IMG/VR virus record: IMGVR_UViG_2671181056_000001 | Direction: 5' to 3' (one strand) | Length of the DNA: 34,603 nucleotides | Source: a virus | Lineage: Duplodnaviria; Heunggongvirae; Uroviricota; Caudoviricetes | Shown here: positions 1 through 34,603 of the stretch, piece by piece | How positions within the stretch are numbered: position 1 is the first letter of the stretch | How the letters are laid out: every line of letters starts with the position of its first letter | Made by a program: the position numbers and the translations under genes | Notes under the pieces: model-generated | What the model saw: only the letters and a program-made list of their open reading frames with translations | Databases searched by the model: none | Told to the model about the DNA's origin: nothing

Positions 1-229
1 GGCAGCGGGCTTGTAATGGGTTAAGTGATAACAGATGTCTGGAAATATAGGGGCAAATCCAATCGTCGCCGTATTCCCGTATTAACAGAGACCGTAGCCC
101 GACGGGGAACTCCTTCTGCGCGAGTGTGCGGGAATAATCAAAAACGATGCACACCGGGGTTACCGGGTACACATATTTCATCATGCCAGCGAGTCCGGTT
201 CTGGCACGGAAGAAACCGGACGTTATGAT

Positions 230-655
230 TTAGTGCGGAAATATTTGTGTAGTGTTCTGTATGTTCTCAGTAAAGAGTAATGAATTATCAAAGGTATAGT
301 AATACCTTTTGTTTTCGTGGATATTTGTAATCCATCTGAAAACCCCTGCTGTAGCAAGATTTTTCCTGTATTCGTAAAATGATAACTCTCCTGATTTGAA
401 TCCTTTTAAGGTGGCTTCTATAAGGCATTTATTTTTTGAAAATCTTACATTTACAACCTTACCCTGTCCTTTTATTAAAACCGTATTATCGTTTTCAAGA
501 ACAAGATGAATATTCTCTGTGGCTAAATAGTAAATGTAATGTGAGACATTGTGACGTTTTAGTTCAGAATAAAACCAGTGATAGTTTAAATTATTTCGCA
601 CTTTATCGAATATTTGTTTAAAAATGGCAACCTGAGCCATTGTAGTACCTTCCAT
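230..655 (-). CDS. DUF1398 family prophage protein (YbcV/YdfO-like)
   Basis: 141-aa ORF on minus strand; protein recalled as close to E. coli DLP12 YbcV; AT-rich moron-like composition; sits at the right-end position upstream of cos as in DLP12. Confidence 0.5.
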
Positions 656-697
656 GTGATATGAGGGGGCGTAGTCTGCACGATTATCTAAATTGCT

Positions 698-931
698 TCA
701 ATCTGGTCTAACCTGTTTTCTGAGCAATTCAGTAATGTCACTCTTTTCTTTGTTTGCTTCAGGCGAAACTCTTTTTTCTGAGCACAGTCTCCGGCGGCAG
801 GCTTCAATGACCCAGGCTGAGAAATTCCCGGACCCTTTTTGAACAAGAGCGATGTTAATTTGTTCAATCATTTGGTTAGGAAAGCGGATGTTGCGGGTTG
901 TTGTTCTGCGGGTTCTGTTCTTCGTTGACAT
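698..931 (-). CDS. DUF3950 family small prophage protein (YlcI/YnfO-like)
   Basis: 77-aa basic ORF; recalled similarity to YlcI/YnfO encoded next to nohD/Nu1 homologs in cryptic prophages. Confidence 0.45.
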   Translation of the reverse strand: MSTKNRTRRTTTRNIRFPNQMIEQINIALVQKGSGNFSAWVIEACRRRLCSEKRVSPEANKEKSDITELLRKQVRPD

Positions 932-1096
932 GAGGTTGCCCTGTATTCAGTGTCGCTGATTTGTATTGTCTGAAGTTGTTTTTACGTTAAGTTGATGCAG
1001 ATCAATTAATACGATACCTGCGTCATAATTGATTATTTGACGTGGTTTGATGGCGTAGATGCACGTTGTGACATGTAGATGATAATTATTATCATT

Positions 1097-1319
1097 TTGC
1101 GGGTCCTTTCCGGCGATCCGACAGGTTACGGGGCGGAAGGCGCGCGGGTTTTCGCTATTTATGACAATTTTCCGGTTTAAGGCGTTTCCGTTCTTCTTCG
1201 CCGTAACCTAATGTTTTTATTTAAAACACCCCCTGAAAAGAAAGGAAACGACAGGTGCTGAAAACGGGCTTTTTGGCCTCTGTCGTTTCCTTTCTCTGTT
1301 TTTGTCCGTGGAATGAACA
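1097..1319 (+). other. cos: cos site: right-end/cosQ-proximal sequence, cosN (12-nt cohesive-end region 1131-1142) and cosB up to the nu1 start
   Basis: Near-identical to the lambda right end (GGGTCCTTTCCGG.GATCCGACAGGTTACG) followed by the lambda left-end/cosB sequence (CGCGGGTTTTCGCTATTTATGA...GAAAGGAAACGACAGGTGCTGAAA); the 12-mer here is GGGCGGAAGGCG versus lambda GGGCGGCGACCT. Confidence 0.8.
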
Positions 1320-1839
1320 ATGGAAGTCAACAAAAAGCAGCTGGCTGACATTTTCGGTGCGAGTATCCGTACCATTCAGAACTGGCAGGAACAGGGAATG
1401 CCCGTTCTGCGAGGCGGTGGCAAGGGTAATGAGGTGCTTTATGACTCTGCCGCCGTTATAAGATGGTATGCCGAAAGGGATGCTGAAATTGAGAACGAAA
1501 AGCTGCGCCGGGAAGTTGAAGAACTGCGGCAGGCCAGCGAGACAGATCTCCAGCCAGGGACTATTGAGTACGAACGCCATCGACTTACGCGTGCGCAGGC
1601 CGACGCACAGGAGCTGAAAAATGCCAGAGACTCCGCTGAAGTGGTGGAAACCGCATTCTGTACTTTCGTGCTGTCGCGGATCGCAGGTGAAATTGCCAGT
1701 ATTCTCGACGGGATCCCCCTGTCGGTGCAGCGGCGTTTTCCGGAACTGGAAAACCGACATGTTGATTTCCTGAAACGGGATATCATCAAAGCCATGAACA
1801 AAGCAGCCGCGCTGGATGAACTGATACCGGGGTTGCTGA

Positions 1840-1865
<26 letters not shown>
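1320..1865 (+). CDS. nu1: terminase small subunit Nu1
   Basis: 181 aa, MEVNKKQLADIFGASIRTIQNWQEQGMPVLRGGGKGNEVLYD... matches lambda Nu1 from memory; immediately downstream of cosB. Confidence 0.95.
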
Positions 1866-5546
<3,681 letters not shown>

Positions 5547-5566
<20 letters not shown>

Positions 5567-6866
5567 TCTCCCGCATATTGCCAGCATGGCTTTTAATGAG
5601 CCGCTGATGCTTGAACCCGCCTATGCGCGGGTTTTCTTTTGTGCGCTTGCAGGCCAGCTTGGGATCAGCTGCCTGACGGATGCAGTATCCGGCGACAGCC
5701 TGACTGCCGGAGAGGCACCCGCGGCGCTGGCGTTATCCGGTGATGATGACGGACCACGACAGGCCCGCAGTTATCAGGTAATGAACGGCATCGCCGTGCT
5801 GCCGGTGTCCGGCACGCTGGTCAGCCGGACGCGGGCGCTGCAGCCGTACTCGGGGATGACCGGTTACAACGGCATTATCGCCCGTCTGCAACAGGCTGCC
5901 AGCGACCCGATGGTGGACGGCATTCTGCTCGATATGGACACACCGGGCGGAATGGTGGCGGGAGCATTTGACTGCGCTGACATCATCGCCCGTGTGCGTG
6001 ACATAAAGCCGGTATGGGCGCTGGCCAATGACATGAACTGCAGCGCAGGTCAGCTGCTTGCCAGTGCCGCCTCCCGGCGTCTGGTCACGCAGACCGCCCG
6101 GACAGGCTCCATCGGCGTCATGATGGCTCACAGTAATTACGGCGCTGCACTGGAGAAACAGGGCGTGGAAATCACGCTGATTTACAGCGGCAGCCATAAG
6201 GTGGATGGCAACCCCTACAGCCATCTACCGGATGATGTCCGGGAAACATTGCAGTCCCGGATGGATGCAACCCGCCGGATGTTTGCACAGAAGGTGTCGG
6301 CATATACCGGCCTGTCCGTGCAGGCTGTGCTGGATACCGAGGCTGCAGTGTACAGCGGTCAGGAGGCCATTGATGCCGGACTGGCTGATGAACTTGTTAA
6401 CAGTACCGATGCGATCACCGTCATGCGTGATGCACTGGATGCACGTAAATCCCGTCTCTCAGGAGGGCGAATGACCAAAGAGACTCAATCAACAACTGTT
6501 TCAGCCACTGCTTCGCAGGCTGACGTTACTGGCGTGGTGCAAGCGACGGAGGGCGAGAACGCCAGCGCGGCGCAGCCGGACGTGAACGCGCAGATCACCG
6601 CAGCGGTTGCGGCAGAAAACAGTCGCATTATGGGGATCCTCAACTGTGAGGAGGCTCACGGACGCGAAGAACAGGCACGCGTGCTGGCCGAAACCCCCGG
6701 TATGACCGTGGAAACGGCCCGCCGTATTCTGGCCGCAGCACCACAGAGTGCACAGACGCGCAGTGACACTGCGCTGGATCGTCTGATGCAGGGGGCACCG
6801 GCACCGCTGGCTGCAGGTAACCCGGCATCTGATGCCGTTAACGATTTGCTGAACACACCAGTGTAA
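5547..6866 (+). CDS. C: head maturation protease / minor capsid protein C (GTG start)
   Basis: In-frame GTG at 5547 gives 439 aa beginning TAELRNLPHIASMAFNEPLMLEP as lambda gpC; the 5412 ATG of the six-frame ORF is upstream of the conserved start. Confidence 0.9.
6471..6866 (+). CDS. nu3: scaffolding protein Nu3, nested in frame within the 3' part of C
   Basis: ATG at 6471 preceded by AGGAGGG; 131 aa MTKETQSTTVSATASQADV... as lambda Nu3; same frame and stop as C. Confidence 0.85.
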   Translation: MTKETQSTTVSATASQADVTGVVQATEGENASAAQPDVNAQITAAVAAENSRIMGILNCEEAHGREEQARVLAETPGMTVETARRILAAAPQSAQTRSDTALDRLMQGAPAPLAAGNPASDAVNDLLNTPV

Positions 6867-6875
6867 GGGATGTTT

Positions 6876-7208
6876 ATGACGAGCAAAGAAACCTTTACCC
6901 ATTACCAGCCGCTGGGCAATAGTGACCCGGCTCATACCGCAACCGCGCCCGGCGGATTGAGTGCGAAAGCGCCTGCAATGACCCCGCTGATGCTGGACAC
7001 CTCCACCCGTAAGCTGGTTGCGTGGGATGGCACCACCGACGGTGCTGCCGTTGGCATTCTTGCGGTTGCTGCTGACCAGACCAGCACCACACTGACGTTC
7101 TACAAGTCCGGCACGTTCCGTTATGAGGATGTGCTCTGGCCGGAGGCTGCCAGCGACGAGACGAAAAAACGGACCGTGTTTGCCGGAACGGCAATCAGCA
7201 TCGTTTAA
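6876..7208 (+). CDS. D: head decoration protein D
   Basis: 110 aa [40 protein letters not shown]... lambda gpD; ORF-track start at 6870 is 2 codons upstream. Confidence 0.93.
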
Positions 7209-7263
7209 CTTTACCCTTCATCACTAAAGGCCGCCTGTGTGGCTTTTTTTACGGGATTTTTTT

Positions 7264-8289
7264 ATGTCGATGTACACAACCGCCCAGCTGCTGGCGGCAA
7301 ATGAGCAGAAATTTAAGTTTGATCCGCTGTTTCTGCGTCTCTTTTTCCGTGAGAGCTATCCCTTCACTACGGAGAAAGTCTATCTCTCACAAATTCCGGG
7401 ACTGGTAAACATGGCGCTGTACGTTTCGCCGATTGTTTCCGGTGAGGTTATCCGTTCCCGTGGCGGCTCCACCTCTGAATTTACGCCGGGATATGTCAAA
7501 CCCAAGCATGAGGTGAATCCGCAGATGACCCTGCGTCGCCTGCCGGATGAAGATCCGCAGAATCTGGCGGACCCGGCTTACCGCCGCCGTCGCATCATCA
7601 TGCAGAACATGCGTGACGAAGAGCTGGCCATTGCTCAGGTCGAAGAGATGCAGGCAGTTTCTGCCGTGCTCAAGGGCAAATACACCATGACCGGTGAAGC
7701 CTTCGATCCGGTTGAGGTGGATATGGGCCGCAGTGCGGCGAACAACATCACACAGTCCGGCGTCACGGAGTGGAGCAAGCGTGACAAGTCCACGTATGAC
7801 CCGACCGACGATATCGAAGCCTACGCGCTGAACGCCAGCGGTGTGGTGAATATCATCGTGTTTGACCCGAAAGGCTGGGCGCTGTTCCGTTCCTTCAAAG
7901 CCGTCAAGGAGAAGCTGGATACCCGTCGCGGCTCTCATTCCGAGCTGGAGACAGCGGTAAAAGACCTGGGCAAAGCGGTGTCCTATAAGGGAATGTATGG
8001 CGATGTGGCCATCGTCGTGTATTCCGGACAGTACGTGGAAAACGGCGTCAAAAAGAACTTCCTGCCGGACAACACGATGGTGCTGGGGAACACTCAGGCT
8101 CGCGGTCTGCGCACCTATGGCTGCATTCAGGATGCGGACGCACAGCGCGAAGGCATTAACGCTTCTGCCCGTTACCCGAAAAACTGGGTGACCACCGGCG
8201 ATCCGGCGCGTGAGTTCACCATGATTCAGTCAGCACCGCTGATGCTGCTGGCTGATCCTGATGAGTTCGTGTCCGTTCAACTGGCGTAA
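7264..8289 (+). CDS. E: major capsid protein E
   Basis: 341 aa from MSMYTTAQLLAANEQKFKFDPLFLRLFFRESYPF... lambda gpE. Confidence 0.95.
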   Translation: MSMYTTAQLLAANEQKFKFDPLFLRLFFRESYPFTTEKVYLSQIPGLVNMALYVSPIVSGEVIRSRGGSTSEFTPGYVKPKHEVNPQMTLRRLPDEDPQNLADPAYRRRRIIMQNMRDEELAIAQVEEMQAVSAVLKGKYTMTGEAFDPVEVDMGRSAANNITQSGVTEWSKRDKSTYDPTDDIEAYALNASGVVNIIVFDPKGWALFRSFKAVKEKLDTRRGSHSELETAVKDLGKAVSYKGMYGDVAIVVYSGQYVENGVKKNFLPDNTMVLGNTQARGLRTYGCIQDADAQREGINASARYPKNWVTTGDPAREFTMIQSAPLMLLADPDEFVSVQLA

Positions 8290-8330
8290 TCATGGCCCTT
8301 CGGGGCCATTTTCTCTCTGTGGAGGAGTTC

Positions 8331-8729
8331 ATGACGAAAGATGAACTGATTGCCCGTCTTCAGGAGCTGGGTGAGCAATTGAACCGCGATGTCAGTTTGA
8401 CGGGAACGAAAGAAGAACTGGCGCTTCGTGTGGCAGAGCTGGAAGAAGAGCTTGATGACACGGATGAAACTGCCGGTCAGGACACCCCTCTCAGCCGGGA
8501 AAATGTGCTGACCGGGCATGAAAATGAGGTGGTATCAGCGCAGCCGGATACCGTGATTCAGGATACGGCTGAACTGGTCACGGTCGTGGCACTGGTGACG
8601 CTGCATACTGATGCACTTCACGCCACGCGGGATAAACCTGTGGCATTTGTGCTGCCGGGAACGGCGTTTCGTGTCTCTGCCGGTGTGGCAGCCGAAATGA
8701 CAGAGCGCGGCCTGGCCAGAATGCAATAA
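8331..8729 (+). CDS. FI: DNA packaging protein FI
   Basis: 132 aa from MTKDELIARLQELGEQLNRDVSLTGTKEELALRVAELEEEL... lambda gpFI. Confidence 0.9.
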   Translation: MTKDELIARLQELGEQLNRDVSLTGTKEELALRVAELEEELDDTDETAGQDTPLSRENVLTGHENEVVSAQPDTVIQDTAELVTVVALVTLHTDALHATRDKPVAFVLPGTAFRVSAGVAAEMTERGLARMQ

Positions 8730-8740
8730 CGGGAGGCGCT

Positions 8741-9094
8741 GTGGCTGATTTCGATAACCTGTTCGATGCTGCCATTGCCCGCGCCGATGAAACGATACGC
8801 GGGTACATGGGAACGTCAGCCACCATGACATCCGGTGAGCAGTCAGGTGCGGTGATACGTGGTGTTTTTGATGACCCTGAAAATATCAGCTATGCCGGAC
8901 AGGGCGTGCGCGTTGAAGGCTCCAGCCCGTCCCTGTTTGTCCGGACTGATGAGGTGCGGCAGCTGCGGCGTGGAGACACGCTGACCATCGGTGAGGAAAA
9001 TTTCTGGGTAGATCGGGTTTCGCCGGATGATGGCGGAAGTTGTCATCTCTGGCTTGGACGGGGCGTACCGCCTGCCGTTAACCGTCGCCGCTGA
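8741..9094 (+). CDS. FII: head completion protein FII
   Basis: 117 aa MADFDNLFDAAIARADETIRGYMGTSAT... lambda gpFII. Confidence 0.93.
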   Translation: MADFDNLFDAAIARADETIRGYMGTSATMTSGEQSGAVIRGVFDDPENISYAGQGVRVEGSSPSLFVRTDEVRQLRRGDTLTIGEENFWVDRVSPDDGGSCHLWLGRGVPPAVNRRR

Positions 9095-9105
9095 AAGGGG
9101 GATGT

Positions 9106-9684
9106 ATGGCCATAAAAGGTCTTGAGCAGGCCGTTGAAAACCTCAGCCGTATCAGCAAAACGGCGGTGCCCGGTGCCGCCGCAATGGCCATTAACCGCGT
9201 TGCTTCATCCGCGATATCGCAGTCTGCGTCACAGGTTGCCCGTGAGACAAAGGTACGCCGGAAACTGGTAAAGGAAAGGGCCAGGCTGAAAAGGGCCACG
9301 GTCAAAAATCCGCAGGCCAGAATCAAAGTTAACCGGGGGGATTTGCCCGTAATCAAGCTGGGTAATGCGCGGGTTGTCCTGTCCCGCCGCAGGCGTCATA
9401 AAAAGGGGCAGCGTTCATCCCTGAAAGGTGGCGGCAGCGTGCTTGTGGTGGGTAACCGTCGTATTCCCGGCGCGTTTATTCAGCAACTGAAAAACGGCCG
9501 GTGGCATGTTATGCAGCGTGTGGCCGGGAAAAACCGTTACCCCATTGATGTGGTGAAAATCCCGATGGCGGTGCCGCTGACCACGGCGTTTAAACAGAAT
9601 ATTGAACGGATACGGCGTGAACGTCTTCCGAAAGAGCTGGGCTATGCGCTGCAGCATCAACTGAGAATGGTAATAAAGCGATGA
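9106..9684 (+). CDS. Z: tail completion protein Z
   Basis: 192 aa MAIKGLEQAVENLSRISKTAVPGAAAMAINRVASSAISQ... lambda gpZ. Confidence 0.93.
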   Translation: MAIKGLEQAVENLSRISKTAVPGAAAMAINRVASSAISQSASQVARETKVRRKLVKERARLKRATVKNPQARIKVNRGDLPVIKLGNARVVLSRRRRHKKGQRSSLKGGGSVLVVGNRRIPGAFIQQLKNGRWHVMQRVAGKNRYPIDVVKIPMAVPLTTAFKQNIERIRRERLPKELGYALQHQLRMVIKR

Positions 9685-10076
9685 AACATACTGAACTCCG
9701 TGCAGCCGTACTGGATGCACTGGAGAAGCATGACACCGGGGCGACGCTTTTTGATGGTCGCCCCGCTGTTTTTGATGAGGAAGATTTTCCGGCAATTGCC
9801 GTTTATCTCACCGGCGCTGAATACACGGGCGAAGAGCTGGACAGCGATACCTGGCAGGCGGAGCTGCATATTGAAGTTTTCCTGCCTGCTCAGGTGCCGG
9901 ATTCAGAGCTGGATTCGTGGATGGAGTCCCGGATTTATCCGGTGATGAGCGATATCCCGGCACTGTCAGATTTGATCACCAGTATGGTGGCCAGCGGCTA
10001 TGACTACCGGCGCGACGATGATGCGGGCCTGTGGAGTTCAGCCGATCTGACTTATGTCATTATCTATGAAATGTGA
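9681..10076 (+). CDS. U: tail terminator protein U
   Basis: 131 aa [38 protein letters not shown]... lambda gpU; start overlaps Z stop. Confidence 0.93.
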
Positions 10077-10083
10077 GGACGCT

Positions 10084-10824
10084 ATGCCTGTACCAAATCC
10101 TACAATGCCGGTGAAAGGTGCCGGGACCACCCTGTGGGTTTATAAGGGGAGCGGTGACCCTTATGCGAACCCGCTTTCAGACGTTGACTGGTCGCGTCTG
10201 GCAAAAGTTAAAGACCTGACGCCCGGCGAACTGACCGCTGAGTCCTATGACGACAGCTATCTCGATGATGAAGATGCAGACTGGACTGCGACCGGGCAGG
10301 GGCAGAAATCTGCCGGAGATACCAGCTTCACGCTGGCGTGGATGCCCGGAGAGCAGGGGCAGCAGGCGCTGCTGGCGTGGTTTAATGAAGGTGATACCCG
10401 TGCCTATAAAATCCGCTTCCCGAACGGCACGGTCGATGTGTTCCGTGGCTGGGTCAGCAGTATCGGTAAGGCGGTGACGGCGAAGGAGGTGATTACCCGC
10501 ACGGTGAAGGTCACCAATGTGGGACGTCCGTCGATGGCAGAAGATCGCAGCACGGTGACGGCGACGACCGGCATGACGGTGACACCCGCCAGTGCTTCCG
10601 TAGTGAAAGGGCAGAGCACCACGCTGACCGTGGCATTCCAGCCGGATGGCGCAACCGACAAGAGCTTCCGTGCGGTGTCTGCGGATAAAACAAAAGCCAC
10701 CGTGTCGGTCAGTGGTATGACCATCACCGTGAAAGGTGTTGCTGCAGGCAAGGTCAACATTCCGGTCGTATCTGGTAATGGTGAGTTTGCTGCGGTTGCA
10801 GAAATCAACGTCACCGCCAGTTAA
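10084..10824 (+). CDS. V: major tail tube protein V (with C-terminal Ig-like domain)
   Basis: 246 aa from [42 protein letters not shown]... lambda gpV. Confidence 0.95.
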
Positions 10825-10839
10825 TCCGGAGAGTCAGCG

Positions 10840-11262
10840 ATGTTCCTGAAAACCGAATCATTTGAACATAACGGTGTGACCGTCACGCTTTCTGAACTGT
10901 CAGCCCTGCAGCGTATTGAGCATCTCGACCTGATGAAACGGCAGGCAGAACAGGCGGAGTCAGACAGCAACCGGAAGTTTACTGTGGAAGACGCCATCAG
11001 AACCGGCGCTTTTGTGGTTGCGATGTCCCTGTGGCATAACCATCCGAAGAAGACGCAGATGCCGTCCATGAATGAAGCCGTTAAACAGATTGAGCAGGAA
11101 GTGCTTACCACCTGGCCCACAGAGGCAATTTCTCATGCTGAAAACGTGGTGTACCGGCTGTCCGGTATGTATGAGTTTGTGGTGAATGATGCTCCTGAAC
11201 AGGCAGAGGACGCCGGGCCTGCAGAGCCTGTTTCTGCGGGAAAGTGTTCGACGGTGAGCTGA
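10840..11262 (+). CDS. G: tail assembly chaperone G
   Basis: 140 aa MFLKTESFEHNGVTVTLSELSALQRIEHLDLMKRQAEQ... lambda gpG. Confidence 0.93.
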   Translation: MFLKTESFEHNGVTVTLSELSALQRIEHLDLMKRQAEQAESDSNRKFTVEDAIRTGAFVVAMSLWHNHPKKTQMPSMNEAVKQIEQEVLTTWPTEAISHAENVVYRLSGMYEFVVNDAPEQAEDAGPAEPVSAGKCSTVS

Positions 11263-11678
11263 GTTTTGCCCTGAAACTGGCGCGTGAGATGGGGCGACCC
11301 GACTGGCGCGCCATGCTTGCCGGGATGTCATCCACGGAGTATGCCGACTGGCACCGCTTTTACAGTACCCATTATTTTCATGATGTTCTGCTGGATATGC
11401 ACTTTTCCGGGCTGACGTACACCGTGCTCAGCCTGTTTTTCAGCGATCCGGAGATGCATCCGCTGGATTTCAGTCTGCTGAACCGGCGCGAGGCTGACGA
11501 AGAGCCTGAAGATGATGTGCTGATGCAGAAAGCGGCAGGGCTTGCCGGAGGTGTCCGCTTTGGCCCGGACGGGAATGAAGTTATCCCCGCTTCCCCGGAT
11601 GTGGCGGACATGACGGAGGATGACGTAATGCTGATGACAGTATCAGAAGGGATCGCAGGAGGAGTCCGGTATGGCTGA
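10840..11678 (+). CDS. T: tail assembly chaperone G-T fusion made by programmed -1 frameshift at slippery heptamer G GGA AAG (11238-11244); T-frame ORF 11244-11678
   Basis: Slippery sequence GGGAAAG sits in the XXXYYYZ register of the G frame 18 nt before the G stop; the 144-aa -1 frame ORF matches lambda gpT. Confidence 0.88.
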
Positions 11679-14232
11679 ACCGGTAGGCGATCTGGTCGTT
11701 GATTTGAGTCTGGATGCGGCCAGATTTGACGAGCAGATGGCCAGAGTCAGGCGTCATTTTTCCGGTACGGAAAGTGATGCGAAAAAAACAGCGGCAGTCG
11801 TTGAACAGTCGCTGAGCCGACAGGCGCTGGCTGCACAGAAAGCGGGGATTTCCGTCGGGCAGTATAAAGCCGCCATGCGTATGCTGCCTGCACAGTTCAC
11901 CGACGTGGCCACGCAGCTTGCAGGGGGGCAGAATCCCTGGCTGATCCTGCTGCAACAGGGTGGTCAGGTTAAGGACTCCTTCGGCGGGATGATCCCCATG
12001 TTCAGGGGGCTTGCCGGCGCGATCCCCCTGCCGATGGTGGGGGCCACCTCGCTGGCGGTGGCGACCGGTGCGCTGGCGTATGCCTGGTATCAGGGCAACT
12101 CAACCCTGTCCGATTTCAACAAAACGCTGGTCCTTTCCGGTAATCAGGCGGGACTGACGGCAGATCGTATGCTGGTCCTGTCCAGAGCCGGGCAGGCGGC
12201 AGGGCTGACGTTTAACCAGACCAGCGAGTCACTCAGCGCACTGGTTAAGGCGGGGGTAAGCGGTGAGGCTCAGATTGCGTCCATCAGCCAGAGTGTGGCG
12301 CGTTTCTCCTATGCATCCGGCGTGGAGGTGGACAAGGTCGCTGAAGCCTTCGGGAAGCTGACCACAGACCCGACGTCGGGGCTGACGGCGATGGCACGCC
12401 AGTTCCATAACGTGACGGCGGAGCAGATTGCGTATGTTGCTCAGTTGCAGCGTTCCGGCGATGAAGCCGGGGCATTGCAGGCGGCGAACGAGGCCGCAAC
12501 GAAAGGGTTTGATGACCAGACCCGCCGCCTGAAAGAGAACATGGGCACGCTGGAGACCTGGGCAGACAGGACTGCACGTGCATTCAAATCCATGTGGGAT
12601 GCGGTGCTGGATATTGGTCGTCCTGATACCGCGCAGGAGATGCTGATTAAGGCAGAGGCTGCGTTTAAGAAAGCAGACGACATCTGGAATCTGCGCAAGG
12701 ATGATTATTTCGTTAACGATGAAGCACGGGCGCGTTACTGGGATGATCGTGAAAAAAAACGCCTGGAGCGGGATGCAGCCCAAAAGAGGGTAGATCAACA
12801 GCGTCAACAGGACAAAAATGCGCAGCAGCAGAGCGATACCGAAGCGTCACGGCTGAAATATACCGAAGAGGCGCAGAAGGCTTACGAACGGCTGCAGACG
12901 CCGCTGGAGAAATATACCGCCCGTCAGGAAGAACTGAACAAGGCACTGAAAGACGGAAAAATCCTGCAGGCAGATTACAACACGCTGATGGCGGCGGCGA
13001 AAAAGGATTATGAAGCGACGCTGAAAAAGCCGAAACAGTCCGGCGTGAAGGTGTATGCGGGCGATCGTCAGGAAGACAGTGCTCATGCGGCCCTGCTGAC
13101 GCTTCAGGCAGAACTCCGGACGCTGGAGAAGCATGCCGGAGCGAATGAGAAAATCAGCCAGCAGCGCCGGGATTTGTGGAAGGCAGAAAGTCAGTTCGCG
13201 GTACTGGAGGAGGCGGCACAACGTCGCCAGCTGTCCGCACAGGAGAAATCCCTGCTGGCGCATAAAGACGAGACGCTGGAGTACAAACGCCAGCTGGCTG
13301 CACTTGGTGACAAGGTTACGTATCAGGAGCACCTGAATGCGCTGGCGCAGCAGGCGGATAAATTCGCACAGCAGCAACGGGCAAAACGGGCAGCCATTGA
13401 TGCGAAAAACCTGGGGCTGACTGACCGGCAGGCAGCGCGGGAAGCCACGGAACAGCGCCTGAAGGAACAGTATGGCGATAATCCTCTGGCGCTGAATAAC
13501 GTCATGTCAGAGCAGAAAAAGACCTGGGCGGCTGAAGACCAGCTTCGCGGGAGCTGGATGGCAGGCCTGAAGTCCGGCTGGAGTGAGTGGGAAGAGAGCG
13601 CCACGGACAGTATGTCACAGGTTAAAAGTGCAGCCACGCAGACCTTTGATGGTATTGCACAGAATATGGCGGCGATGCTGACCGGCAGTGAACAGAACTG
13701 GCGCAGCTTCACCCGCTCCGTGCTGTCCATGATGACAGAAATTCTGCTTAAGCAGGCAATGGTGGGGATTGTCGGGAGTATCGGCAGCGCCATTGGCGGG
13801 GCTGTTGGTGGCGGCGCATCCGCGTCAGGTGGTACAGCCATTCAGGCCGCTGCGGTGAAATTCCATTTTGCAACCGGGGGATTTACGGGAACCGGCGGCA
13901 AATATGAGCCAGCGGGGATTGTTCACCGTGGTGAATTTGTCTTCACGAAGGAGGCAACCAGCCGGATTGGCGTGGGGAATCTCTACCGGCTGATGCGCGG
14001 CTATGCGGAAGGTGGTTATGTGGGCGGTGCCGGAAGTCCGGCGCAGATGCGGCGGGCTGAAGGCATTAATTTTAATCAGAACAATCACGTGGTGATTCAG
14101 AACGACGGTACGAATGGTCTGCCAGGTCCACAGATGATGAAGGCCGTGTATGACATGGCCCGCAAGGGTGCCCGTGATGAAATTCAGACACAGATGCGTG
14201 ATGGTGGCCTGTTCTCCGGAGGTGGACGATGA
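11671..14232 (+). CDS. H: tail tape measure protein H (copy A, lambda-type C-terminus)
   Basis: 853 aa, same length as lambda gpH; MAEPVGDLVVDLSLDAARFDEQMARVRRHFSGTESDAKK... Confidence 0.95.
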   Translation: MAEPVGDLVVDLSLDAARFDEQMARVRRHFSGTESDAKKTAAVVEQSLSRQALAAQKAGISVGQYKAAMRMLPAQFTDVATQLAGGQNPWLILLQQGGQVKDSFGGMIPMFRGLAGAIPLPMVGATSLAVATGALAYAWYQGNSTLSDFNKTLVLSGNQAGLTADRMLVLSRAGQAAGLTFNQTSESLSALVKAGVSGEAQIASISQSVARFSYASGVEVDKVAEAFGKLTTDPTSGLTAMARQFHNVTAEQIAYVAQLQRSGDEAGALQAANEAATKGFDDQTRRLKENMGTLETWADRTARAFKSMWDAVLDIGRPDTAQEMLIKAEAAFKKADDIWNLRKDDYFVNDEARARYWDDREKKRLERDAAQKRVDQQRQQDKNAQQQSDTEASRLKYTEEAQKAYERLQTPLEKYTARQEELNKALKDGKILQADYNTLMAAAKKDYEATLKKPKQSGVKVYAGDRQEDSAHAALLTLQAELRTLEKHAGANEKISQQRRDLWKAESQFAVLEEAAQRRQLSAQEKSLLAHKDETLEYKRQLAALGDKVTYQEHLNALAQQADKFAQQQRAKRAAIDAKNLGLTDRQAAREATEQRLKEQYGDNPLALNNVMSEQKKTWAAEDQLRGSWMAGLKSGWSEWEESATDSMSQVKSAATQTFDGIAQNMAAMLTGSEQNWRSFTRSVLSMMTEILLKQAMVGIVGSIGSAIGGAVGGGASASGGTAIQAAAVKFHFATGGFTGTGGKYEPAGIVHRGEFVFTKEATSRIGVGNLYRLMRGYAEGGYVGGAGSPAQMRRAEGINFNQNNHVVIQNDGTNGLPGPQMMKAVYDMARKGARDEIQTQMRDGGLFSGGGR

Positions 14233-14558
14233 AAACCTTCCGCTGGAAAGTGAAACCCGGTATGGATGTGGCTTCGGCCCCTTCTGTAAGAAAGGTGCGC
14301 TTTGGTGATGGCTATTCCCAGCGAGCGCCTGCCGGGCTGAATGCCAACCTGAAAACGTACAGCGTGACGCTTTCTGTCCCCCGTGAGGAGGCCATGGTAC
14401 TGGAGTCGTTTCTGGAAGAGCACGGGGGCTGGAAAGCCTTTCTGTGGACGCCGCCTTATGAGTGGCGGCAGATAAAGGTGACCTGCGCAAAATGGTCGTC
14501 GCGGGTCAGTATGCTGCGTGTTGAGTTCAGCGCAGAGTTTGAACAGGTGGTGAACTGA
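14229..14558 (+). CDS. M: tail tip protein M (copy A, lambda-type)
   Basis: 109 aa MKTFRWKVKPGMDVASAPSVRKVRFGDGYSQRAPAGLNANLKTY... lambda gpM; start overlaps H stop. Confidence 0.93.
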   Translation: MKTFRWKVKPGMDVASAPSVRKVRFGDGYSQRAPAGLNANLKTYSVTLSVPREEAMVLESFLEEHGGWKAFLWTPPYEWRQIKVTCAKWSSRVSMLRVEFSAEFEQVVN

Positions 14559-15256
14559 TGCAGGATATCCGGCAGGAAACACTGAATGAATGCACCCGTG
14601 CGGAGCAGTCGGCCAGCGTGGTGCTCTGGGAAATCGATCTGACAGAGGTCGGTGGAGAACGTTATTTTTTCTGTAATGAGCAGAACGAAAAAGGTGAGCC
14701 GGTCACCTGGCAGGGGCGACAGTATCAGCCGTATCCCATTCAGGGGAGTGGTTTTGAACTGAATGGCAAAGGCACCAGTACGCGCCCCACGCTGATGGTT
14801 TCTAACCTGTACGGTATGGTCACCGGGATGGCGGAAGATCTACAGAGTCTGGTCGGCGGAACGGTGGTCCGGCGTAAGGTTTACGCCCGTTTTCTGGATG
14901 CGGTGAACTTCGTCAACGGAAACAGTGACGCCGATCCGGAGCAGGAGGTGATCAGCCGCTGGCGCATTGAGCAGTGCAGCGAACTGAGCGCGGTGAGTGC
15001 CTCTTTTGTACTGTCCACGCCGACGGAAACAGATGGCGCTGTTTTTCCGGGACGTATCATGCTGGCCAACACCTGCACCTGGACCTATCGCGGCGATGAG
15101 TGCGGTTATCACGGTCCGGCGGTCGCGGATGAATATGACCAGCCAACGTCCGACATCACGAAGGATAAATGCAGCAAATGCCTGAGTGGCTGTAAGTTTC
15201 GCAATAACGTCGGCAACTTTGGCGGCTTCCTTTCCATTAACAAACTTTCGCAGTAA
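14558..15256 (+). CDS. L: tail tip protein L (copy A)
   Basis: 232 aa, lambda gpL-like with conserved cysteine cluster (CxxC...C) near C-terminus. Confidence 0.93.
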   Translation: MQDIRQETLNECTRAEQSASVVLWEIDLTEVGGERYFFCNEQNEKGEPVTWQGRQYQPYPIQGSGFELNGKGTSTRPTLMVSNLYGMVTGMAEDLQSLVGGTVVRRKVYARFLDAVNFVNGNSDADPEQEVISRWRIEQCSELSAVSASFVLSTPTETDGAVFPGRIMLANTCTWTYRGDECGYHGPAVADEYDQPTSDITKDKCSKCLSGCKFRNNVGNFGGFLSINKLSQ

Positions 15257-15261
15257 ATCCC

Positions 15262-16005
15262 ATGACAGAGACAGAATCAGCGATTCTGGCGCACGCCCGG
15301 CGATGTGCTCCAGCGGAGTCGTGCGGCTTCGTGGTAAGAACGCCGGAGGGGGAAAGATATTTCCCCTGCGTGAATATCTCCGGTGAGCCGGAGGCGTATT
15401 TCCGTATGTCGCCGGAAGACTGGCTGCAGGCAGAGATGCAGGGTGAGATTGTGGCACTGGTCCACAGCCACCCCGGTGGTCTGCCCTGGCTGAGTGAGGC
15501 CGACCGGCGGCTGCAGGTGCAGAGTGATTTGCCGTGGTGGCTGGTCTGCCGGGGGGCGATTCACAAGTTCCGCTGTGTGCCACATCTTACCGGGCGGCGC
15601 TTTGAGCACGGGGTGACGGACTGTTACACGCTGTTCCGGGATGCTTACCATCTGGCGGGGATTGAGATGCCGGATTTTCATCGTGAGGATGACTGGTGGC
15701 GTCACGGTCAGAATCTCTATCTGGATAATCTGGAGGCCACAGGGCTGTATCAGGTGCCGTTGTCAGCGGCGCAGCCGGGCGATGTGCTGCTGTGCTGTTT
15801 TGGTTCATCGGTGCCGAATCATGCCGCCATTTACTGTGGTGACGGCGAGCTGCTGCACCATATTCCTGAACAACTGAGCAAACGAGAGAGGTATACCGAC
15901 AAATGGCAGCGACGCACACACTCCCTCTGGCGTTACCGGGCATGGCACGCATCTGCCTTTACGGGGATTTGCAACGATTTGGCCGCCGCATCGACCTTCG
16001 TGTGA
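15262..16005 (+). CDS. K: tail tip assembly protein K, long form with JAB/MPN (HSHPGG...SEAD) and NlpC/P60-like regions (copy A)
   Basis: 247-aa ORF; the C-terminal 199 aa correspond to lambda K as I recall its annotation; the N-terminal extension carries the Glu upstream of the HxH motif. Confidence 0.85.
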   Translation: MTETESAILAHARRCAPAESCGFVVRTPEGERYFPCVNISGEPEAYFRMSPEDWLQAEMQGEIVALVHSHPGGLPWLSEADRRLQVQSDLPWWLVCRGAIHKFRCVPHLTGRRFEHGVTDCYTLFRDAYHLAGIEMPDFHREDDWWRHGQNLYLDNLEATGLYQVPLSAAQPGDVLLCCFGSSVPNHAAIYCGDGELLHHIPEQLSKRERYTDKWQRRTHSLWRYRAWHASAFTGICNDLAAASTFV

Positions 16006-16253
16006 AAACGGGTGCCGAAGCCATCCGGGCGATGGCCACACAGCTCCCTGCGTTTCGTCAGAAGCTGAGCGACGGCTGGTATCAGGTGCGTATTGCCGGG
16101 CAGGATGTTAGCACGTCCGGATTAACGGCACAGTTACATGAGGCTCTGCCTGACGGCGCTGTGATTCATATTGTTCCCAGAGTCGCCGGGGCCAAGTCAG
16201 GTGGTGTATTCCAGATTGTCCTGGGAGCAGCCGCCATTGCCGGATCATTCTTT
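15903..16253 (+). pseudogene. I: tail tip assembly protein I, 5' 117 codons only, cut at N (16254)
   Basis: MAATHTLPLALPGMARICLYGDLQRFGRRIDLRVKTG... matches lambda gpI; overlaps K 3' end by 103 nt as in lambda; homology stops at the N. Confidence 0.85.
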
Positions 16254-16254
16254 N

Positions 16255-16407
16255 CTGATCTCCTGAGATACCACACGTGACCCCACGCGCATTTCACCAT
16301 ACAGAACAGGCATAACATTGCCCTGGGCAACCATGTTATCCAGTGAGGAGAAATAGGTGTTCTGCTTACCGTTATCCGTTGTCTGTGTGCGGGGAGTTCT
16401 GGCTTTC
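16255..16407 (-). pseudogene. I: inverted fragment of gene I 3' region (codons for ...APKARTPRTQTTDNGKQNTYFSSLDNMVAQGNVMPVLYGEMRVGSRVVSQEI)
   Basis: Minus-strand translation matches the lambda gpI C-terminal region; no start or stop of its own; directly abuts the N at 16254. Confidence 0.8.
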
Positions 16408-16833
16408 GGTGGTGGTGCGTCTGCCTCCACGGGGACGGCCATTCAGGCTGCGGCGGCGAACTTCCATTTCGCGACCGGGGGATTTACGGGGACGGGGGGT
16501 AAATATGAACCTGCGGGGATTGTTCATCGCGGGGAGTTTGTCTTCACGAAGGAGGCGACCAGCCGGATTGGTGTCGGCAATCTGTACCGCCTGATGCGGG
16601 GCTATGCGGAAGGTGGTTATGTCGGCGGTGCCGGAAGTCCGGCGCAGATGCGGCGGGCGGAAGGCATTAATTTTAATCAGAACAATCACGTGGTGATTCA
16701 GAACGACGGCCCCAACGGGCGGGCAGGGCCGCAGCTGATGAAAGCGGTGTATGAGATGGCCCGCAAGGGGGCACAGGATGAACTCCGGCTGCAGTTGCGT
16801 GATGGCGGTATGTTATCAGGGAGCGGTGGATGA
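16408..16833 (+). pseudogene. H: 3' fragment of a tape measure gene H (third allele), no 5' part
   Basis: Encodes GGGASASTGTAIQAAAANFHFATGGFTGTGGKYEPAGIVHRGEFVF...GMLSGSGG; many synonymous differences from both full H copies over 16408-16660, then identical to copy B. Confidence 0.8.
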
Positions 16834-17159
16834 AAACCTTTCGCTGGAAAGTGAAGCCGGATATGGAGGTGAACTCGCAGCCATCGGTGCGTGAAGTGCG
16901 TTTTGGTGACGGGTACTCACAGCGTATGGCGGCAGGGCTGAATGCTGACCTGAAAACATACAGGGTGACGCTTTCCGTGACCCGGGAGGAGGCCCGGCAT
17001 CTGGAAGCGTTCCTGGCAGAGCACGGTGGCTGGAAGGCATTTTTGTGGAAGCCACCCTATGCATACCGGCAGATAAAGGTGACCTGTGCCGGGTGGTCTG
17101 CGCGGGTCGGGATGTTGCGCGTTGAGTTCAGCGCGGAGTTTAAGCAGGTGGTGAACTGA
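16830..17159 (+). CDS. M: tail tip protein M (B-type allele, identical to 22981-23310)
   Basis: 109 aa MKTFRWKVKPDMEVNSQPSVREVRFGDGYSQRMAAGLNADLKTYRV... Confidence 0.85.
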   Translation: MKTFRWKVKPDMEVNSQPSVREVRFGDGYSQRMAAGLNADLKTYRVTLSVTREEARHLEAFLAEHGGWKAFLWKPPYAYRQIKVTCAGWSARVGMLRVEFSAEFKQVVN

Positions 17160-17857
17160 TGCAGGATATTCGCGAAGAAAGTCTGAACGAGTCGGTTAAG
17201 TCAGAGCAGTCACCGCGGGTGGTACTCTGGGAAATCGACCTGACGGTACAGGGTGGTGAGCGGTATTTTTTCTGTAATGAGCTGAATGAAAAAGGGGAGC
17301 CGGTCACCTGGCAGGGGCGTAAGTATGAGGCATACCCGATTGACGGCAGCGGCTTTGAGATGAACGGCCGGGGCAGCAGTGCCAGACCGTCGCTGACGGT
17401 GTCCAATCTGTTCGGTCTGGTCACCGGGATGGCGGAAGACCTGCAGAGTCTGGTGGGGGCCACGGTGGTCCGCCGCCGGGTGTATGCCCGTTTTCTGGAT
17501 GCGGTGAATTTCGTTGCGGGCAATCCGGAGGCGGACCCGGAGCAGGAGCTGAGTGACCGCTGGGTGGTGGAGCAGATGTCGCAGCTGACAGCCATGACGG
17601 CCTCGTTTGTGCTGGCTACACCGACCGAGACGGACGGGGCGCTGTTTCCCGGTCGCATCATGCTGGCGAACACCTGTATGTGGGATTACCGGGGAGATGA
17701 ATGCGGGTATAACGGTCCTGCGGTGGCGGATGAGTTCGACAACCCCACCACGGATATCCGTAAGGACAGATGCAGCAAGTGCATGCGCGGGTGTGAACTG
17801 CGCAGGAATGTCGGCAATTTTGGCGGTTTCCTTTCCATTAATAAACTTTCGCAGTAA
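17159..17857 (+). CDS. L: tail tip protein L (B-type allele, identical to 23310-24008)
   Basis: 232 aa, about 80 percent identical to copy A L. Confidence 0.85.
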   Translation: MQDIREESLNESVKSEQSPRVVLWEIDLTVQGGERYFFCNELNEKGEPVTWQGRKYEAYPIDGSGFEMNGRGSSARPSLTVSNLFGLVTGMAEDLQSLVGATVVRRRVYARFLDAVNFVAGNPEADPEQELSDRWVVEQMSQLTAMTASFVLATPTETDGALFPGRIMLANTCMWDYRGDECGYNGPAVADEFDNPTTDIRKDRCSKCMRGCELRRNVGNFGGFLSINKLSQ

Positions 17858-17867
17858 ATCCCGGTTT

Positions 17868-18540
17868 ATGACACAGACTGAATCAGCGATTCTGGCACAT
17901 GCCCGGCGGTGTGCGCCTGCGGAGTCGTGCGGCTTCGTGATAAGCACGCCGGAGGGGGAGCGGTATATCCCTTGTGTGAATATTTCCGCAGAGCCGGAGG
18001 CGTATTTTCGTATCGCACCGGAAGACTGGCTGCGGGCAGAGATGCAGGGGGAGATTGTGGCACTGGTCCACAGTCATCCCGGTGGGCTGCCCTGGCTGAG
18101 CGAGGCTGACCGGCGGTTGCAGATAAAAAGCGCACTGCCCTGGTGGTTGGTCTGCCGGGGTGACATTCACAAATTCCGCTGTGTGCCACATCTGACAGGA
18201 CGGCGCTTTGAGCACGGGGTGACGGACTGTTACACGCTGTTCCGGGATGCTTATCATCTGGCGGGGACTGAAATGCCGGATTTTCATCGCGAGGATGACT
18301 GGTGGCGCAACGGTCAGAACCTTTACCTGGACAATATGGCGGTCACCGGCTTTTACCGGGTGCCCCTGTCCTCTGCACAGGCGGGCGATATTCTGCTGTG
18401 CTGCTTTGGTGCTTCGGTACCGAACCATGCCGCCATTTACTGCGGCAACGGTGAGCTGCTTCACCATCTGCCTGAACAACTGAGTAAACGGGAGAGGTAT
18501 TCCGAAAAATGGCAACGACGAACGCATTCAGTCTGGCGTC
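17868..18540 (+). pseudogene. K: tail tip assembly protein K (B-type), 3' end missing, cut at N (18541)
   Basis: Identical to 24019-24691 then broken at the N; the six-frame ORF continues artificially into U-derived sequence. Confidence 0.8.
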
Positions 18541-18541
18541 N

Positions 18542-18828
18542 CGGCAATTGCCGTTTATCTCACCGGCGCTGAATACACGGGCGAAGAGCTGGACAGCGAT
18601 ACCTGGCAGGCGGAGCTGCATATTGAAGTTTTCCTGCCTGCTCAGGTGCCGGATTCAGAGCTGGATTCGTGGATGGAGTCCCGGATTTATCCGGTGATGA
18701 GCGATATCCCGGCACTGTCAGATTTGATCACCAGTATGGTGGCCAGCGGCTATGACTACCGGCGCGACGATGATGCGGGCCTGTGGAGTTCAGCCGATCT
18801 GACTTATGTCATTATCTATGAAATGTGA
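18542..18828 (+). pseudogene. U: 3' fragment of tail terminator gene U (starts mid-gene right after N)
   Basis: Identical to 9790-10076; encodes ...[93 protein letters not shown]. Confidence 0.85.
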
Positions 18829-18835
18829 GGACGCT

Positions 18836-19576
18836 ATGCCTGTACCAAATCCTACAATGCCGGTGAAAGGTGCCGGGACCACCCTGTGGGTTTATAAGGG
18901 GAGCGGTGACCCTTATGCGAACCCGCTTTCAGACGTTGACTGGTCGCGTCTGGCAAAAGTTAAAGACCTGACGCCCGGCGAACTGACCGCTGAGTCCTAT
19001 GACGACAGCTATCTCGATGATGAAGATGCAGACTGGACTGCGACCGGGCAGGGGCAGAAATCTGCCGGAGATACCAGCTTCACGCTGGCGTGGATGCCCG
19101 GAGAGCAGGGGCAGCAGGCGCTGCTGGCGTGGTTTAATGAAGGTGATACCCGTGCCTATAAAATCCGCTTCCCGAACGGCACGGTCGATGTGTTCCGTGG
19201 CTGGGGCAGCAGTATCGGTAAGGCGGTGACGGCGAAGGAGGTGATTACCCGCACGGTGAAGGTCACCAATGTGGGACGTCCGTCGATGGCAGAAGATCGC
19301 AGCACGGTGACGGCGACGACCGGCATGACGGTGACACCCGCCAGTGCTTCCGTAGTGAAAGGGCAGAGCACCACGCTGACCGTGGCATTCCAGCCGGATG
19401 GCGCAACCGACAAGAGCTTCCGTGCGGTGTCTGCGGATAAAACAAAAGCCACCGTGTCGGTCAGTGGTATGACCATCACCGTGAAAGGTGTTGCTGCAGG
19501 CAAGGTCAACATTCCGGTCGTATCTGGTAATGGTGAGTTTGCTGCGGTTGCAGAAATCAACGTCACCGCCAGTTAA
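18836..19576 (+). CDS. V: major tail tube protein V (second copy)
   Basis: Offset 8752 from copy A; one amino-acid difference (RGWGSS vs RGWVSS). Confidence 0.9.
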
Positions 19577-19591
19577 TCCGGAGAGTCAGCG

Positions 19592-20014
19592 ATGTTCCTG
19601 AAAACCGAATCATTTGAACATAACGGTGTGACCGTCACGCTTTCTGAACTGTCAGCCCTGCAGCGTATTGAGCATCTCGACCTGATGAAACGGCAGGCAG
19701 AACAGGCGGAGTCAGACAGCAACCGGAAGTTTACTGTGGAAGACGCCATCAGAACCGGCGCTTTTGTGGTTGCGATGTCCCTGTGGCATAACCATCCGAA
19801 GAAGACGCAGATGCCGTCCATGAATGAAGCCGTTAAACAGATTGAGCAGGAAGTGCTTACCACCTGGCCCACAGAGGCAATTTCTCATGCTGAAAACGTG
19901 GTGTACCGGCTGTCCGGTATGTATGAGTTTGTGGTGAATGATGCTCCTGAACAGGCAGAGGACGCCGGGCCTGCAGAGCCTGTTTCTGCGGGAAAGTGTT
20001 CGACGGTGAGCTGA
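19592..20014 (+). CDS. G: tail assembly chaperone G (second copy)
   Basis: Identical to 10840-11262. Confidence 0.9.
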   Translation: MFLKTESFEHNGVTVTLSELSALQRIEHLDLMKRQAEQAESDSNRKFTVEDAIRTGAFVVAMSLWHNHPKKTQMPSMNEAVKQIEQEVLTTWPTEAISHAENVVYRLSGMYEFVVNDAPEQAEDAGPAEPVSAGKCSTVS

Positions 20015-20430
20015 GTTTTGCCCTGAAACTGGCGCGTGAGATGGGGCGACCCGACTGGCGCGCCATGCTTGCCGGGATGTCATCCACGGAGTATGCCGAC
20101 TGGCACCGCTTTTACAGTACCCATTATTTTCATGATGTTCTGCTGGATATGCACTTTTCCGGGCTGACGTACACCGTGCTCAGCCTGTTTTTCAGCGATC
20201 CGGAGATGCATCCGCTGGATTTCAGTCTGCTGAACCGGCGCGAGGCTGACGAAGAGCCTGAAGATGATGTGCTGATGCAGAAAGCGGCAGGGCTTGCCGG
20301 AGGTGTCCGCTTTGGCCCGGACGGGAATGAAGTTATCCCCGCTTCCCCGGATGTGGCGGACATGACGGAGGATGACGTAATGCTGATGACAGTATCAGAA
20401 GGGATCGCAGGAGGAGTCCGGTATGGCTGA
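19592..20430 (+). CDS. T: tail assembly chaperone G-T frameshift fusion (second copy; slippery site 19990-19996)
   Basis: Identical to copy A, including the GGGAAAG heptamer. Confidence 0.85.
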
Positions 20431-22984
20431 ACCGGTAGGCGATCTGGTCGTTGATTTGAGTCTGGATGCGGCCAGATTTGACGAGCAGATGGCCAGAGTC
20501 AGGCGTCATTTTTCCGGTACGGAAAGTGATGCGAAAAAAACAGCGGCAGTCGTTGAACAGTCGCTGAGCCGACAGGCGCTGGCTGCACAGAAAGCGGGGA
20601 TTTCCGTCGGGCAGTATAAAGCCGCCATGCGTATGCTGCCTGCACAGTTCACCGACGTGGCCACGCAGCTTGCAGGGGGGCAGAATCCCTGGCTGATCCT
20701 GCTGCAACAGGGTGGTCAGGTTAAGGACTCCTTCGGCGGGATGATCCCCATGTTCAGGGGGCTTGCCGGCGCGATCACCCTGCCGATGGTGGGGGCCACC
20801 TCGCTGGCGGTGGCGACCGGTGCGCTGGCGTATGCCTGGTATCAGGGCAACTCAACCCTGTCCGATTTCAACAAAACGCTGGTCCTTTCCGGTAATCAGG
20901 CGGGACTGACGGCAGATCGTATGCTGGTCCTGTCCAGAGCCGGGCAGGCGGCAGGGCTGACGTTTAACCAGACCAGCGAGTCACTCAGCGCACTGGTTAA
21001 GGCGGGGGTAAGCGGTGAGGCTCAGATTGCGTCCATCAGCCAGAGTGTGGCGCGTTTCTCCTATGCATCCGGCGTGGAGGTGGACAAGGTCGCTGAAGCC
21101 TTCGGGAAGCTGACCACAGACCCGACGTCGGGGCTGACGGCGATGGCACGCCAGTTCCATAACGTGACGGCGGAGCAGATTGCGTATGTTGCTCAGTTGC
21201 AGCGTTCCGGCGATGAAGCCGGGGCATTGCAGGCGGCGAACGAGGCCGCAACGAAAGGGTTTGATGACCAGACCCGCCGCCTGAAAGAGAACATGGGCAC
21301 GCTGGAGACCTGGGCAGACAGGACTGCACGTGCATTCAAATCCATGTGGGATGCGGTGCTGGATATTGGTCGTCCTGATACCGCGCAGGAGATGCTGATT
21401 AAGGCAGAGGCTGCGTTTAAGAAAGCAGACGACATCTGGAATCTGCGCAAGGATGATTATTTCGTTAACGATGAAGCACGGGCGCGTTACTGGGATGATC
21501 GTGAAAAAAAACGCCTGGAGCGGGATGCAGCCCAAAAGAGGGTAGATCAACAGCGTCAACAGGACAAAAATGCGCAGCAGCAGAGCGATACCGAAGCGTC
21601 ACGGCTGAAATATACCGAAGAGGCGCAGAAGGCTTACGAACGGCTGCAGACGCCGCTGGAGAAATATACCGCCCGTCAGGAAGAACTGAACAAGGCACTG
21701 AAAGACGGAAAAATCCTGCAGGCAGATTACAACACGCTGATGGCGGCGGCGAAAAAGGATTATGAAGCGACGCTGAAAAAGCCGAAACAGTCCGGCGTGA
21801 AGGTGTATGCGGGCGATCGTCAGGAAGACAGTGCTCATGCGGCCCTGCTGACGCTTCAGGCAGAACTCCGGACGCTGGAGAAGCATGCCGGAGCGAATGA
21901 GAAAATCAGCCAGCAGCGCCGGGATTTGTGGAAGGCAGAAAGTCAGTTCGCGGTACTGGAGGAGGCGGCACAACGTCGCCAGCTGTCCGCACAGGAGAAA
22001 TCCCTGCTGGCGCATAAAGACGAGACGCTGGAGTACAAACGCCAGCTGGCTGCACTTGGTGACAAGGTTACGTATCAGGAGCACCTGAATGCGCTGGCGC
22101 AGCAGGCGGATAAATTCGCACAGCAGCAACGGGCAAAACGGGCAGCCATTGATGCGAAAAACCTGGGGCTGACTGACCGGCAGGCAGCGCGGGAAGCCAC
22201 GGAACAGCGCCTGAAGGAACAGTATGGCGATAATCCTCTGGCGCTGAATAACGTCATGTCAGAGCAGAAAAAGACCTGGGCGGCTGAAGACCAGCTTCGC
22301 GGGAGCTGGATGGCAGGCCTGAAGTCCGGCTGGAGTGAGTGGGAAGAGAGCGCCACGGACAGTATGTCACAGGTTAAAAGTGCAGCCACGCAGACCTTTG
22401 ATGGTATTGCACAGAATATGGCGGCGATGCTGACCGGCAGTGAACAGAACTGGCGCAGCTTCACCCGCTCCGTGCTGTCCATGATGACAGAAATTCTGCT
22501 TAAGCAGGCAATGGTGGGGATTGTCGGGAGTATCGGCAGGGCCATTGGCGGGGCTGTTGGTGGCGGCGCATCCGCGTCAGGTGGTACAGCCATTCAGGCC
22601 GCTGCGGTGAAATTCCATTTTGCAACCGGGGGATTTACGGGAACCGGCGGCAAATATGAGCCAGCGGGGATTGTTCACCGTGGTGAATTTGTCTTCACGA
22701 AGGAGGCAACCAGCCGGATTGGCGTGGGGAATCTCTACCGGCTGATGCGCGGCTATGCGGAAGGTGGTTATGTGGGCGGTGCCGGAAGTCCGGCGCAGAT
22801 GCGGCGGGCTGAAGGCATTAATTTTAATCAGAACAATCACGTGGTGATTCAGAACGACGGCCCCAACGGGCGGGCAGGGCCGCAGCTGATGAAAGCGGTG
22901 TATGAGATGGCCCGCAAGGGGGCACAGGATGAACTCCGGCTGCAGTTGCGTGATGGCGGTATGTTATCAGGGAGCGGTGGATGA
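20423..22984 (+). CDS. H: tail tape measure protein H (copy B, divergent last ~40 codons)
   Basis: 853 aa; identical to copy A except two substitutions until codon ~813, then a different C-terminus (PNGRAGPQLMKAVYEMARKGAQDELRLQLRDGGMLSGSGG). Confidence 0.93.
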   Translation: MAEPVGDLVVDLSLDAARFDEQMARVRRHFSGTESDAKKTAAVVEQSLSRQALAAQKAGISVGQYKAAMRMLPAQFTDVATQLAGGQNPWLILLQQGGQVKDSFGGMIPMFRGLAGAITLPMVGATSLAVATGALAYAWYQGNSTLSDFNKTLVLSGNQAGLTADRMLVLSRAGQAAGLTFNQTSESLSALVKAGVSGEAQIASISQSVARFSYASGVEVDKVAEAFGKLTTDPTSGLTAMARQFHNVTAEQIAYVAQLQRSGDEAGALQAANEAATKGFDDQTRRLKENMGTLETWADRTARAFKSMWDAVLDIGRPDTAQEMLIKAEAAFKKADDIWNLRKDDYFVNDEARARYWDDREKKRLERDAAQKRVDQQRQQDKNAQQQSDTEASRLKYTEEAQKAYERLQTPLEKYTARQEELNKALKDGKILQADYNTLMAAAKKDYEATLKKPKQSGVKVYAGDRQEDSAHAALLTLQAELRTLEKHAGANEKISQQRRDLWKAESQFAVLEEAAQRRQLSAQEKSLLAHKDETLEYKRQLAALGDKVTYQEHLNALAQQADKFAQQQRAKRAAIDAKNLGLTDRQAAREATEQRLKEQYGDNPLALNNVMSEQKKTWAAEDQLRGSWMAGLKSGWSEWEESATDSMSQVKSAATQTFDGIAQNMAAMLTGSEQNWRSFTRSVLSMMTEILLKQAMVGIVGSIGRAIGGAVGGGASASGGTAIQAAAVKFHFATGGFTGTGGKYEPAGIVHRGEFVFTKEATSRIGVGNLYRLMRGYAEGGYVGGAGSPAQMRRAEGINFNQNNHVVIQNDGPNGRAGPQLMKAVYEMARKGAQDELRLQLRDGGMLSGSGG

Positions 22985-23310
22985 AAACCTTTCGCTGGAA
23001 AGTGAAGCCGGATATGGAGGTGAACTCGCAGCCATCGGTGCGTGAAGTGCGTTTTGGTGACGGGTACTCACAGCGTATGGCGGCAGGGCTGAATGCTGAC
23101 CTGAAAACATACAGGGTGACGCTTTCCGTGACCCGGGAGGAGGCCCGGCATCTGGAAGCGTTCCTGGCAGAGCACGGTGGCTGGAAGGCATTTTTGTGGA
23201 AGCCACCCTATGCATACCGGCAGATAAAGGTGACCTGTGCCGGGTGGTCTGCGCGGGTCGGGATGTTGCGCGTTGAGTTCAGCGCGGAGTTTAAGCAGGT
23301 GGTGAACTGA
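22981..23310 (+). CDS. M: tail tip protein M (B-type)
   Basis: 109 aa; start overlaps H stop. Confidence 0.9.
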   Translation: MKTFRWKVKPDMEVNSQPSVREVRFGDGYSQRMAAGLNADLKTYRVTLSVTREEARHLEAFLAEHGGWKAFLWKPPYAYRQIKVTCAGWSARVGMLRVEFSAEFKQVVN

Positions 23311-24008
23311 TGCAGGATATTCGCGAAGAAAGTCTGAACGAGTCGGTTAAGTCAGAGCAGTCACCGCGGGTGGTACTCTGGGAAATCGACCTGACGGTAC
23401 AGGGTGGTGAGCGGTATTTTTTCTGTAATGAGCTGAATGAAAAAGGGGAGCCGGTCACCTGGCAGGGGCGTAAGTATGAGGCATACCCGATTGACGGCAG
23501 CGGCTTTGAGATGAACGGCCGGGGCAGCAGTGCCAGACCGTCGCTGACGGTGTCCAATCTGTTCGGTCTGGTCACCGGGATGGCGGAAGACCTGCAGAGT
23601 CTGGTGGGGGCCACGGTGGTCCGCCGCCGGGTGTATGCCCGTTTTCTGGATGCGGTGAATTTCGTTGCGGGCAATCCGGAGGCGGACCCGGAGCAGGAGC
23701 TGAGTGACCGCTGGGTGGTGGAGCAGATGTCGCAGCTGACAGCCATGACGGCCTCGTTTGTGCTGGCTACACCGACCGAGACGGACGGGGCGCTGTTTCC
23801 CGGTCGCATCATGCTGGCGAACACCTGTATGTGGGATTACCGGGGAGATGAATGCGGGTATAACGGTCCTGCGGTGGCGGATGAGTTCGACAACCCCACC
23901 ACGGATATCCGTAAGGACAGATGCAGCAAGTGCATGCGCGGGTGTGAACTGCGCAGGAATGTCGGCAATTTTGGCGGTTTCCTTTCCATTAATAAACTTT
24001 CGCAGTAA
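23310..24008 (+). CDS. L: tail tip protein L (B-type)
   Basis: 232 aa. Confidence 0.9.
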   Translation: MQDIREESLNESVKSEQSPRVVLWEIDLTVQGGERYFFCNELNEKGEPVTWQGRKYEAYPIDGSGFEMNGRGSSARPSLTVSNLFGLVTGMAEDLQSLVGATVVRRRVYARFLDAVNFVAGNPEADPEQELSDRWVVEQMSQLTAMTASFVLATPTETDGALFPGRIMLANTCMWDYRGDECGYNGPAVADEFDNPTTDIRKDRCSKCMRGCELRRNVGNFGGFLSINKLSQ

Positions 24009-24018
24009 ATCCCGGTTT

Positions 24019-24762
24019 ATGACACAGACTGAATCAGCGATTCTGGCACATGCCCGGCGGTGTGCGCCTGCGGAGTCGTGCGGCTTCGTGATAAGCACGC
24101 CGGAGGGGGAGCGGTATATCCCTTGTGTGAATATTTCCGCAGAGCCGGAGGCGTATTTTCGTATCGCACCGGAAGACTGGCTGCGGGCAGAGATGCAGGG
24201 GGAGATTGTGGCACTGGTCCACAGTCATCCCGGTGGGCTGCCCTGGCTGAGCGAGGCTGACCGGCGGTTGCAGATAAAAAGCGCACTGCCCTGGTGGTTG
24301 GTCTGCCGGGGTGACATTCACAAATTCCGCTGTGTGCCACATCTGACAGGACGGCGCTTTGAGCACGGGGTGACGGACTGTTACACGCTGTTCCGGGATG
24401 CTTATCATCTGGCGGGGACTGAAATGCCGGATTTTCATCGCGAGGATGACTGGTGGCGCAACGGTCAGAACCTTTACCTGGACAATATGGCGGTCACCGG
24501 CTTTTACCGGGTGCCCCTGTCCTCTGCACAGGCGGGCGATATTCTGCTGTGCTGCTTTGGTGCTTCGGTACCGAACCATGCCGCCATTTACTGCGGCAAC
24601 GGTGAGCTGCTTCACCATCTGCCTGAACAACTGAGTAAACGGGAGAGGTATTCCGAAAAATGGCAACGACGAACGCATTCAGTCTGGCGTCACCGCCACT
24701 GGCACGCATCTGCCTTCACGGGGATTTACAACGATTTGGCCGCCGCCTCAGCCTGTATGTGA
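24019..24762 (+). CDS. K: tail tip assembly protein K (B-type, JAB/MPN plus NlpC/P60-like)
   Basis: 247 aa from MTQTESAILAHARRCAPAESCGFVISTPEGERYIPCVN...; HSHPGGLPWLSEAD motif present. Confidence 0.88.
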   Translation: MTQTESAILAHARRCAPAESCGFVISTPEGERYIPCVNISAEPEAYFRIAPEDWLRAEMQGEIVALVHSHPGGLPWLSEADRRLQIKSALPWWLVCRGDIHKFRCVPHLTGRRFEHGVTDCYTLFRDAYHLAGTEMPDFHREDDWWRNGQNLYLDNMAVTGFYRVPLSSAQAGDILLCCFGASVPNHAAIYCGNGELLHHLPEQLSKRERYSEKWQRRTHSVWRHRHWHASAFTGIYNDLAAASACM

Positions 24763-25340
24763 ACACGGCAGCGGAAGCCATTCGCGCCCTGTCGATGCAG
24801 ATGCCGGGCTTTCGCCGTCAGATGAACGAAGGCTGGTACCAGATACGTATTGCCGGTTATGACACGGCACCGGAGGCGGTGTACGCCCGTCTTCACGAAC
24901 AGCTGGGTGAGGGAACGGTCATCCACATTGTGCCGCGACTGGCCGGGGCCGGAAAGGGTGGACTGCAGATTGTGCTGGGGGCGGCAGCCATCGTGGGCTC
25001 TTTCTTCACTGCCGGGGCATCAATGGCGTTATGGGGTTCAGCCCTGGCAGCCGGTGGTTTTTCTGCCACCACGATGCTGTTTTCACTTGGAGCCAGCATG
25101 ATTCTGGGCGGTGTGGCCCAGATGCTGGCCCCGAAGGCAAAAACACCGGATTACCGCGCAACGGATAACGGCAGACAGAACACGTACTTTTCCTCACTGG
25201 ATAACATGATTGCCCAGGGGAACCCGATGCCGGTGCCTTACGGGGAAATGCTGGTTGGCTCCCGCCGTATATCCCAGGACATCAGCACCCGTGATGAAGG
25301 CGGGGGCGGAAAGGTCGTGGTTATCGGGCGGCAGGGGTAA
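24660..25340 (+). CDS. I: tail tip assembly protein I (B-type, full length)
   Basis: 226 aa MATTNAFSLASPPLARICLHGDLQRFGRRLSLYVNTAAEAIRA...; overlaps K 3' end by 103 nt as in lambda. Confidence 0.9.
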   Translation: MATTNAFSLASPPLARICLHGDLQRFGRRLSLYVNTAAEAIRALSMQMPGFRRQMNEGWYQIRIAGYDTAPEAVYARLHEQLGEGTVIHIVPRLAGAGKGGLQIVLGAAAIVGSFFTAGASMALWGSALAAGGFSATTMLFSLGASMILGGVAQMLAPKAKTPDYRATDNGRQNTYFSSLDNMIAQGNPMPVPYGEMLVGSRRISQDISTRDEGGGGKVVVIGRQG

Positions 25341-25385
25341 AAAGAATAAAAAAATCCCGCAGTGATCGCGGACAGGAACTGCGGG
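25341..25385 (-). terminator. intrinsic terminator on minus strand (stem CCCGCAG/CTGCGGG 25356-25385, then U-tract read from 25355 down to 25341)
   Basis: Minus-strand read: CCCGCAG-16 nt loop-CTGCGGG followed by ATTTTTTTATTCTTT. Confidence 0.5.
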
Positions 25386-25444
25386 AGAGTTACGAAGATT
25401 AAGTGTAAGGAATTATTCTTATATCACGACAAAAAAATTAACGC
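25341..25444 (-). ncRNA. candidate ~100-nt small RNA between promoter (25451-25478) and terminator, transcribed opposite to the tail operon
   Basis: Sequence-only prediction: promoter plus terminator bracket a segment with no ATG-initiated ORF; no homology check possible here. Confidence 0.3.
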
Positions 25445-25450
25445 AGAGAA

Positions 25451-25478
25451 ATTATACGCGCCACAGTCAGTTTGTGAA
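25451..25478 (-). promoter_or_regulatory. predicted sigma70 promoter on minus strand: TTCACA - 16 nt - TATAAT
   Basis: Minus-strand read TTCACAaactgactgtggcgcgTATAAT (-10 = complement of 25451-25456, -35 = complement of 25473-25478). Confidence 0.5.
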
Positions 25479-25550
25479 AATGTGAAGATATTCAGAATTT
25501 TTATGCCATTACCGGTTTTAACCAACAGGATTATCGGTGGGCATGAAAGA

Positions 25551-25580
25551 AAACCCCGGTATCTGCTGATACCGGGGTTT
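25551..25580. terminator. perfect 13-bp stem hairpin AAACCCCGGTATC-TGCT-GATACCGGGGTTT with partial T-tracts on both sides (possible bidirectional terminator)
   Basis: Exact inverted repeat with 4-nt loop; flanked by CTCTTT (plus strand) and TTCTTTC (minus strand). Confidence 0.5.
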
Positions 25581-25683
25581 CTCTTTAGCATGGCAGAAAT
25601 GTGTTTCATGCTTTTCGGGCGAAGGATATCCGACTTCTGTACGGAATGGCAAGTGGCGGTTAATTTATTCAGGGGAAGGCTGT

Positions 25684-28600
25684 ATGGGAAAAGGTGGCGG
25701 TAAGGCACACACGCCTCGTGAGGCGAAGGATAATCTCAAATCCACGCAGATGATGAGCGTGATTGATGCGATTGGTGAGGGACTGATAGAAGGTCCGGTG
25801 AAGGGACTGCAGAGTATCCTGGTGAACAAAACCCCGCTGACGGACACGGACGGTAATCCCGTGATACACGGTGTGACGGCGGTCTGACGCGCCGGGGAGC
25901 AGGAGCAGACACCACCGGAAGGCTTTGAGTCCTCCGGTGCTGAAACCGGACTGGGCGTGGAAGTGACGAAGGCAAAACCGGTGACGCGCACCATTACGTC
26001 CGCGAACATTGACCGCCTGCGGGTTACCTTCGGGGTGCAGTCACTGGTGCAGACCACGTCAAAGGGTGACCGAAACCCGACATCCGTCCGCCTGCTGATT
26101 CAGTTACAGCGTAACGGTAACTGGGTGACAGAAAAGGATGTCACCATTAACGGCAAGACCACCTCGCAGTTTCTGGCGTCGGTGATTCTGGATAATCTGC
26201 CTCCCCGTCCTTTTAACATCCGGATGGTCCGGGAGACAGCGGACAGCACCACGGACCAGCTGCAGAATAAGACGCTGTGGTCGTCATACACCGAAATCAT
26301 CGATGTGAAACAGTGCTACCCGAACACGGCCATTGTGGGGCTGCAGGTGGATGCGGAGCAGTTCGGCGGCCAGCAGATGACGGTGAACTACCATATCCGC
26401 GGTCGCATCATCCAGGTGCCGTCAAACTATGACCCGGAAAAACGCACGTACAGTGGTATCTGGGACGGCAGCCTGAAACCGGCATACAGCAACAATCCGG
26501 CCTGGTGTCTGTGGGACATGCTGACTCACCCGCGCTACGGCATGGGAAAACGTCTGGGGGCGGCGGATGTGGACAAGTGGGCGCTGTATGCCATCGGGCA
26601 GTACTGCGACCAGACGGTCCCGGATAGTTTCGGGGAGACCGAGCCGCGGATGACCTTCAATGCGTACCTGGCACAACAGCGTAAGGCATGGGACGTGCTC
26701 AGTGATTTCTGCTCGGCGATGCGCTGTATGCCGGTATGGAACGGCCAGACGCTGACGTTTGTTCAGGACCGCCCGTCGGATGTGGTGTGGCCGTACACCA
26801 ACAGCGATGTGGTGGTGGATGATAACGGCGTGGGTTTCCGCTACAGCTTCAGTGCCCTGAAGGACCGGCACACGGCGGTGGAGGTGAATTATACCGACCC
26901 GCAGAACGGCTGGCAGACCTCCACGGAACTGGTGGAAGACCCGGAAGCCATACTGCGCTACGGACGCAACCTGCTGAAGATGGACGCGTTCGGCTGTACC
27001 AGCCGCGGTCAGGCCCACCGTGCCGGACTGTGGGTGATAAAGACCGAACTGCTGGAAACGCAGACGGTGGATTTCACGCTCGGGTCTCAGGGGCTGCGGC
27101 ACACACCCGGTGACATCATTGAAATCTGTGATAACGACTATGCCGGGACCCTGACCGGCGGACGTGTCCTGTCCATTGATGCTGCCACCCGCACTCTGAC
27201 GCTGGACCGTGAAGTGACACTTCCGGAGACCGGTGCCGCCACGGTGAACCTGATTAACGGCAGCGGTAAGCCGGTGAGTGTGGACATCACCGAACACCCC
27301 GCGCCGGACCGGATACAGGTCAGTACCCTGCCTGATGGTGTGGAGACATACGGGGTGTGGGGACTCTCCCTGCCGTCACTGCGCCGTCGCCTGTTCCGCT
27401 GTGTCTCCGTCCGGGAAAACACGGACGGCACCTTTGCCATCACGGCGGTGCAGCACGTACTGGAAAAAGAAGCCATCGTGGATAACGGTGCCCGCTTTGA
27501 GCCGCAGTCAGGTTCCCTGAACAGCGTCATCCCACCGGCAGTGCAGCACCTGACGGCCAGTATCTGGCGCAGGCGAAATGGGACACGCCGCGGGTGGTGA
27601 AGGGTGTGCGCTTCAGTCTGCGCCTGACCAGTGGTAAGGGAACGGATGCCAGACTGGTGACCACCGCCATCACCGCAGACACGGAGCACCGTTTCAGCGG
27701 CCTGCCGCTCGGGGAATACACCCTGACGGTGCGGGCGATAAACAGCTATGGCCAGCAGGGTGAACCTGCCACCACCACCTTCCGGATTGCCGCACCGGCA
27801 GCACCGTCGCGGATTGAGCTGACGCCGGGCTATTTTCAGATAACCGCAACGCCGCATCTTGCCGTTTATGACCCGACGGTACAGTTTGAGTTCTGGTTCT
27901 CGGAAAAGCGGATTGCGGATATCAGGCAGGTTGAAACCACAGCACGCTATCTTGGCACGGCGCTGTACTGGATAGCCGCCAGTATCAATATCAAACCGGG
28001 CCATGATTATTACTTTTATATCCGCAGTGTGAACACCGTTGGCAAATCGGCATTCGTGGAGGCTGTCGGTCGGGCGAGCGATGATGCGGAAGGTTACCTG
28101 GATTTTTTCAAAGGAGAGATAGGGAAAACACATCTGGCTCAGGAGCTGTGGACGCAGATTGATAACGGTCAGCTTGCGCCTGACCTGGCTGAAATCAGGA
28201 CGTCCATTACGGATGTCAGCAATGAAATCACGCAGACTGTCAATAAGAAACTGAAAGACCAGAGTGCGGCAATCCAGCAGATACAGAAGGTTCAGGTTGA
28301 TACAAATAATAATCTGAACAGCATGTGGGCTGTGAAGCTGCAACAGATGAAGGACGGACGCCTTTATATTGCGGGTATCGGTGCCGGTATTGAGAATACG
28401 CCAGCAGGAATGCAGAGTCAGGTGCTGCTGGCGGCAGACAGGATTGCGATGATTAATCCTGCGAATGGCAACACAAAGCCGATGTTTGTTGGTCAGGGCG
28501 ATCAGATATTCATGAACGACGTGTTCCTGAAACGCCTGACGGCTCCCACCATTACCAGCGGCGGTAATCCTCCGGCATTTTCCCTGACACCGGACGGAAA

Positions 28601-29135
28601 ACTGACCGCTAAAAATGCAGATATCAGTGGCAGTGTGAATGCGAACGCCGGGACGCTCAACAATGTCACAATTAATGAGAACTGTCAGATTAAGGGGAAA
28701 CTGTCAGCCAACCAGATTGAAGGCGATATAGTCAAAACAGTGGGTAAGGCTTTTCCGCGGGACTCCCGGGCACCGGAGCGGTGGCCATCAGGGACCATTA
28801 CCGTCAGGATTTATGACGATCAGCCTTTTGACAGGCAAATTGTTATTCCGGCGGTGGCATTCAGCGGCGCTAAACATGAGCGGGAGAATAACGATATTTA
28901 TTCGTCATGCCGCCTGATAGTACGGAAAAACGGTGCTGAAATTTATAACCGTACCGCGCTGGATAATACGCTGATTTACAGTGGTGTTATTGATATGCCA
29001 GCTGGTCGCGGCCACATGACGCTGGAGTTTTCGGTGTCAGCATGGCTGGTGAATAACTGGTATCCCACAGCAAGTATCAGCGATTTGCTGGTTGTGGTGA
29101 TGAAGAAAGCCACCGCAGGCATCAGTATCAGCTGA
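25684..29135 (+). pseudogene. J: tail tip/host-specificity protein J, disrupted by an in-frame TGA (25885-25887) and a frameshift near 27555-27600
   Basis: Three consecutive ORFs (25684-25887, 25957-27600, 27594-29135) together match lambda gpJ (1132 aa) from MGKG..HTPREAKDNLKSTQ to the C-terminus; the stop replaces the F codon of the VFRAGEQEQTPPEGF motif. Confidence 0.85.
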
Positions 29136-29153
29136 ATTTTATAACCCATATAC

Positions 29154-29178
29154 GGGCGCCAGAAATGGCGCCTTTTTT
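29154..29178 (+). terminator. intrinsic terminator downstream of J (GGGCGCC-AGAAAT-GGCGCC-TTTTTT)
   Basis: Near-perfect GC stem followed by a 6-T run, 19 nt after the J stop. Confidence 0.7.
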
Positions 29179-29202
29179 ATTGCAGAAAAGCGAGAGGTAA
29201 TT

Positions 29203-30000
29203 ATGCGTAAAGTTTGTGCAGCCATTTTGTCCGCAGCCATTTGCCTGGCCGTATCCGGTGCGCCTGCATGGGCGTCTGAACATCAGTCCACACTGAGCGC
29301 GGGGTATCTTCATGCCCGTACGAACGCTCCCGGCAGCGATAATCTGAACGGGATTAACGTGAAATACCGTTATGAGTTTACGGATACGCTGGGGCTGGTG
29401 ACGTCATTCAGCTATGCAGGAGACAAGAATCGCCAGCTGACCCGTTACAGCGATACCCGCTGGCATGAAGATTCCGTGCGTAACCGCTGGTTCAGCGNNN
29501 NNNNNNNNNATGCCCGTACGAACGCTCCCGGCAGCGATAATCTGAACGGGATTAACGTGAAATACCGTTATGAGTTTACGGACGCGCTGGGGCTGATTAC
29601 GTCCTTCAGTTATGCCAATGCTGAGGATGAGCAAAAAACGCACTACAGCGATACCCGCTGGCATGAAGATTCCGTGCGTAACCGCTGGTTCAGCGTGATG
29701 GCGGGGCCGTCTGTGCGCGTGAATGAATGGTTCAGCGCGTATGCGATGGTGGGTGTGGCTTACAGCCGTGTGTCGACTTTCTCCGGGGATTATCTCCGCG
29801 TAACTGACAACAAGGGGAAAACGCACGATGTGCTGACCGGAAGTGATGACGGTCGCCACAGCAACACGTCTCTGGCGTGGGGGGCTGGCGTGCAGTTTAA
29901 CCCGACCGAATCCGTGACCATTGACCTTGCTTATGAAGGTTCCGGTAGTGGTGACTGGCGAACGGATGCATTTATTGTTGGTATCGGATACCGTATCTGA
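29203..30000 (+). CDS. lom: outer membrane protein Lom (Ail/OmpX family); as assembled contains an N12 gap (29498-29509) and a duplicated 186-bp segment
   Basis: MRKVCAAILSAAICLAVSGAPAWASEHQSTLSAGYLH... and the C-terminal half match lambda Lom; true length probably ~199 aa. Confidence 0.85.
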   Translation: MRKVCAAILSAAICLAVSGAPAWASEHQSTLSAGYLHARTNAPGSDNLNGINVKYRYEFTDTLGLVTSFSYAGDKNRQLTRYSDTRWHEDSVRNRWFSXXXXXARTNAPGSDNLNGINVKYRYEFTDALGLITSFSYANAEDEQKTHYSDTRWHEDSVRNRWFSVMAGPSVRVNEWFSAYAMVGVAYSRVSTFSGDYLRVTDNKGKTHDVLTGSDDGRHSNTSLAWGAGVQFNPTESVTIDLAYEGSGSGDWRTDAFIVGIGYRI

Positions 30001-30105
30001 CAACAGACGCCGATTTATCTTCTGTAAATATTGTTATGATACGCAGGTTCATCCACCTTATGGGGTGAACTGCGTTTGAGGAAACGTAAAGTTACACTGT
30101 CCTGA

Positions 30106-30137
30106 AGCCCGTGGCGTCACTGCTGCGGGCTTTTTTT
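30106..30137 (+). terminator. intrinsic terminator between lom and stf (AGCCCG-loop-CGGGCT-TTTTTTT)
   Basis: Stem AGCCCG/CGGGCT with a 7-T run ending 15 nt before the stf ATG. Confidence 0.6.
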
Positions 30138-30151
30138 ATTGGTGGAAAAGT

Positions 30152-33100
30152 ATGACAGTAAAAATTTCTGGCGTGCTTAAAGATGGCACAGGAAAACCAG
30201 TACAGAACTGCACCATTGTGCTGAAGGCCAGACGAACCAGCAGCACGATGGTGGTGAACACGGTGGCCTCTGAAAATCCGGATGAAGCCGGACGTTACAG
30301 CATGGATGTTGAGCATGGTCAGTACAGCGTCACCCTGCTGGTTGAAGGTTTTCCGCCTTCACATGCCGGGACCATTACCGTCTATGAAGGTTCCAGACCA
30401 GGTACGCTGAATGATTTTCTCGGTGCCATGACGGAGGATGATGTCCGACCGGAGGCACTGCGCCGCTTTGAGCAGATGGTGGAAGAGGTGTCACGTAACG
30501 CCTCCGCGGTTGCACAGAATACGGCAGCCGCGAAAAAATCAGCCAGCGAGGCGGCAACTCATGCAACCGATGCTGCAGCCTCAGCACGTGCCGCCAGCAC
30601 GTCAGCCGGACAGGCCGCGTCGTCGGCTCAGTCAGCGTCTTCCAGCGCAGGAACGGCATCGACAAAGGCCCGTGAAGCAGCAAAAAGTGCTGCTGCAGAG
30701 TCATCAAAAAGCGCGGCAGCTACCAGCGCCAGTGCCGCGAAAACGTCAGAAACGAATGCCGCAGCATCACAAAAATCGGCAGCCACTTCTGCATCCACAG
30801 CGACCACGAAGGCGTCAGAAGCTGCCACCTCGGCACGGGGTGCGGCGGCCTCAAAAGAGGCAGCGAAATCTTCAGAAACGAATGCATCATCAAGTGCCAG
30901 TAGTGCAGCTTCCTCGGCAACGGCGGCAGGAAATTCCGCGAAGGCGGCAAAAACGTCCGAGACGAACGCTAAGTCTTCTGAAACAGCAGCGGGACAGAGC
31001 GCCTCAGCTGCGGCAGGTTCAAAAACAGCGGCTGCATTATCTGCCAGTGCCGCGTCAACAAGAGCCGGGCAGGCCTCAGCCAGTGCCACCGCCGCCGGAA
31101 AATCGGCAGAAAGCGCCGCATCATCCGCTTCAACAGCCACAACGAAGGCTGGCGAAGCCACTGAGCAGGCCACGGCAGCAGCGAGGTCAGCTTCCGCAGC
31201 GAAGACATCCGAAACGAACGCGAAAGCGTCGGAAACCCGTGCAGAATCCTCAAAAACGGCTGCCGCATCGTCCGCCAGTTCGGCGGCGTCATCGGCATCA
31301 TCGGCGTCTGCTTCAAAAGATGAGGCGACCAGACAGGCGTCAGCAGCGAAGGGCAGCGCCACGACGGCATCCACGAAGGCGACAGAGGCTGCTGGTAGTG
31401 CGACGGCAGCAGCTCAGAGCAAAAGTACGGCGGAATCTGCAGCAACGCGCGCTGAGACAGCGGCAAAACGGGCAGAGGATATTGCATCCGCCGTGGCGCT
31501 TGAGGATGCGAGCACGACGAAAAAGGGGATAGTACAGCTCAGTAGTGCGACTAACAGCACTTCCGAGTCACTGGCGGCAACACCAAAAGCCGTTAAGGCC
31601 GCGTATGACCTGGCTAACGGGAAATACACCGCACAGGATGCAACGACAGCACAGAAAGGGATAATCCAGCTAAGCAGCGCGACCAACAGCACGTCTGAAA
31701 CGCTGGCGGCAACGCCAAAGGCAGTAAAAGCAGCCAATGACAATGCTGAGAAACGTCTGCAGAAAGATCAGAACGGTGCGGATATCCCTGGCAAAGACAC
31801 CTTTACGAAAAATATTGGTGCCTGCCGTGCCTTCGGTGGGTCAGTAAGCACAACAACAGGAAACTGGACGACTGCACAGTTTATCGAGTGGCTGGATTCT
31901 CAGGGAGCATTTAACCATCCATACTGGATGTGCAAGGGTTCCTGGTCTTATGGCAATAATAAAATCATTACTGATACTGGCTGCGGTAATATTCATCTCG
32001 CCGGAGCTGTCATTGAAGTAATGGGGATAAAGTCAGCGATGACGATCCGCATTACCACTCCGACCACATCCAGCGGTGGCGGAACAACCAACGCCCAGTT
32101 TACCTATATTAATCACGGAACAGATTATTCACCTGGCTGGCGAAGGGACTATAACTCCAGAAATAAGCCAACGGCATCAGAGATCGGGGCGCTACCGTCA
32201 GGTGGAACAGCAGTATCATCAGTTAATCTGGCTTCAAAAGGTCGGGTAGCCGCGCTGACAGACAATACGCAGGGGGCAGCAGGTCTTGAGTTATACGAGG
32301 TGTATAACAACGGATATCCAACAGCGTATGGAAATATCATTCACCTGAAAGGGATGACAGCCGTTGGCGAAGGTGAGTTACTCATCGGCTGGGGGGGGAC
32401 AAGCGGGGCTCATGCTCCGGCATTTATTCGTTCACGACGGGATACGACCGACGCAAACTGGTCGCCGTGGGCGCAGCTTTACACCTCGGCTCATCCTCCT
32501 GCAGAGTTTTATCCAGTCGGTGCACCAATCCCGTGGCCATCAGATACCGTTCCGTCTGGTTATGCCCTGATGCAGGGGCAGACTTTTGACAAATCTGCTT
32601 ACCCGAAACTTGCAGCCGCTTATCCGTCAGGCGTGATCCCTGATATGCGTGGCTGGACGATTAAGGGCAAGCCCGCCAGTGGTCGTGCCGTATTGTCTCA
32701 GGAACAGGATGGCATTAAATCGCACACCCACAGCGCCAGCGCATCCAGTACGGATTTGGGGACGAAAACCACATCGTCGTTTGATTACGGCACTAAATCC
32801 ACGAATAACACCGGGGCGCATACGCACAGTCTGAGCGGCTCTACAAGTTCAGCTGGGGCCCACCAACATAGTCAGACTGGGCCCAGAACGAATAGCGGGA
32901 GTCAACCTACTGGAATGTTTCCGGCAGGGAGTACTCAAGTTAGCGGGACTAATCAGGTTGGTATCAGTGGCTCATTAACCAGTGGCACCTCCCAATGGGT
33001 AGGTAAATCATCTTCAGAAGGAAACCATACACACTCACTGTCCGGCACAGCAGCATCTGCGGGTGCACACGCGCATACTGTCGGTATTGGTGCTCATACG

Positions 33101-33211
33101 CACTCTGTTGCGATTGGTTCACATGGACACACCATCACCGTTAACGCTGCTGGTAACGCGGAAAACACCGTCAAAAACATCGCATTTAACTATATTGTGA
33201 GGCTCGCATAA
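30152..33211 (+). CDS. stf: side tail fibre protein Stf (1019 aa)
   Basis: N-terminus [28 protein letters not shown]... and C-terminus ...[29 protein letters not shown] match lambda Stf; Ala/Ser-rich repeat region; two tandem copies of the phage tail-fibre repeat (GI(V/I)[11 protein letters not shown](S/T)[11 protein letters not shown]). Confidence 0.92.
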
Positions 33212-33792
33212 TGGCATTCAGAATGAGTGAACAAGCACGGACCATAAAAATTTATAACCTGCTGGCCGGAACTAATGAATTTATTGGTGAAGGTGACGCA
33301 TATATTCCGCCTCATACAGGTCTGCCTGCAAACAGTACCGATATTGCACCGCCAGATATTCCGGCTGGTTTCGTGGCTGTTTTCAACAGTGATGAGTCAT
33401 CGTGGCATCTCGTTGAAGATCATCGGGGTAAAACGGTTTATGACGTGGCTTCCGGCGACGCGTTATTTATTTCTGAACTCGGCTCATTACCGGAAAATGT
33501 CACCTGGTTATCCCCGGAAGGGGAGTTTCAGAAGTGGAACGGCACAGCCTGGGTGAAGGATACGGAAGCAGAAAAACTGTTCCGGATCCGGGAGGCGGAA
33601 GAAACAAAAAACAGCCTGATGCAGGTAGCCAGTGAGCATATAGCGCCGCTTCAGGATGCTGTGGATCTGGAGATCGCAACGGAGAAAGAAACCTTGTTGC
33701 TGGAAGCTTGGAAAAAGTATCGGGTGTTGCTGAACCGTGTTGATACATCAACTGCACCGGATATTGAATGGCCAGTAGCACCTATAGGGTAA
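33211..33792 (+). CDS. tfa: tail fibre assembly protein Tfa
   Basis: 193 aa [44 protein letters not shown]... lambda Tfa; start overlaps stf stop (TAATGG). Confidence 0.93.
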
Positions 33793-33870
33793 ATTCGTAA
33801 TGATTACCTAAATACGTTATTCTTTTGTTAAAAAAGTGATTTTGCTATAGGTAGGGAGTATGTTCTTGGA

Positions 33871-33908
33871 TTAAGAATAAAAAATCGCCATGAAAGAGCT
33901 TCATGGCG
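33871..33908 (-). terminator. intrinsic terminator on minus strand (stem CGCCATGAA/TTCATGGCG 33886-33908, U-tract read down to 33871)
   Basis: 9-bp stem, 5-nt loop; minus-strand read ends ATTTTTTATTCTTAA; position corresponds to the end of the leftward b-region transcript in lambda. Confidence 0.55.
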
Positions 33909-34541
33909 AGTACATAAACGTACAAAATGTGATGAAAGTAGAGTGGCGTAAGCCACTATATTAAGATATGACAATAGCGAAGAAAAGTAAATAACATTTT
34001 ATGGACGTTTAATTGTTAATTATAAAAACTAGAGTGCCCGATATTGTTTATCTTGCTTTAAAATAATGTACTCAAACCAAATTTTTGAGCTAAAAGCTCA
34101 AATAATATAAATGCAATAATAATGTTTAATAAGACAATTAGCTTGCTTTGTATTTTCATTTCGGAATACTGTTAAGTAACTTTGATGACCCTAACAATAG
34201 ATCGGAATTTTCTTAGAGTCAATGGTCACTGTTTTTGCTTGCAAAGCAAATGTTTTGGTGGTTATAAGTCGTCTTAATATAGTCACGCATGCAACTTGTT
34301 CCATGCGGAGATTAAAGATTGGAATATAACGCGAAGATGGAATTAAATTACATTTGCAATAATTAATTTATTATTACTCAATAATTACCGATATTATTAT
34401 TGTAAATTAATCATTAGAATGCAAAAAGAAATGTAACGGCAAAATAAGAGGACGATAGCTGAGAAAAAAGCGTGCTTTCCCAATCTGGGGCAAATCACGT
34501 CTGAATGACACCTGAAAACAGGTGGTAGCCTCAAGAAGGCT

Positions 34542-34603
34542 GGTGATGCTGCCAACTTACTGATTTAGTGTATGATGGTGTTTTTGAGGTGCTCCAGTGG
34601 CTT
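34542..34603 (+). mobile_element. IS1 terminal 62 bp (inverted repeat and start of the element), continuing beyond the window
   Basis: GGTGATGCTGCCAACTTACTGATTTAGTGTATGATGGTGTTTTTGAGGTGCTCCAGTGGCTT is the canonical IS1 left end. Confidence 0.9.

Follow-up and report, generated by a model that had tools for sequence, protein, structure and literature searches.

The tail genes of lambdoid phages, among them those of lambda, HK97, N15 and the prophages of E. coli and Shigella, are mosaic, modules being exchanged by recombination at short conserved sequences. In the lambda tail tip, residues 818–842 of gpH make up a coiled coil of three helices, which rests inside the lumen on the trimer of gpI (PMC10721106). 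A comparison of another kind is provided by the mis-joins of short-read assemblies: SSPACE and GapFiller (the latter described by Boetzer & Pirovano, 2012; PMC3446322) have been termed greedy and prone to false joins (Page et al., 2016; PMC5320598).

Here we compare with these systems a window of 34,603 nt in which tail genes are repeated. The pattern is very probably an artefact, a short-read scaffold having hopped between two resident lambda-like prophages, with ordinary mosaicism in addition. The observation made in a preliminary description, including a sharp step in H, is confirmed, but its reading as identical H genes on two cassettes, as three lineages and as a rule that the end of H (Hc) accompanies M is not.

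Provenance and layout of the scaffold

The window is a whole WGS record, CXFJ01000052.1, from a draft Shigella sonnei genome (run ERR042787). The supplement of the pipeline paper assigns CXFJ01000001–406 to Shigella sonnei ERR042787, assembled by the Sanger pipeline, in which Velvet is followed by SSPACE scaffolding and 120 GapFiller iterations (Page et al., 2016; PMC5320598). GapFiller extends with an overlap of 29 nt and closes a gap once the two extensions share 10 nt or more (the default merge overlap). The exact H_B protein occurs only in this record (GCA_001255095.1 CXFJ01000052.1). The features are as follows.

1–16253 (+): block 1, late region of the A-type lambda-like prophage, Nu1 to mid gene I
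11671–14232 (+): H_A (Pfam TMP_2, Tape_meas_lam_C)
12025 (+): private base of copy A, C for A (P119 for T119), miscall-like
14109–14232 (+): Hc, final 40 codons of H_A, the onset of divergence from the C-type; counterpart of the C-terminal helix of lambda gpH that is embedded in the tip; 65% amino acid identity to the B/C allele
14229–14558 (+): M_A (Phage_min_tail)
14558–15256 (+): L_A (Phage_tail_L)
15262–16005 (+): K_A (JAB plus NlpC/P60)
15903–16253 (+): I_A, truncated (Lambda_tail_I)
16254: single N, unclosed scaffold gap; A-type colinearity ends at 16253
16255–16411 (-): 157 nt of A-type gene I, inverted
16402–16411: 10-nt overlap GCTTTCGGTG of the matches to either side, fusing the inverted I_A piece to a C-type H 3' end
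16402–18540 (+): fragment C (block 2), C-type prophage; 418/418 informative sites C-type
16402–16833 (+): fragment C, H codons 711–857 (C-type numbering), the 'third allele'
16830–17159 (+): fragment C, M
17159–17857 (+): fragment C, L
18541: single N, unclosed scaffold gap; C-type K/I on the left, A-type gene U on the right
18542–22810 (+): second rendering of A-type 9790–14058 (U', V, G, T, H codons 1–796); 3 sites differ from A
19206 (+): private base of copy B, in V, G for T, miscall-like
22540 (+): private base of copy B, G for C (R706 for S706), miscall-like
22811–22860: 50-nt block identical in A, B and C (= 14059–14108 = 16660–16709), holding the A-to-C switch
22861–27939 (+): C-type prophage, block 3; 1134/1134 informative sites C-type
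22861–22984 (+): block 3, H codons 814–853
22981–23310 (+): M_B, block 3
23310–24008 (+): L_B, block 3
24016–24762 (+): K_B, block 3
24660–25340 (+): I_B, block 3
27940–29497 (+): remainder of block 3 (3' end of J, lom); informative sites A(7)/C(225)/A(3)/C(6)/A(24)
29498–29509: twelve N; the flanks (29312–29497 and 29510–29695) are two alleles of one lom segment, 87% identical
29510–34603 (+): block 4, C-type lom and stf 5' end to 31048, A-type stf 3' end and tfa from 31154

Each of the three N sites falls exactly on a break in colinearity; neither these breaks nor the N characters had been remarked on before. Both lom flanks of the twelve N map to the same positions, 13356–13541, of a single closed-genome locus (L176). 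Sister scaffolds with a single N show the same kind of redundancy, with the pieces joined in other orders.

Two parents and the joins between their pieces

The A-type parent is an intact lambda-like prophage present in closed S. sonnei genomes (e.g. CP000038). The C-type parent is a remnant that in closed genomes is truncated upstream of Z by IS21. Its H has 857 aa and is followed by the 'B' tip cassette M-L-K-I, and its J is frameshifted (in the window this gene lies in the C-type part of block 3, 22861–27939). Identity between the two is about 78% from V to H, 85–100% in a 300-nt island at the 3' end of H and about 77% from codon 814 of H to the end of I; parts of J, lom and stf are near-identical.

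Block 1 is colinear with phages lambda (96.6%) and Chlobot (97.7%), and from 4558 to 16253 is 99.97% identical to closed chromosomes including CP000038; its 1508 informative sites are all A-type except for one polymorphic site, 9941. Fragment C, which ends with a 5' part of K, is 100.000% identical over 2139 nt to the frameshifted-J prophage (L091/L143 and the closed chromosomes L176–L180), chromosome-scale records included, and 16402–17000 is also 100% identical to E. coli CFT073. In block 3, 961 informative sites in 18542–22810 are A-type (except polymorphic 18693, the equivalent of 9941) and are followed by the C-type run, 22811–27939 having no differences from closed chromosomes (L176/L179); beyond this, each deviation from the closed-genome C-type sequence is the A-type allele. 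Block 4 has 164 C-type and then 1338 A-type sites, the switch lying inside a 105-nt stretch without an informative site, and one site that fits neither parent. This is the only informative site for which two parents do not account. The ten changes of parent fall at N, at the 10-nt join or within identical blocks of 42–105 nt; the seven within blocks 3 and 4 are all in such stretches of 42–105 nt without an informative site. The left end of block 3 (18542 = 9790) matches none of the blocks shared by A and C, which counts against an artefact of this kind.

The piece after the first N is 100% identical to the reverse strand of A-type loci (8141–8297 of L006/L008/L012; 11812–11968 of L195, CP000038) and in the real prophage lies 116–272 nt past the end of block 1. 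This match reaches 16411 and the C-type match begins at 16402, so that exactly 10 nt are shared. The fusion, absent from IMG/VR and from GTDB species-representative genomes, is most likely a false gap closure, to judge from an overlap that equals GapFiller's default for merging.

The segments do lie head to tail, on one strand and in one record, as they would if the layout were real, with part of one prophage's tail module triplicated in tandem (U'-V-G-T-H-M-L-K-I' / H'-M-L-K' / U'-V-G-T-H-M-L-K-I-J) and the N mere ambiguous base calls. This is exceedingly improbable: each N sits exactly on a colinearity break, the piece following the first is an inverted fragment of the very gene interrupted, and the sister scaffolds order the same pieces differently, while in closed S. 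sonnei genomes the two prophages are separate, ordinary units. Nor do the junctions occur in 5426 complete E. coli genomes (none has 15700–17000 contiguous), in IMG/VR or in the GTDB representatives.

Copies A and B and the step in H

Self-BLAST of the window matched 9790–16099 to 18542–24856 (93.3%), 16401–18545 to 22552–24696 (98.1%) and 13800–15933 to 16401–18539 (80.5%). Copies A (9790–14108) and B (18542–22860) differ at only three bases, one in V (10454) and two in H (12025 and 13788), and fall to about 77% identity from 14109/22861. In 100-nt bins, identity is 99–100% over 9799–14098 and then 63–95%, mostly 72–86%. The 4319 nt before the step hold 3 differences and the 1990 nt after it about 410, a contrast far too great for chance. 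At the protein level, A and B are 99.6% identical over H 1–813, 65% over H 814–853, and 80.7, 77.2, 85.9 and 67.8% in M, L, K and I, respectively. The earlier account of near-identity giving way abruptly, with two substitutions in H, is borne out by both the self-BLAST and the sliding identity, which shows no uniform divergence. It was also right that fragment C has its own H 3' allele with dense synonymous differences (38 substitutions from B within 16405–16659, with only 4 amino acid changes in the stretch compared), becoming identical to B from 16660, with no substitution to 18540. The M-L-K of fragment C is, however, the cassette of copy B, and since two parents explain the whole scaffold, the informative sites indicate two tail lineages, not the three or more proposed.

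Nor does the attachment of identical H genes to two cassettes seem to be a property of the genome. Besides lying in a block that alternates between parents, copy B shares with A a T (13412 = 22164) where 7/7 readable A-type loci have G, among 10 such loci from public assemblies (7 of them chromosome-scale); this T was found in no closed genome in which the site is readable. The three bases that separate the copies look like miscalls. At 12025, 8/8 related loci and 7/7 readable A-type loci (of 10) have A; T stands opposite 19206 in 37/37 and 9/9 (of 10), and C opposite 22540 (13788 in copy A) in 44/44 and 10/10. Each private base has GGC no more than 10 nt upstream and repeats the preceding base, a context that is the reported Illumina sequence-specific (GGC-type) error pattern and that would arise by chance at all three sites with a probability of about (0.25 x 1/3)^3 = 6e-4. 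Given the shared variant and the miscall-like differences, A and B appear to be the same locus.

This also weighs against the real presence of a third, hybrid prophage (A-type left arm, C-type right arm), the scaffold being messy but the junction real. Such a prophage would stem from recent RecA-dependent recombination of the residents in the 50–86-nt near-identical zone at the 3' end of H, by an unequal exchange duplicating the interval or as an inversion polymorphism within the sequenced culture. The last difference between C and B is at 22810 and the first between A and B at 22861; the intervening 50-nt block, among the longest exact A/C matches from V to K, is for that reason also the likeliest crossover site in vivo, and the junction contains no N. 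Block 3, however, switches parent five further times to the right, each time to the other resident's exact allele, which fits mis-threading better than a single crossover. The 131-nt junction string (22770–22900) recurs in one closed E. coli genome, CP195410, where an A-like H 3' end (97–98% over about 430 nt) precedes B-type Hc and M at 100%, so that such a union is biologically possible. No complete E. coli genome carries the 433-nt B junction at 99% or above (best 97.5%), and none of 80 IMG/VR loci of M_B type has an A-type H 3' end (at least 99%) and HcB in one copy; among them the two co-occur only in N-containing scaffolds, in separate copies. An N-free sister contig (L011) has the reciprocal arrangement, C-type on the left and A-type on the right, with its switch in a neighbouring 35-nt block, and may record a genuine exchange between the residents in this lineage; natural populations, too, hold H 3' alleles common to different M types. 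Yet in all of 10 closed or contiguous places (including five chromosome-scale records, four CP accessions and UGZB01000001), the cassette of the frameshifted-J prophage comes after an 857-aa H and a left arm that are both C-type. Finally, the pipeline fills gaps greedily, the probable 10-nt false join lies 6.4 kb upstream, and a true 4.3-kb duplicate would be expected to be collapsed by Velvet, not printed twice. We therefore regard a resident hybrid as unlikely, and copy B as most likely a hybrid made in silico.

In the assembly reading that we prefer, the scaffolder would have linked contigs from both prophages, and a greedy k-mer gap filler (29-nt overlap, 10-nt merge) would have walked outward from the gap edges, giving redundant sequence and hopping between prophages at shared exact blocks. 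Copy B would be such a walk, C-type rightwards from 22861 and A-type leftwards from 22810, with its hop inside the 50-nt block, and what really precedes the B cassette would be fragment C. Observed directly are the record's provenance, where its N lie, the mosaic of two parents, the join through 10 nt, the private variant common to A and B, their miscall-like differences and the layout in closed genomes, whereas we infer in what order things happened and that each individual hop was the work of GapFiller and not of Velvet.

Natural exchange at the end of H and comparison with known systems

A proposed breakpoint at the C-terminus of H survives in part, as a sharp step at codons 813/814 that is also found between the genuine parents (98–100% over 14023–14108, then about 77%) and in whose zone natural genomes show exchange. 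H 3' allele clusters 5 and 7 are found with both M types, and differences between lambda and A-type H are confined to a patch at aa 780–822. From these sequences, a natural mosaic junction evidently exists here, as ordinary lambdoid mosaicism. The suggestion that Hc travels with M does not hold as a rule: every Hc allele cluster is found with one M type only, but one M allele (at least 98.5% identical) is paired with four Hc alleles differing among themselves by about 25% of nucleotides, and association between allele clusters decays with distance.

Among known systems, the window most resembles the mis-joins made across paralogous repeats by Velvet, SSPACE and GapFiller (Page et al., 2016; PMC5320598; Boetzer & Pirovano, 2012; PMC3446322). 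The record was made by this pipeline, has N at joins, sequence duplicated on both sides of unclosed gaps and one merge through exactly 10 nt, switches paralogue within shared exact matches that exceed the 29-nt extension overlap, and has low-evidence bases that fit the Illumina error pattern. Nothing essential differs, although the redundant walk is unusually long (about 4.3 kb for the A-type sequence alone, and about 6.1 kb with the duplicated C-type part).

With respect to the lambda tail tip (PMC10721106), the divergent codons 814–853 coincide exactly with the portion of H incorporated into the tip complex, which would plausibly explain why a module ends at this point, and residues 823–853 of H_A are identical to those of lambda gpH. 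The allele clusters give no hint of a special coupling of the H C-terminus to I: the AMI of Hc is 0.41 with the I C-terminus, as compared with 0.66 for the adjoining segment of H and 0.62 for L, and a single allele of the I C-terminus is found with three of Hc.

As in other lambdoid mosaics, the genuine A and C prophages step sharply at H 813/814 after a conserved island, other genomes pair different partners across this point, and an identical L protein is found elsewhere behind a tape measure of HK97 type. Unlike those mosaics, the pairing of near-identical H genes with two cassettes in a single genome is most likely an event that took place in silico.

Repeated tail genes and the identity step in H

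Part of a lambda-type tail module (H, the tape-measure gene, and the tail-tip genes M, L, K and I) is present in three versions, which we call copy A (9790-14108, followed by M, L, K and I), copy B (18542-22860, followed by its own M, L, K and I) and fragment C (16402-18540). In self-comparisons by BLAST, 9790-16099 matched 18542-24856 at 93.3% identity, 16401-18545 matched 22552-24696 at 98.1%, and 13800-15933 matched 16401-18539 at 80.5%. The module was recognized from its gene order and from the family membership of the five products, the same Pfam families being found in both copies (TMP_2 and Tape_meas_lam_C, Phage_min_tail, Phage_tail_L, Prok-JAB with NlpC/P60, and Lambda_tail_I).

The preliminary description held that H is identical in copies A and B, apart from two substitutions, as far as about 14109, and that an abrupt switch rather than uniform divergence is found there. 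Both statements were borne out by a 100-nt sliding comparison, in which the copies were 99-100% identical over 9799-14098 and 63-95% (mostly 72-86%) beyond it, through M, L, K and I. To the left of 14109 the only differences are at 12025 and 13788 (both in H) and at 10454 (in V), and 18542-22860 duplicates 9790-14108; dense differences set in at 14109/22861. The step is equally clear in the proteins.

Protein identity between copies A and B
H, residues 1-813: 99.6%
H, residues 814-853: 65%
M: 80.7%
L: 77.2%
K: 85.9%
I: 67.8%

Fragment C, as had also been described, has its own allele of the H 3' end and then becomes the same as copy B: there are 38 differing sites in 16405-16659 (with only four amino-acid changes in the compared stretch) and none in 16660-18540, which duplicates 22811-24691. 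The observation itself is therefore confirmed; the interpretation placed on it is only partly supported.

Two resident prophages and the joins between them

How might one genome come to have so many versions of a single tail region? Block 1 (1-16253) is colinear with phage lambda (96.6% identity) and with other lambda-like phages, and it agrees at 99.97% identity with closed chromosomes, among them CP000038 (S. sonnei Ss046). In closed chromosomes the genes of this A-type prophage are arranged in the usual way, Z-U-V-G-T-H(853 aa)-M-L-K-I-J-lom-stf-tfa. For block 2 (16402-18540), matches at 100.000% identity were found in N-free IMG/VR contigs and in closed chromosomes carrying a prophage remnant, the C-type, which is cut by IS21 upstream of Z and has an 857-aa H followed by the M-L-K-I cassette of copy B. 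The C-type J (25957-29135) is split into ORFs of 547 and 513 aa; the occurrence of the same split, and of the IS21 cut just upstream of Z, in closed chromosomes indicates that the C-type is a genuine defective remnant. In all ten places returned, five chromosome-scale records among them, the B cassette stood behind C-type H, so that the supposed third allele is the true H of the B cassette; in the same ten places the left arm preceding C-type H was no more than about 78% identical to that of the A-type. The inference of at least three tail-tip lineages is not needed, as the A-type and C-type parents account for the scaffold.

The window was then scored at sites that distinguish closed-genome A-type from C-type sequence, with the following result.

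Parental assignment of informative sites, in order along each block
Block 1, 1-16253: A-type at 1508 sites
Block 2, 16402-18540: C-type at 418 sites
Block 3, 18542-29497: A 961, C 1134, A 7, C 225, A 3, C 6, A 24
Block 4, 29510-34603: C 164, A 1338

Just one of about 5800 informative sites is unexplained by either parent. Within block 3, 22811-27939 shows no difference from closed C-type sequence, and to the right of 27939 every departure from the C-type is the A-type allele. Each of the seven parent changes in blocks 3 and 4 falls within 42-105 nt devoid of informative sites, and the other changes are at two single Ns (16254 and 18541) and at a 10-nt join. The switch in H lies inside a 50-nt block (22811-22860, equivalent to 14059-14108 and 16660-16709) that is among the longest exact A/C matches from V to K, with a 35-nt shared block one mismatch upstream of it. 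As for the contig ends, the C-type part of block 2 starts after a 29-nt shared block; no exact A/C shared block accounts for the ends at 16253, 18540 and 18542. That all the segments are present elsewhere in the same genome, and that the switches lie within exact repeats, is as expected of a chimera.

One of these parent changes affects the 1019-aa side-tail-fibre ORF (30152-33211), which turns from C-type to A-type at 31049-31153, 105 nt without an informative site. This protein may be chimeric too, less certainly, because closed genomes differ there through IS insertions and invertible segments.

The Ns of the window, each coinciding exactly with a break in colinearity, and the 10-nt join are as follows.

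16254, single N: A-type gene I ends at 16253, and beyond the N is a 157-nt piece of the same gene, in reverse complement, that in intact prophages lies 116-272 nt further on
16402-16411, join without N: the inverted piece of the A-type gene I matches up to 16411 and C-type H from 16402, with exactly 10 bases in common, GCTTTCGGTG
18541, single N: C-type K/I up to 18540, A-type gene U from 18542
29498-29509, twelve Ns: on either side is one of two alleles of a single lom segment, 87% identical to each other and mapping to the same closed-genome positions

Around the last of these (29312-29695), A-type-like sequence lies to the left and C-type sequence to the right, and since the gap separates two alleles of lom, the 265-aa ORF spanning it (29203-30000) is not a real gene product. 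The stretch 15700-17000 was contiguous in none of 5426 complete E. coli genomes, and pattern scans of IMG/VR and of GTDB representative genomes gave no match to either join sequence. Gap characters at breaks in colinearity, with redundant sequence across them, again point to a chimera. On the sequence evidence we read a single N as an unclosed scaffold gap in SSPACE/GapFiller output; no statement to this effect about either program was found in the papers searched.

An ORF of 158 aa without a Pfam hit (16357-16833) runs from the inverted gene I piece across the false join into the H 3' end; being called as a gene in the public record, it has put a spurious protein into databases.

Assembly chimera or real hybrid

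An exact look-up of the hybrid H protein (A-type body, B-type end) found it in one contig only, CXFJ01000052.1 of GCA_001255095.1 (34,603 nt), the window being the entire record. The contigs CXFJ01000001-406 are from Shigella sonnei (ERP000568, ERS025888, ERR042787), according to the supplement of Page et al. (2016; PMC5320598), and were made with Velvet (k of 66-90% of read length), SSPACE scaffolding and then 120 iterations of GapFiller on reads not mapped as proper pairs; the same authors term SSPACE and GapFiller greedy and prone to false joins. GapFiller extends gap edges base by base, using 30-mers (29-nt overlap) and requiring a depth of at least 2 with a majority ratio of 0.7, and closes a gap when two extensions overlap by at least 10 nt, the default minimum (PMC3446322). 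The join at 16402-16411 has exactly that overlap, a signature specific to the tool, and the history of scaffolding and gap-filling is itself in keeping with a chimera. Literature searches found no paper on ERP000568, and nothing directly usable on short-read misassembly of lambdoid prophages.

The few differences between copies A and B bear on the same question. Each of the three is private to one copy and absent from 8-44 related loci and closed genomes, each has GGC in the 10 nt upstream, and in each the wrong base is the same as the preceding one (gtggctgggT>G, atcggcagC>G and ccggcgcgatcA>C), a pattern known from Illumina sequence-specific errors (Nakamura et al.). With GGC upstream of 25% of positions, three random substitutions would show this pattern with a probability of about 6e-4; a fourth base of this kind, 15934 C>T after tctggcgt, is close to the end of block 1. 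Error-bearing reads would probably have been enriched among those available to GapFiller, since it was given only reads not mapped as proper pairs. No independent, biologically plausible differences were seen between the copies of the shared arm. At 13412/22164 (aaaaccTgggg) both copies have T, and all seven readable loci of ten A-type loci in public assemblies have G; the T is either a genuine SNP of this isolate or a systematic error made in both renderings. Judged on their sequences, the two copies seem to be a single locus that was written out a second time.

Does copy B have a natural counterpart? At 99% identity or more, the 433-nt B junction was found in none of 5426 complete E. coli genomes (best match, 97.5%), and none of 80 IMG/VR loci of the M type found in copy B combined an A-type H 3' end (at least 99%) with the B-type last 40 codons of H (814-853, here termed Hc) in one copy. 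Among these loci the two occur together only in N-containing scaffolds, as separate copies. The hybrid arrangement was not seen to recur in independent closed genomes, a 131-nt junction string alone recurring, in E. coli CP195410, where about 430 nt of the H 3' end resemble the A-type at 97-98% and are followed by B-type Hc and M at 100%.

The alternative is that a real hybrid prophage was present in the isolate or in a sub-population of the culture, the resident prophages having recombined within a conserved zone of 50-86 nt at the H 3' end to give a lambda-type tube and tape measure with the C-terminal helix and tip cassette of the other prophage. The B junction contains no N, and an N-free IMG/VR contig (L011, IMGVR_UViG_2698536458_000001) combines the arms the other way round, C-type on the left (1155 sites) and A-type on the right (1132 sites), switching at its positions 5080-5116 in the 35-nt shared block that adjoins the 50-nt block; it may show the reciprocal product, and is either a real recombinant or a contig-level chimera. 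These points, with the string in CP195410, make a real recombinant possible, but the constant company of the B cassette with C-type H and left arm, the failure of the 433-nt junction to appear among complete E. coli genomes, and the private, miscall-like differences between copies that have one isolate-specific variant in common all tell against it, and we regard it as improbable. Very probably, then, the identical H with two different tip cassettes, and the presence of three lineages in a single genome, are the product of assembly and gap-filling, by which two resident prophages were made into a chimera.

Similar scaffolds with single Ns or short runs of N (loci L003, L004, L007/L145, L009, L010 and L156 in IMG/VR, and L182, FTXS01000063.1) have redundant tail genes that switch alleles at the N, in pieces joined in different orders; several are catalogued as viral contigs, and some have two M genes. 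Two apparent instances of a K-I/H'-M neighbourhood in complete E. coli genomes were set aside: one (H31) was a normal prophage whose BLAST pieces had been merged out of order, and the other (H33) consisted of two facing prophage remnants in strain IH5. The latter (L001, NZ_CP168269.1 4804048-4810125) are truncated K-I-J tail remnants in head-to-head orientation, with a tRNA-Ala gene on one side and an rRNA operon on the other; in this closed genome a prophage end has been duplicated in inverted form.

These results serve mainly to warn against single-N scaffolds in public collections of prophages and viruses, the present record being public and others like it being held in IMG/VR as viral contigs. 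Such scaffolds risk being misread as tandem tail-module duplications, recombinant tape-measure genes or extra prophage lineages, and give rise to spurious proteins (the hybrid H with R706, the H with P119, the 158-aa ORF and possibly the chimeric side tail fibre). If it were real, the hybrid would be a tail-tip exchange between co-resident prophages caught in the act at a defined 50-nt site, of modest interest to specialists in phage evolution.

The natural border at the H C-terminus

The idea of a recombination breakpoint at the H C-terminus holds in part: copy B, on which it was based, is most likely an artefact, but mosaic partners and an identity step show that a natural, if ordinary, module boundary exists there. 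Between the A-type and C-type prophages, identity in the body of H is 64-88%; it climbs to 85-100% in the 300 nt that precede codon 814, and drops to about 77% at 14109. The 127 distinct H-M-L sequences from IMG/VR are a biased sample, their loci having been picked for resemblance to two M alleles. Among them, all nine Hc allele clusters are restricted to a single one of the two M types, H 3'-end clusters 5 and 7 are paired with both, and pairwise breakpoints are concentrated at 13800-14255. Across independent genomes one right partner was found with various left partners, and one left partner with various right partners; the mosaic of CP195410 and the lambda patch at residues 780-822, described below, belong with this evidence. 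In two other loci (L174 and L175) a protein identical to the L of copy B stands behind a 113-aa M and a tape measure of HK97 type (1080 aa), indicating a natural mosaic joint at the M/L border as well.

The further claim, that M and the H C-terminus travel together, does not hold as a rule: one M allele was found with four Hc alleles that differ by about 25% in nucleotides, and one allele of the I C-terminus with three. The association of Hc with other segments (AMI) decays with distance: 0.66 for the neighbouring H segment, 0.62 for L, 0.53 for M and 0.41 for the I C-terminus. The lambda tip structure had suggested co-evolution of the H C-terminal helix with gpI; in this biased sample with two M types, no association of Hc with the I C-terminus or with M was seen beyond the effect of distance, and the idea was rejected. 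Per-column diversity, examined for the conserved island as a hotspot, had a flat profile in the biased sample.

In lambda, residues 818-842 of gpH form a three-helix coiled coil in the lumen of the tip, on the gpI trimer (PMC10721106), so the divergent last 40 codons correspond to the tip-embedded part of H, and this embedding is a plausible reason for a border at this point. The H proteins of lambda and the S. sonnei A-type prophage are 97-98% identical except at residues 780-822 (71.5% in nucleotides; 14000-14196 in the window), where the A-type agrees with the C-type prophage up to residue 813. This has the appearance of a natural conversion patch; at its end is a short hypervariable linker (814-822), and the conserved C-terminal helix follows. 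What is left is ordinary biology: two lambdoid prophages resident in S. sonnei have in common a conserved island at the H 3' end, with a sharp limit at the start of the C-terminal, tip-embedded helix of the tape measure, and the underlying biology is the known mosaicism of lambdoid phages.

Follow-up and report, generated by a model that had tools for sequence, protein, structure and literature searches.

What occupies the junction between tail genes I and J of this prophage? In phage lambda the two genes are separated by a spacer of only 60 bp (I ends at 15444, J starts at 15505), in agreement with the ~60 bp quoted in the initial annotation of the locus. In the stretch of DNA analysed here, 34,603 nucleotides from a member of the Caudoviricetes (IMG/VR record IMGVR_UViG_2671181056_000001, hereafter the window), the corresponding segment is 343 bp long. 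The initial annotation, made from the sequence, took the segment for a single insertion carrying a leftward transcription unit for a regulatory small RNA (sRNA). The segment is indeed present between I and J, but it is not one insertion; it is composed of two modules that recombine, an sRNA gene with its promoter and an exchangeable module upstream of it. The parts of the junction are:

24660-25340, plus strand: tail assembly gene I (ORF; Pfam PF06805, Lambda_tail_I, E 6.3e-17)
~25348-25500, minus strand: putative sRNA gene with its promoter
25505-25683, no strand assigned: "long" upstream module, non-coding, one of two alternatives found between the sRNA promoter and J
25684-25887, plus strand: 5' part of J, the tail tip gene (from alignment to the intact ATCC 25922 gpJ)

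The region of ATCC 25922 identical to the I gene of the window is annotated as a tail assembly protein, and 7 nt separate the I stop codon (25338-25340) from the point where the predicted sRNA ends. The J gene of the window aligns with the annotated gpJ of ATCC 25922 with two substitutions and is otherwise identical; a TGG->TGA change creates a nonsense codon at 25885-25887, and the J domains are split over three ORFs (25684-25887, 25957-27600, and 27594-29135) with a frame break. J is thus a pseudogene in the window, and the lambdoid prophage to which it belongs is defective. The assembly order of the window is also disturbed.

A protein-coding spacer was considered and rejected. Three ORFs can be drawn through it, 25362-25703 on the plus strand and 25424-25708 and 25518-25652 on the minus strand, but none has a Pfam match and the best PHROG match has an E value of 0.09. 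These ORFs cross both a hairpin in the upstream module and the sRNA gene. In one phage record a 66-aa hypothetical protein is annotated in the spacer. The initial annotation had called the segment non-coding and had named a protein-coding role in related phages as the observation that would speak against an RNA gene; no ORF of the spacer has family support in Pfam or PHROG, and family matches give no indication of such a role.

The elements of the putative transcription unit, whose allele in the window we call W, are as follows:

25496-25481, minus strand: conserved upstream motif TCTGA-N6-TCACA, centred at about -44.5
25478-25451, minus strand: predicted sigma-70 promoter TTCACA-16-TATAAT (-35 at 25478-25473, -10 at 25456-25451), with 11 of 12 consensus matches
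25444-25348, minus strand: predicted primary transcript of 97 nt, assigned to the PasB family by the match to covariance model R1 described below, with no ORF
25412-25394, minus strand: conserved core UUCCUUACACUUAAUCUUC, a candidate seed on the basis of conservation and folding
25386-25348, minus strand: intrinsic terminator, presumed Hfq-binding module, with a 9-bp stem, a 14-nt loop and U7

On the promoter, the ORF-free stretch and the terminator the initial annotation holds up. It had named a near-consensus sigma70 promoter at 25478-25451 on the minus strand, followed by about 100 nt devoid of ATG-initiated ORFs and by a GC-rich stem with a U-tract next to the I stop codon, and its start near 25443 and end at 25341 are within a few bases of the model match at 25444-25348. 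Between 24600 and 26400 there are three promoter-like sites, compared with 1.2 +/- 1.0 in shuffled sequence, and two of the three are the W promoter itself with two alternative -35 hexamers. The predicted +1 of W is placed 7 nt past the -10 hexamer. From there to 25348 the 97-nt stretch lacks AUG altogether, and reading from any GUG or UUG meets a stop within 2-3 codons. The terminator arms (25355-25363 and 25378-25386) are 9 bp long and 100% complementary, with U7 at 25354-25348, and the folding energy is -15.7 kcal/mol (z = -3.7 against shuffles). In the core, the 3' half, UUAAUCUUC, is predicted to be unpaired and the 5' half to be partly paired; in both W folds AAUCUUC is mostly unpaired and UUCCUUACAC is partly paired (unpaired-probability strings of ~0.1-0.3). 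The core also includes a stretch complementary to the Shine-Dalgarno sequence (UCCUU versus AAGGA). An exact-complement search of the W 5' part against the rest of the window returned nothing above 9 nt.

The motif upstream of the promoter is a possible activator site with CRP-like half-sites, in which 9 of 10 core positions match those of CRP. Also in favour of CRP is the greater abundance of PasB in static overnight LB, described below. At class II promoters the activator site is centred at -41.5. The centre of the motif falls at about -44.5 instead, and we rejected the CRP assignment, keeping it as a lead only.

The initial annotation left open whether the unit corresponds to a described sRNA. 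PasB, pathogenicity-associated sRNA B of EPEC O127:H6 strain E2348/69, fits. It is encoded by prophage PP6 on the minus strand of NC_011601.1, 1466343->1466261, 83 nt (Pearl Mizrahi et al. 2021, PMC8550237, Table S6). The first 20 nt of its Northern probe, AATCCCGCAGTGATCGCGGAGCT (PMC8550237), are found on the plus strand of the window at 25352-25371, which places the RNA on the minus strand and makes the probe span the terminator. In EPEC, PasB was documented by a Northern band, by RIL-seq, and by its Hfq dependence; it was strongly reduced without hfq (log2 change of -6.8 and -2.4), and static overnight LB gave more of it than the virulence-activating condition did (PMC8550237). RIL-seq gave 37 partners, 30 of them CDS or 5'UTR and, in the RIL-seq summary, none an sRNA; PasB was the second RNA in ~100% of its chimeras, and ~99% of the partner fragments came from the core genome (PMC8550237). 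Zhu, Shabalina and Storz (2026, bioRxiv 10.64898/2026.05.13.724894) locate the seed of PasB immediately before the terminator.

The genomic setting is the same in both cases. PasB is flanked by the I and J homologues of PP6 in E2348/69, runs antisense to the late operon, and is preceded by TTCACA-16-TATAAT, identical to the promoter of the window. The initial annotation had recommended Rfam and covariance searches, and the two gave opposite outcomes. Rfam 15, which includes AgvB (RF02702), AsxR (RF02703), IsrK, and DicF, has no family at gathering threshold at the I-J locus; a permissive scan of 25200-25800 produced nothing above 20 bits, all of it far below the thresholds. PasB itself is not in Rfam, and RefSeq has no annotation at the locus in the genomes listed. 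In contrast, a purpose-built covariance model, R1, constructed from 11 E2348-type alleles and no W-type sequences, matched the window at 25444-25348 on the minus strand over its full length (model positions 1-98 of 98) with 58 bits and an E value of 1.2e-12. This is the only significant match in the window; the runner-up scores 8 bits. Taken with the I-J position, the orientation, and the promoter, the full-length match identifies the window locus as a homologue of PasB at the orthologous position.

W and PasB share the I-J slot, the orientation, the promoter, the terminator stem, and the U7 tail. Another common feature is IS009, present in the flank of W, as reported for PasB loci; in the window it is the sole Rfam match at gathering threshold when the whole stretch is scanned (33554-33752). 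The two differ in that the W terminator loop is 5 nt longer than that of PasB and that the upstream module is of the long type in the window and of the short type in E2348/69. Moreover, the 5' end of EPEC PasB lies 22 nt past the -10 hexamer rather than ~7 nt; projected onto W, the start of the 83-nt species falls at ~25429. This offset reflects either processing or an approximate published end, and the mature W RNA can be sized only approximately.

A second set of experimental data appears to belong to the same family. EcOnc22 (Sp15), EcOnc23 (Sp14), and EcOnc24 (Sp11) are homologous Hfq-crosslinked sites identified by CRAC in EHEC O157:H7 Sakai, and EcOnc22 was seen on Northern blots as an RNA of ~85 nt whose stability falls when hfq is missing (Tree et al. 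2014, PMC4104026, Table S2). All three positions lie in I-J spacers of NC_002695.2. In each spacer the PasB model finds one gene, opposite to the late genes and scoring 71 bits (2902836-2902926, 2676767-2676857, and 2166817-2166907). The published peaks are 122-124 nt below these genes. We calibrated a genome-version shift on a single landmark, AgvB1, which Rfam places at 1941920-1941981 in the current record and for which the published peak is 1941783-1941835; we take the older Sakai genome version to be 128 bp shorter than the current record. With a shift of about +128, every EcOnc peak falls inside its gene. We infer that EcOnc22-24 are members of the PasB family, an assignment that depends on the coordinate shift calibrated on that one landmark. 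The link is absent from both Pearl Mizrahi et al. 2021 and Zhu et al. 2026.

The Sakai allele is ~74% identical to W and to PasB alike. Its -10 is AATAAT with no recognisable -35, and it keeps the terminator stem, the AUCUUC core, and the TCTGA-N6-TCACA motif of W and PasB. Two mutually divergent alleles at this locus are thus expressed and Hfq-dependent; since W has the better promoter and an identical terminator, W is likely to be expressed as well. The earlier proposal that the antisense unit at the I-J junction encodes a regulatory sRNA gains from this homology to experimentally validated sRNAs at the same locus, PasB directly and, probably, EcOnc22-24.

How far W departs from PasB depends on the part of the RNA compared: identity is 74% over the full transcript, 67% upstream of the terminator, and 61% in the equivalent of the mature 83 nt, so that ~40% of mature-body positions differ. 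The longest exact word common to both is 25 nt. In a database of 5,426 complete E. coli genomes, the 97-nt W transcript was found in 800 genomes (613 records at >=99% identity) and the 83-nt PasB, by megablast, in 956 genomes, all at >=90% identity and none W-type; the 343-bp spacer as query retrieved 1,662 genomes with any allele. The W allele is therefore present in ~15% of complete E. coli genomes and is 100% identical in hundreds of them. RefSeq annotates nothing at the W locus in any genome listed. Its carriers are mostly extraintestinal and other non-EPEC genomes, and also Stx2c- and Stx1a-converting phages. Among the strains with W are ATCC 25922 (NZ_CP009072.1, about 3960778-3960874, plus strand), IAI39, and CE10. 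W-like alleles occur in Escherichia albertii too. When the 19-nt terminator word was searched for in a single genome of each species, there were 21 matches, of which only that in Escherichia albertii is real; the other 20 were in unrelated GC-rich genomes and were rejected as apparent chance. A full-text literature search for the terminator sequence found no paper.

The published PasB census, run with a word size of 28 and a coverage cut-off of 75%, returned 1,158 hits whose variants had "only a few nucleotide differences", and PasB was regarded as the least variable and oldest Pas sRNA (bioRxiv 10.64898/2026.05.13.724894). W was probably missed by this census. It does not have the near-identity to PasB of the published variants (61% in the mature body), and judged by its sequence it is a divergent allele outside the published variant set. 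The sRNA family is already described and experimentally supported; what is new is W as a divergent, widespread, unannotated allele.

The anatomy of the family was examined in two sets of IMG/VR loci, 120 found by the terminator word and 80 picked solely by their I protein, all at >=97% identity. The initial annotation had suggested such a comparison of I-J regions across prophages. In the I-protein set, the sRNA gene lies directly 3' of I on the opposite strand in all 80 loci. The two sets together contain at least five types of body: W, E2348/PasB-2, a form with a 5-nt deletion, L175, and L178/Sakai. The alignment has 24 distinct rows, one of which is a contig-end fragment; in the 23 full-length distinct alleles the terminator stem CCCGCAG/CUGCGGG and the AUCUUC motif are invariant. 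Invariant in the family are also the U-tail and the core [A/G]AUCUUC, which UCC.U precedes by a few bases. Upstream of the terminator, all alleles share only UCC.U....U.AUCUU, and the first six transcribed bases, GCGUUA, are almost always kept. The terminator loop varies in length and sequence, with at least six versions. Among the 23 alleles no covarying base pairs were found in the terminator, whose stem never varies; because of this the structure rests on the folding energy and on the contrast of an invariant stem with a variable loop.

Conservation extends to the upstream motif, TCTGA-N6-TCACA, which precedes 199 of the 205 PasB-like genes fetched and persists in types whose -35 and -10 hexamers have diverged, such as L175, L178, and Sakai. 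Within an allele class, the diversity of the sRNA body is 0.003-0.005, a value biased downward by grouping loci by allele; third codon positions of the flanking I and J genes have 0.06-0.13. So little variation in the spacer fits either constraint or a recent spread of the cassette by recombination. In the window itself, the W locus is 100% identical to the copies of many genomes although J is a pseudogene.

Taken together, these observations make it probable that the segment is a divergent PasB-family sRNA gene, W, carried as a moron at the I-J junction of a defective lambdoid prophage. In a lysogen, host RNA polymerase would start near 25444 and run leftward against the silent late operon. 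Transcription would stop at the hairpin and U7 to yield a 97-nt RNA, perhaps trimmed to ~82 nt in line with the 83-nt RNA seen in EPEC. The W RNA would be loaded onto Hfq through its terminator hairpin and U-tail, and the CU-rich core UUCCUUACACUUAAUCUUC would then pair in trans with host core-genome mRNAs, changing their translation or stability. The pairing site is probably at or near ribosome-binding sites, given the complementarity of UCCUU to AAGGA. In view of the ~40% difference in the mature body, the target sets of W and PasB probably overlap incompletely. In the lytic cycle, convergent transcription of the late genes would block access to the promoter, and the RNA would be a product of lysogeny.

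Three other readings fit the RIL-seq profile and the conservation less well than a trans-acting sRNA. The one that survives best, and that we still consider unlikely, is action in cis: the RNA would pair with the I-J part of the late mRNA, or its transcription would interfere with converging polymerases, and either would tune J and the downstream tail genes or lead to RNase III cleavage. In its favour, 80 of 80 loci carry the gene at the I-J junction and antisense to the late operon, the RNA is a perfect complement of a late mRNA stretch, and its transcription is convergent with the late genes. However, the RNA overlaps neither a coding sequence nor a ribosome-binding site. In the window 240 nt separate the sRNA start from the start of J, and in E2348/69 J begins 153 nt away from the 5' end of the 83-nt PasB. 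Moreover, the EPEC RIL-seq partners are ~99% core genome, PasB takes the second position in chimeras as trans-acting sRNAs do, and it is detected in the lysogen state, where the late mRNA is absent. In the window, finally, J is a pseudogene and the sRNA locus is intact.

Less probable still is an anti-sRNA, or sponge, whose variable 5' part, borne on a constant 3' Hfq module, would sequester a core sRNA. The model for this is provided by AgvB (RF02702) and AsxR (RF02703) of EHEC prophages, where prophage anti-sRNAs are documented; like the PasB family, these are short Hfq-dependent RNAs in which the 3' module is conserved and the 5' part varies, and the constant terminator and variable body of the PasB family have the same architecture. 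AgvB and AsxR act on sRNAs and sit at a moron site downstream of PR' and Q, whereas PasB is found at a tail-gene junction and has no sRNA among its 37 partners in the RIL-seq summary; nor do the AgvB and AsxR Rfam models match anywhere in the window. Another prophage-borne RNA of extraintestinal E. coli, sRNA-17 of E. coli K1 RS218 (PMC7719688), differs in locus and sequence and was rejected as a candidate, the start of its sequence being absent from the window even at 3 mismatches.

That the locus is an inert relic, a promoter- and terminator-like pair kept by linkage in a decaying prophage and giving no consequential transcript, is just as improbable, for although the prophage is defective (J nonsense codon and frame break), the window assembly is disordered, and the gene can lose its promoter, as it has where a sodC-type gene replaced it, the promoter of W matches at 11 of 12 positions, the terminator is intact, hundreds of genomes carry W at 100% identity (613 records at >=99%), and two other alleles, each ~74% identical to W, are expressed and Hfq-dependent.

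If the W allele is active, about 800 of 5,426 complete E. coli genomes, many of them clinical extraintestinal isolates, carry an unannotated regulator. With 1,662 genomes for any allele versus 956 for PasB, the family seems to have roughly twice the reported distribution, and its diversity is far greater than reported. PasB-type RNAs are one route by which prophages can rewire host expression through Hfq, and the link between PasB and EcOnc22-24 unites independent EPEC and EHEC data sets on one family. A covariance model of the family would label a conserved non-coding gene that Rfam and current pipelines miss. A bolder reading, which we put forward tentatively and regard as somewhat doubtful, is that the I-J locus is a variable-seed cassette, a constant scaffold with at least five bodies shuffled by recombination, that the regulon of W would be distinct from that of PasB, and that the view of PasB as least variable would be an artefact of the 28-nt word. 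The scaffold would comprise the activator-like motif, the promoter, the terminator, and the Hfq module; the bodies, at least five, differ by 25-40%.

The other half of the spacer, the upstream module, comes in a long form of 195 nt, measured from the promoter anchor to the J start, and a short form of 92-93 nt. Long and short modules pair with the W, E, and del5 alleles in every combination, and within an allele class the diversity of the long module is 0.0015-0.0017, as invariant as the sRNA itself. The long module of the window contains one conspicuous element:

25551-25563 and 25568-25580, no strand assigned: the arms of a perfect 13-bp hairpin with a 4-nt loop, 100% complementary

This hairpin had been noted from the outset, at 25551-25580, and it was recovered as described; it folds with z = -5.1 on the plus strand and -6.6 on the minus strand, and is flanked by an A-run and a T-rich run on both strands. 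We rejected it as a terminator, the terminator scan listing it on neither strand. In one locus, L074, a 47-bp deletion removes it. The initial annotation saw in it a barrier to incoming antisense transcription, a role that is not clearly supported. A hairpin with a T-run on the late (plus) strand is found at the same place in lambda, which has no sRNA gene, and in the short module. The lambda hairpin is stable and lies just upstream of J; it is not listed by the terminator scan. That of the short module carries a compensatory change (GGCACC/GGTGCC versus GGCATCC/GGATGCC) and is scored by the same scan as a late-strand terminator in E2348/69 and Sakai. With such counterparts, the 13-bp hairpin is more simply read as the local version of a late-operon hairpin of the I-J junction than as a promoter shield.

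The junction also accepts other cargo. Six of the 80 loci have, in place of the sRNA promoter, a minus-strand gene for Cu,Zn superoxide dismutase (Pfam PF00080, E 5e-32), and cargo of this sodC type at the same junction lends support to the moron idea of the initial annotation. The sodC-type gene ends in a hairpin of its own ~50 nt upstream of a W-like sRNA body, and at these loci the RNA could possibly be derived from the sodC 3' UTR, or the body could be a relic.

Each of Sp15, Sp14 and Sp11 of enterohemorrhagic Escherichia coli (EHEC) Sakai carries one gene of the PasB family, the Hfq-dependent sRNA family to which the sRNA locus between tail genes I and J belongs, and the three genes are identical to one another:

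NC_002695.2 2902836-2902926, PasB-family gene of Sp15
NC_002695.2 2676767-2676857, PasB-family gene of Sp14
NC_002695.2 2166817-2166907, PasB-family gene of Sp11

Once the published positions are moved by about +128 bp to allow for the difference between genome versions, these genes coincide with the Hfq sites EcOnc22, EcOnc23 and EcOnc24 (Tree et al. 2014, PMC4104026). A connection between PasB and EcOnc22/23/24 is not drawn in the PasB papers (PMC8550237; bioRxiv 10.64898/2026.05.13.724894).

The motif TCTGA-N6-TCACA (on the sRNA strand; 25481-25496 in the window) precedes 199 of the 205 genes of the family, and it also persists in members with diverged -35 and -10 hexamers. By sequence, the motif resembles CRP half-sites, but its center falls at about -44.5. 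The long upstream module (25505-25683), one of two alternative modules between the sRNA promoter and J, is as invariant as the sRNA itself: its diversity is about 0.0016, whereas third codon positions in I and J have values of 0.06-0.13. No ORF support was found for this module, and its sole promoter-like site is a weak one on the minus strand (TTGCCA-18-TATCCT, 25652..25623).

In some prophages, the I-J junction also houses a gene for Cu,Zn superoxide dismutase, sodC, on the sRNA strand:

L183 2372-2941, minus strand, sodC (PF00080); likewise in L180, L203, L205, L210 and L213

At these six IMG/VR loci, sodC stands in place of the sRNA promoter and ends in a hairpin of its own, which lies about 50 nt upstream of an sRNA body like that of allele W, the allele of the window.

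Gene J carries two lesions in the window: a TGG-to-TGA nonsense change at 25885-25887 (codon 68, compared with ATCC 25922) and a frame break near 27597 (about 27594-27600), and the J domains are spread over three ORFs. J is a pseudogene, and the prophage is unable to make tails, although its sRNA locus is intact.

The tail genes between 9790 and 24856 are duplicated in disordered fashion, with a junction at 16254. In self-comparison of the window, 18542-24856 matches 9790-16099 (93% overall; at minimum, the two stretches that were sampled, 9790-10089 and 13800-14099, are each 100% identical to their own copy), 22552-24696 matches 16401-18545 at 98%, and 16401-18539 matches 13800-15933 at 80%. 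At 16254, where an ambiguous base, n, stands, a first copy of I is broken off, and reverse-complemented I sequence follows. The junction was found in one piece in no complete E. coli genome. This arrangement seems to be an artifact of draft assembly, in which similar prophages were mis-joined, and not a biological feature.

Downstream, 33554-33752 (plus strand) matches the Rfam family IS009 (RF02111; 218 bits), described as a typical PasB neighbor (Zhu et al., bioRxiv 10.64898/2026.05.13.724894). The whole match is enclosed by an ORF for a tail fiber assembly protein (33211-33792; PF02413, E 5e-44), and the IS009 "sRNA" family may be nothing but coding sequence. The window also contains an outer membrane gene:

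29203-30000, Ail/Lom-family outer membrane gene (PF06316)

Within it is a direct repeat of 186 nt (29312-29497 and 29510-29695; 87% identity).

What the first reader, a model, noticed from the sequence alone, without database searches (positions are those of the whole stretch)
25684..29135. Host-specificity tail tip gene J is interrupted by a nonsense codon and a frameshift
The first 67 codons end at TGA (25885-25887), where lambda has the F of VFRAGEQEQTPPEGF; the frame then continues in lambda-like sequence. Near 27555-27600 the reading frame shifts by one, and relative to lambda about 6 codons (EVTADS) are missing: HLTA is followed in the other frame by [17 protein letters not shown]. All other head and tail genes are intact, so either J is a genuine pseudogene and the prophage cannot make infectious particles, or these are base-call errors in a draft assembly.
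Basis: seen in the sequence. Interest (0 to 1): 0.5.

Follow-up and report, generated by a model that had tools for sequence, protein, structure and literature searches.

The report
Inherited dead tail-tip gene, Shigella sonnei
The lambda-type tail-tip gene J in this window really is broken by a stop codon and a 22-base deletion, but closed Shigella sonnei genomes carry exactly the same two lesions, so it is an ordinary inherited pseudogene in a decayed prophage and not a sequencing error.

Summary
J (25684-29135) has an in-frame TGA at 25885-25887. It changes frame at 27550-27558.

Intact E. coli gpJ genes up to 97.8% identical show what happened. The TGA is a single G>A change of Trp68 (TGG). 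The frameshift is a 22-bp deletion, consisting of one copy of a 7-bp direct repeat (CTGACGG) plus the 15 bp between the copies.

The lesions are not base-call errors:
- The window is contig CXFJ01000052.1 of a draft assembly whose proteins are labelled Shigella sonnei.
- Both lesions are in all 11 other assemblies inspected, including eight closed chromosomes (53G, 866, UKMCC1015 among them).
- The exact 67-aa N-terminal fragment is recorded on about 550 contigs.
- None of 5,426 complete E. coli genomes has either lesion.

The window is a scaffold of at least three paralogous prophage contigs joined at N's. Its head genes belong to another prophage.

In closed genomes the J-bearing element starts at an IS21 copy beside Z, with only about 75 bp of FII left. 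In one closed genome, lysis genes run through an IS fragment straight into Z. Individual strains carry further lesions in J, I, H and stf.

Verdict: a genuine, vertically inherited pseudogene in a prophage remnant. It is already known in kind and of low interest.

The parts
25684..25887 (+). J fragment 1: codons 1-67 plus the premature TGA (25885-25887). The TGA is TGG (Trp68) in intact relatives, a G>A change at 25887.
   Evidence: The exact 67-aa product is found in 633 index blocks and on 551 contigs, and is named Shigella sonnei.
25888..27600 (+). J fragment 2: same frame as fragment 1, J-like up to T624. It then reads 14 out-of-frame codons ([14 protein letters not shown]) and stops at 27598-27600. 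Gene callers start it at GTG 25957 (547 aa).
   Evidence: Pfam FNIII-A_GpJ and Phage-tail_3. The identical 547-aa product is labelled Shigella sonnei on 62 contigs.
27550..27557 (+). Deletion junction CTGACGG(C). Intact alleles read CTGACGGtggaggtgagcgcagCTGACGG[A/C]CAG. Here 22 bp (one repeat copy plus the 15-bp spacer) are missing, which shifts the frame.
   Evidence: alignment with L001-L003. (the same junction in L004-L013 and L015).
27558..29135 (+). J fragment 3: -1 frame, from Q633 of the intact protein to the natural stop. It is called as a 513-aa ORF from GTG 27594. It carries the rest of the first Ig-like domain, the second Ig-like domain, the tail-tip fibre domain and the C-terminal receptor-binding domain.
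   Evidence: Pfam Ig_J (profile positions 25-104 only), Ig_J_second, Phage_Tail_Tip and Ig_GpJ_C.
24660..25340 (+). Tail assembly gene I, directly upstream. It is intact here and identical to the S. sonnei 53G locus.
18541..18541 (.). Single-N scaffold join that starts the contig carrying J. The sequence to its left is the K/I junction (ends 6 codons into I) and the sequence to its right starts inside U.
29498..29509 (.). 12-N scaffold gap inside lom that ends the contig carrying J. The 186 bp on either side are 87% identical copies of the same part of lom.

Best explanation
This is a genuine pseudogene of the lambda-type tip attachment (host-specificity) gene J. It has been inherited vertically within Shigella sonnei and sits in a defective lambdoid prophage remnant.

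Two independent mutations inactivated it:
1. A G>A transition turned Trp68 (TGG) into TGA.
2. A 22-bp deletion removed one copy of the 7-bp direct repeat CTGACGG and the spacer between the copies. It shifts the frame inside the first Ig-like domain. The repeat-flanked form points to slipped-strand or microhomology-mediated deletion; that mechanism is inferred from the repeat, not shown.

No full-length J can be made from this locus (inferred from the sequence), so no functional tail tip can come from it. The element had in any case lost its head and packaging module through IS-associated deletion. Other genes of the remnant carry additional strain-specific lesions, as expected for neutral decay.
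For: Nature of the lesions:
- Alignment with intact 3474-bp gpJ genes shows TGG>TGA and a 22-bp repeat-flanked deletion.
- A 22-bp loss is not a base-call type of error.

Source of the window:
- The window equals GCA_001255095.1 contig CXFJ01000052.1.
- Its J fragments are labelled Shigella sonnei.

Recurrence in other assemblies:
- The exact 67-aa fragment is indexed in 633 blocks and on 551 contigs, including closed chromosomes.
- HE616528 is S. sonnei 53G and CP022672 is S. sonnei 866. CP060117 is cited in a paper on S. sonnei UKMCC1015.
- All 11 other loci examined carry both lesions and differ from the window by 6-10 substitutions in 3452 bp; L012 also has an extra 17-bp deletion.
- No E. 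coli complete genome (5,426) has either lesion.

No rescue of the reading frame:
- There is no X XXY YYZ slippery heptamer in the 100-nt overlap of the two frames.

Continuing decay:
- Extra 17-bp deletion in J (L012), split I (L009), split H (L011), IS insertions in stf (L010, L013).

Loss of the head module:
- IS21 lies directly upstream of Z, with only about 75 bp of FII left.
- In L011 the order is lysis genes, IS fragment, then Z.

Precedent:
- J of VT1-Sakai is annotated as two CDSs 'truncated protein by a mutation'.
Against: - I could not inspect the raw reads of this isolate.
- Its assembly is chimeric around the locus.
- The window's J carries seven clustered substitutions (27940-28022) that are absent from the closed genomes. 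These could be gene conversion or collapse of paralogous copies.
- The rest of the tail module (Z to I) is intact in most strains. This could be read as selection, but is equally expected in a young clone.
- UGA is a leaky stop that tRNA-Trp can read (established knowledge). A GTG at 27594 overlaps the upstream stop (GTGGTGA). Low-level expression of fragments is therefore not excluded.
- No expression data are available.
Confidence: 0.93

Rival explanations
1. The stop codon and the frameshift are sequencing or assembly errors of a short-read draft, and the real gene is one 1157-codon ORF.
For: The window is a poor scaffold. It has joins at N's, an inverted fragment of gene I at 16255-16400, and chimeric contig ends. 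J is multi-copy in these genomes, with a median of 3 places per E. coli genome.
Against: Both lesions are identical in 11 other assemblies, including eight closed chromosomes, among them 53G. The 67-aa product is seen on about 550 contigs. The deletion is 22 bp and bounded by a direct repeat, which is a mutational signature rather than a base-calling one.
Confidence: 0.02
2. J is expressed full-length by recoding: UGA read-through (or selenocysteine) at codon 68, followed by a programmed -1 frameshift near 27550-27600.
For: tRNA-Trp reading of UGA would restore the ancestral Trp (established knowledge). The two frames overlap for 100 nt, 27501-27600. Lambda-type tails do use a programmed -1 shift in G/GT (established knowledge).
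Against: There is no slippery heptamer in the overlap. Relatives encode TGG and the undeleted sequence, so neither site is a conserved recoding site. Even with a shift the product would lack part of the first Ig-like domain. One strain has a further 17-bp deletion. A SECIS element was not tested for.
Confidence: 0.02
3. The head-less tail module has been domesticated, for example as an F-type tailocin-like particle, or one of the J fragments has a new role, such as the 513-aa receptor-binding part made from the GTG that overlaps the upstream stop.
For: Z-U-V-G-T-H-M-L-K-I are intact in most strains, and lysis genes lie upstream in L011. The J family includes the F2-pyocin tail fibre protein. 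There is a GTGGTGA stop/start overlap at 27594-27600.
Against: A tail tip cannot assemble without the N-terminal hub part of J joined to the rest (established knowledge of the lambda tail tip; structures 8iyk and others). Different strains carry disabling lesions in H, I, stf and again J, which argues against selection on the module. S. sonnei is a recent clone, so intact neighbours need no selection (own knowledge).
Confidence: 0.03

Closest known systems
Bacteriophage lambda tip attachment protein J (PDB 8iyk, 8k35, 8xcg)
   Same: Homologous along the whole length: the intact relative, 97.8% identical at DNA level to the window, matches lambda J residues 1-836 and 839-1131 at E=0. It has the same Pfam domain series and the same gene order I-J-lom-stf-tfa.
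   Different: It is interrupted by TGA at codon 68 and by a 22-bp frameshifting deletion. It has W68 instead of F68. The central and C-terminal regions are diverged. There is a 343-bp spacer between I and J that lambda lacks (the lambda arrangement is from my own knowledge).
Split J of the defective Stx1 prophage VT1-Sakai (Sp15) of E. coli O157:H7, AP000400
   Same: A lambda-like J, 94% identical at DNA level, annotated as two CDSs 'truncated protein by a mutation' in a prophage of a pathogenic E. coli lineage. It is the same kind of event.
   Different: The lesion is different and independent, at a different position (the CDSs overlap around codon 390). Neither of the two lesions seen here is present there.
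IS-driven genome decay and pseudogene accumulation in Shigella (general phenomenon; own knowledge, e.g. Yang et al. 2005, Holt et al. 2012)
   Same: The J remnant lies in an IS-flanked, head-less prophage. IS21, IS3-family and further IS insertions are present in individual strains.
   Different: Nothing differs in kind. This is one specific instance.

Membership tests
Lambda gpJ tip attachment / host specificity protein family | Sequence homology to lambda J over the hub, FNIII/Ig and receptor-binding parts | tested here: met
   (intact relative against 8iyk_J, E=0). (FNIII-A_GpJ, Phage-tail_3, Ig_J, Ig_J_second, Phage_Tail_Tip and Ig_GpJ_C, all above the curated cut-offs).
Lambda gpJ tip attachment / host specificity protein family | Position in the tail module after K and I and before lom/stf | tested here: met
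Lambda gpJ tip attachment / host specificity protein family | One uninterrupted ORF of about 1130-1160 codons (a functional member) | tested here: not met
   Three fragments of 67, 570 and 525 codons. Intact relatives are 1157 codons.
Pseudogene (non-functional gene relic) | Disabling lesions relative to intact close homologues | tested here: met
   TGG>TGA and a 22-bp deletion.
Pseudogene (non-functional gene relic) | The lesions are real, that is, reproduced in independent sequencing | tested here: met
   both lesions in 11 of 11 other assemblies, eight of them closed chromosomes.
Pseudogene (non-functional gene relic) | Signs of continuing neutral decay in the gene or its neighbours | tested here: met
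   (extra 17-bp deletion in L012; three alleles at 27389). (split I, split H, IS insertions in stf in single strains).
Pseudogene (non-functional gene relic) | No functional product is made | not testable with these tools
   Needs proteomics or expression data.
Programmed -1 ribosomal frameshift (as in lambda G/GT) | Slippery heptamer X XXY YYZ in the overlap of the two frames | tested here: not met
   none in 27501-27600.
Programmed -1 ribosomal frameshift (as in lambda G/GT) | The frame change is conserved in homologues | tested here: not met
   the listed full-length matches are single 3474-bp genes annotated as one gpJ CDS, the three aligned are uninterrupted, and no complete E. coli genome has the deletion junction.

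The most novel reading that the evidence does not exclude
The head-less lambda-type tail module conserved in S. sonnei, or one J fragment such as the 513-aa receptor-binding part restarted at the GTG overlapping the upstream stop, is retained for a host function (tailocin-like particle, decoy or exclusion factor) and is not simply decaying.
Probability: 0.03. Interest if true: 0.5.

Novelty: already known. Interest (0 to 1): 0.08.

Why it matters
It matters little beyond annotation. This J should be flagged as a pseudogene in S. sonnei and not treated as a draft-quality error.

The two lesions are lineage markers. They were absent from 5,426 complete E. coli genomes and present in every S. sonnei assembly checked.

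The case also gives a practical warning. Judging whether a prophage is intact from a short-read scaffold can be wrong, because paralogous prophage contigs had been strung together here.

Tried and rejected
- Exact search for the deletion junction in one-genome-per-species GTDB contigs gave 0 hits. This is probably uninformative: GTDB merges Shigella into E. coli (own knowledge), so S. sonnei may not be among the representatives.
- Searches of the two lesion sites in complete E. coli genomes found no record with either lesion. That left error versus real mutation open until the exact-protein look-up.
- A look-up of the portal protein, meant to place the head genes in the same closed genomes, was not lineage-specific: the protein is in 8,373 blocks. 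The loci it returned were still useful.
- A literature search for a specific description of this J pseudogene in S. sonnei found nothing specific.
- A search for a slippery site for -1 frameshifting found none.
- Rfam scans of the window and of the I-J spacer gave only IS009 at 33554-33752 above threshold and nothing in the spacer.
- The repaired J differs from the closest intact allele by 54 nt and 15 aa. I did not turn this into dN/dS because the differences are clustered (mosaic), so a rate estimate would mislead.

Full report
**1. The observation**

The ORF map and the raw sequence show a 67-codon ORF, 25684-25887, ending in TGA. The same frame carries no further stop until 27598-27600. 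The other two frames of the gene hold 34 and 71 stops. From 27558 the J-like reading continues in the -1 frame to the natural stop at 29135. Gene callers list this part as a 513-aa ORF starting at GTG 27594.

**2. What the lesions are**

The region matches gpJ genes in 4,641 of 5,426 complete E. coli genomes. The best matches are 97.8% identical, and there the gene is a single 3474-bp CDS annotated 'phage attachment tail tip protein J'. I aligned the window with three intact alleles.

- **Stop codon.** TGA 25885-25887 is TGG (Trp68) in all three, so it is a single G>A transition at 25887.
- **Frameshift.** It is one 22-bp deletion. Intact alleles read CAC-CTGACGG-tggaggtgagcgcag-CTGACGG-(A/C)-CAG. 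The window reads CAC-CTGACGG-C-CAG. One copy of a 7-bp direct repeat and the 15-bp spacer are gone. In protein terms V625-G632 (VEVSAADG) is replaced by two nucleotides.

The deletion falls inside the first Ig-like domain of J: the downstream fragment matches only positions 25-104 of the 104-position Pfam model Ig_J. Loss of one copy of a short direct repeat plus the spacer is the classical form of slipped-strand or microhomology-mediated deletion. That mechanism is an inference from the repeat. It is not what a base-calling error looks like.

**3. Real mutation or artefact**

Neither lesion occurs in any complete E. coli genome:
- The best matches to a 63-nt probe over the TGA are 62/63.
- The best matches to an 84-nt probe over the junction are two pieces spanning 106 bp in the record.

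The exact-sequence look-ups settled the question.
- The 67-aa N-terminal fragment is indexed in 633 blocks of the public collection, including 15 blocks with chromosomes longer than 1 Mb. It is seen on 551 contigs, with names that include 'Host specificity protein, Shigella sonnei'.
- The window-specific 513-aa fragment is found in two records only. One is NCBI GCA_001255095.1 contig CXFJ01000052.1, 34,603 bp long, which is the window itself (L014 is an exact substring). Its proteins are labelled Shigella sonnei.
- Accessions of the neighbouring CXB* series are listed as S. sonnei isolates of Holt et al. 2012 in PMC5447701. That the window belongs to this collection is an inference.

I extracted J from the ten loci returned for the 67-aa fragment and from the second draft (L015). 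All eleven carry both the TGA and the junction. They differ from the window by only 6-10 substitutions in 3452 bp, apart from L012, which also has an extra 17-bp deletion. The accessions I could tie to strains are:
- HE616528 is S. sonnei 53G.
- CP022672 is S. sonnei 866.
- CP060117 is cited in a paper on S. sonnei UKMCC1015.

The base-call-error alternative is refuted for the lineage. For this isolate it is very unlikely.

**4. Context: the window is a scaffold, not one prophage**

The window contains single N's at 16254 and 18541 and a 12-N run at 29498-29509. Self-comparison shows the following:
- 9790-16099 and 18542-24856 are 93.4% identical copies of the same tail genes.
- 16401-18540 is a third copy, 98.3% identical to 22552-24691.
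- The two sides of the 12-N gap are 87% identical copies of the same 186 bp of lom.

The joins cut genes. Directly after the N at 16254 lies an inverted fragment of gene I.

Each segment can be matched to other genomes:
- Segment 1-15566 (Nu1 to K) is 99.96% identical to a different prophage in other closed chromosomes, flanked there by a porin gene and IS1.
- Segment 16402-18540 is 100% identical to the true upstream neighbour of the J pseudogene in the closed S. sonnei genomes.
- The contig that carries J becomes identical to the closed-genome locus only from about 22,800 onward.

The statement 'all other head and tail genes are intact' therefore describes genes of other prophages.

**5. The true locus**

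In the closed genomes the order is: IS3-family element, IS21 (IstB/IstA), Z, U, V, G, T, H, M, L, K, I, J fragments, lom, stf, tfa. Only about 75 bp homologous to the 3' end of FII remain upstream of Z.

In L011 the IS21 is absent. A lysis cluster (holin, DUF1327) is followed by a 298-bp IS fragment and then Z. The packaging and head module is therefore deleted there. The same is inferred for the other strains, whose 10-kb flank ends inside the IS elements.

Single strains show further lesions:
- an extra 17-bp deletion in J (L012);
- I split in two (L009);
- H split in two (L011);
- IS insertions in stf (L010, L013).

This is the pattern of a prophage remnant decaying neutrally.

**6. Could the gene still work?**

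A -1 shift anywhere in 27501-27600 would rejoin the frames, but there is no X XXY YYZ heptamer there. Homologues are single uninterrupted ORFs, so neither site is a conserved recoding site.

Reading of UGA by tRNA-Trp would restore the ancestral residue at low efficiency (established knowledge). It cannot repair the deletion.

The GTG at 27594 overlaps the upstream stop (GTGGTGA). It could allow some re-initiation, giving a 513-aa C-terminal fragment. Without covalent linkage to the hub part of J that fragment cannot form a tail tip (inference from the lambda tail-tip structures hit).

**7. Comparison with what is known**

The gene belongs to the lambda gpJ family by sequence, domain content and synteny. 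It fails the one criterion of a functional member, an uninterrupted ORF.

Broken J genes in defective lambdoid prophages are documented. The J of VT1-Sakai is annotated as two CDSs 'truncated protein by a mutation'. Pseudogene accumulation and IS-mediated decay are hallmarks of Shigella genomes (own knowledge).

In three closed genomes, including strain 866, which its authors annotated with PGAP, no protein is recorded between the 67-aa fragment and lom. This is consistent with the rest being flagged as a pseudogene, but I could not read those annotations, so it remains an inference.

**8. Verdict**

The finding is ordinary and already present in public S. sonnei genomes. Interest is low.

Noticed in passing
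window 16254, 18541, 29498-29509: The window is a scaffold whose joins are marked by N's. Three partial copies of the lambda-type tail genes, 93.4% and 98.3% identical to each other, follow one another. They are paralogous prophage contigs strung together, not a real tandem arrangement.
   Followed up: yes
window 16255-16400 (- strand): Directly after the N at 16254 lies an inverted fragment of a tail assembly gene I (TDNGKQNTYFSSLDNMVAQGNVMPVLYGEMRVGSRVVSQEI). It is fused to the 3' part of H, which looks like a chimeric contig end.
   Followed up: partly
window 29203-30000: The 265-aa 'lom' ORF is an artefact that runs across the 12-N gap. 29312-29497 and 29510-29695 are 87% identical copies of the same part of lom, from two different alleles.
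   Followed up: partly
window 25341-25683: There is an AT-rich 343-bp spacer between I and J. The same-sized gap between the I and J genes is present in E. coli relatives with an intact J (L001 2658-3000; its sequence there was not compared). It carries a strong promoter-like site on the minus strand (25478-25451, 11 of 12 matches) and a terminator-like hairpin (25372-25356). Together they would give a transcript of about 90 nt. A plus-strand terminator-like hairpin sits at about 25551-25585. No Rfam family reaches threshold. It could be a small moron or sRNA.
   Followed up: partly
window 27940-28022: Seven clustered substitutions separate the window's J (and that of the second draft, L015) from all closed S. 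sonnei genomes. They suggest a gene-conversion patch from a paralogous J, or collapse of paralogous reads in the short-read assembly.
   Followed up: no
window 27389; L012 (equivalent to window 27337-27353): Position 27389, a second codon position, has three alleles (G, A, T) among S. sonnei assemblies. One draft (AGRD01000049.1) has an additional 17-bp deletion in J.
   Followed up: partly
window 33554-33752 (+): Rfam IS009 scores 218 bits against a gathering score of 117. The hit lies inside the 193-aa ORF 33211-33792 downstream of stf (most of it called as a Caudo_TAP tail-fibre assembly gene in L014).
   Followed up: no
window 30152-33211: The side tail fibre gene is 1019 codons here, with a long Ala/Ser/Thr-rich repetitive middle. 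It is 918 codons (875 in L007) at the corresponding locus of those closed S. sonnei genomes where stf is not IS-interrupted. Identity to those loci falls away after about 31600.
   Followed up: no
L022 (AP000400.1, VT1-Sakai) 1500-4972: The J gene of the Stx1 prophage of O157:H7 Sakai is annotated as two overlapping CDSs 'truncated protein by a mutation'. This is an independent example of a broken J.
   Followed up: yes

Follow-up and report, generated by a model that had tools for sequence, protein, structure and literature searches.

What occupies the AT-rich DNA that separates the tail fibre genes of this prophage from an insertion sequence, and does that insertion sequence mark the loss of the prophage's right end? 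The window analysed here is a 34,603 nt stretch of a Caudoviricetes genome (IMG/VR record IMGVR_UViG_2671181056_000001), the last part of which (33793-34603) had been described in an initial annotation as a truncated b region or cargo space on a disrupted prophage flank.

Composition and origin of the segment

The left boundary of the segment is tfa (33211-33792, plus strand), encoding a tail fibre assembly protein of 193 aa and identified from the ORF list and the annotation of relatives. The window's tail gene region is itself rearranged. As previously described, GC content falls after tfa, from 0.47-0.53 in 200 bp windows over the gene to 0.26-0.32 over 33800-34499, and there is no ORF of 60 codons or more in 33793-34603, the longest overlapping ones being 52 and 48 aa. 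The description 'ORF-poor' is accurate under this 60 codon rule, but it conceals a 33 codon ORF with gene-like behaviour. When 33000-34603 was searched against Rfam with E values of up to 1, the sole match was IS009, within tfa, and two relatives searched at the gathering score likewise gave nothing beyond IS009 within tfa; full-text searching of the literature with the sequences and the peptide found no match.

In the relatives, and in three sequenced phages (mEp332, PhiR70_1 and ev099), tfa is followed by 1.5 kb of AT-rich DNA, an AraC gene, IS scraps and the attachment site. The site occupied by the relatives' prophages is lambda att, between ybhC and ybhB-bioA. This gene order matches the b-region position that had been proposed by comparison with lambda, and on sequence grounds the prophage belongs to the mEp332/ev099/PhiR70_1 type of lambda-att prophages, with the segment forming the left part of its non-essential b region. 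Like the lambda b region, it is a non-essential stretch between the tail fibre genes and att; unlike it, the b regions of the relatives do not have lambda's own b-region genes (ea47, ea31 and ea59) among their annotated genes, a comparison that concerns annotation only.

The segment is a recombinational mosaic of four pieces, namely module A (33793-34370), an 86 bp AT-rich linker (34371-34456) found only in the lambda-att type, module B (34457-34541) and the beginning of an IS1 element (34542-34603). Module B derives from a fossil attachment region of the serU type, and consists of the first 85 bp of its phage-side arm, which IS1 cuts off at that point. In uninterrupted relatives it continues into 62 nt of the 3' end of serU, identified by alignment to K-12, and 278 bp of chromosomal sequence; scanning the relatives for tRNAs detected no complete gene. 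The presence of serU and adjacent chromosome in these relatives is the scar expected of imprecise excision from the serU site, in the manner of the lambda gal/bio transducing phages. Only 85 bp of the phage-side arm is left in the window, where module A is followed by the short linker and then by this remnant of the ancient arm. In these phage genomes the fossil serU junction clearly documents the capture of host DNA and the exchange of modules.

Module A lies directly after tfa in 10 of 10 annotated contexts inspected, and follows it in 831 of 5426 complete E. coli genomes (about 15%, roughly one in seven); by comparison, only 4 of 50,697 phage records contain it. The DNA downstream of it varies between the AraC gene, sitABCD and a ydfJ flank. 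The module is found as four sequence types (99, 96, 91-94 and 78% identity), with a composition of 26-31% GC against about 50% in the neighbouring phage genes. Exact and degenerate DNA patterns detected no copy in 185,579 species-representative genomes, and DNA patterns run against IMG/VR and metagenomes recovered the same four sequence types and none further; no lineage from a species other than E. coli was found. Conservation is patchy on a scale of 50-100 bp, following a promoter-like site, the 33 codon ORF and its predicted 3' untranslated region (UTR). The conservation profile also reveals an upstream conserved block (34263-34345), within which 34272-34296 forms an inverted repeat of 33942-33966 (25 nt, 76% complementary, with a 12 nt perfect core). 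This repeat, together with flanking tfa fragments, led to module A being considered as a MITE-like mobile element, an interpretation that was rejected: the perfect core is at the inner, not the outer, ends of the repeat arms, and what flanks the module is not a target duplication but a pair of diverged copies of the final ~100 bp of tfa.

We regard it as probable that the segment is best explained as a b-region mosaic, cut by a shared IS1 and bearing a leftward YncL-like cassette. Module A would in that case be a self-contained leftward 'moron' cassette, composed of a sigma-70-like promoter (34222-34194), a short leader, the ORF (34159-34058), a structured 3' UTR of ~170 nt and a terminator (33909-33875). 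Rather than being empty cargo space, the segment appears to carry a small-gene cassette.

A 33 codon ORF related to yncL

The 33 codon ORF (34058-34159, minus strand), with the predicted product MKIQSKLIVLLNIIIAFILFELLAQKFGLSTLF, was recognised as encoding a putative YncL-like single-pass small membrane protein through NCBIfam, BLASTP and its substitution pattern. In the NCBIfam search, the window allele matched YncL (NF000537) with 25.0 bits and an E value of 1.3e-5, differing from established members in scoring under the curated family cut-off of 35; the diverged allele scored 23.5 bits, compared to 68.6 bits for K-12 YncL itself. For both alleles YncL was the only NCBIfam match, covering profile positions 1-28 of 30, and none was found for seven other small ORFs of the segment. 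BLASTP aligned the peptide with K-12 YncL, ungapped from Met1, with 11/28 identities (39%) and 18/28 positives, a pairwise score reached by 0 of 100,000 shuffles. The peptide has a single hydrophobic membrane-spanning segment, with a maximum 19 aa hydropathy of 2.54, that of YncL being 2.15. AT-rich DNA readily gives rise to hydrophobic ORFs, a caveat that applies to this one.

YncL (E. coli K-12 b4598) is a stress-induced inner-membrane protein of 31 aa, which depolarises the membrane, condenses the nucleoid and lowers viability, with cells passing into a low-activity state (PMC12542507). The two peptides are near-equal in length (33 versus 31 aa), each with one hydrophobic helix, and share Ser5, a basic residue at positions 6 and 26, Asn12 inside the helix and Phe27-Gly28. 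Whereas K-12 yncL is found at the core patD-ortT locus, the new gene is prophage-borne and located in AT-rich DNA after tfa. It also differs in having a long conserved 3' UTR, and in its translation signals: K-12 yncL has the Shine-Dalgarno sequence AAGGTGG, but none precedes the ATG in any variant of the new gene, the leader of which ends in ...ACAGTATTCCGAAATG and contains no purine-rich motif.

Substitutions in the ORF are of the coding type. Variable sites comprise 13 synonymous and 10 non-synonymous changes, where 22% would be expected to be synonymous (binomial p = 3e-4, in a test based on 23 sites and about four sequence lineages), and relative to the 78% copy the changes are distributed 7/1/10 over the three codon positions. 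There are no indels in the 102 bp of the ORF, whereas its flanks have them, and in full-length units it is intact at 33 aa in 55 of 55 copies, the loci of which were found by whole-segment BLAST or the 3' block pattern, and hence independently of the ORF. This synonymous bias is confined to one of the nine module A ORFs that reach 20 aa. The other eight were discarded as candidate genes, being broken or having mostly non-synonymous changes with no coding signal, as was a 55 aa ORF, annotated in ev099 over the position of the IS1 insertion, which also had no coding signal. A hairpin inside the 33 codon ORF (34102-34084) was likewise set aside, as it is not kept in diverged copies.

Searches of Pfam, PHROGs and PADLOC with the 33 aa peptide gave no match. 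A library of 1.84 billion representative proteins contained just the peptide itself and one frameshifted variant, and among 15 billion predicted proteins there were only three such sequences, in two 50% identity clusters. Annotation pipelines had left the ORF uncalled in the genomes inspected.

The alternative that survives best is that the segment is non-coding, consisting of an AT-rich, H-NS-bound spacer and a long upstream region that controls the YdeO-like AraC gene, which reads rightward, with the ORF present by chance and the terminator a leftover of former leftward cargo such as sitABCD. An ORF that has no Shine-Dalgarno sequence, and that no pipeline annotates, would be expected on such grounds, as would the several chance ORFs of 22-52 aa within the same 750 bp; the AraC gene does lie to the right in relatives, and in other prophages module A is found downstream of a leftward sitABCD operon. 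Nevertheless, we consider this unlikely: the synonymous bias and near-absence of second position changes are specific to the 33 codon ORF, which alone matches a protein family and has its length and register preserved, the patchy conservation tracks the promoter, ORF and 3' UTR, and module A is also retained in places that have no AraC gene after it.

Under the cassette interpretation that we favour, the ORF would be an unannotated gene for a relative of YncL, and so a probable new member of a known small-protein family. Its product would be a single-pass inner-membrane peptide that, by analogy with YncL, may cause partial membrane depolarisation and induce stress responses once produced. Expression in the lysogen is probably low, through the AT-rich (H-NS-type) context, a weak ribosome-binding region and possible pairing between the start region and the 3' UTR.

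Predicted transcription signals and the conserved 3' end

A conserved promoter-like site matching the consensus, TTGACT-17-TATTGT, is found upstream of the ORF (34194-34222, minus strand); the -35 hexamer is invariant, whilst diverged copies have TATTGT or TATCGT as their -10. Transcription is predicted to start near 34187, which would give a leader of ~28 nt. Just upstream of the -35 is a palindrome, TTTGCTT-GCA-AAGCAAA (34234-34250), possibly an operator, which three sequence types retain and the 78% type has in degraded form. Both this palindrome and a smaller one at 33942-33957 had been recognised previously, and both are real, each being displaced by a single base from the positions originally given.

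At the other end of the putative transcript, the ORF is followed by the most conserved block of the segment (33864-33966, minus strand), with 90-95% invariant columns against 35-75% in its flanks. Folding of 100 nt of this conserved 3' end (-27.1 kcal/mol, z = -6.15) is consistent with a structured 3' UTR or, possibly, a 3'-derived sRNA. The small hairpin within it, AGUGGC-UUAC-GCCACU (33942-33957, minus strand; AGTGGC-GTAA-GCCACT as the plus strand palindrome), has been altered by two independent substitutions (L061; L010/L011), both of which produce U-G wobbles on the minus strand and C-A mismatches on the plus strand. Leftward reading of the cassette would end at an intrinsic terminator, TCGCCATGAAG-CTC-TTTCATGGCGA followed by TTTTTTATT (33875-33909, minus strand). 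It corresponds to the minus strand terminator first described just after tfa, and was found by a terminator scan as an 11 bp stem at 33909-33885 followed by TTTTTTATTC; two terminator-like sites were detected, compared to 0.5 +/- 0.6 in shuffles. All 10 stem pairs are kept in seven variants, and the apex A-U pair changes to G-U on the minus strand only. Such a terminator would halt leftward transcription before its antisense entry into tfa. The suggestion that transcription crosses the segment leftwards is thus plausible from the terminator and promoter-like site, although it stands as a prediction.

In consensus folding with RNAalifold, the start region pairs with the 3' UTR through 15 pairs, one of them compensatory, and 34296-34272 forms a 20 bp long-range helix with 33966-33942, again with one compensatory pair. 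These structures would suit a type I toxin-antitoxin-like locus, in which hok-like long-range pairing blocks translation of the toxin and an antisense or divergent sRNA acts as antitoxin, as would a small, hydrophobic peptide with a single membrane-spanning segment and a relative, YncL, that depolarises the membrane and lowers viability (PMC12542507). Promoter-like hexamers on the plus strand (33968-33997) could also drive an overlapping antisense RNA, but their -35 is not conserved, and no antitoxin RNA or conserved pair of plus strand promoter and terminator was identified; nor are there direct repeats of more than 12 nt that might offer complementarity in trans, or an Rfam match. The start-region helix has four of its 15 pairs broken in the diverged type and is absent from the centroid fold, the predicted structure itself goes back to the same small set of sequences, and YncL is not known to have an antitoxin. 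We therefore judge module A very unlikely to be such a locus.

Small RNAs dependent on Hfq typically combine two hairpins with a stretch of single strand and a U-tailed terminator. The ~100 nt conserved 3' end (33975-33876, minus strand) shares this arrangement, a resemblance of structure only, and might itself be the functional product, as an sRNA, either processed from the cassette transcript or produced independently, that uses the single-stranded CUACUUUCAUCACAUUUU to act on mRNAs of the host or the phage. That the block is the most conserved of the segment, with substitutions that keep pairing on the minus strand only, would fit this proposal; against it, the block has no Rfam family even at E values of up to 1 and no conserved promoter directly upstream, it always co-occurs with the ORF, and its high identity could reflect recombination tracts, L011 switching sequence type beside it. 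We give this a slimmer chance than the toxin-antitoxin locus, but it is compatible with the YncL-like cassette rather than exclusive of it. The most conserved part of module A is non-coding, so the main product of the cassette could be an RNA.

The IS1 junction and the right end of the prophage

The final 62 bp of the window (34542-34603) are, as first reported, the left end of IS1, comprising the left inverted repeat and adjoining sequence; they are identical at 62 of 62 positions to IS1A (reference, the complete 768 bp element), with the transposase genes oriented on the plus strand. In relatives with the same junction the element is complete (768 bp), but 550 bp of the uninterrupted sequence is gone on one side and there is no 9 bp target duplication of the kind that marks a simple insertion, the flanks of IS1 being AAGAAGGCT and CTTATTGGC. 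IS1 has therefore removed b-region DNA, as had been suspected, with 550 bp replaced in the relatives. An exact left end and a full-length element in AT-rich DNA, with adjacent sequence lost and no target duplication, are as in other cases of IS1 with an adjacent deletion, and nothing about it is unusual. The junction is inherited: at least 91 complete E. coli genomes have the left one and at least 102 have the right one, and the eight genomes found in both lists all have a spacing between the two that fits one complete IS1. The net size change in the relatives is just +218 bp, therefore packaging need not suffer.

In the relatives the right junction leads into DNA upstream of the next rightward gene, which encodes a 247 aa YdeO/GadX-like AraC regulator and, in the IS1 lineage, begins 206 bp from the element. 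The regulator scores 149 bits against the YdeO profile, below the cut-off of 348, and is therefore a paralogue. Other AraC-like regulators are encoded by prophages, including AppY of DLP12 (PMC10057817) and PatE and Psr of EHEC (PMC10877973); the regulator of the relatives holds an equivalent accessory position, although it falls outside the window.

Strain 104 is the single genome with the same IS1 junction that was read through to the host flank. To the right of its IS1 are 206 bp, the YdeO-like AraC gene, IS2/IS3 scraps, attR and ybhB-bioA, with attR composed of the P arm, the core TTTATAC and the B' arm; at the other end of the prophage, int-xis adjoin ybhC. A lambda-type attR with the same three parts, beside ybhB-bioA, is present in relatives both with and without IS1 (L001, L002). 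The reading favoured here is that IS1 entered the AT-rich DNA of this mosaic and removed 550 bp, with the AraC gene, attR and host flank beyond it intact in the relatives. Four draft contigs in IMG/VR likewise end 31-90 bp into the same IS1, and because of this the end of the window is most likely an assembly (contig) break inside this repeat, the DNA to the right of it falling outside the window. The initial view that IS1 truncated the right side, deleting or displacing attR and leaving a prophage that cannot excise, drew on the window ending inside IS1, the 550 bp deletion without target duplication in relatives and the rearranged tail gene region, but is extremely unlikely given that each relative checked has one complete IS1 with a right junction leading to DNA upstream of the AraC gene, that strain 104 retains attR, ybhB-bioA and int-xis, and that several independent draft contigs break at this same element.

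Relationship to other accessory elements

The morons of lambdoid phages, such as lom and bor of lambda and those of HK97, are independent units of promoter, gene and terminator inserted between phage genes. Module A resembles them in having its own promoter-like site and terminator, a deviant base composition and a position downstream of the tail fibre genes, where modules meet, in some relatives and not others. It differs in that the putative cassette is oriented against the late operon and would have a product of only 33 aa. With type I toxins (Hok/Sok, TisB/IstR-1, ZorO/OrzO and DinQ/AgrB) it shares a small hydrophobic peptide, long structured UTRs and predicted sequestration of the start region, but no antitoxin RNA was found for module A and the peptide has no sequence relation to these families.

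A more far-reaching proposal is that module A is an unrecognised prophage conversion or defence cassette, in which long-range 5'-3' pairing of the mRNA gates translation of a depolarising YncL-family peptide in a hok-like manner and the highly conserved 3' end doubles as a regulatory sRNA. We think this decidedly unlikely; were it true, about 15% of E. coli genomes would have such a cassette, placed beside the tail fibre genes in several lineages of lambdoid prophages.

The bulk of these findings represents routine prophage anatomy, namely a b region together with a widely shared IS1 and a contig break, and removes the false lead of a crippled attR. The by-product is a probable small gene, unannotated but conserved within E. 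coli prophages. As mEp332, one of the three sequenced carrier phages, has K-12 MG1655 as its recorded host, the gene would provide an easy system for testing the function of the family. The existence of a phage-borne relative of YncL suggests that prophages can add to the host's complement of small stress membrane proteins.

Context of the AT-rich segment downstream of tfa

GC content falls from 0.47-0.53 within tfa (33211..33792, plus strand) to 0.26-0.32 over 33800-34499, measured in 200-bp windows, and the longest ORFs overlapping 33793-34603 encode 52 and 48 aa, in agreement with the initial annotation of this segment as AT-rich and lacking ORFs of 60 codons or more. A minus-strand terminator was likewise correctly placed just past tfa, having an 11-bp stem (33909-33885) followed by TTTTTTATTC; there are two terminator-like sites in 1 kb, compared with 0.5 ± 0.6 in shuffled sequences. 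The IS1 terminus at the end of the segment was also found, as 34542-34603 exactly match the first 62 bp of the complete 768-bp IS1A. The two small palindromes reported are both present, each one base away from where it had been located. Within tfa itself there is a strong match to the Rfam family IS009 (RF02111; 33554-33752, 218 bits, gathering score 117), also present in a relative; it lies wholly within the CDS and appears to be part of the tfa coding sequence, not an RNA gene in its own right.

The 749-bp segment between tfa and IS1, or parts of it, was detected by BLAST in 1343 of 5426 complete E. coli genomes, always on the chromosome and at full length in 280. The gene order in full-length relatives is J, lom, stf, tfa, around 1.5 kb of AT-rich sequence without an annotated gene, then a plus strand CDS encoding a 247 aa AraC-family regulator. 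Fragments of transposase genes of the IS2/IS3 type come next, with ybhB-bioA-bioB beyond them; this is the lambda attachment site. The arrangement is shared by the genomes of the sequenced phages mEp332, PhiR70_1 and ev099, in which it continues into attP and int, and alignment revealed a lambda-type P arm, the core TTTATAC and a B' arm. Hence the segment belongs to a lambda-att phage lineage, in which it forms the left part of the b region. The regulator gene in this region (7518-8467 in L002, a related prophage locus with IS1; 7506-8249 in L001, a locus without it) encodes a YdeO/GadX-like paralogue, scoring 148.9 bits against the YdeO model, the cut-off of which is 348. AppY, PatE and Psr are prophage regulators found in a comparable position (PMC10057817, PMC10877973).

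Elsewhere in the window, the tail gene region (9790-25288) is rearranged relative to phage ev099. Positions 1174-16253 are collinear with ev099 at 96% identity, after which come a 157-bp inverted piece (16255-16411), a second, partial tail block, H'-M-L-K (16409-18540, 79% identity), and a third block extending from V to I (18542-25288, 88.7% identity). There are consequently two to three non-identical copies of tail genes in tandem; the prophage may genuinely be chimeric or tandem, or the assembly may be a chimera. The J tail tip region (25957-29135) consists of two overlapping ORFs, 25957-27600 and 27594-29135, where relatives have one gene of around 1165 aa, suggesting a frameshift or a recombinant junction.

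IS1 insertion and the right prophage end

Comparison of L001 with L002 places IS1 exactly at the junction seen in the window, where it replaces 550 bp of uninterrupted sequence. No target duplication was evident in this comparison, the flanks being AAGAAGGCT and CTTATTGGC; such a replacement between differing flanks is the signature of insertion with an adjacent deletion. At least 91 complete genomes share the left junction and at least 102 the right one, and a single complete IS1 fits the spacing in all eight genomes found among the top matches for both.

It had been proposed that IS1 might have deleted or displaced attR. This is not supported in strain 104, the sole IS1-bearing relative read through to the chromosome: to the right of IS1 are 206 bp, the AraC gene, an attR that differs by one base in B', and ybhB-bioA, whilst at the opposite end of the prophage xis and int adjoin ybhC. 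The event has a net effect on size of just +218 bp, in a non-essential region. Four IMG/VR draft contigs carrying this segment likewise stop 31-90 bp into the same IS1; hence the simplest explanation for the end of the window, 62 bp into the element, is that the assembly broke within a repeat. In the strain 104 prophage (L088 8732-21074), which belongs to the same lineage, an element of around 11 kb interrupts the major capsid gene. Besides capsid and decoration genes of its own, this element carries genes for an integrase and a primase and a DUF262 plus HEPN gene pair, and it looks like a phage satellite inserted into the capsid gene of its helper.

In this lineage IS1 lies 206 bp upstream of the AraC gene, its transposase genes oriented the same way, and has replaced 550 bp of AT-rich upstream DNA. 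An effect on expression of the regulator is possible. The insertion would also truncate the 5' end of a minus strand ORF annotated in ev099 as a 55 aa hypothetical protein (34407-34541 in the window, 6615-6782 in L001), which spans the insertion point; it has no family match, and its divergence is too low for a coding test.

Mosaic structure and a serU fossil

The segment can be split into several pieces on the basis of partial matches. Module A (33793-34370) occurs in 831 genomes as four sequence types, with around 99, 96, 91-94 and 78% identity. It directly follows tfa in all ten annotated contexts inspected, but what lies to its right varies. At the lambda att site this is the AraC gene, and in a defective prophage occupying the Qin site it is a tfa fragment and the ydfJ flank; other loci have either sitABCD, as a leftward operon, or an MFS transporter. 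At three prophage loci (L008 4858-5687, L009 4772-5645 and L012 3813-4686), module A is flanked on each side by a direct copy of the final ~100-140 bp of tfa, the two copies having diverged; this explains how homologous recombination can move it between phages, through gain or loss.

The linker that follows (34371-34456) is specific to the lambda-att type. Module B, starting at 34457, runs on for 535 bp in uninterrupted relatives, and is also found at the right ends of other prophages, next to zinT in ST131 and in O157:H7; in the window, IS1 leaves just its initial 85 bp, from the phage side. The distal 340 bp of the module (L001 6860-7199), whose equivalent has been lost from the IS1 lineage to which the window belongs, have 97% identity to K-12 and correspond to the last 62 nt of the tRNA gene serU and 278 bp downstream; they are carried in the b regions of mEp332, ev099 and PhiR70_1. 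Hence the b region of these phages contains both captured host DNA and a fossil right junction, from a prophage integrated at serU. The piece is a relic of imprecise excision from a serU site, later recombined into a lambda-att phage.

A conserved 33-codon ORF in module A

Conservation over the four sequence types is patchy, on a scale of 50-100 bp, with peaks at 33870-33960 (90-95% invariant columns), 34195-34224, 34263-34312 and 34075-34164. The last of these corresponds to a 33-codon minus strand ORF (34159-34058) encoding MKIQSKLIVLLNIIIAFILFELLAQKFGLSTLF. Of nine ORFs of at least 20 aa in module A, it alone is both intact in every type and subject to coding-type substitutions; the remainder are frameshifted, or dominated by non-synonymous changes. 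Relative to the 78% copy there are 7, 1 and 10 changes at codon positions one, two and three, giving seven synonymous and five non-synonymous codon changes; relative to the 91-94% copies, there are four to five synonymous and one non-synonymous. Over all alleles 13 of the 23 variable sites on which the test rests are synonymous, against 22% expected (binomial p = 3e-4, a conservative value, as the scoring counted some synonymous codon changes of more than one base as non-synonymous). The ORF is intact at 33 aa in all 55 copies of the full-length unit, drawn from loci found independently of it by whole-segment BLAST or a pattern in the 3' block, and one frameshifted 43 aa variant is present in the protein collection. 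The family has little sequence diversity, and searches found no member outside E. coli-type prophages. It is unannotated in all RefSeq genomes and phage records examined.

The only NCBIfam family matched by both alleles is YncL, 'stress response membrane protein' (E values of 1.3e-5 and 3.7e-5), over profile positions 1-28 of 30. The scores are 25 and 23.5 bits, relative to a cut-off of 35, whilst K-12 YncL itself scores 68.6 bits. Seven other small ORFs of the segment had no NCBIfam match, and the 33 aa peptide had none in Pfam, PHROGs or PADLOC. K-12 YncL (MNVSSRTVVLINFFAAVGLFTLISMRFGWFI) aligns to it without gaps from Met1, with 11/28 identities and 18/28 positives, a score reached by none of 100,000 composition-preserving shuffles, although as these also break the polar-hydrophobic-polar layout the significance is somewhat overstated. 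As neither the score nor the genomic context fits an equivalog, the predicted product was filed as a YncL-like paralogue. No paper was found mentioning the sequence or a phage-borne YncL.

Organisation of the cassette

Upstream of the ORF is a minus strand promoter-like site, TTGACT-17-TATTGT (34222-34194), with an invariant -35 hexamer and a -10 of TATTGT or TATCGT. The predicted leader is around 28 nt long and has no Shine-Dalgarno sequence. The 3' UTR is approximately 170 nt in length. The predicted fold of its final 100 nt (-27.1 kcal/mol, z = -6.15) consists of a 6-bp hairpin, then a single-stranded stretch, followed by a short hairpin and the terminator. In three independent cases, a substitution on one side of these hairpins gives a G-U pair on the minus strand where the plus strand would have a C-A mismatch, which points to minus strand function at the RNA level. 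With its promoter-like site, ORF and structured, terminated 3' UTR, the unit thus resembles a moron in its anatomy, with transcription opposed to that of the late operon.

Two minority hypotheses are that module A is a hok-like type I toxin locus, or that its product is a 3' UTR sRNA. Both are kept alive by two long-range helices predicted by RNAalifold from seven minus strand variants. The first (34296-34272 with 33966-33942; 20 pairs, one compensatory) corresponds to a 25-nt inverted repeat, and requires a transcript starting upstream of the predicted promoter. The second pairs the start codon region with the 3' UTR (15 pairs, of which one is compensatory and four are disrupted in the diverged type), and is missing from the centroid fold. 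As there are effectively two deep lineages, and the structure was derived from the same sequences, these predicted helices are only suggestive. No antisense partner and no Rfam family were found.

On the reading as a moron, the terminator would shield tfa from antisense transcription. Heat shock, minimal medium and stationary phase are all reported to induce YncL, the production of which leads to loss of membrane potential, nucleoid condensation and reduced viability (PMC12542507). The phage peptide may, by analogy, insert into the inner membrane and lower membrane potential, and the low-GC setting and weak start region suggest that the cassette would be tightly silenced in the lysogen.

Hence the segment is an ordinary lambda-type b region, mosaic as usual, cut by an IS1 variant common to many strains. 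What it adds is an unannotated cassette for a putative YncL-like small protein, conserved within E. coli prophages, and a fossil serU junction.
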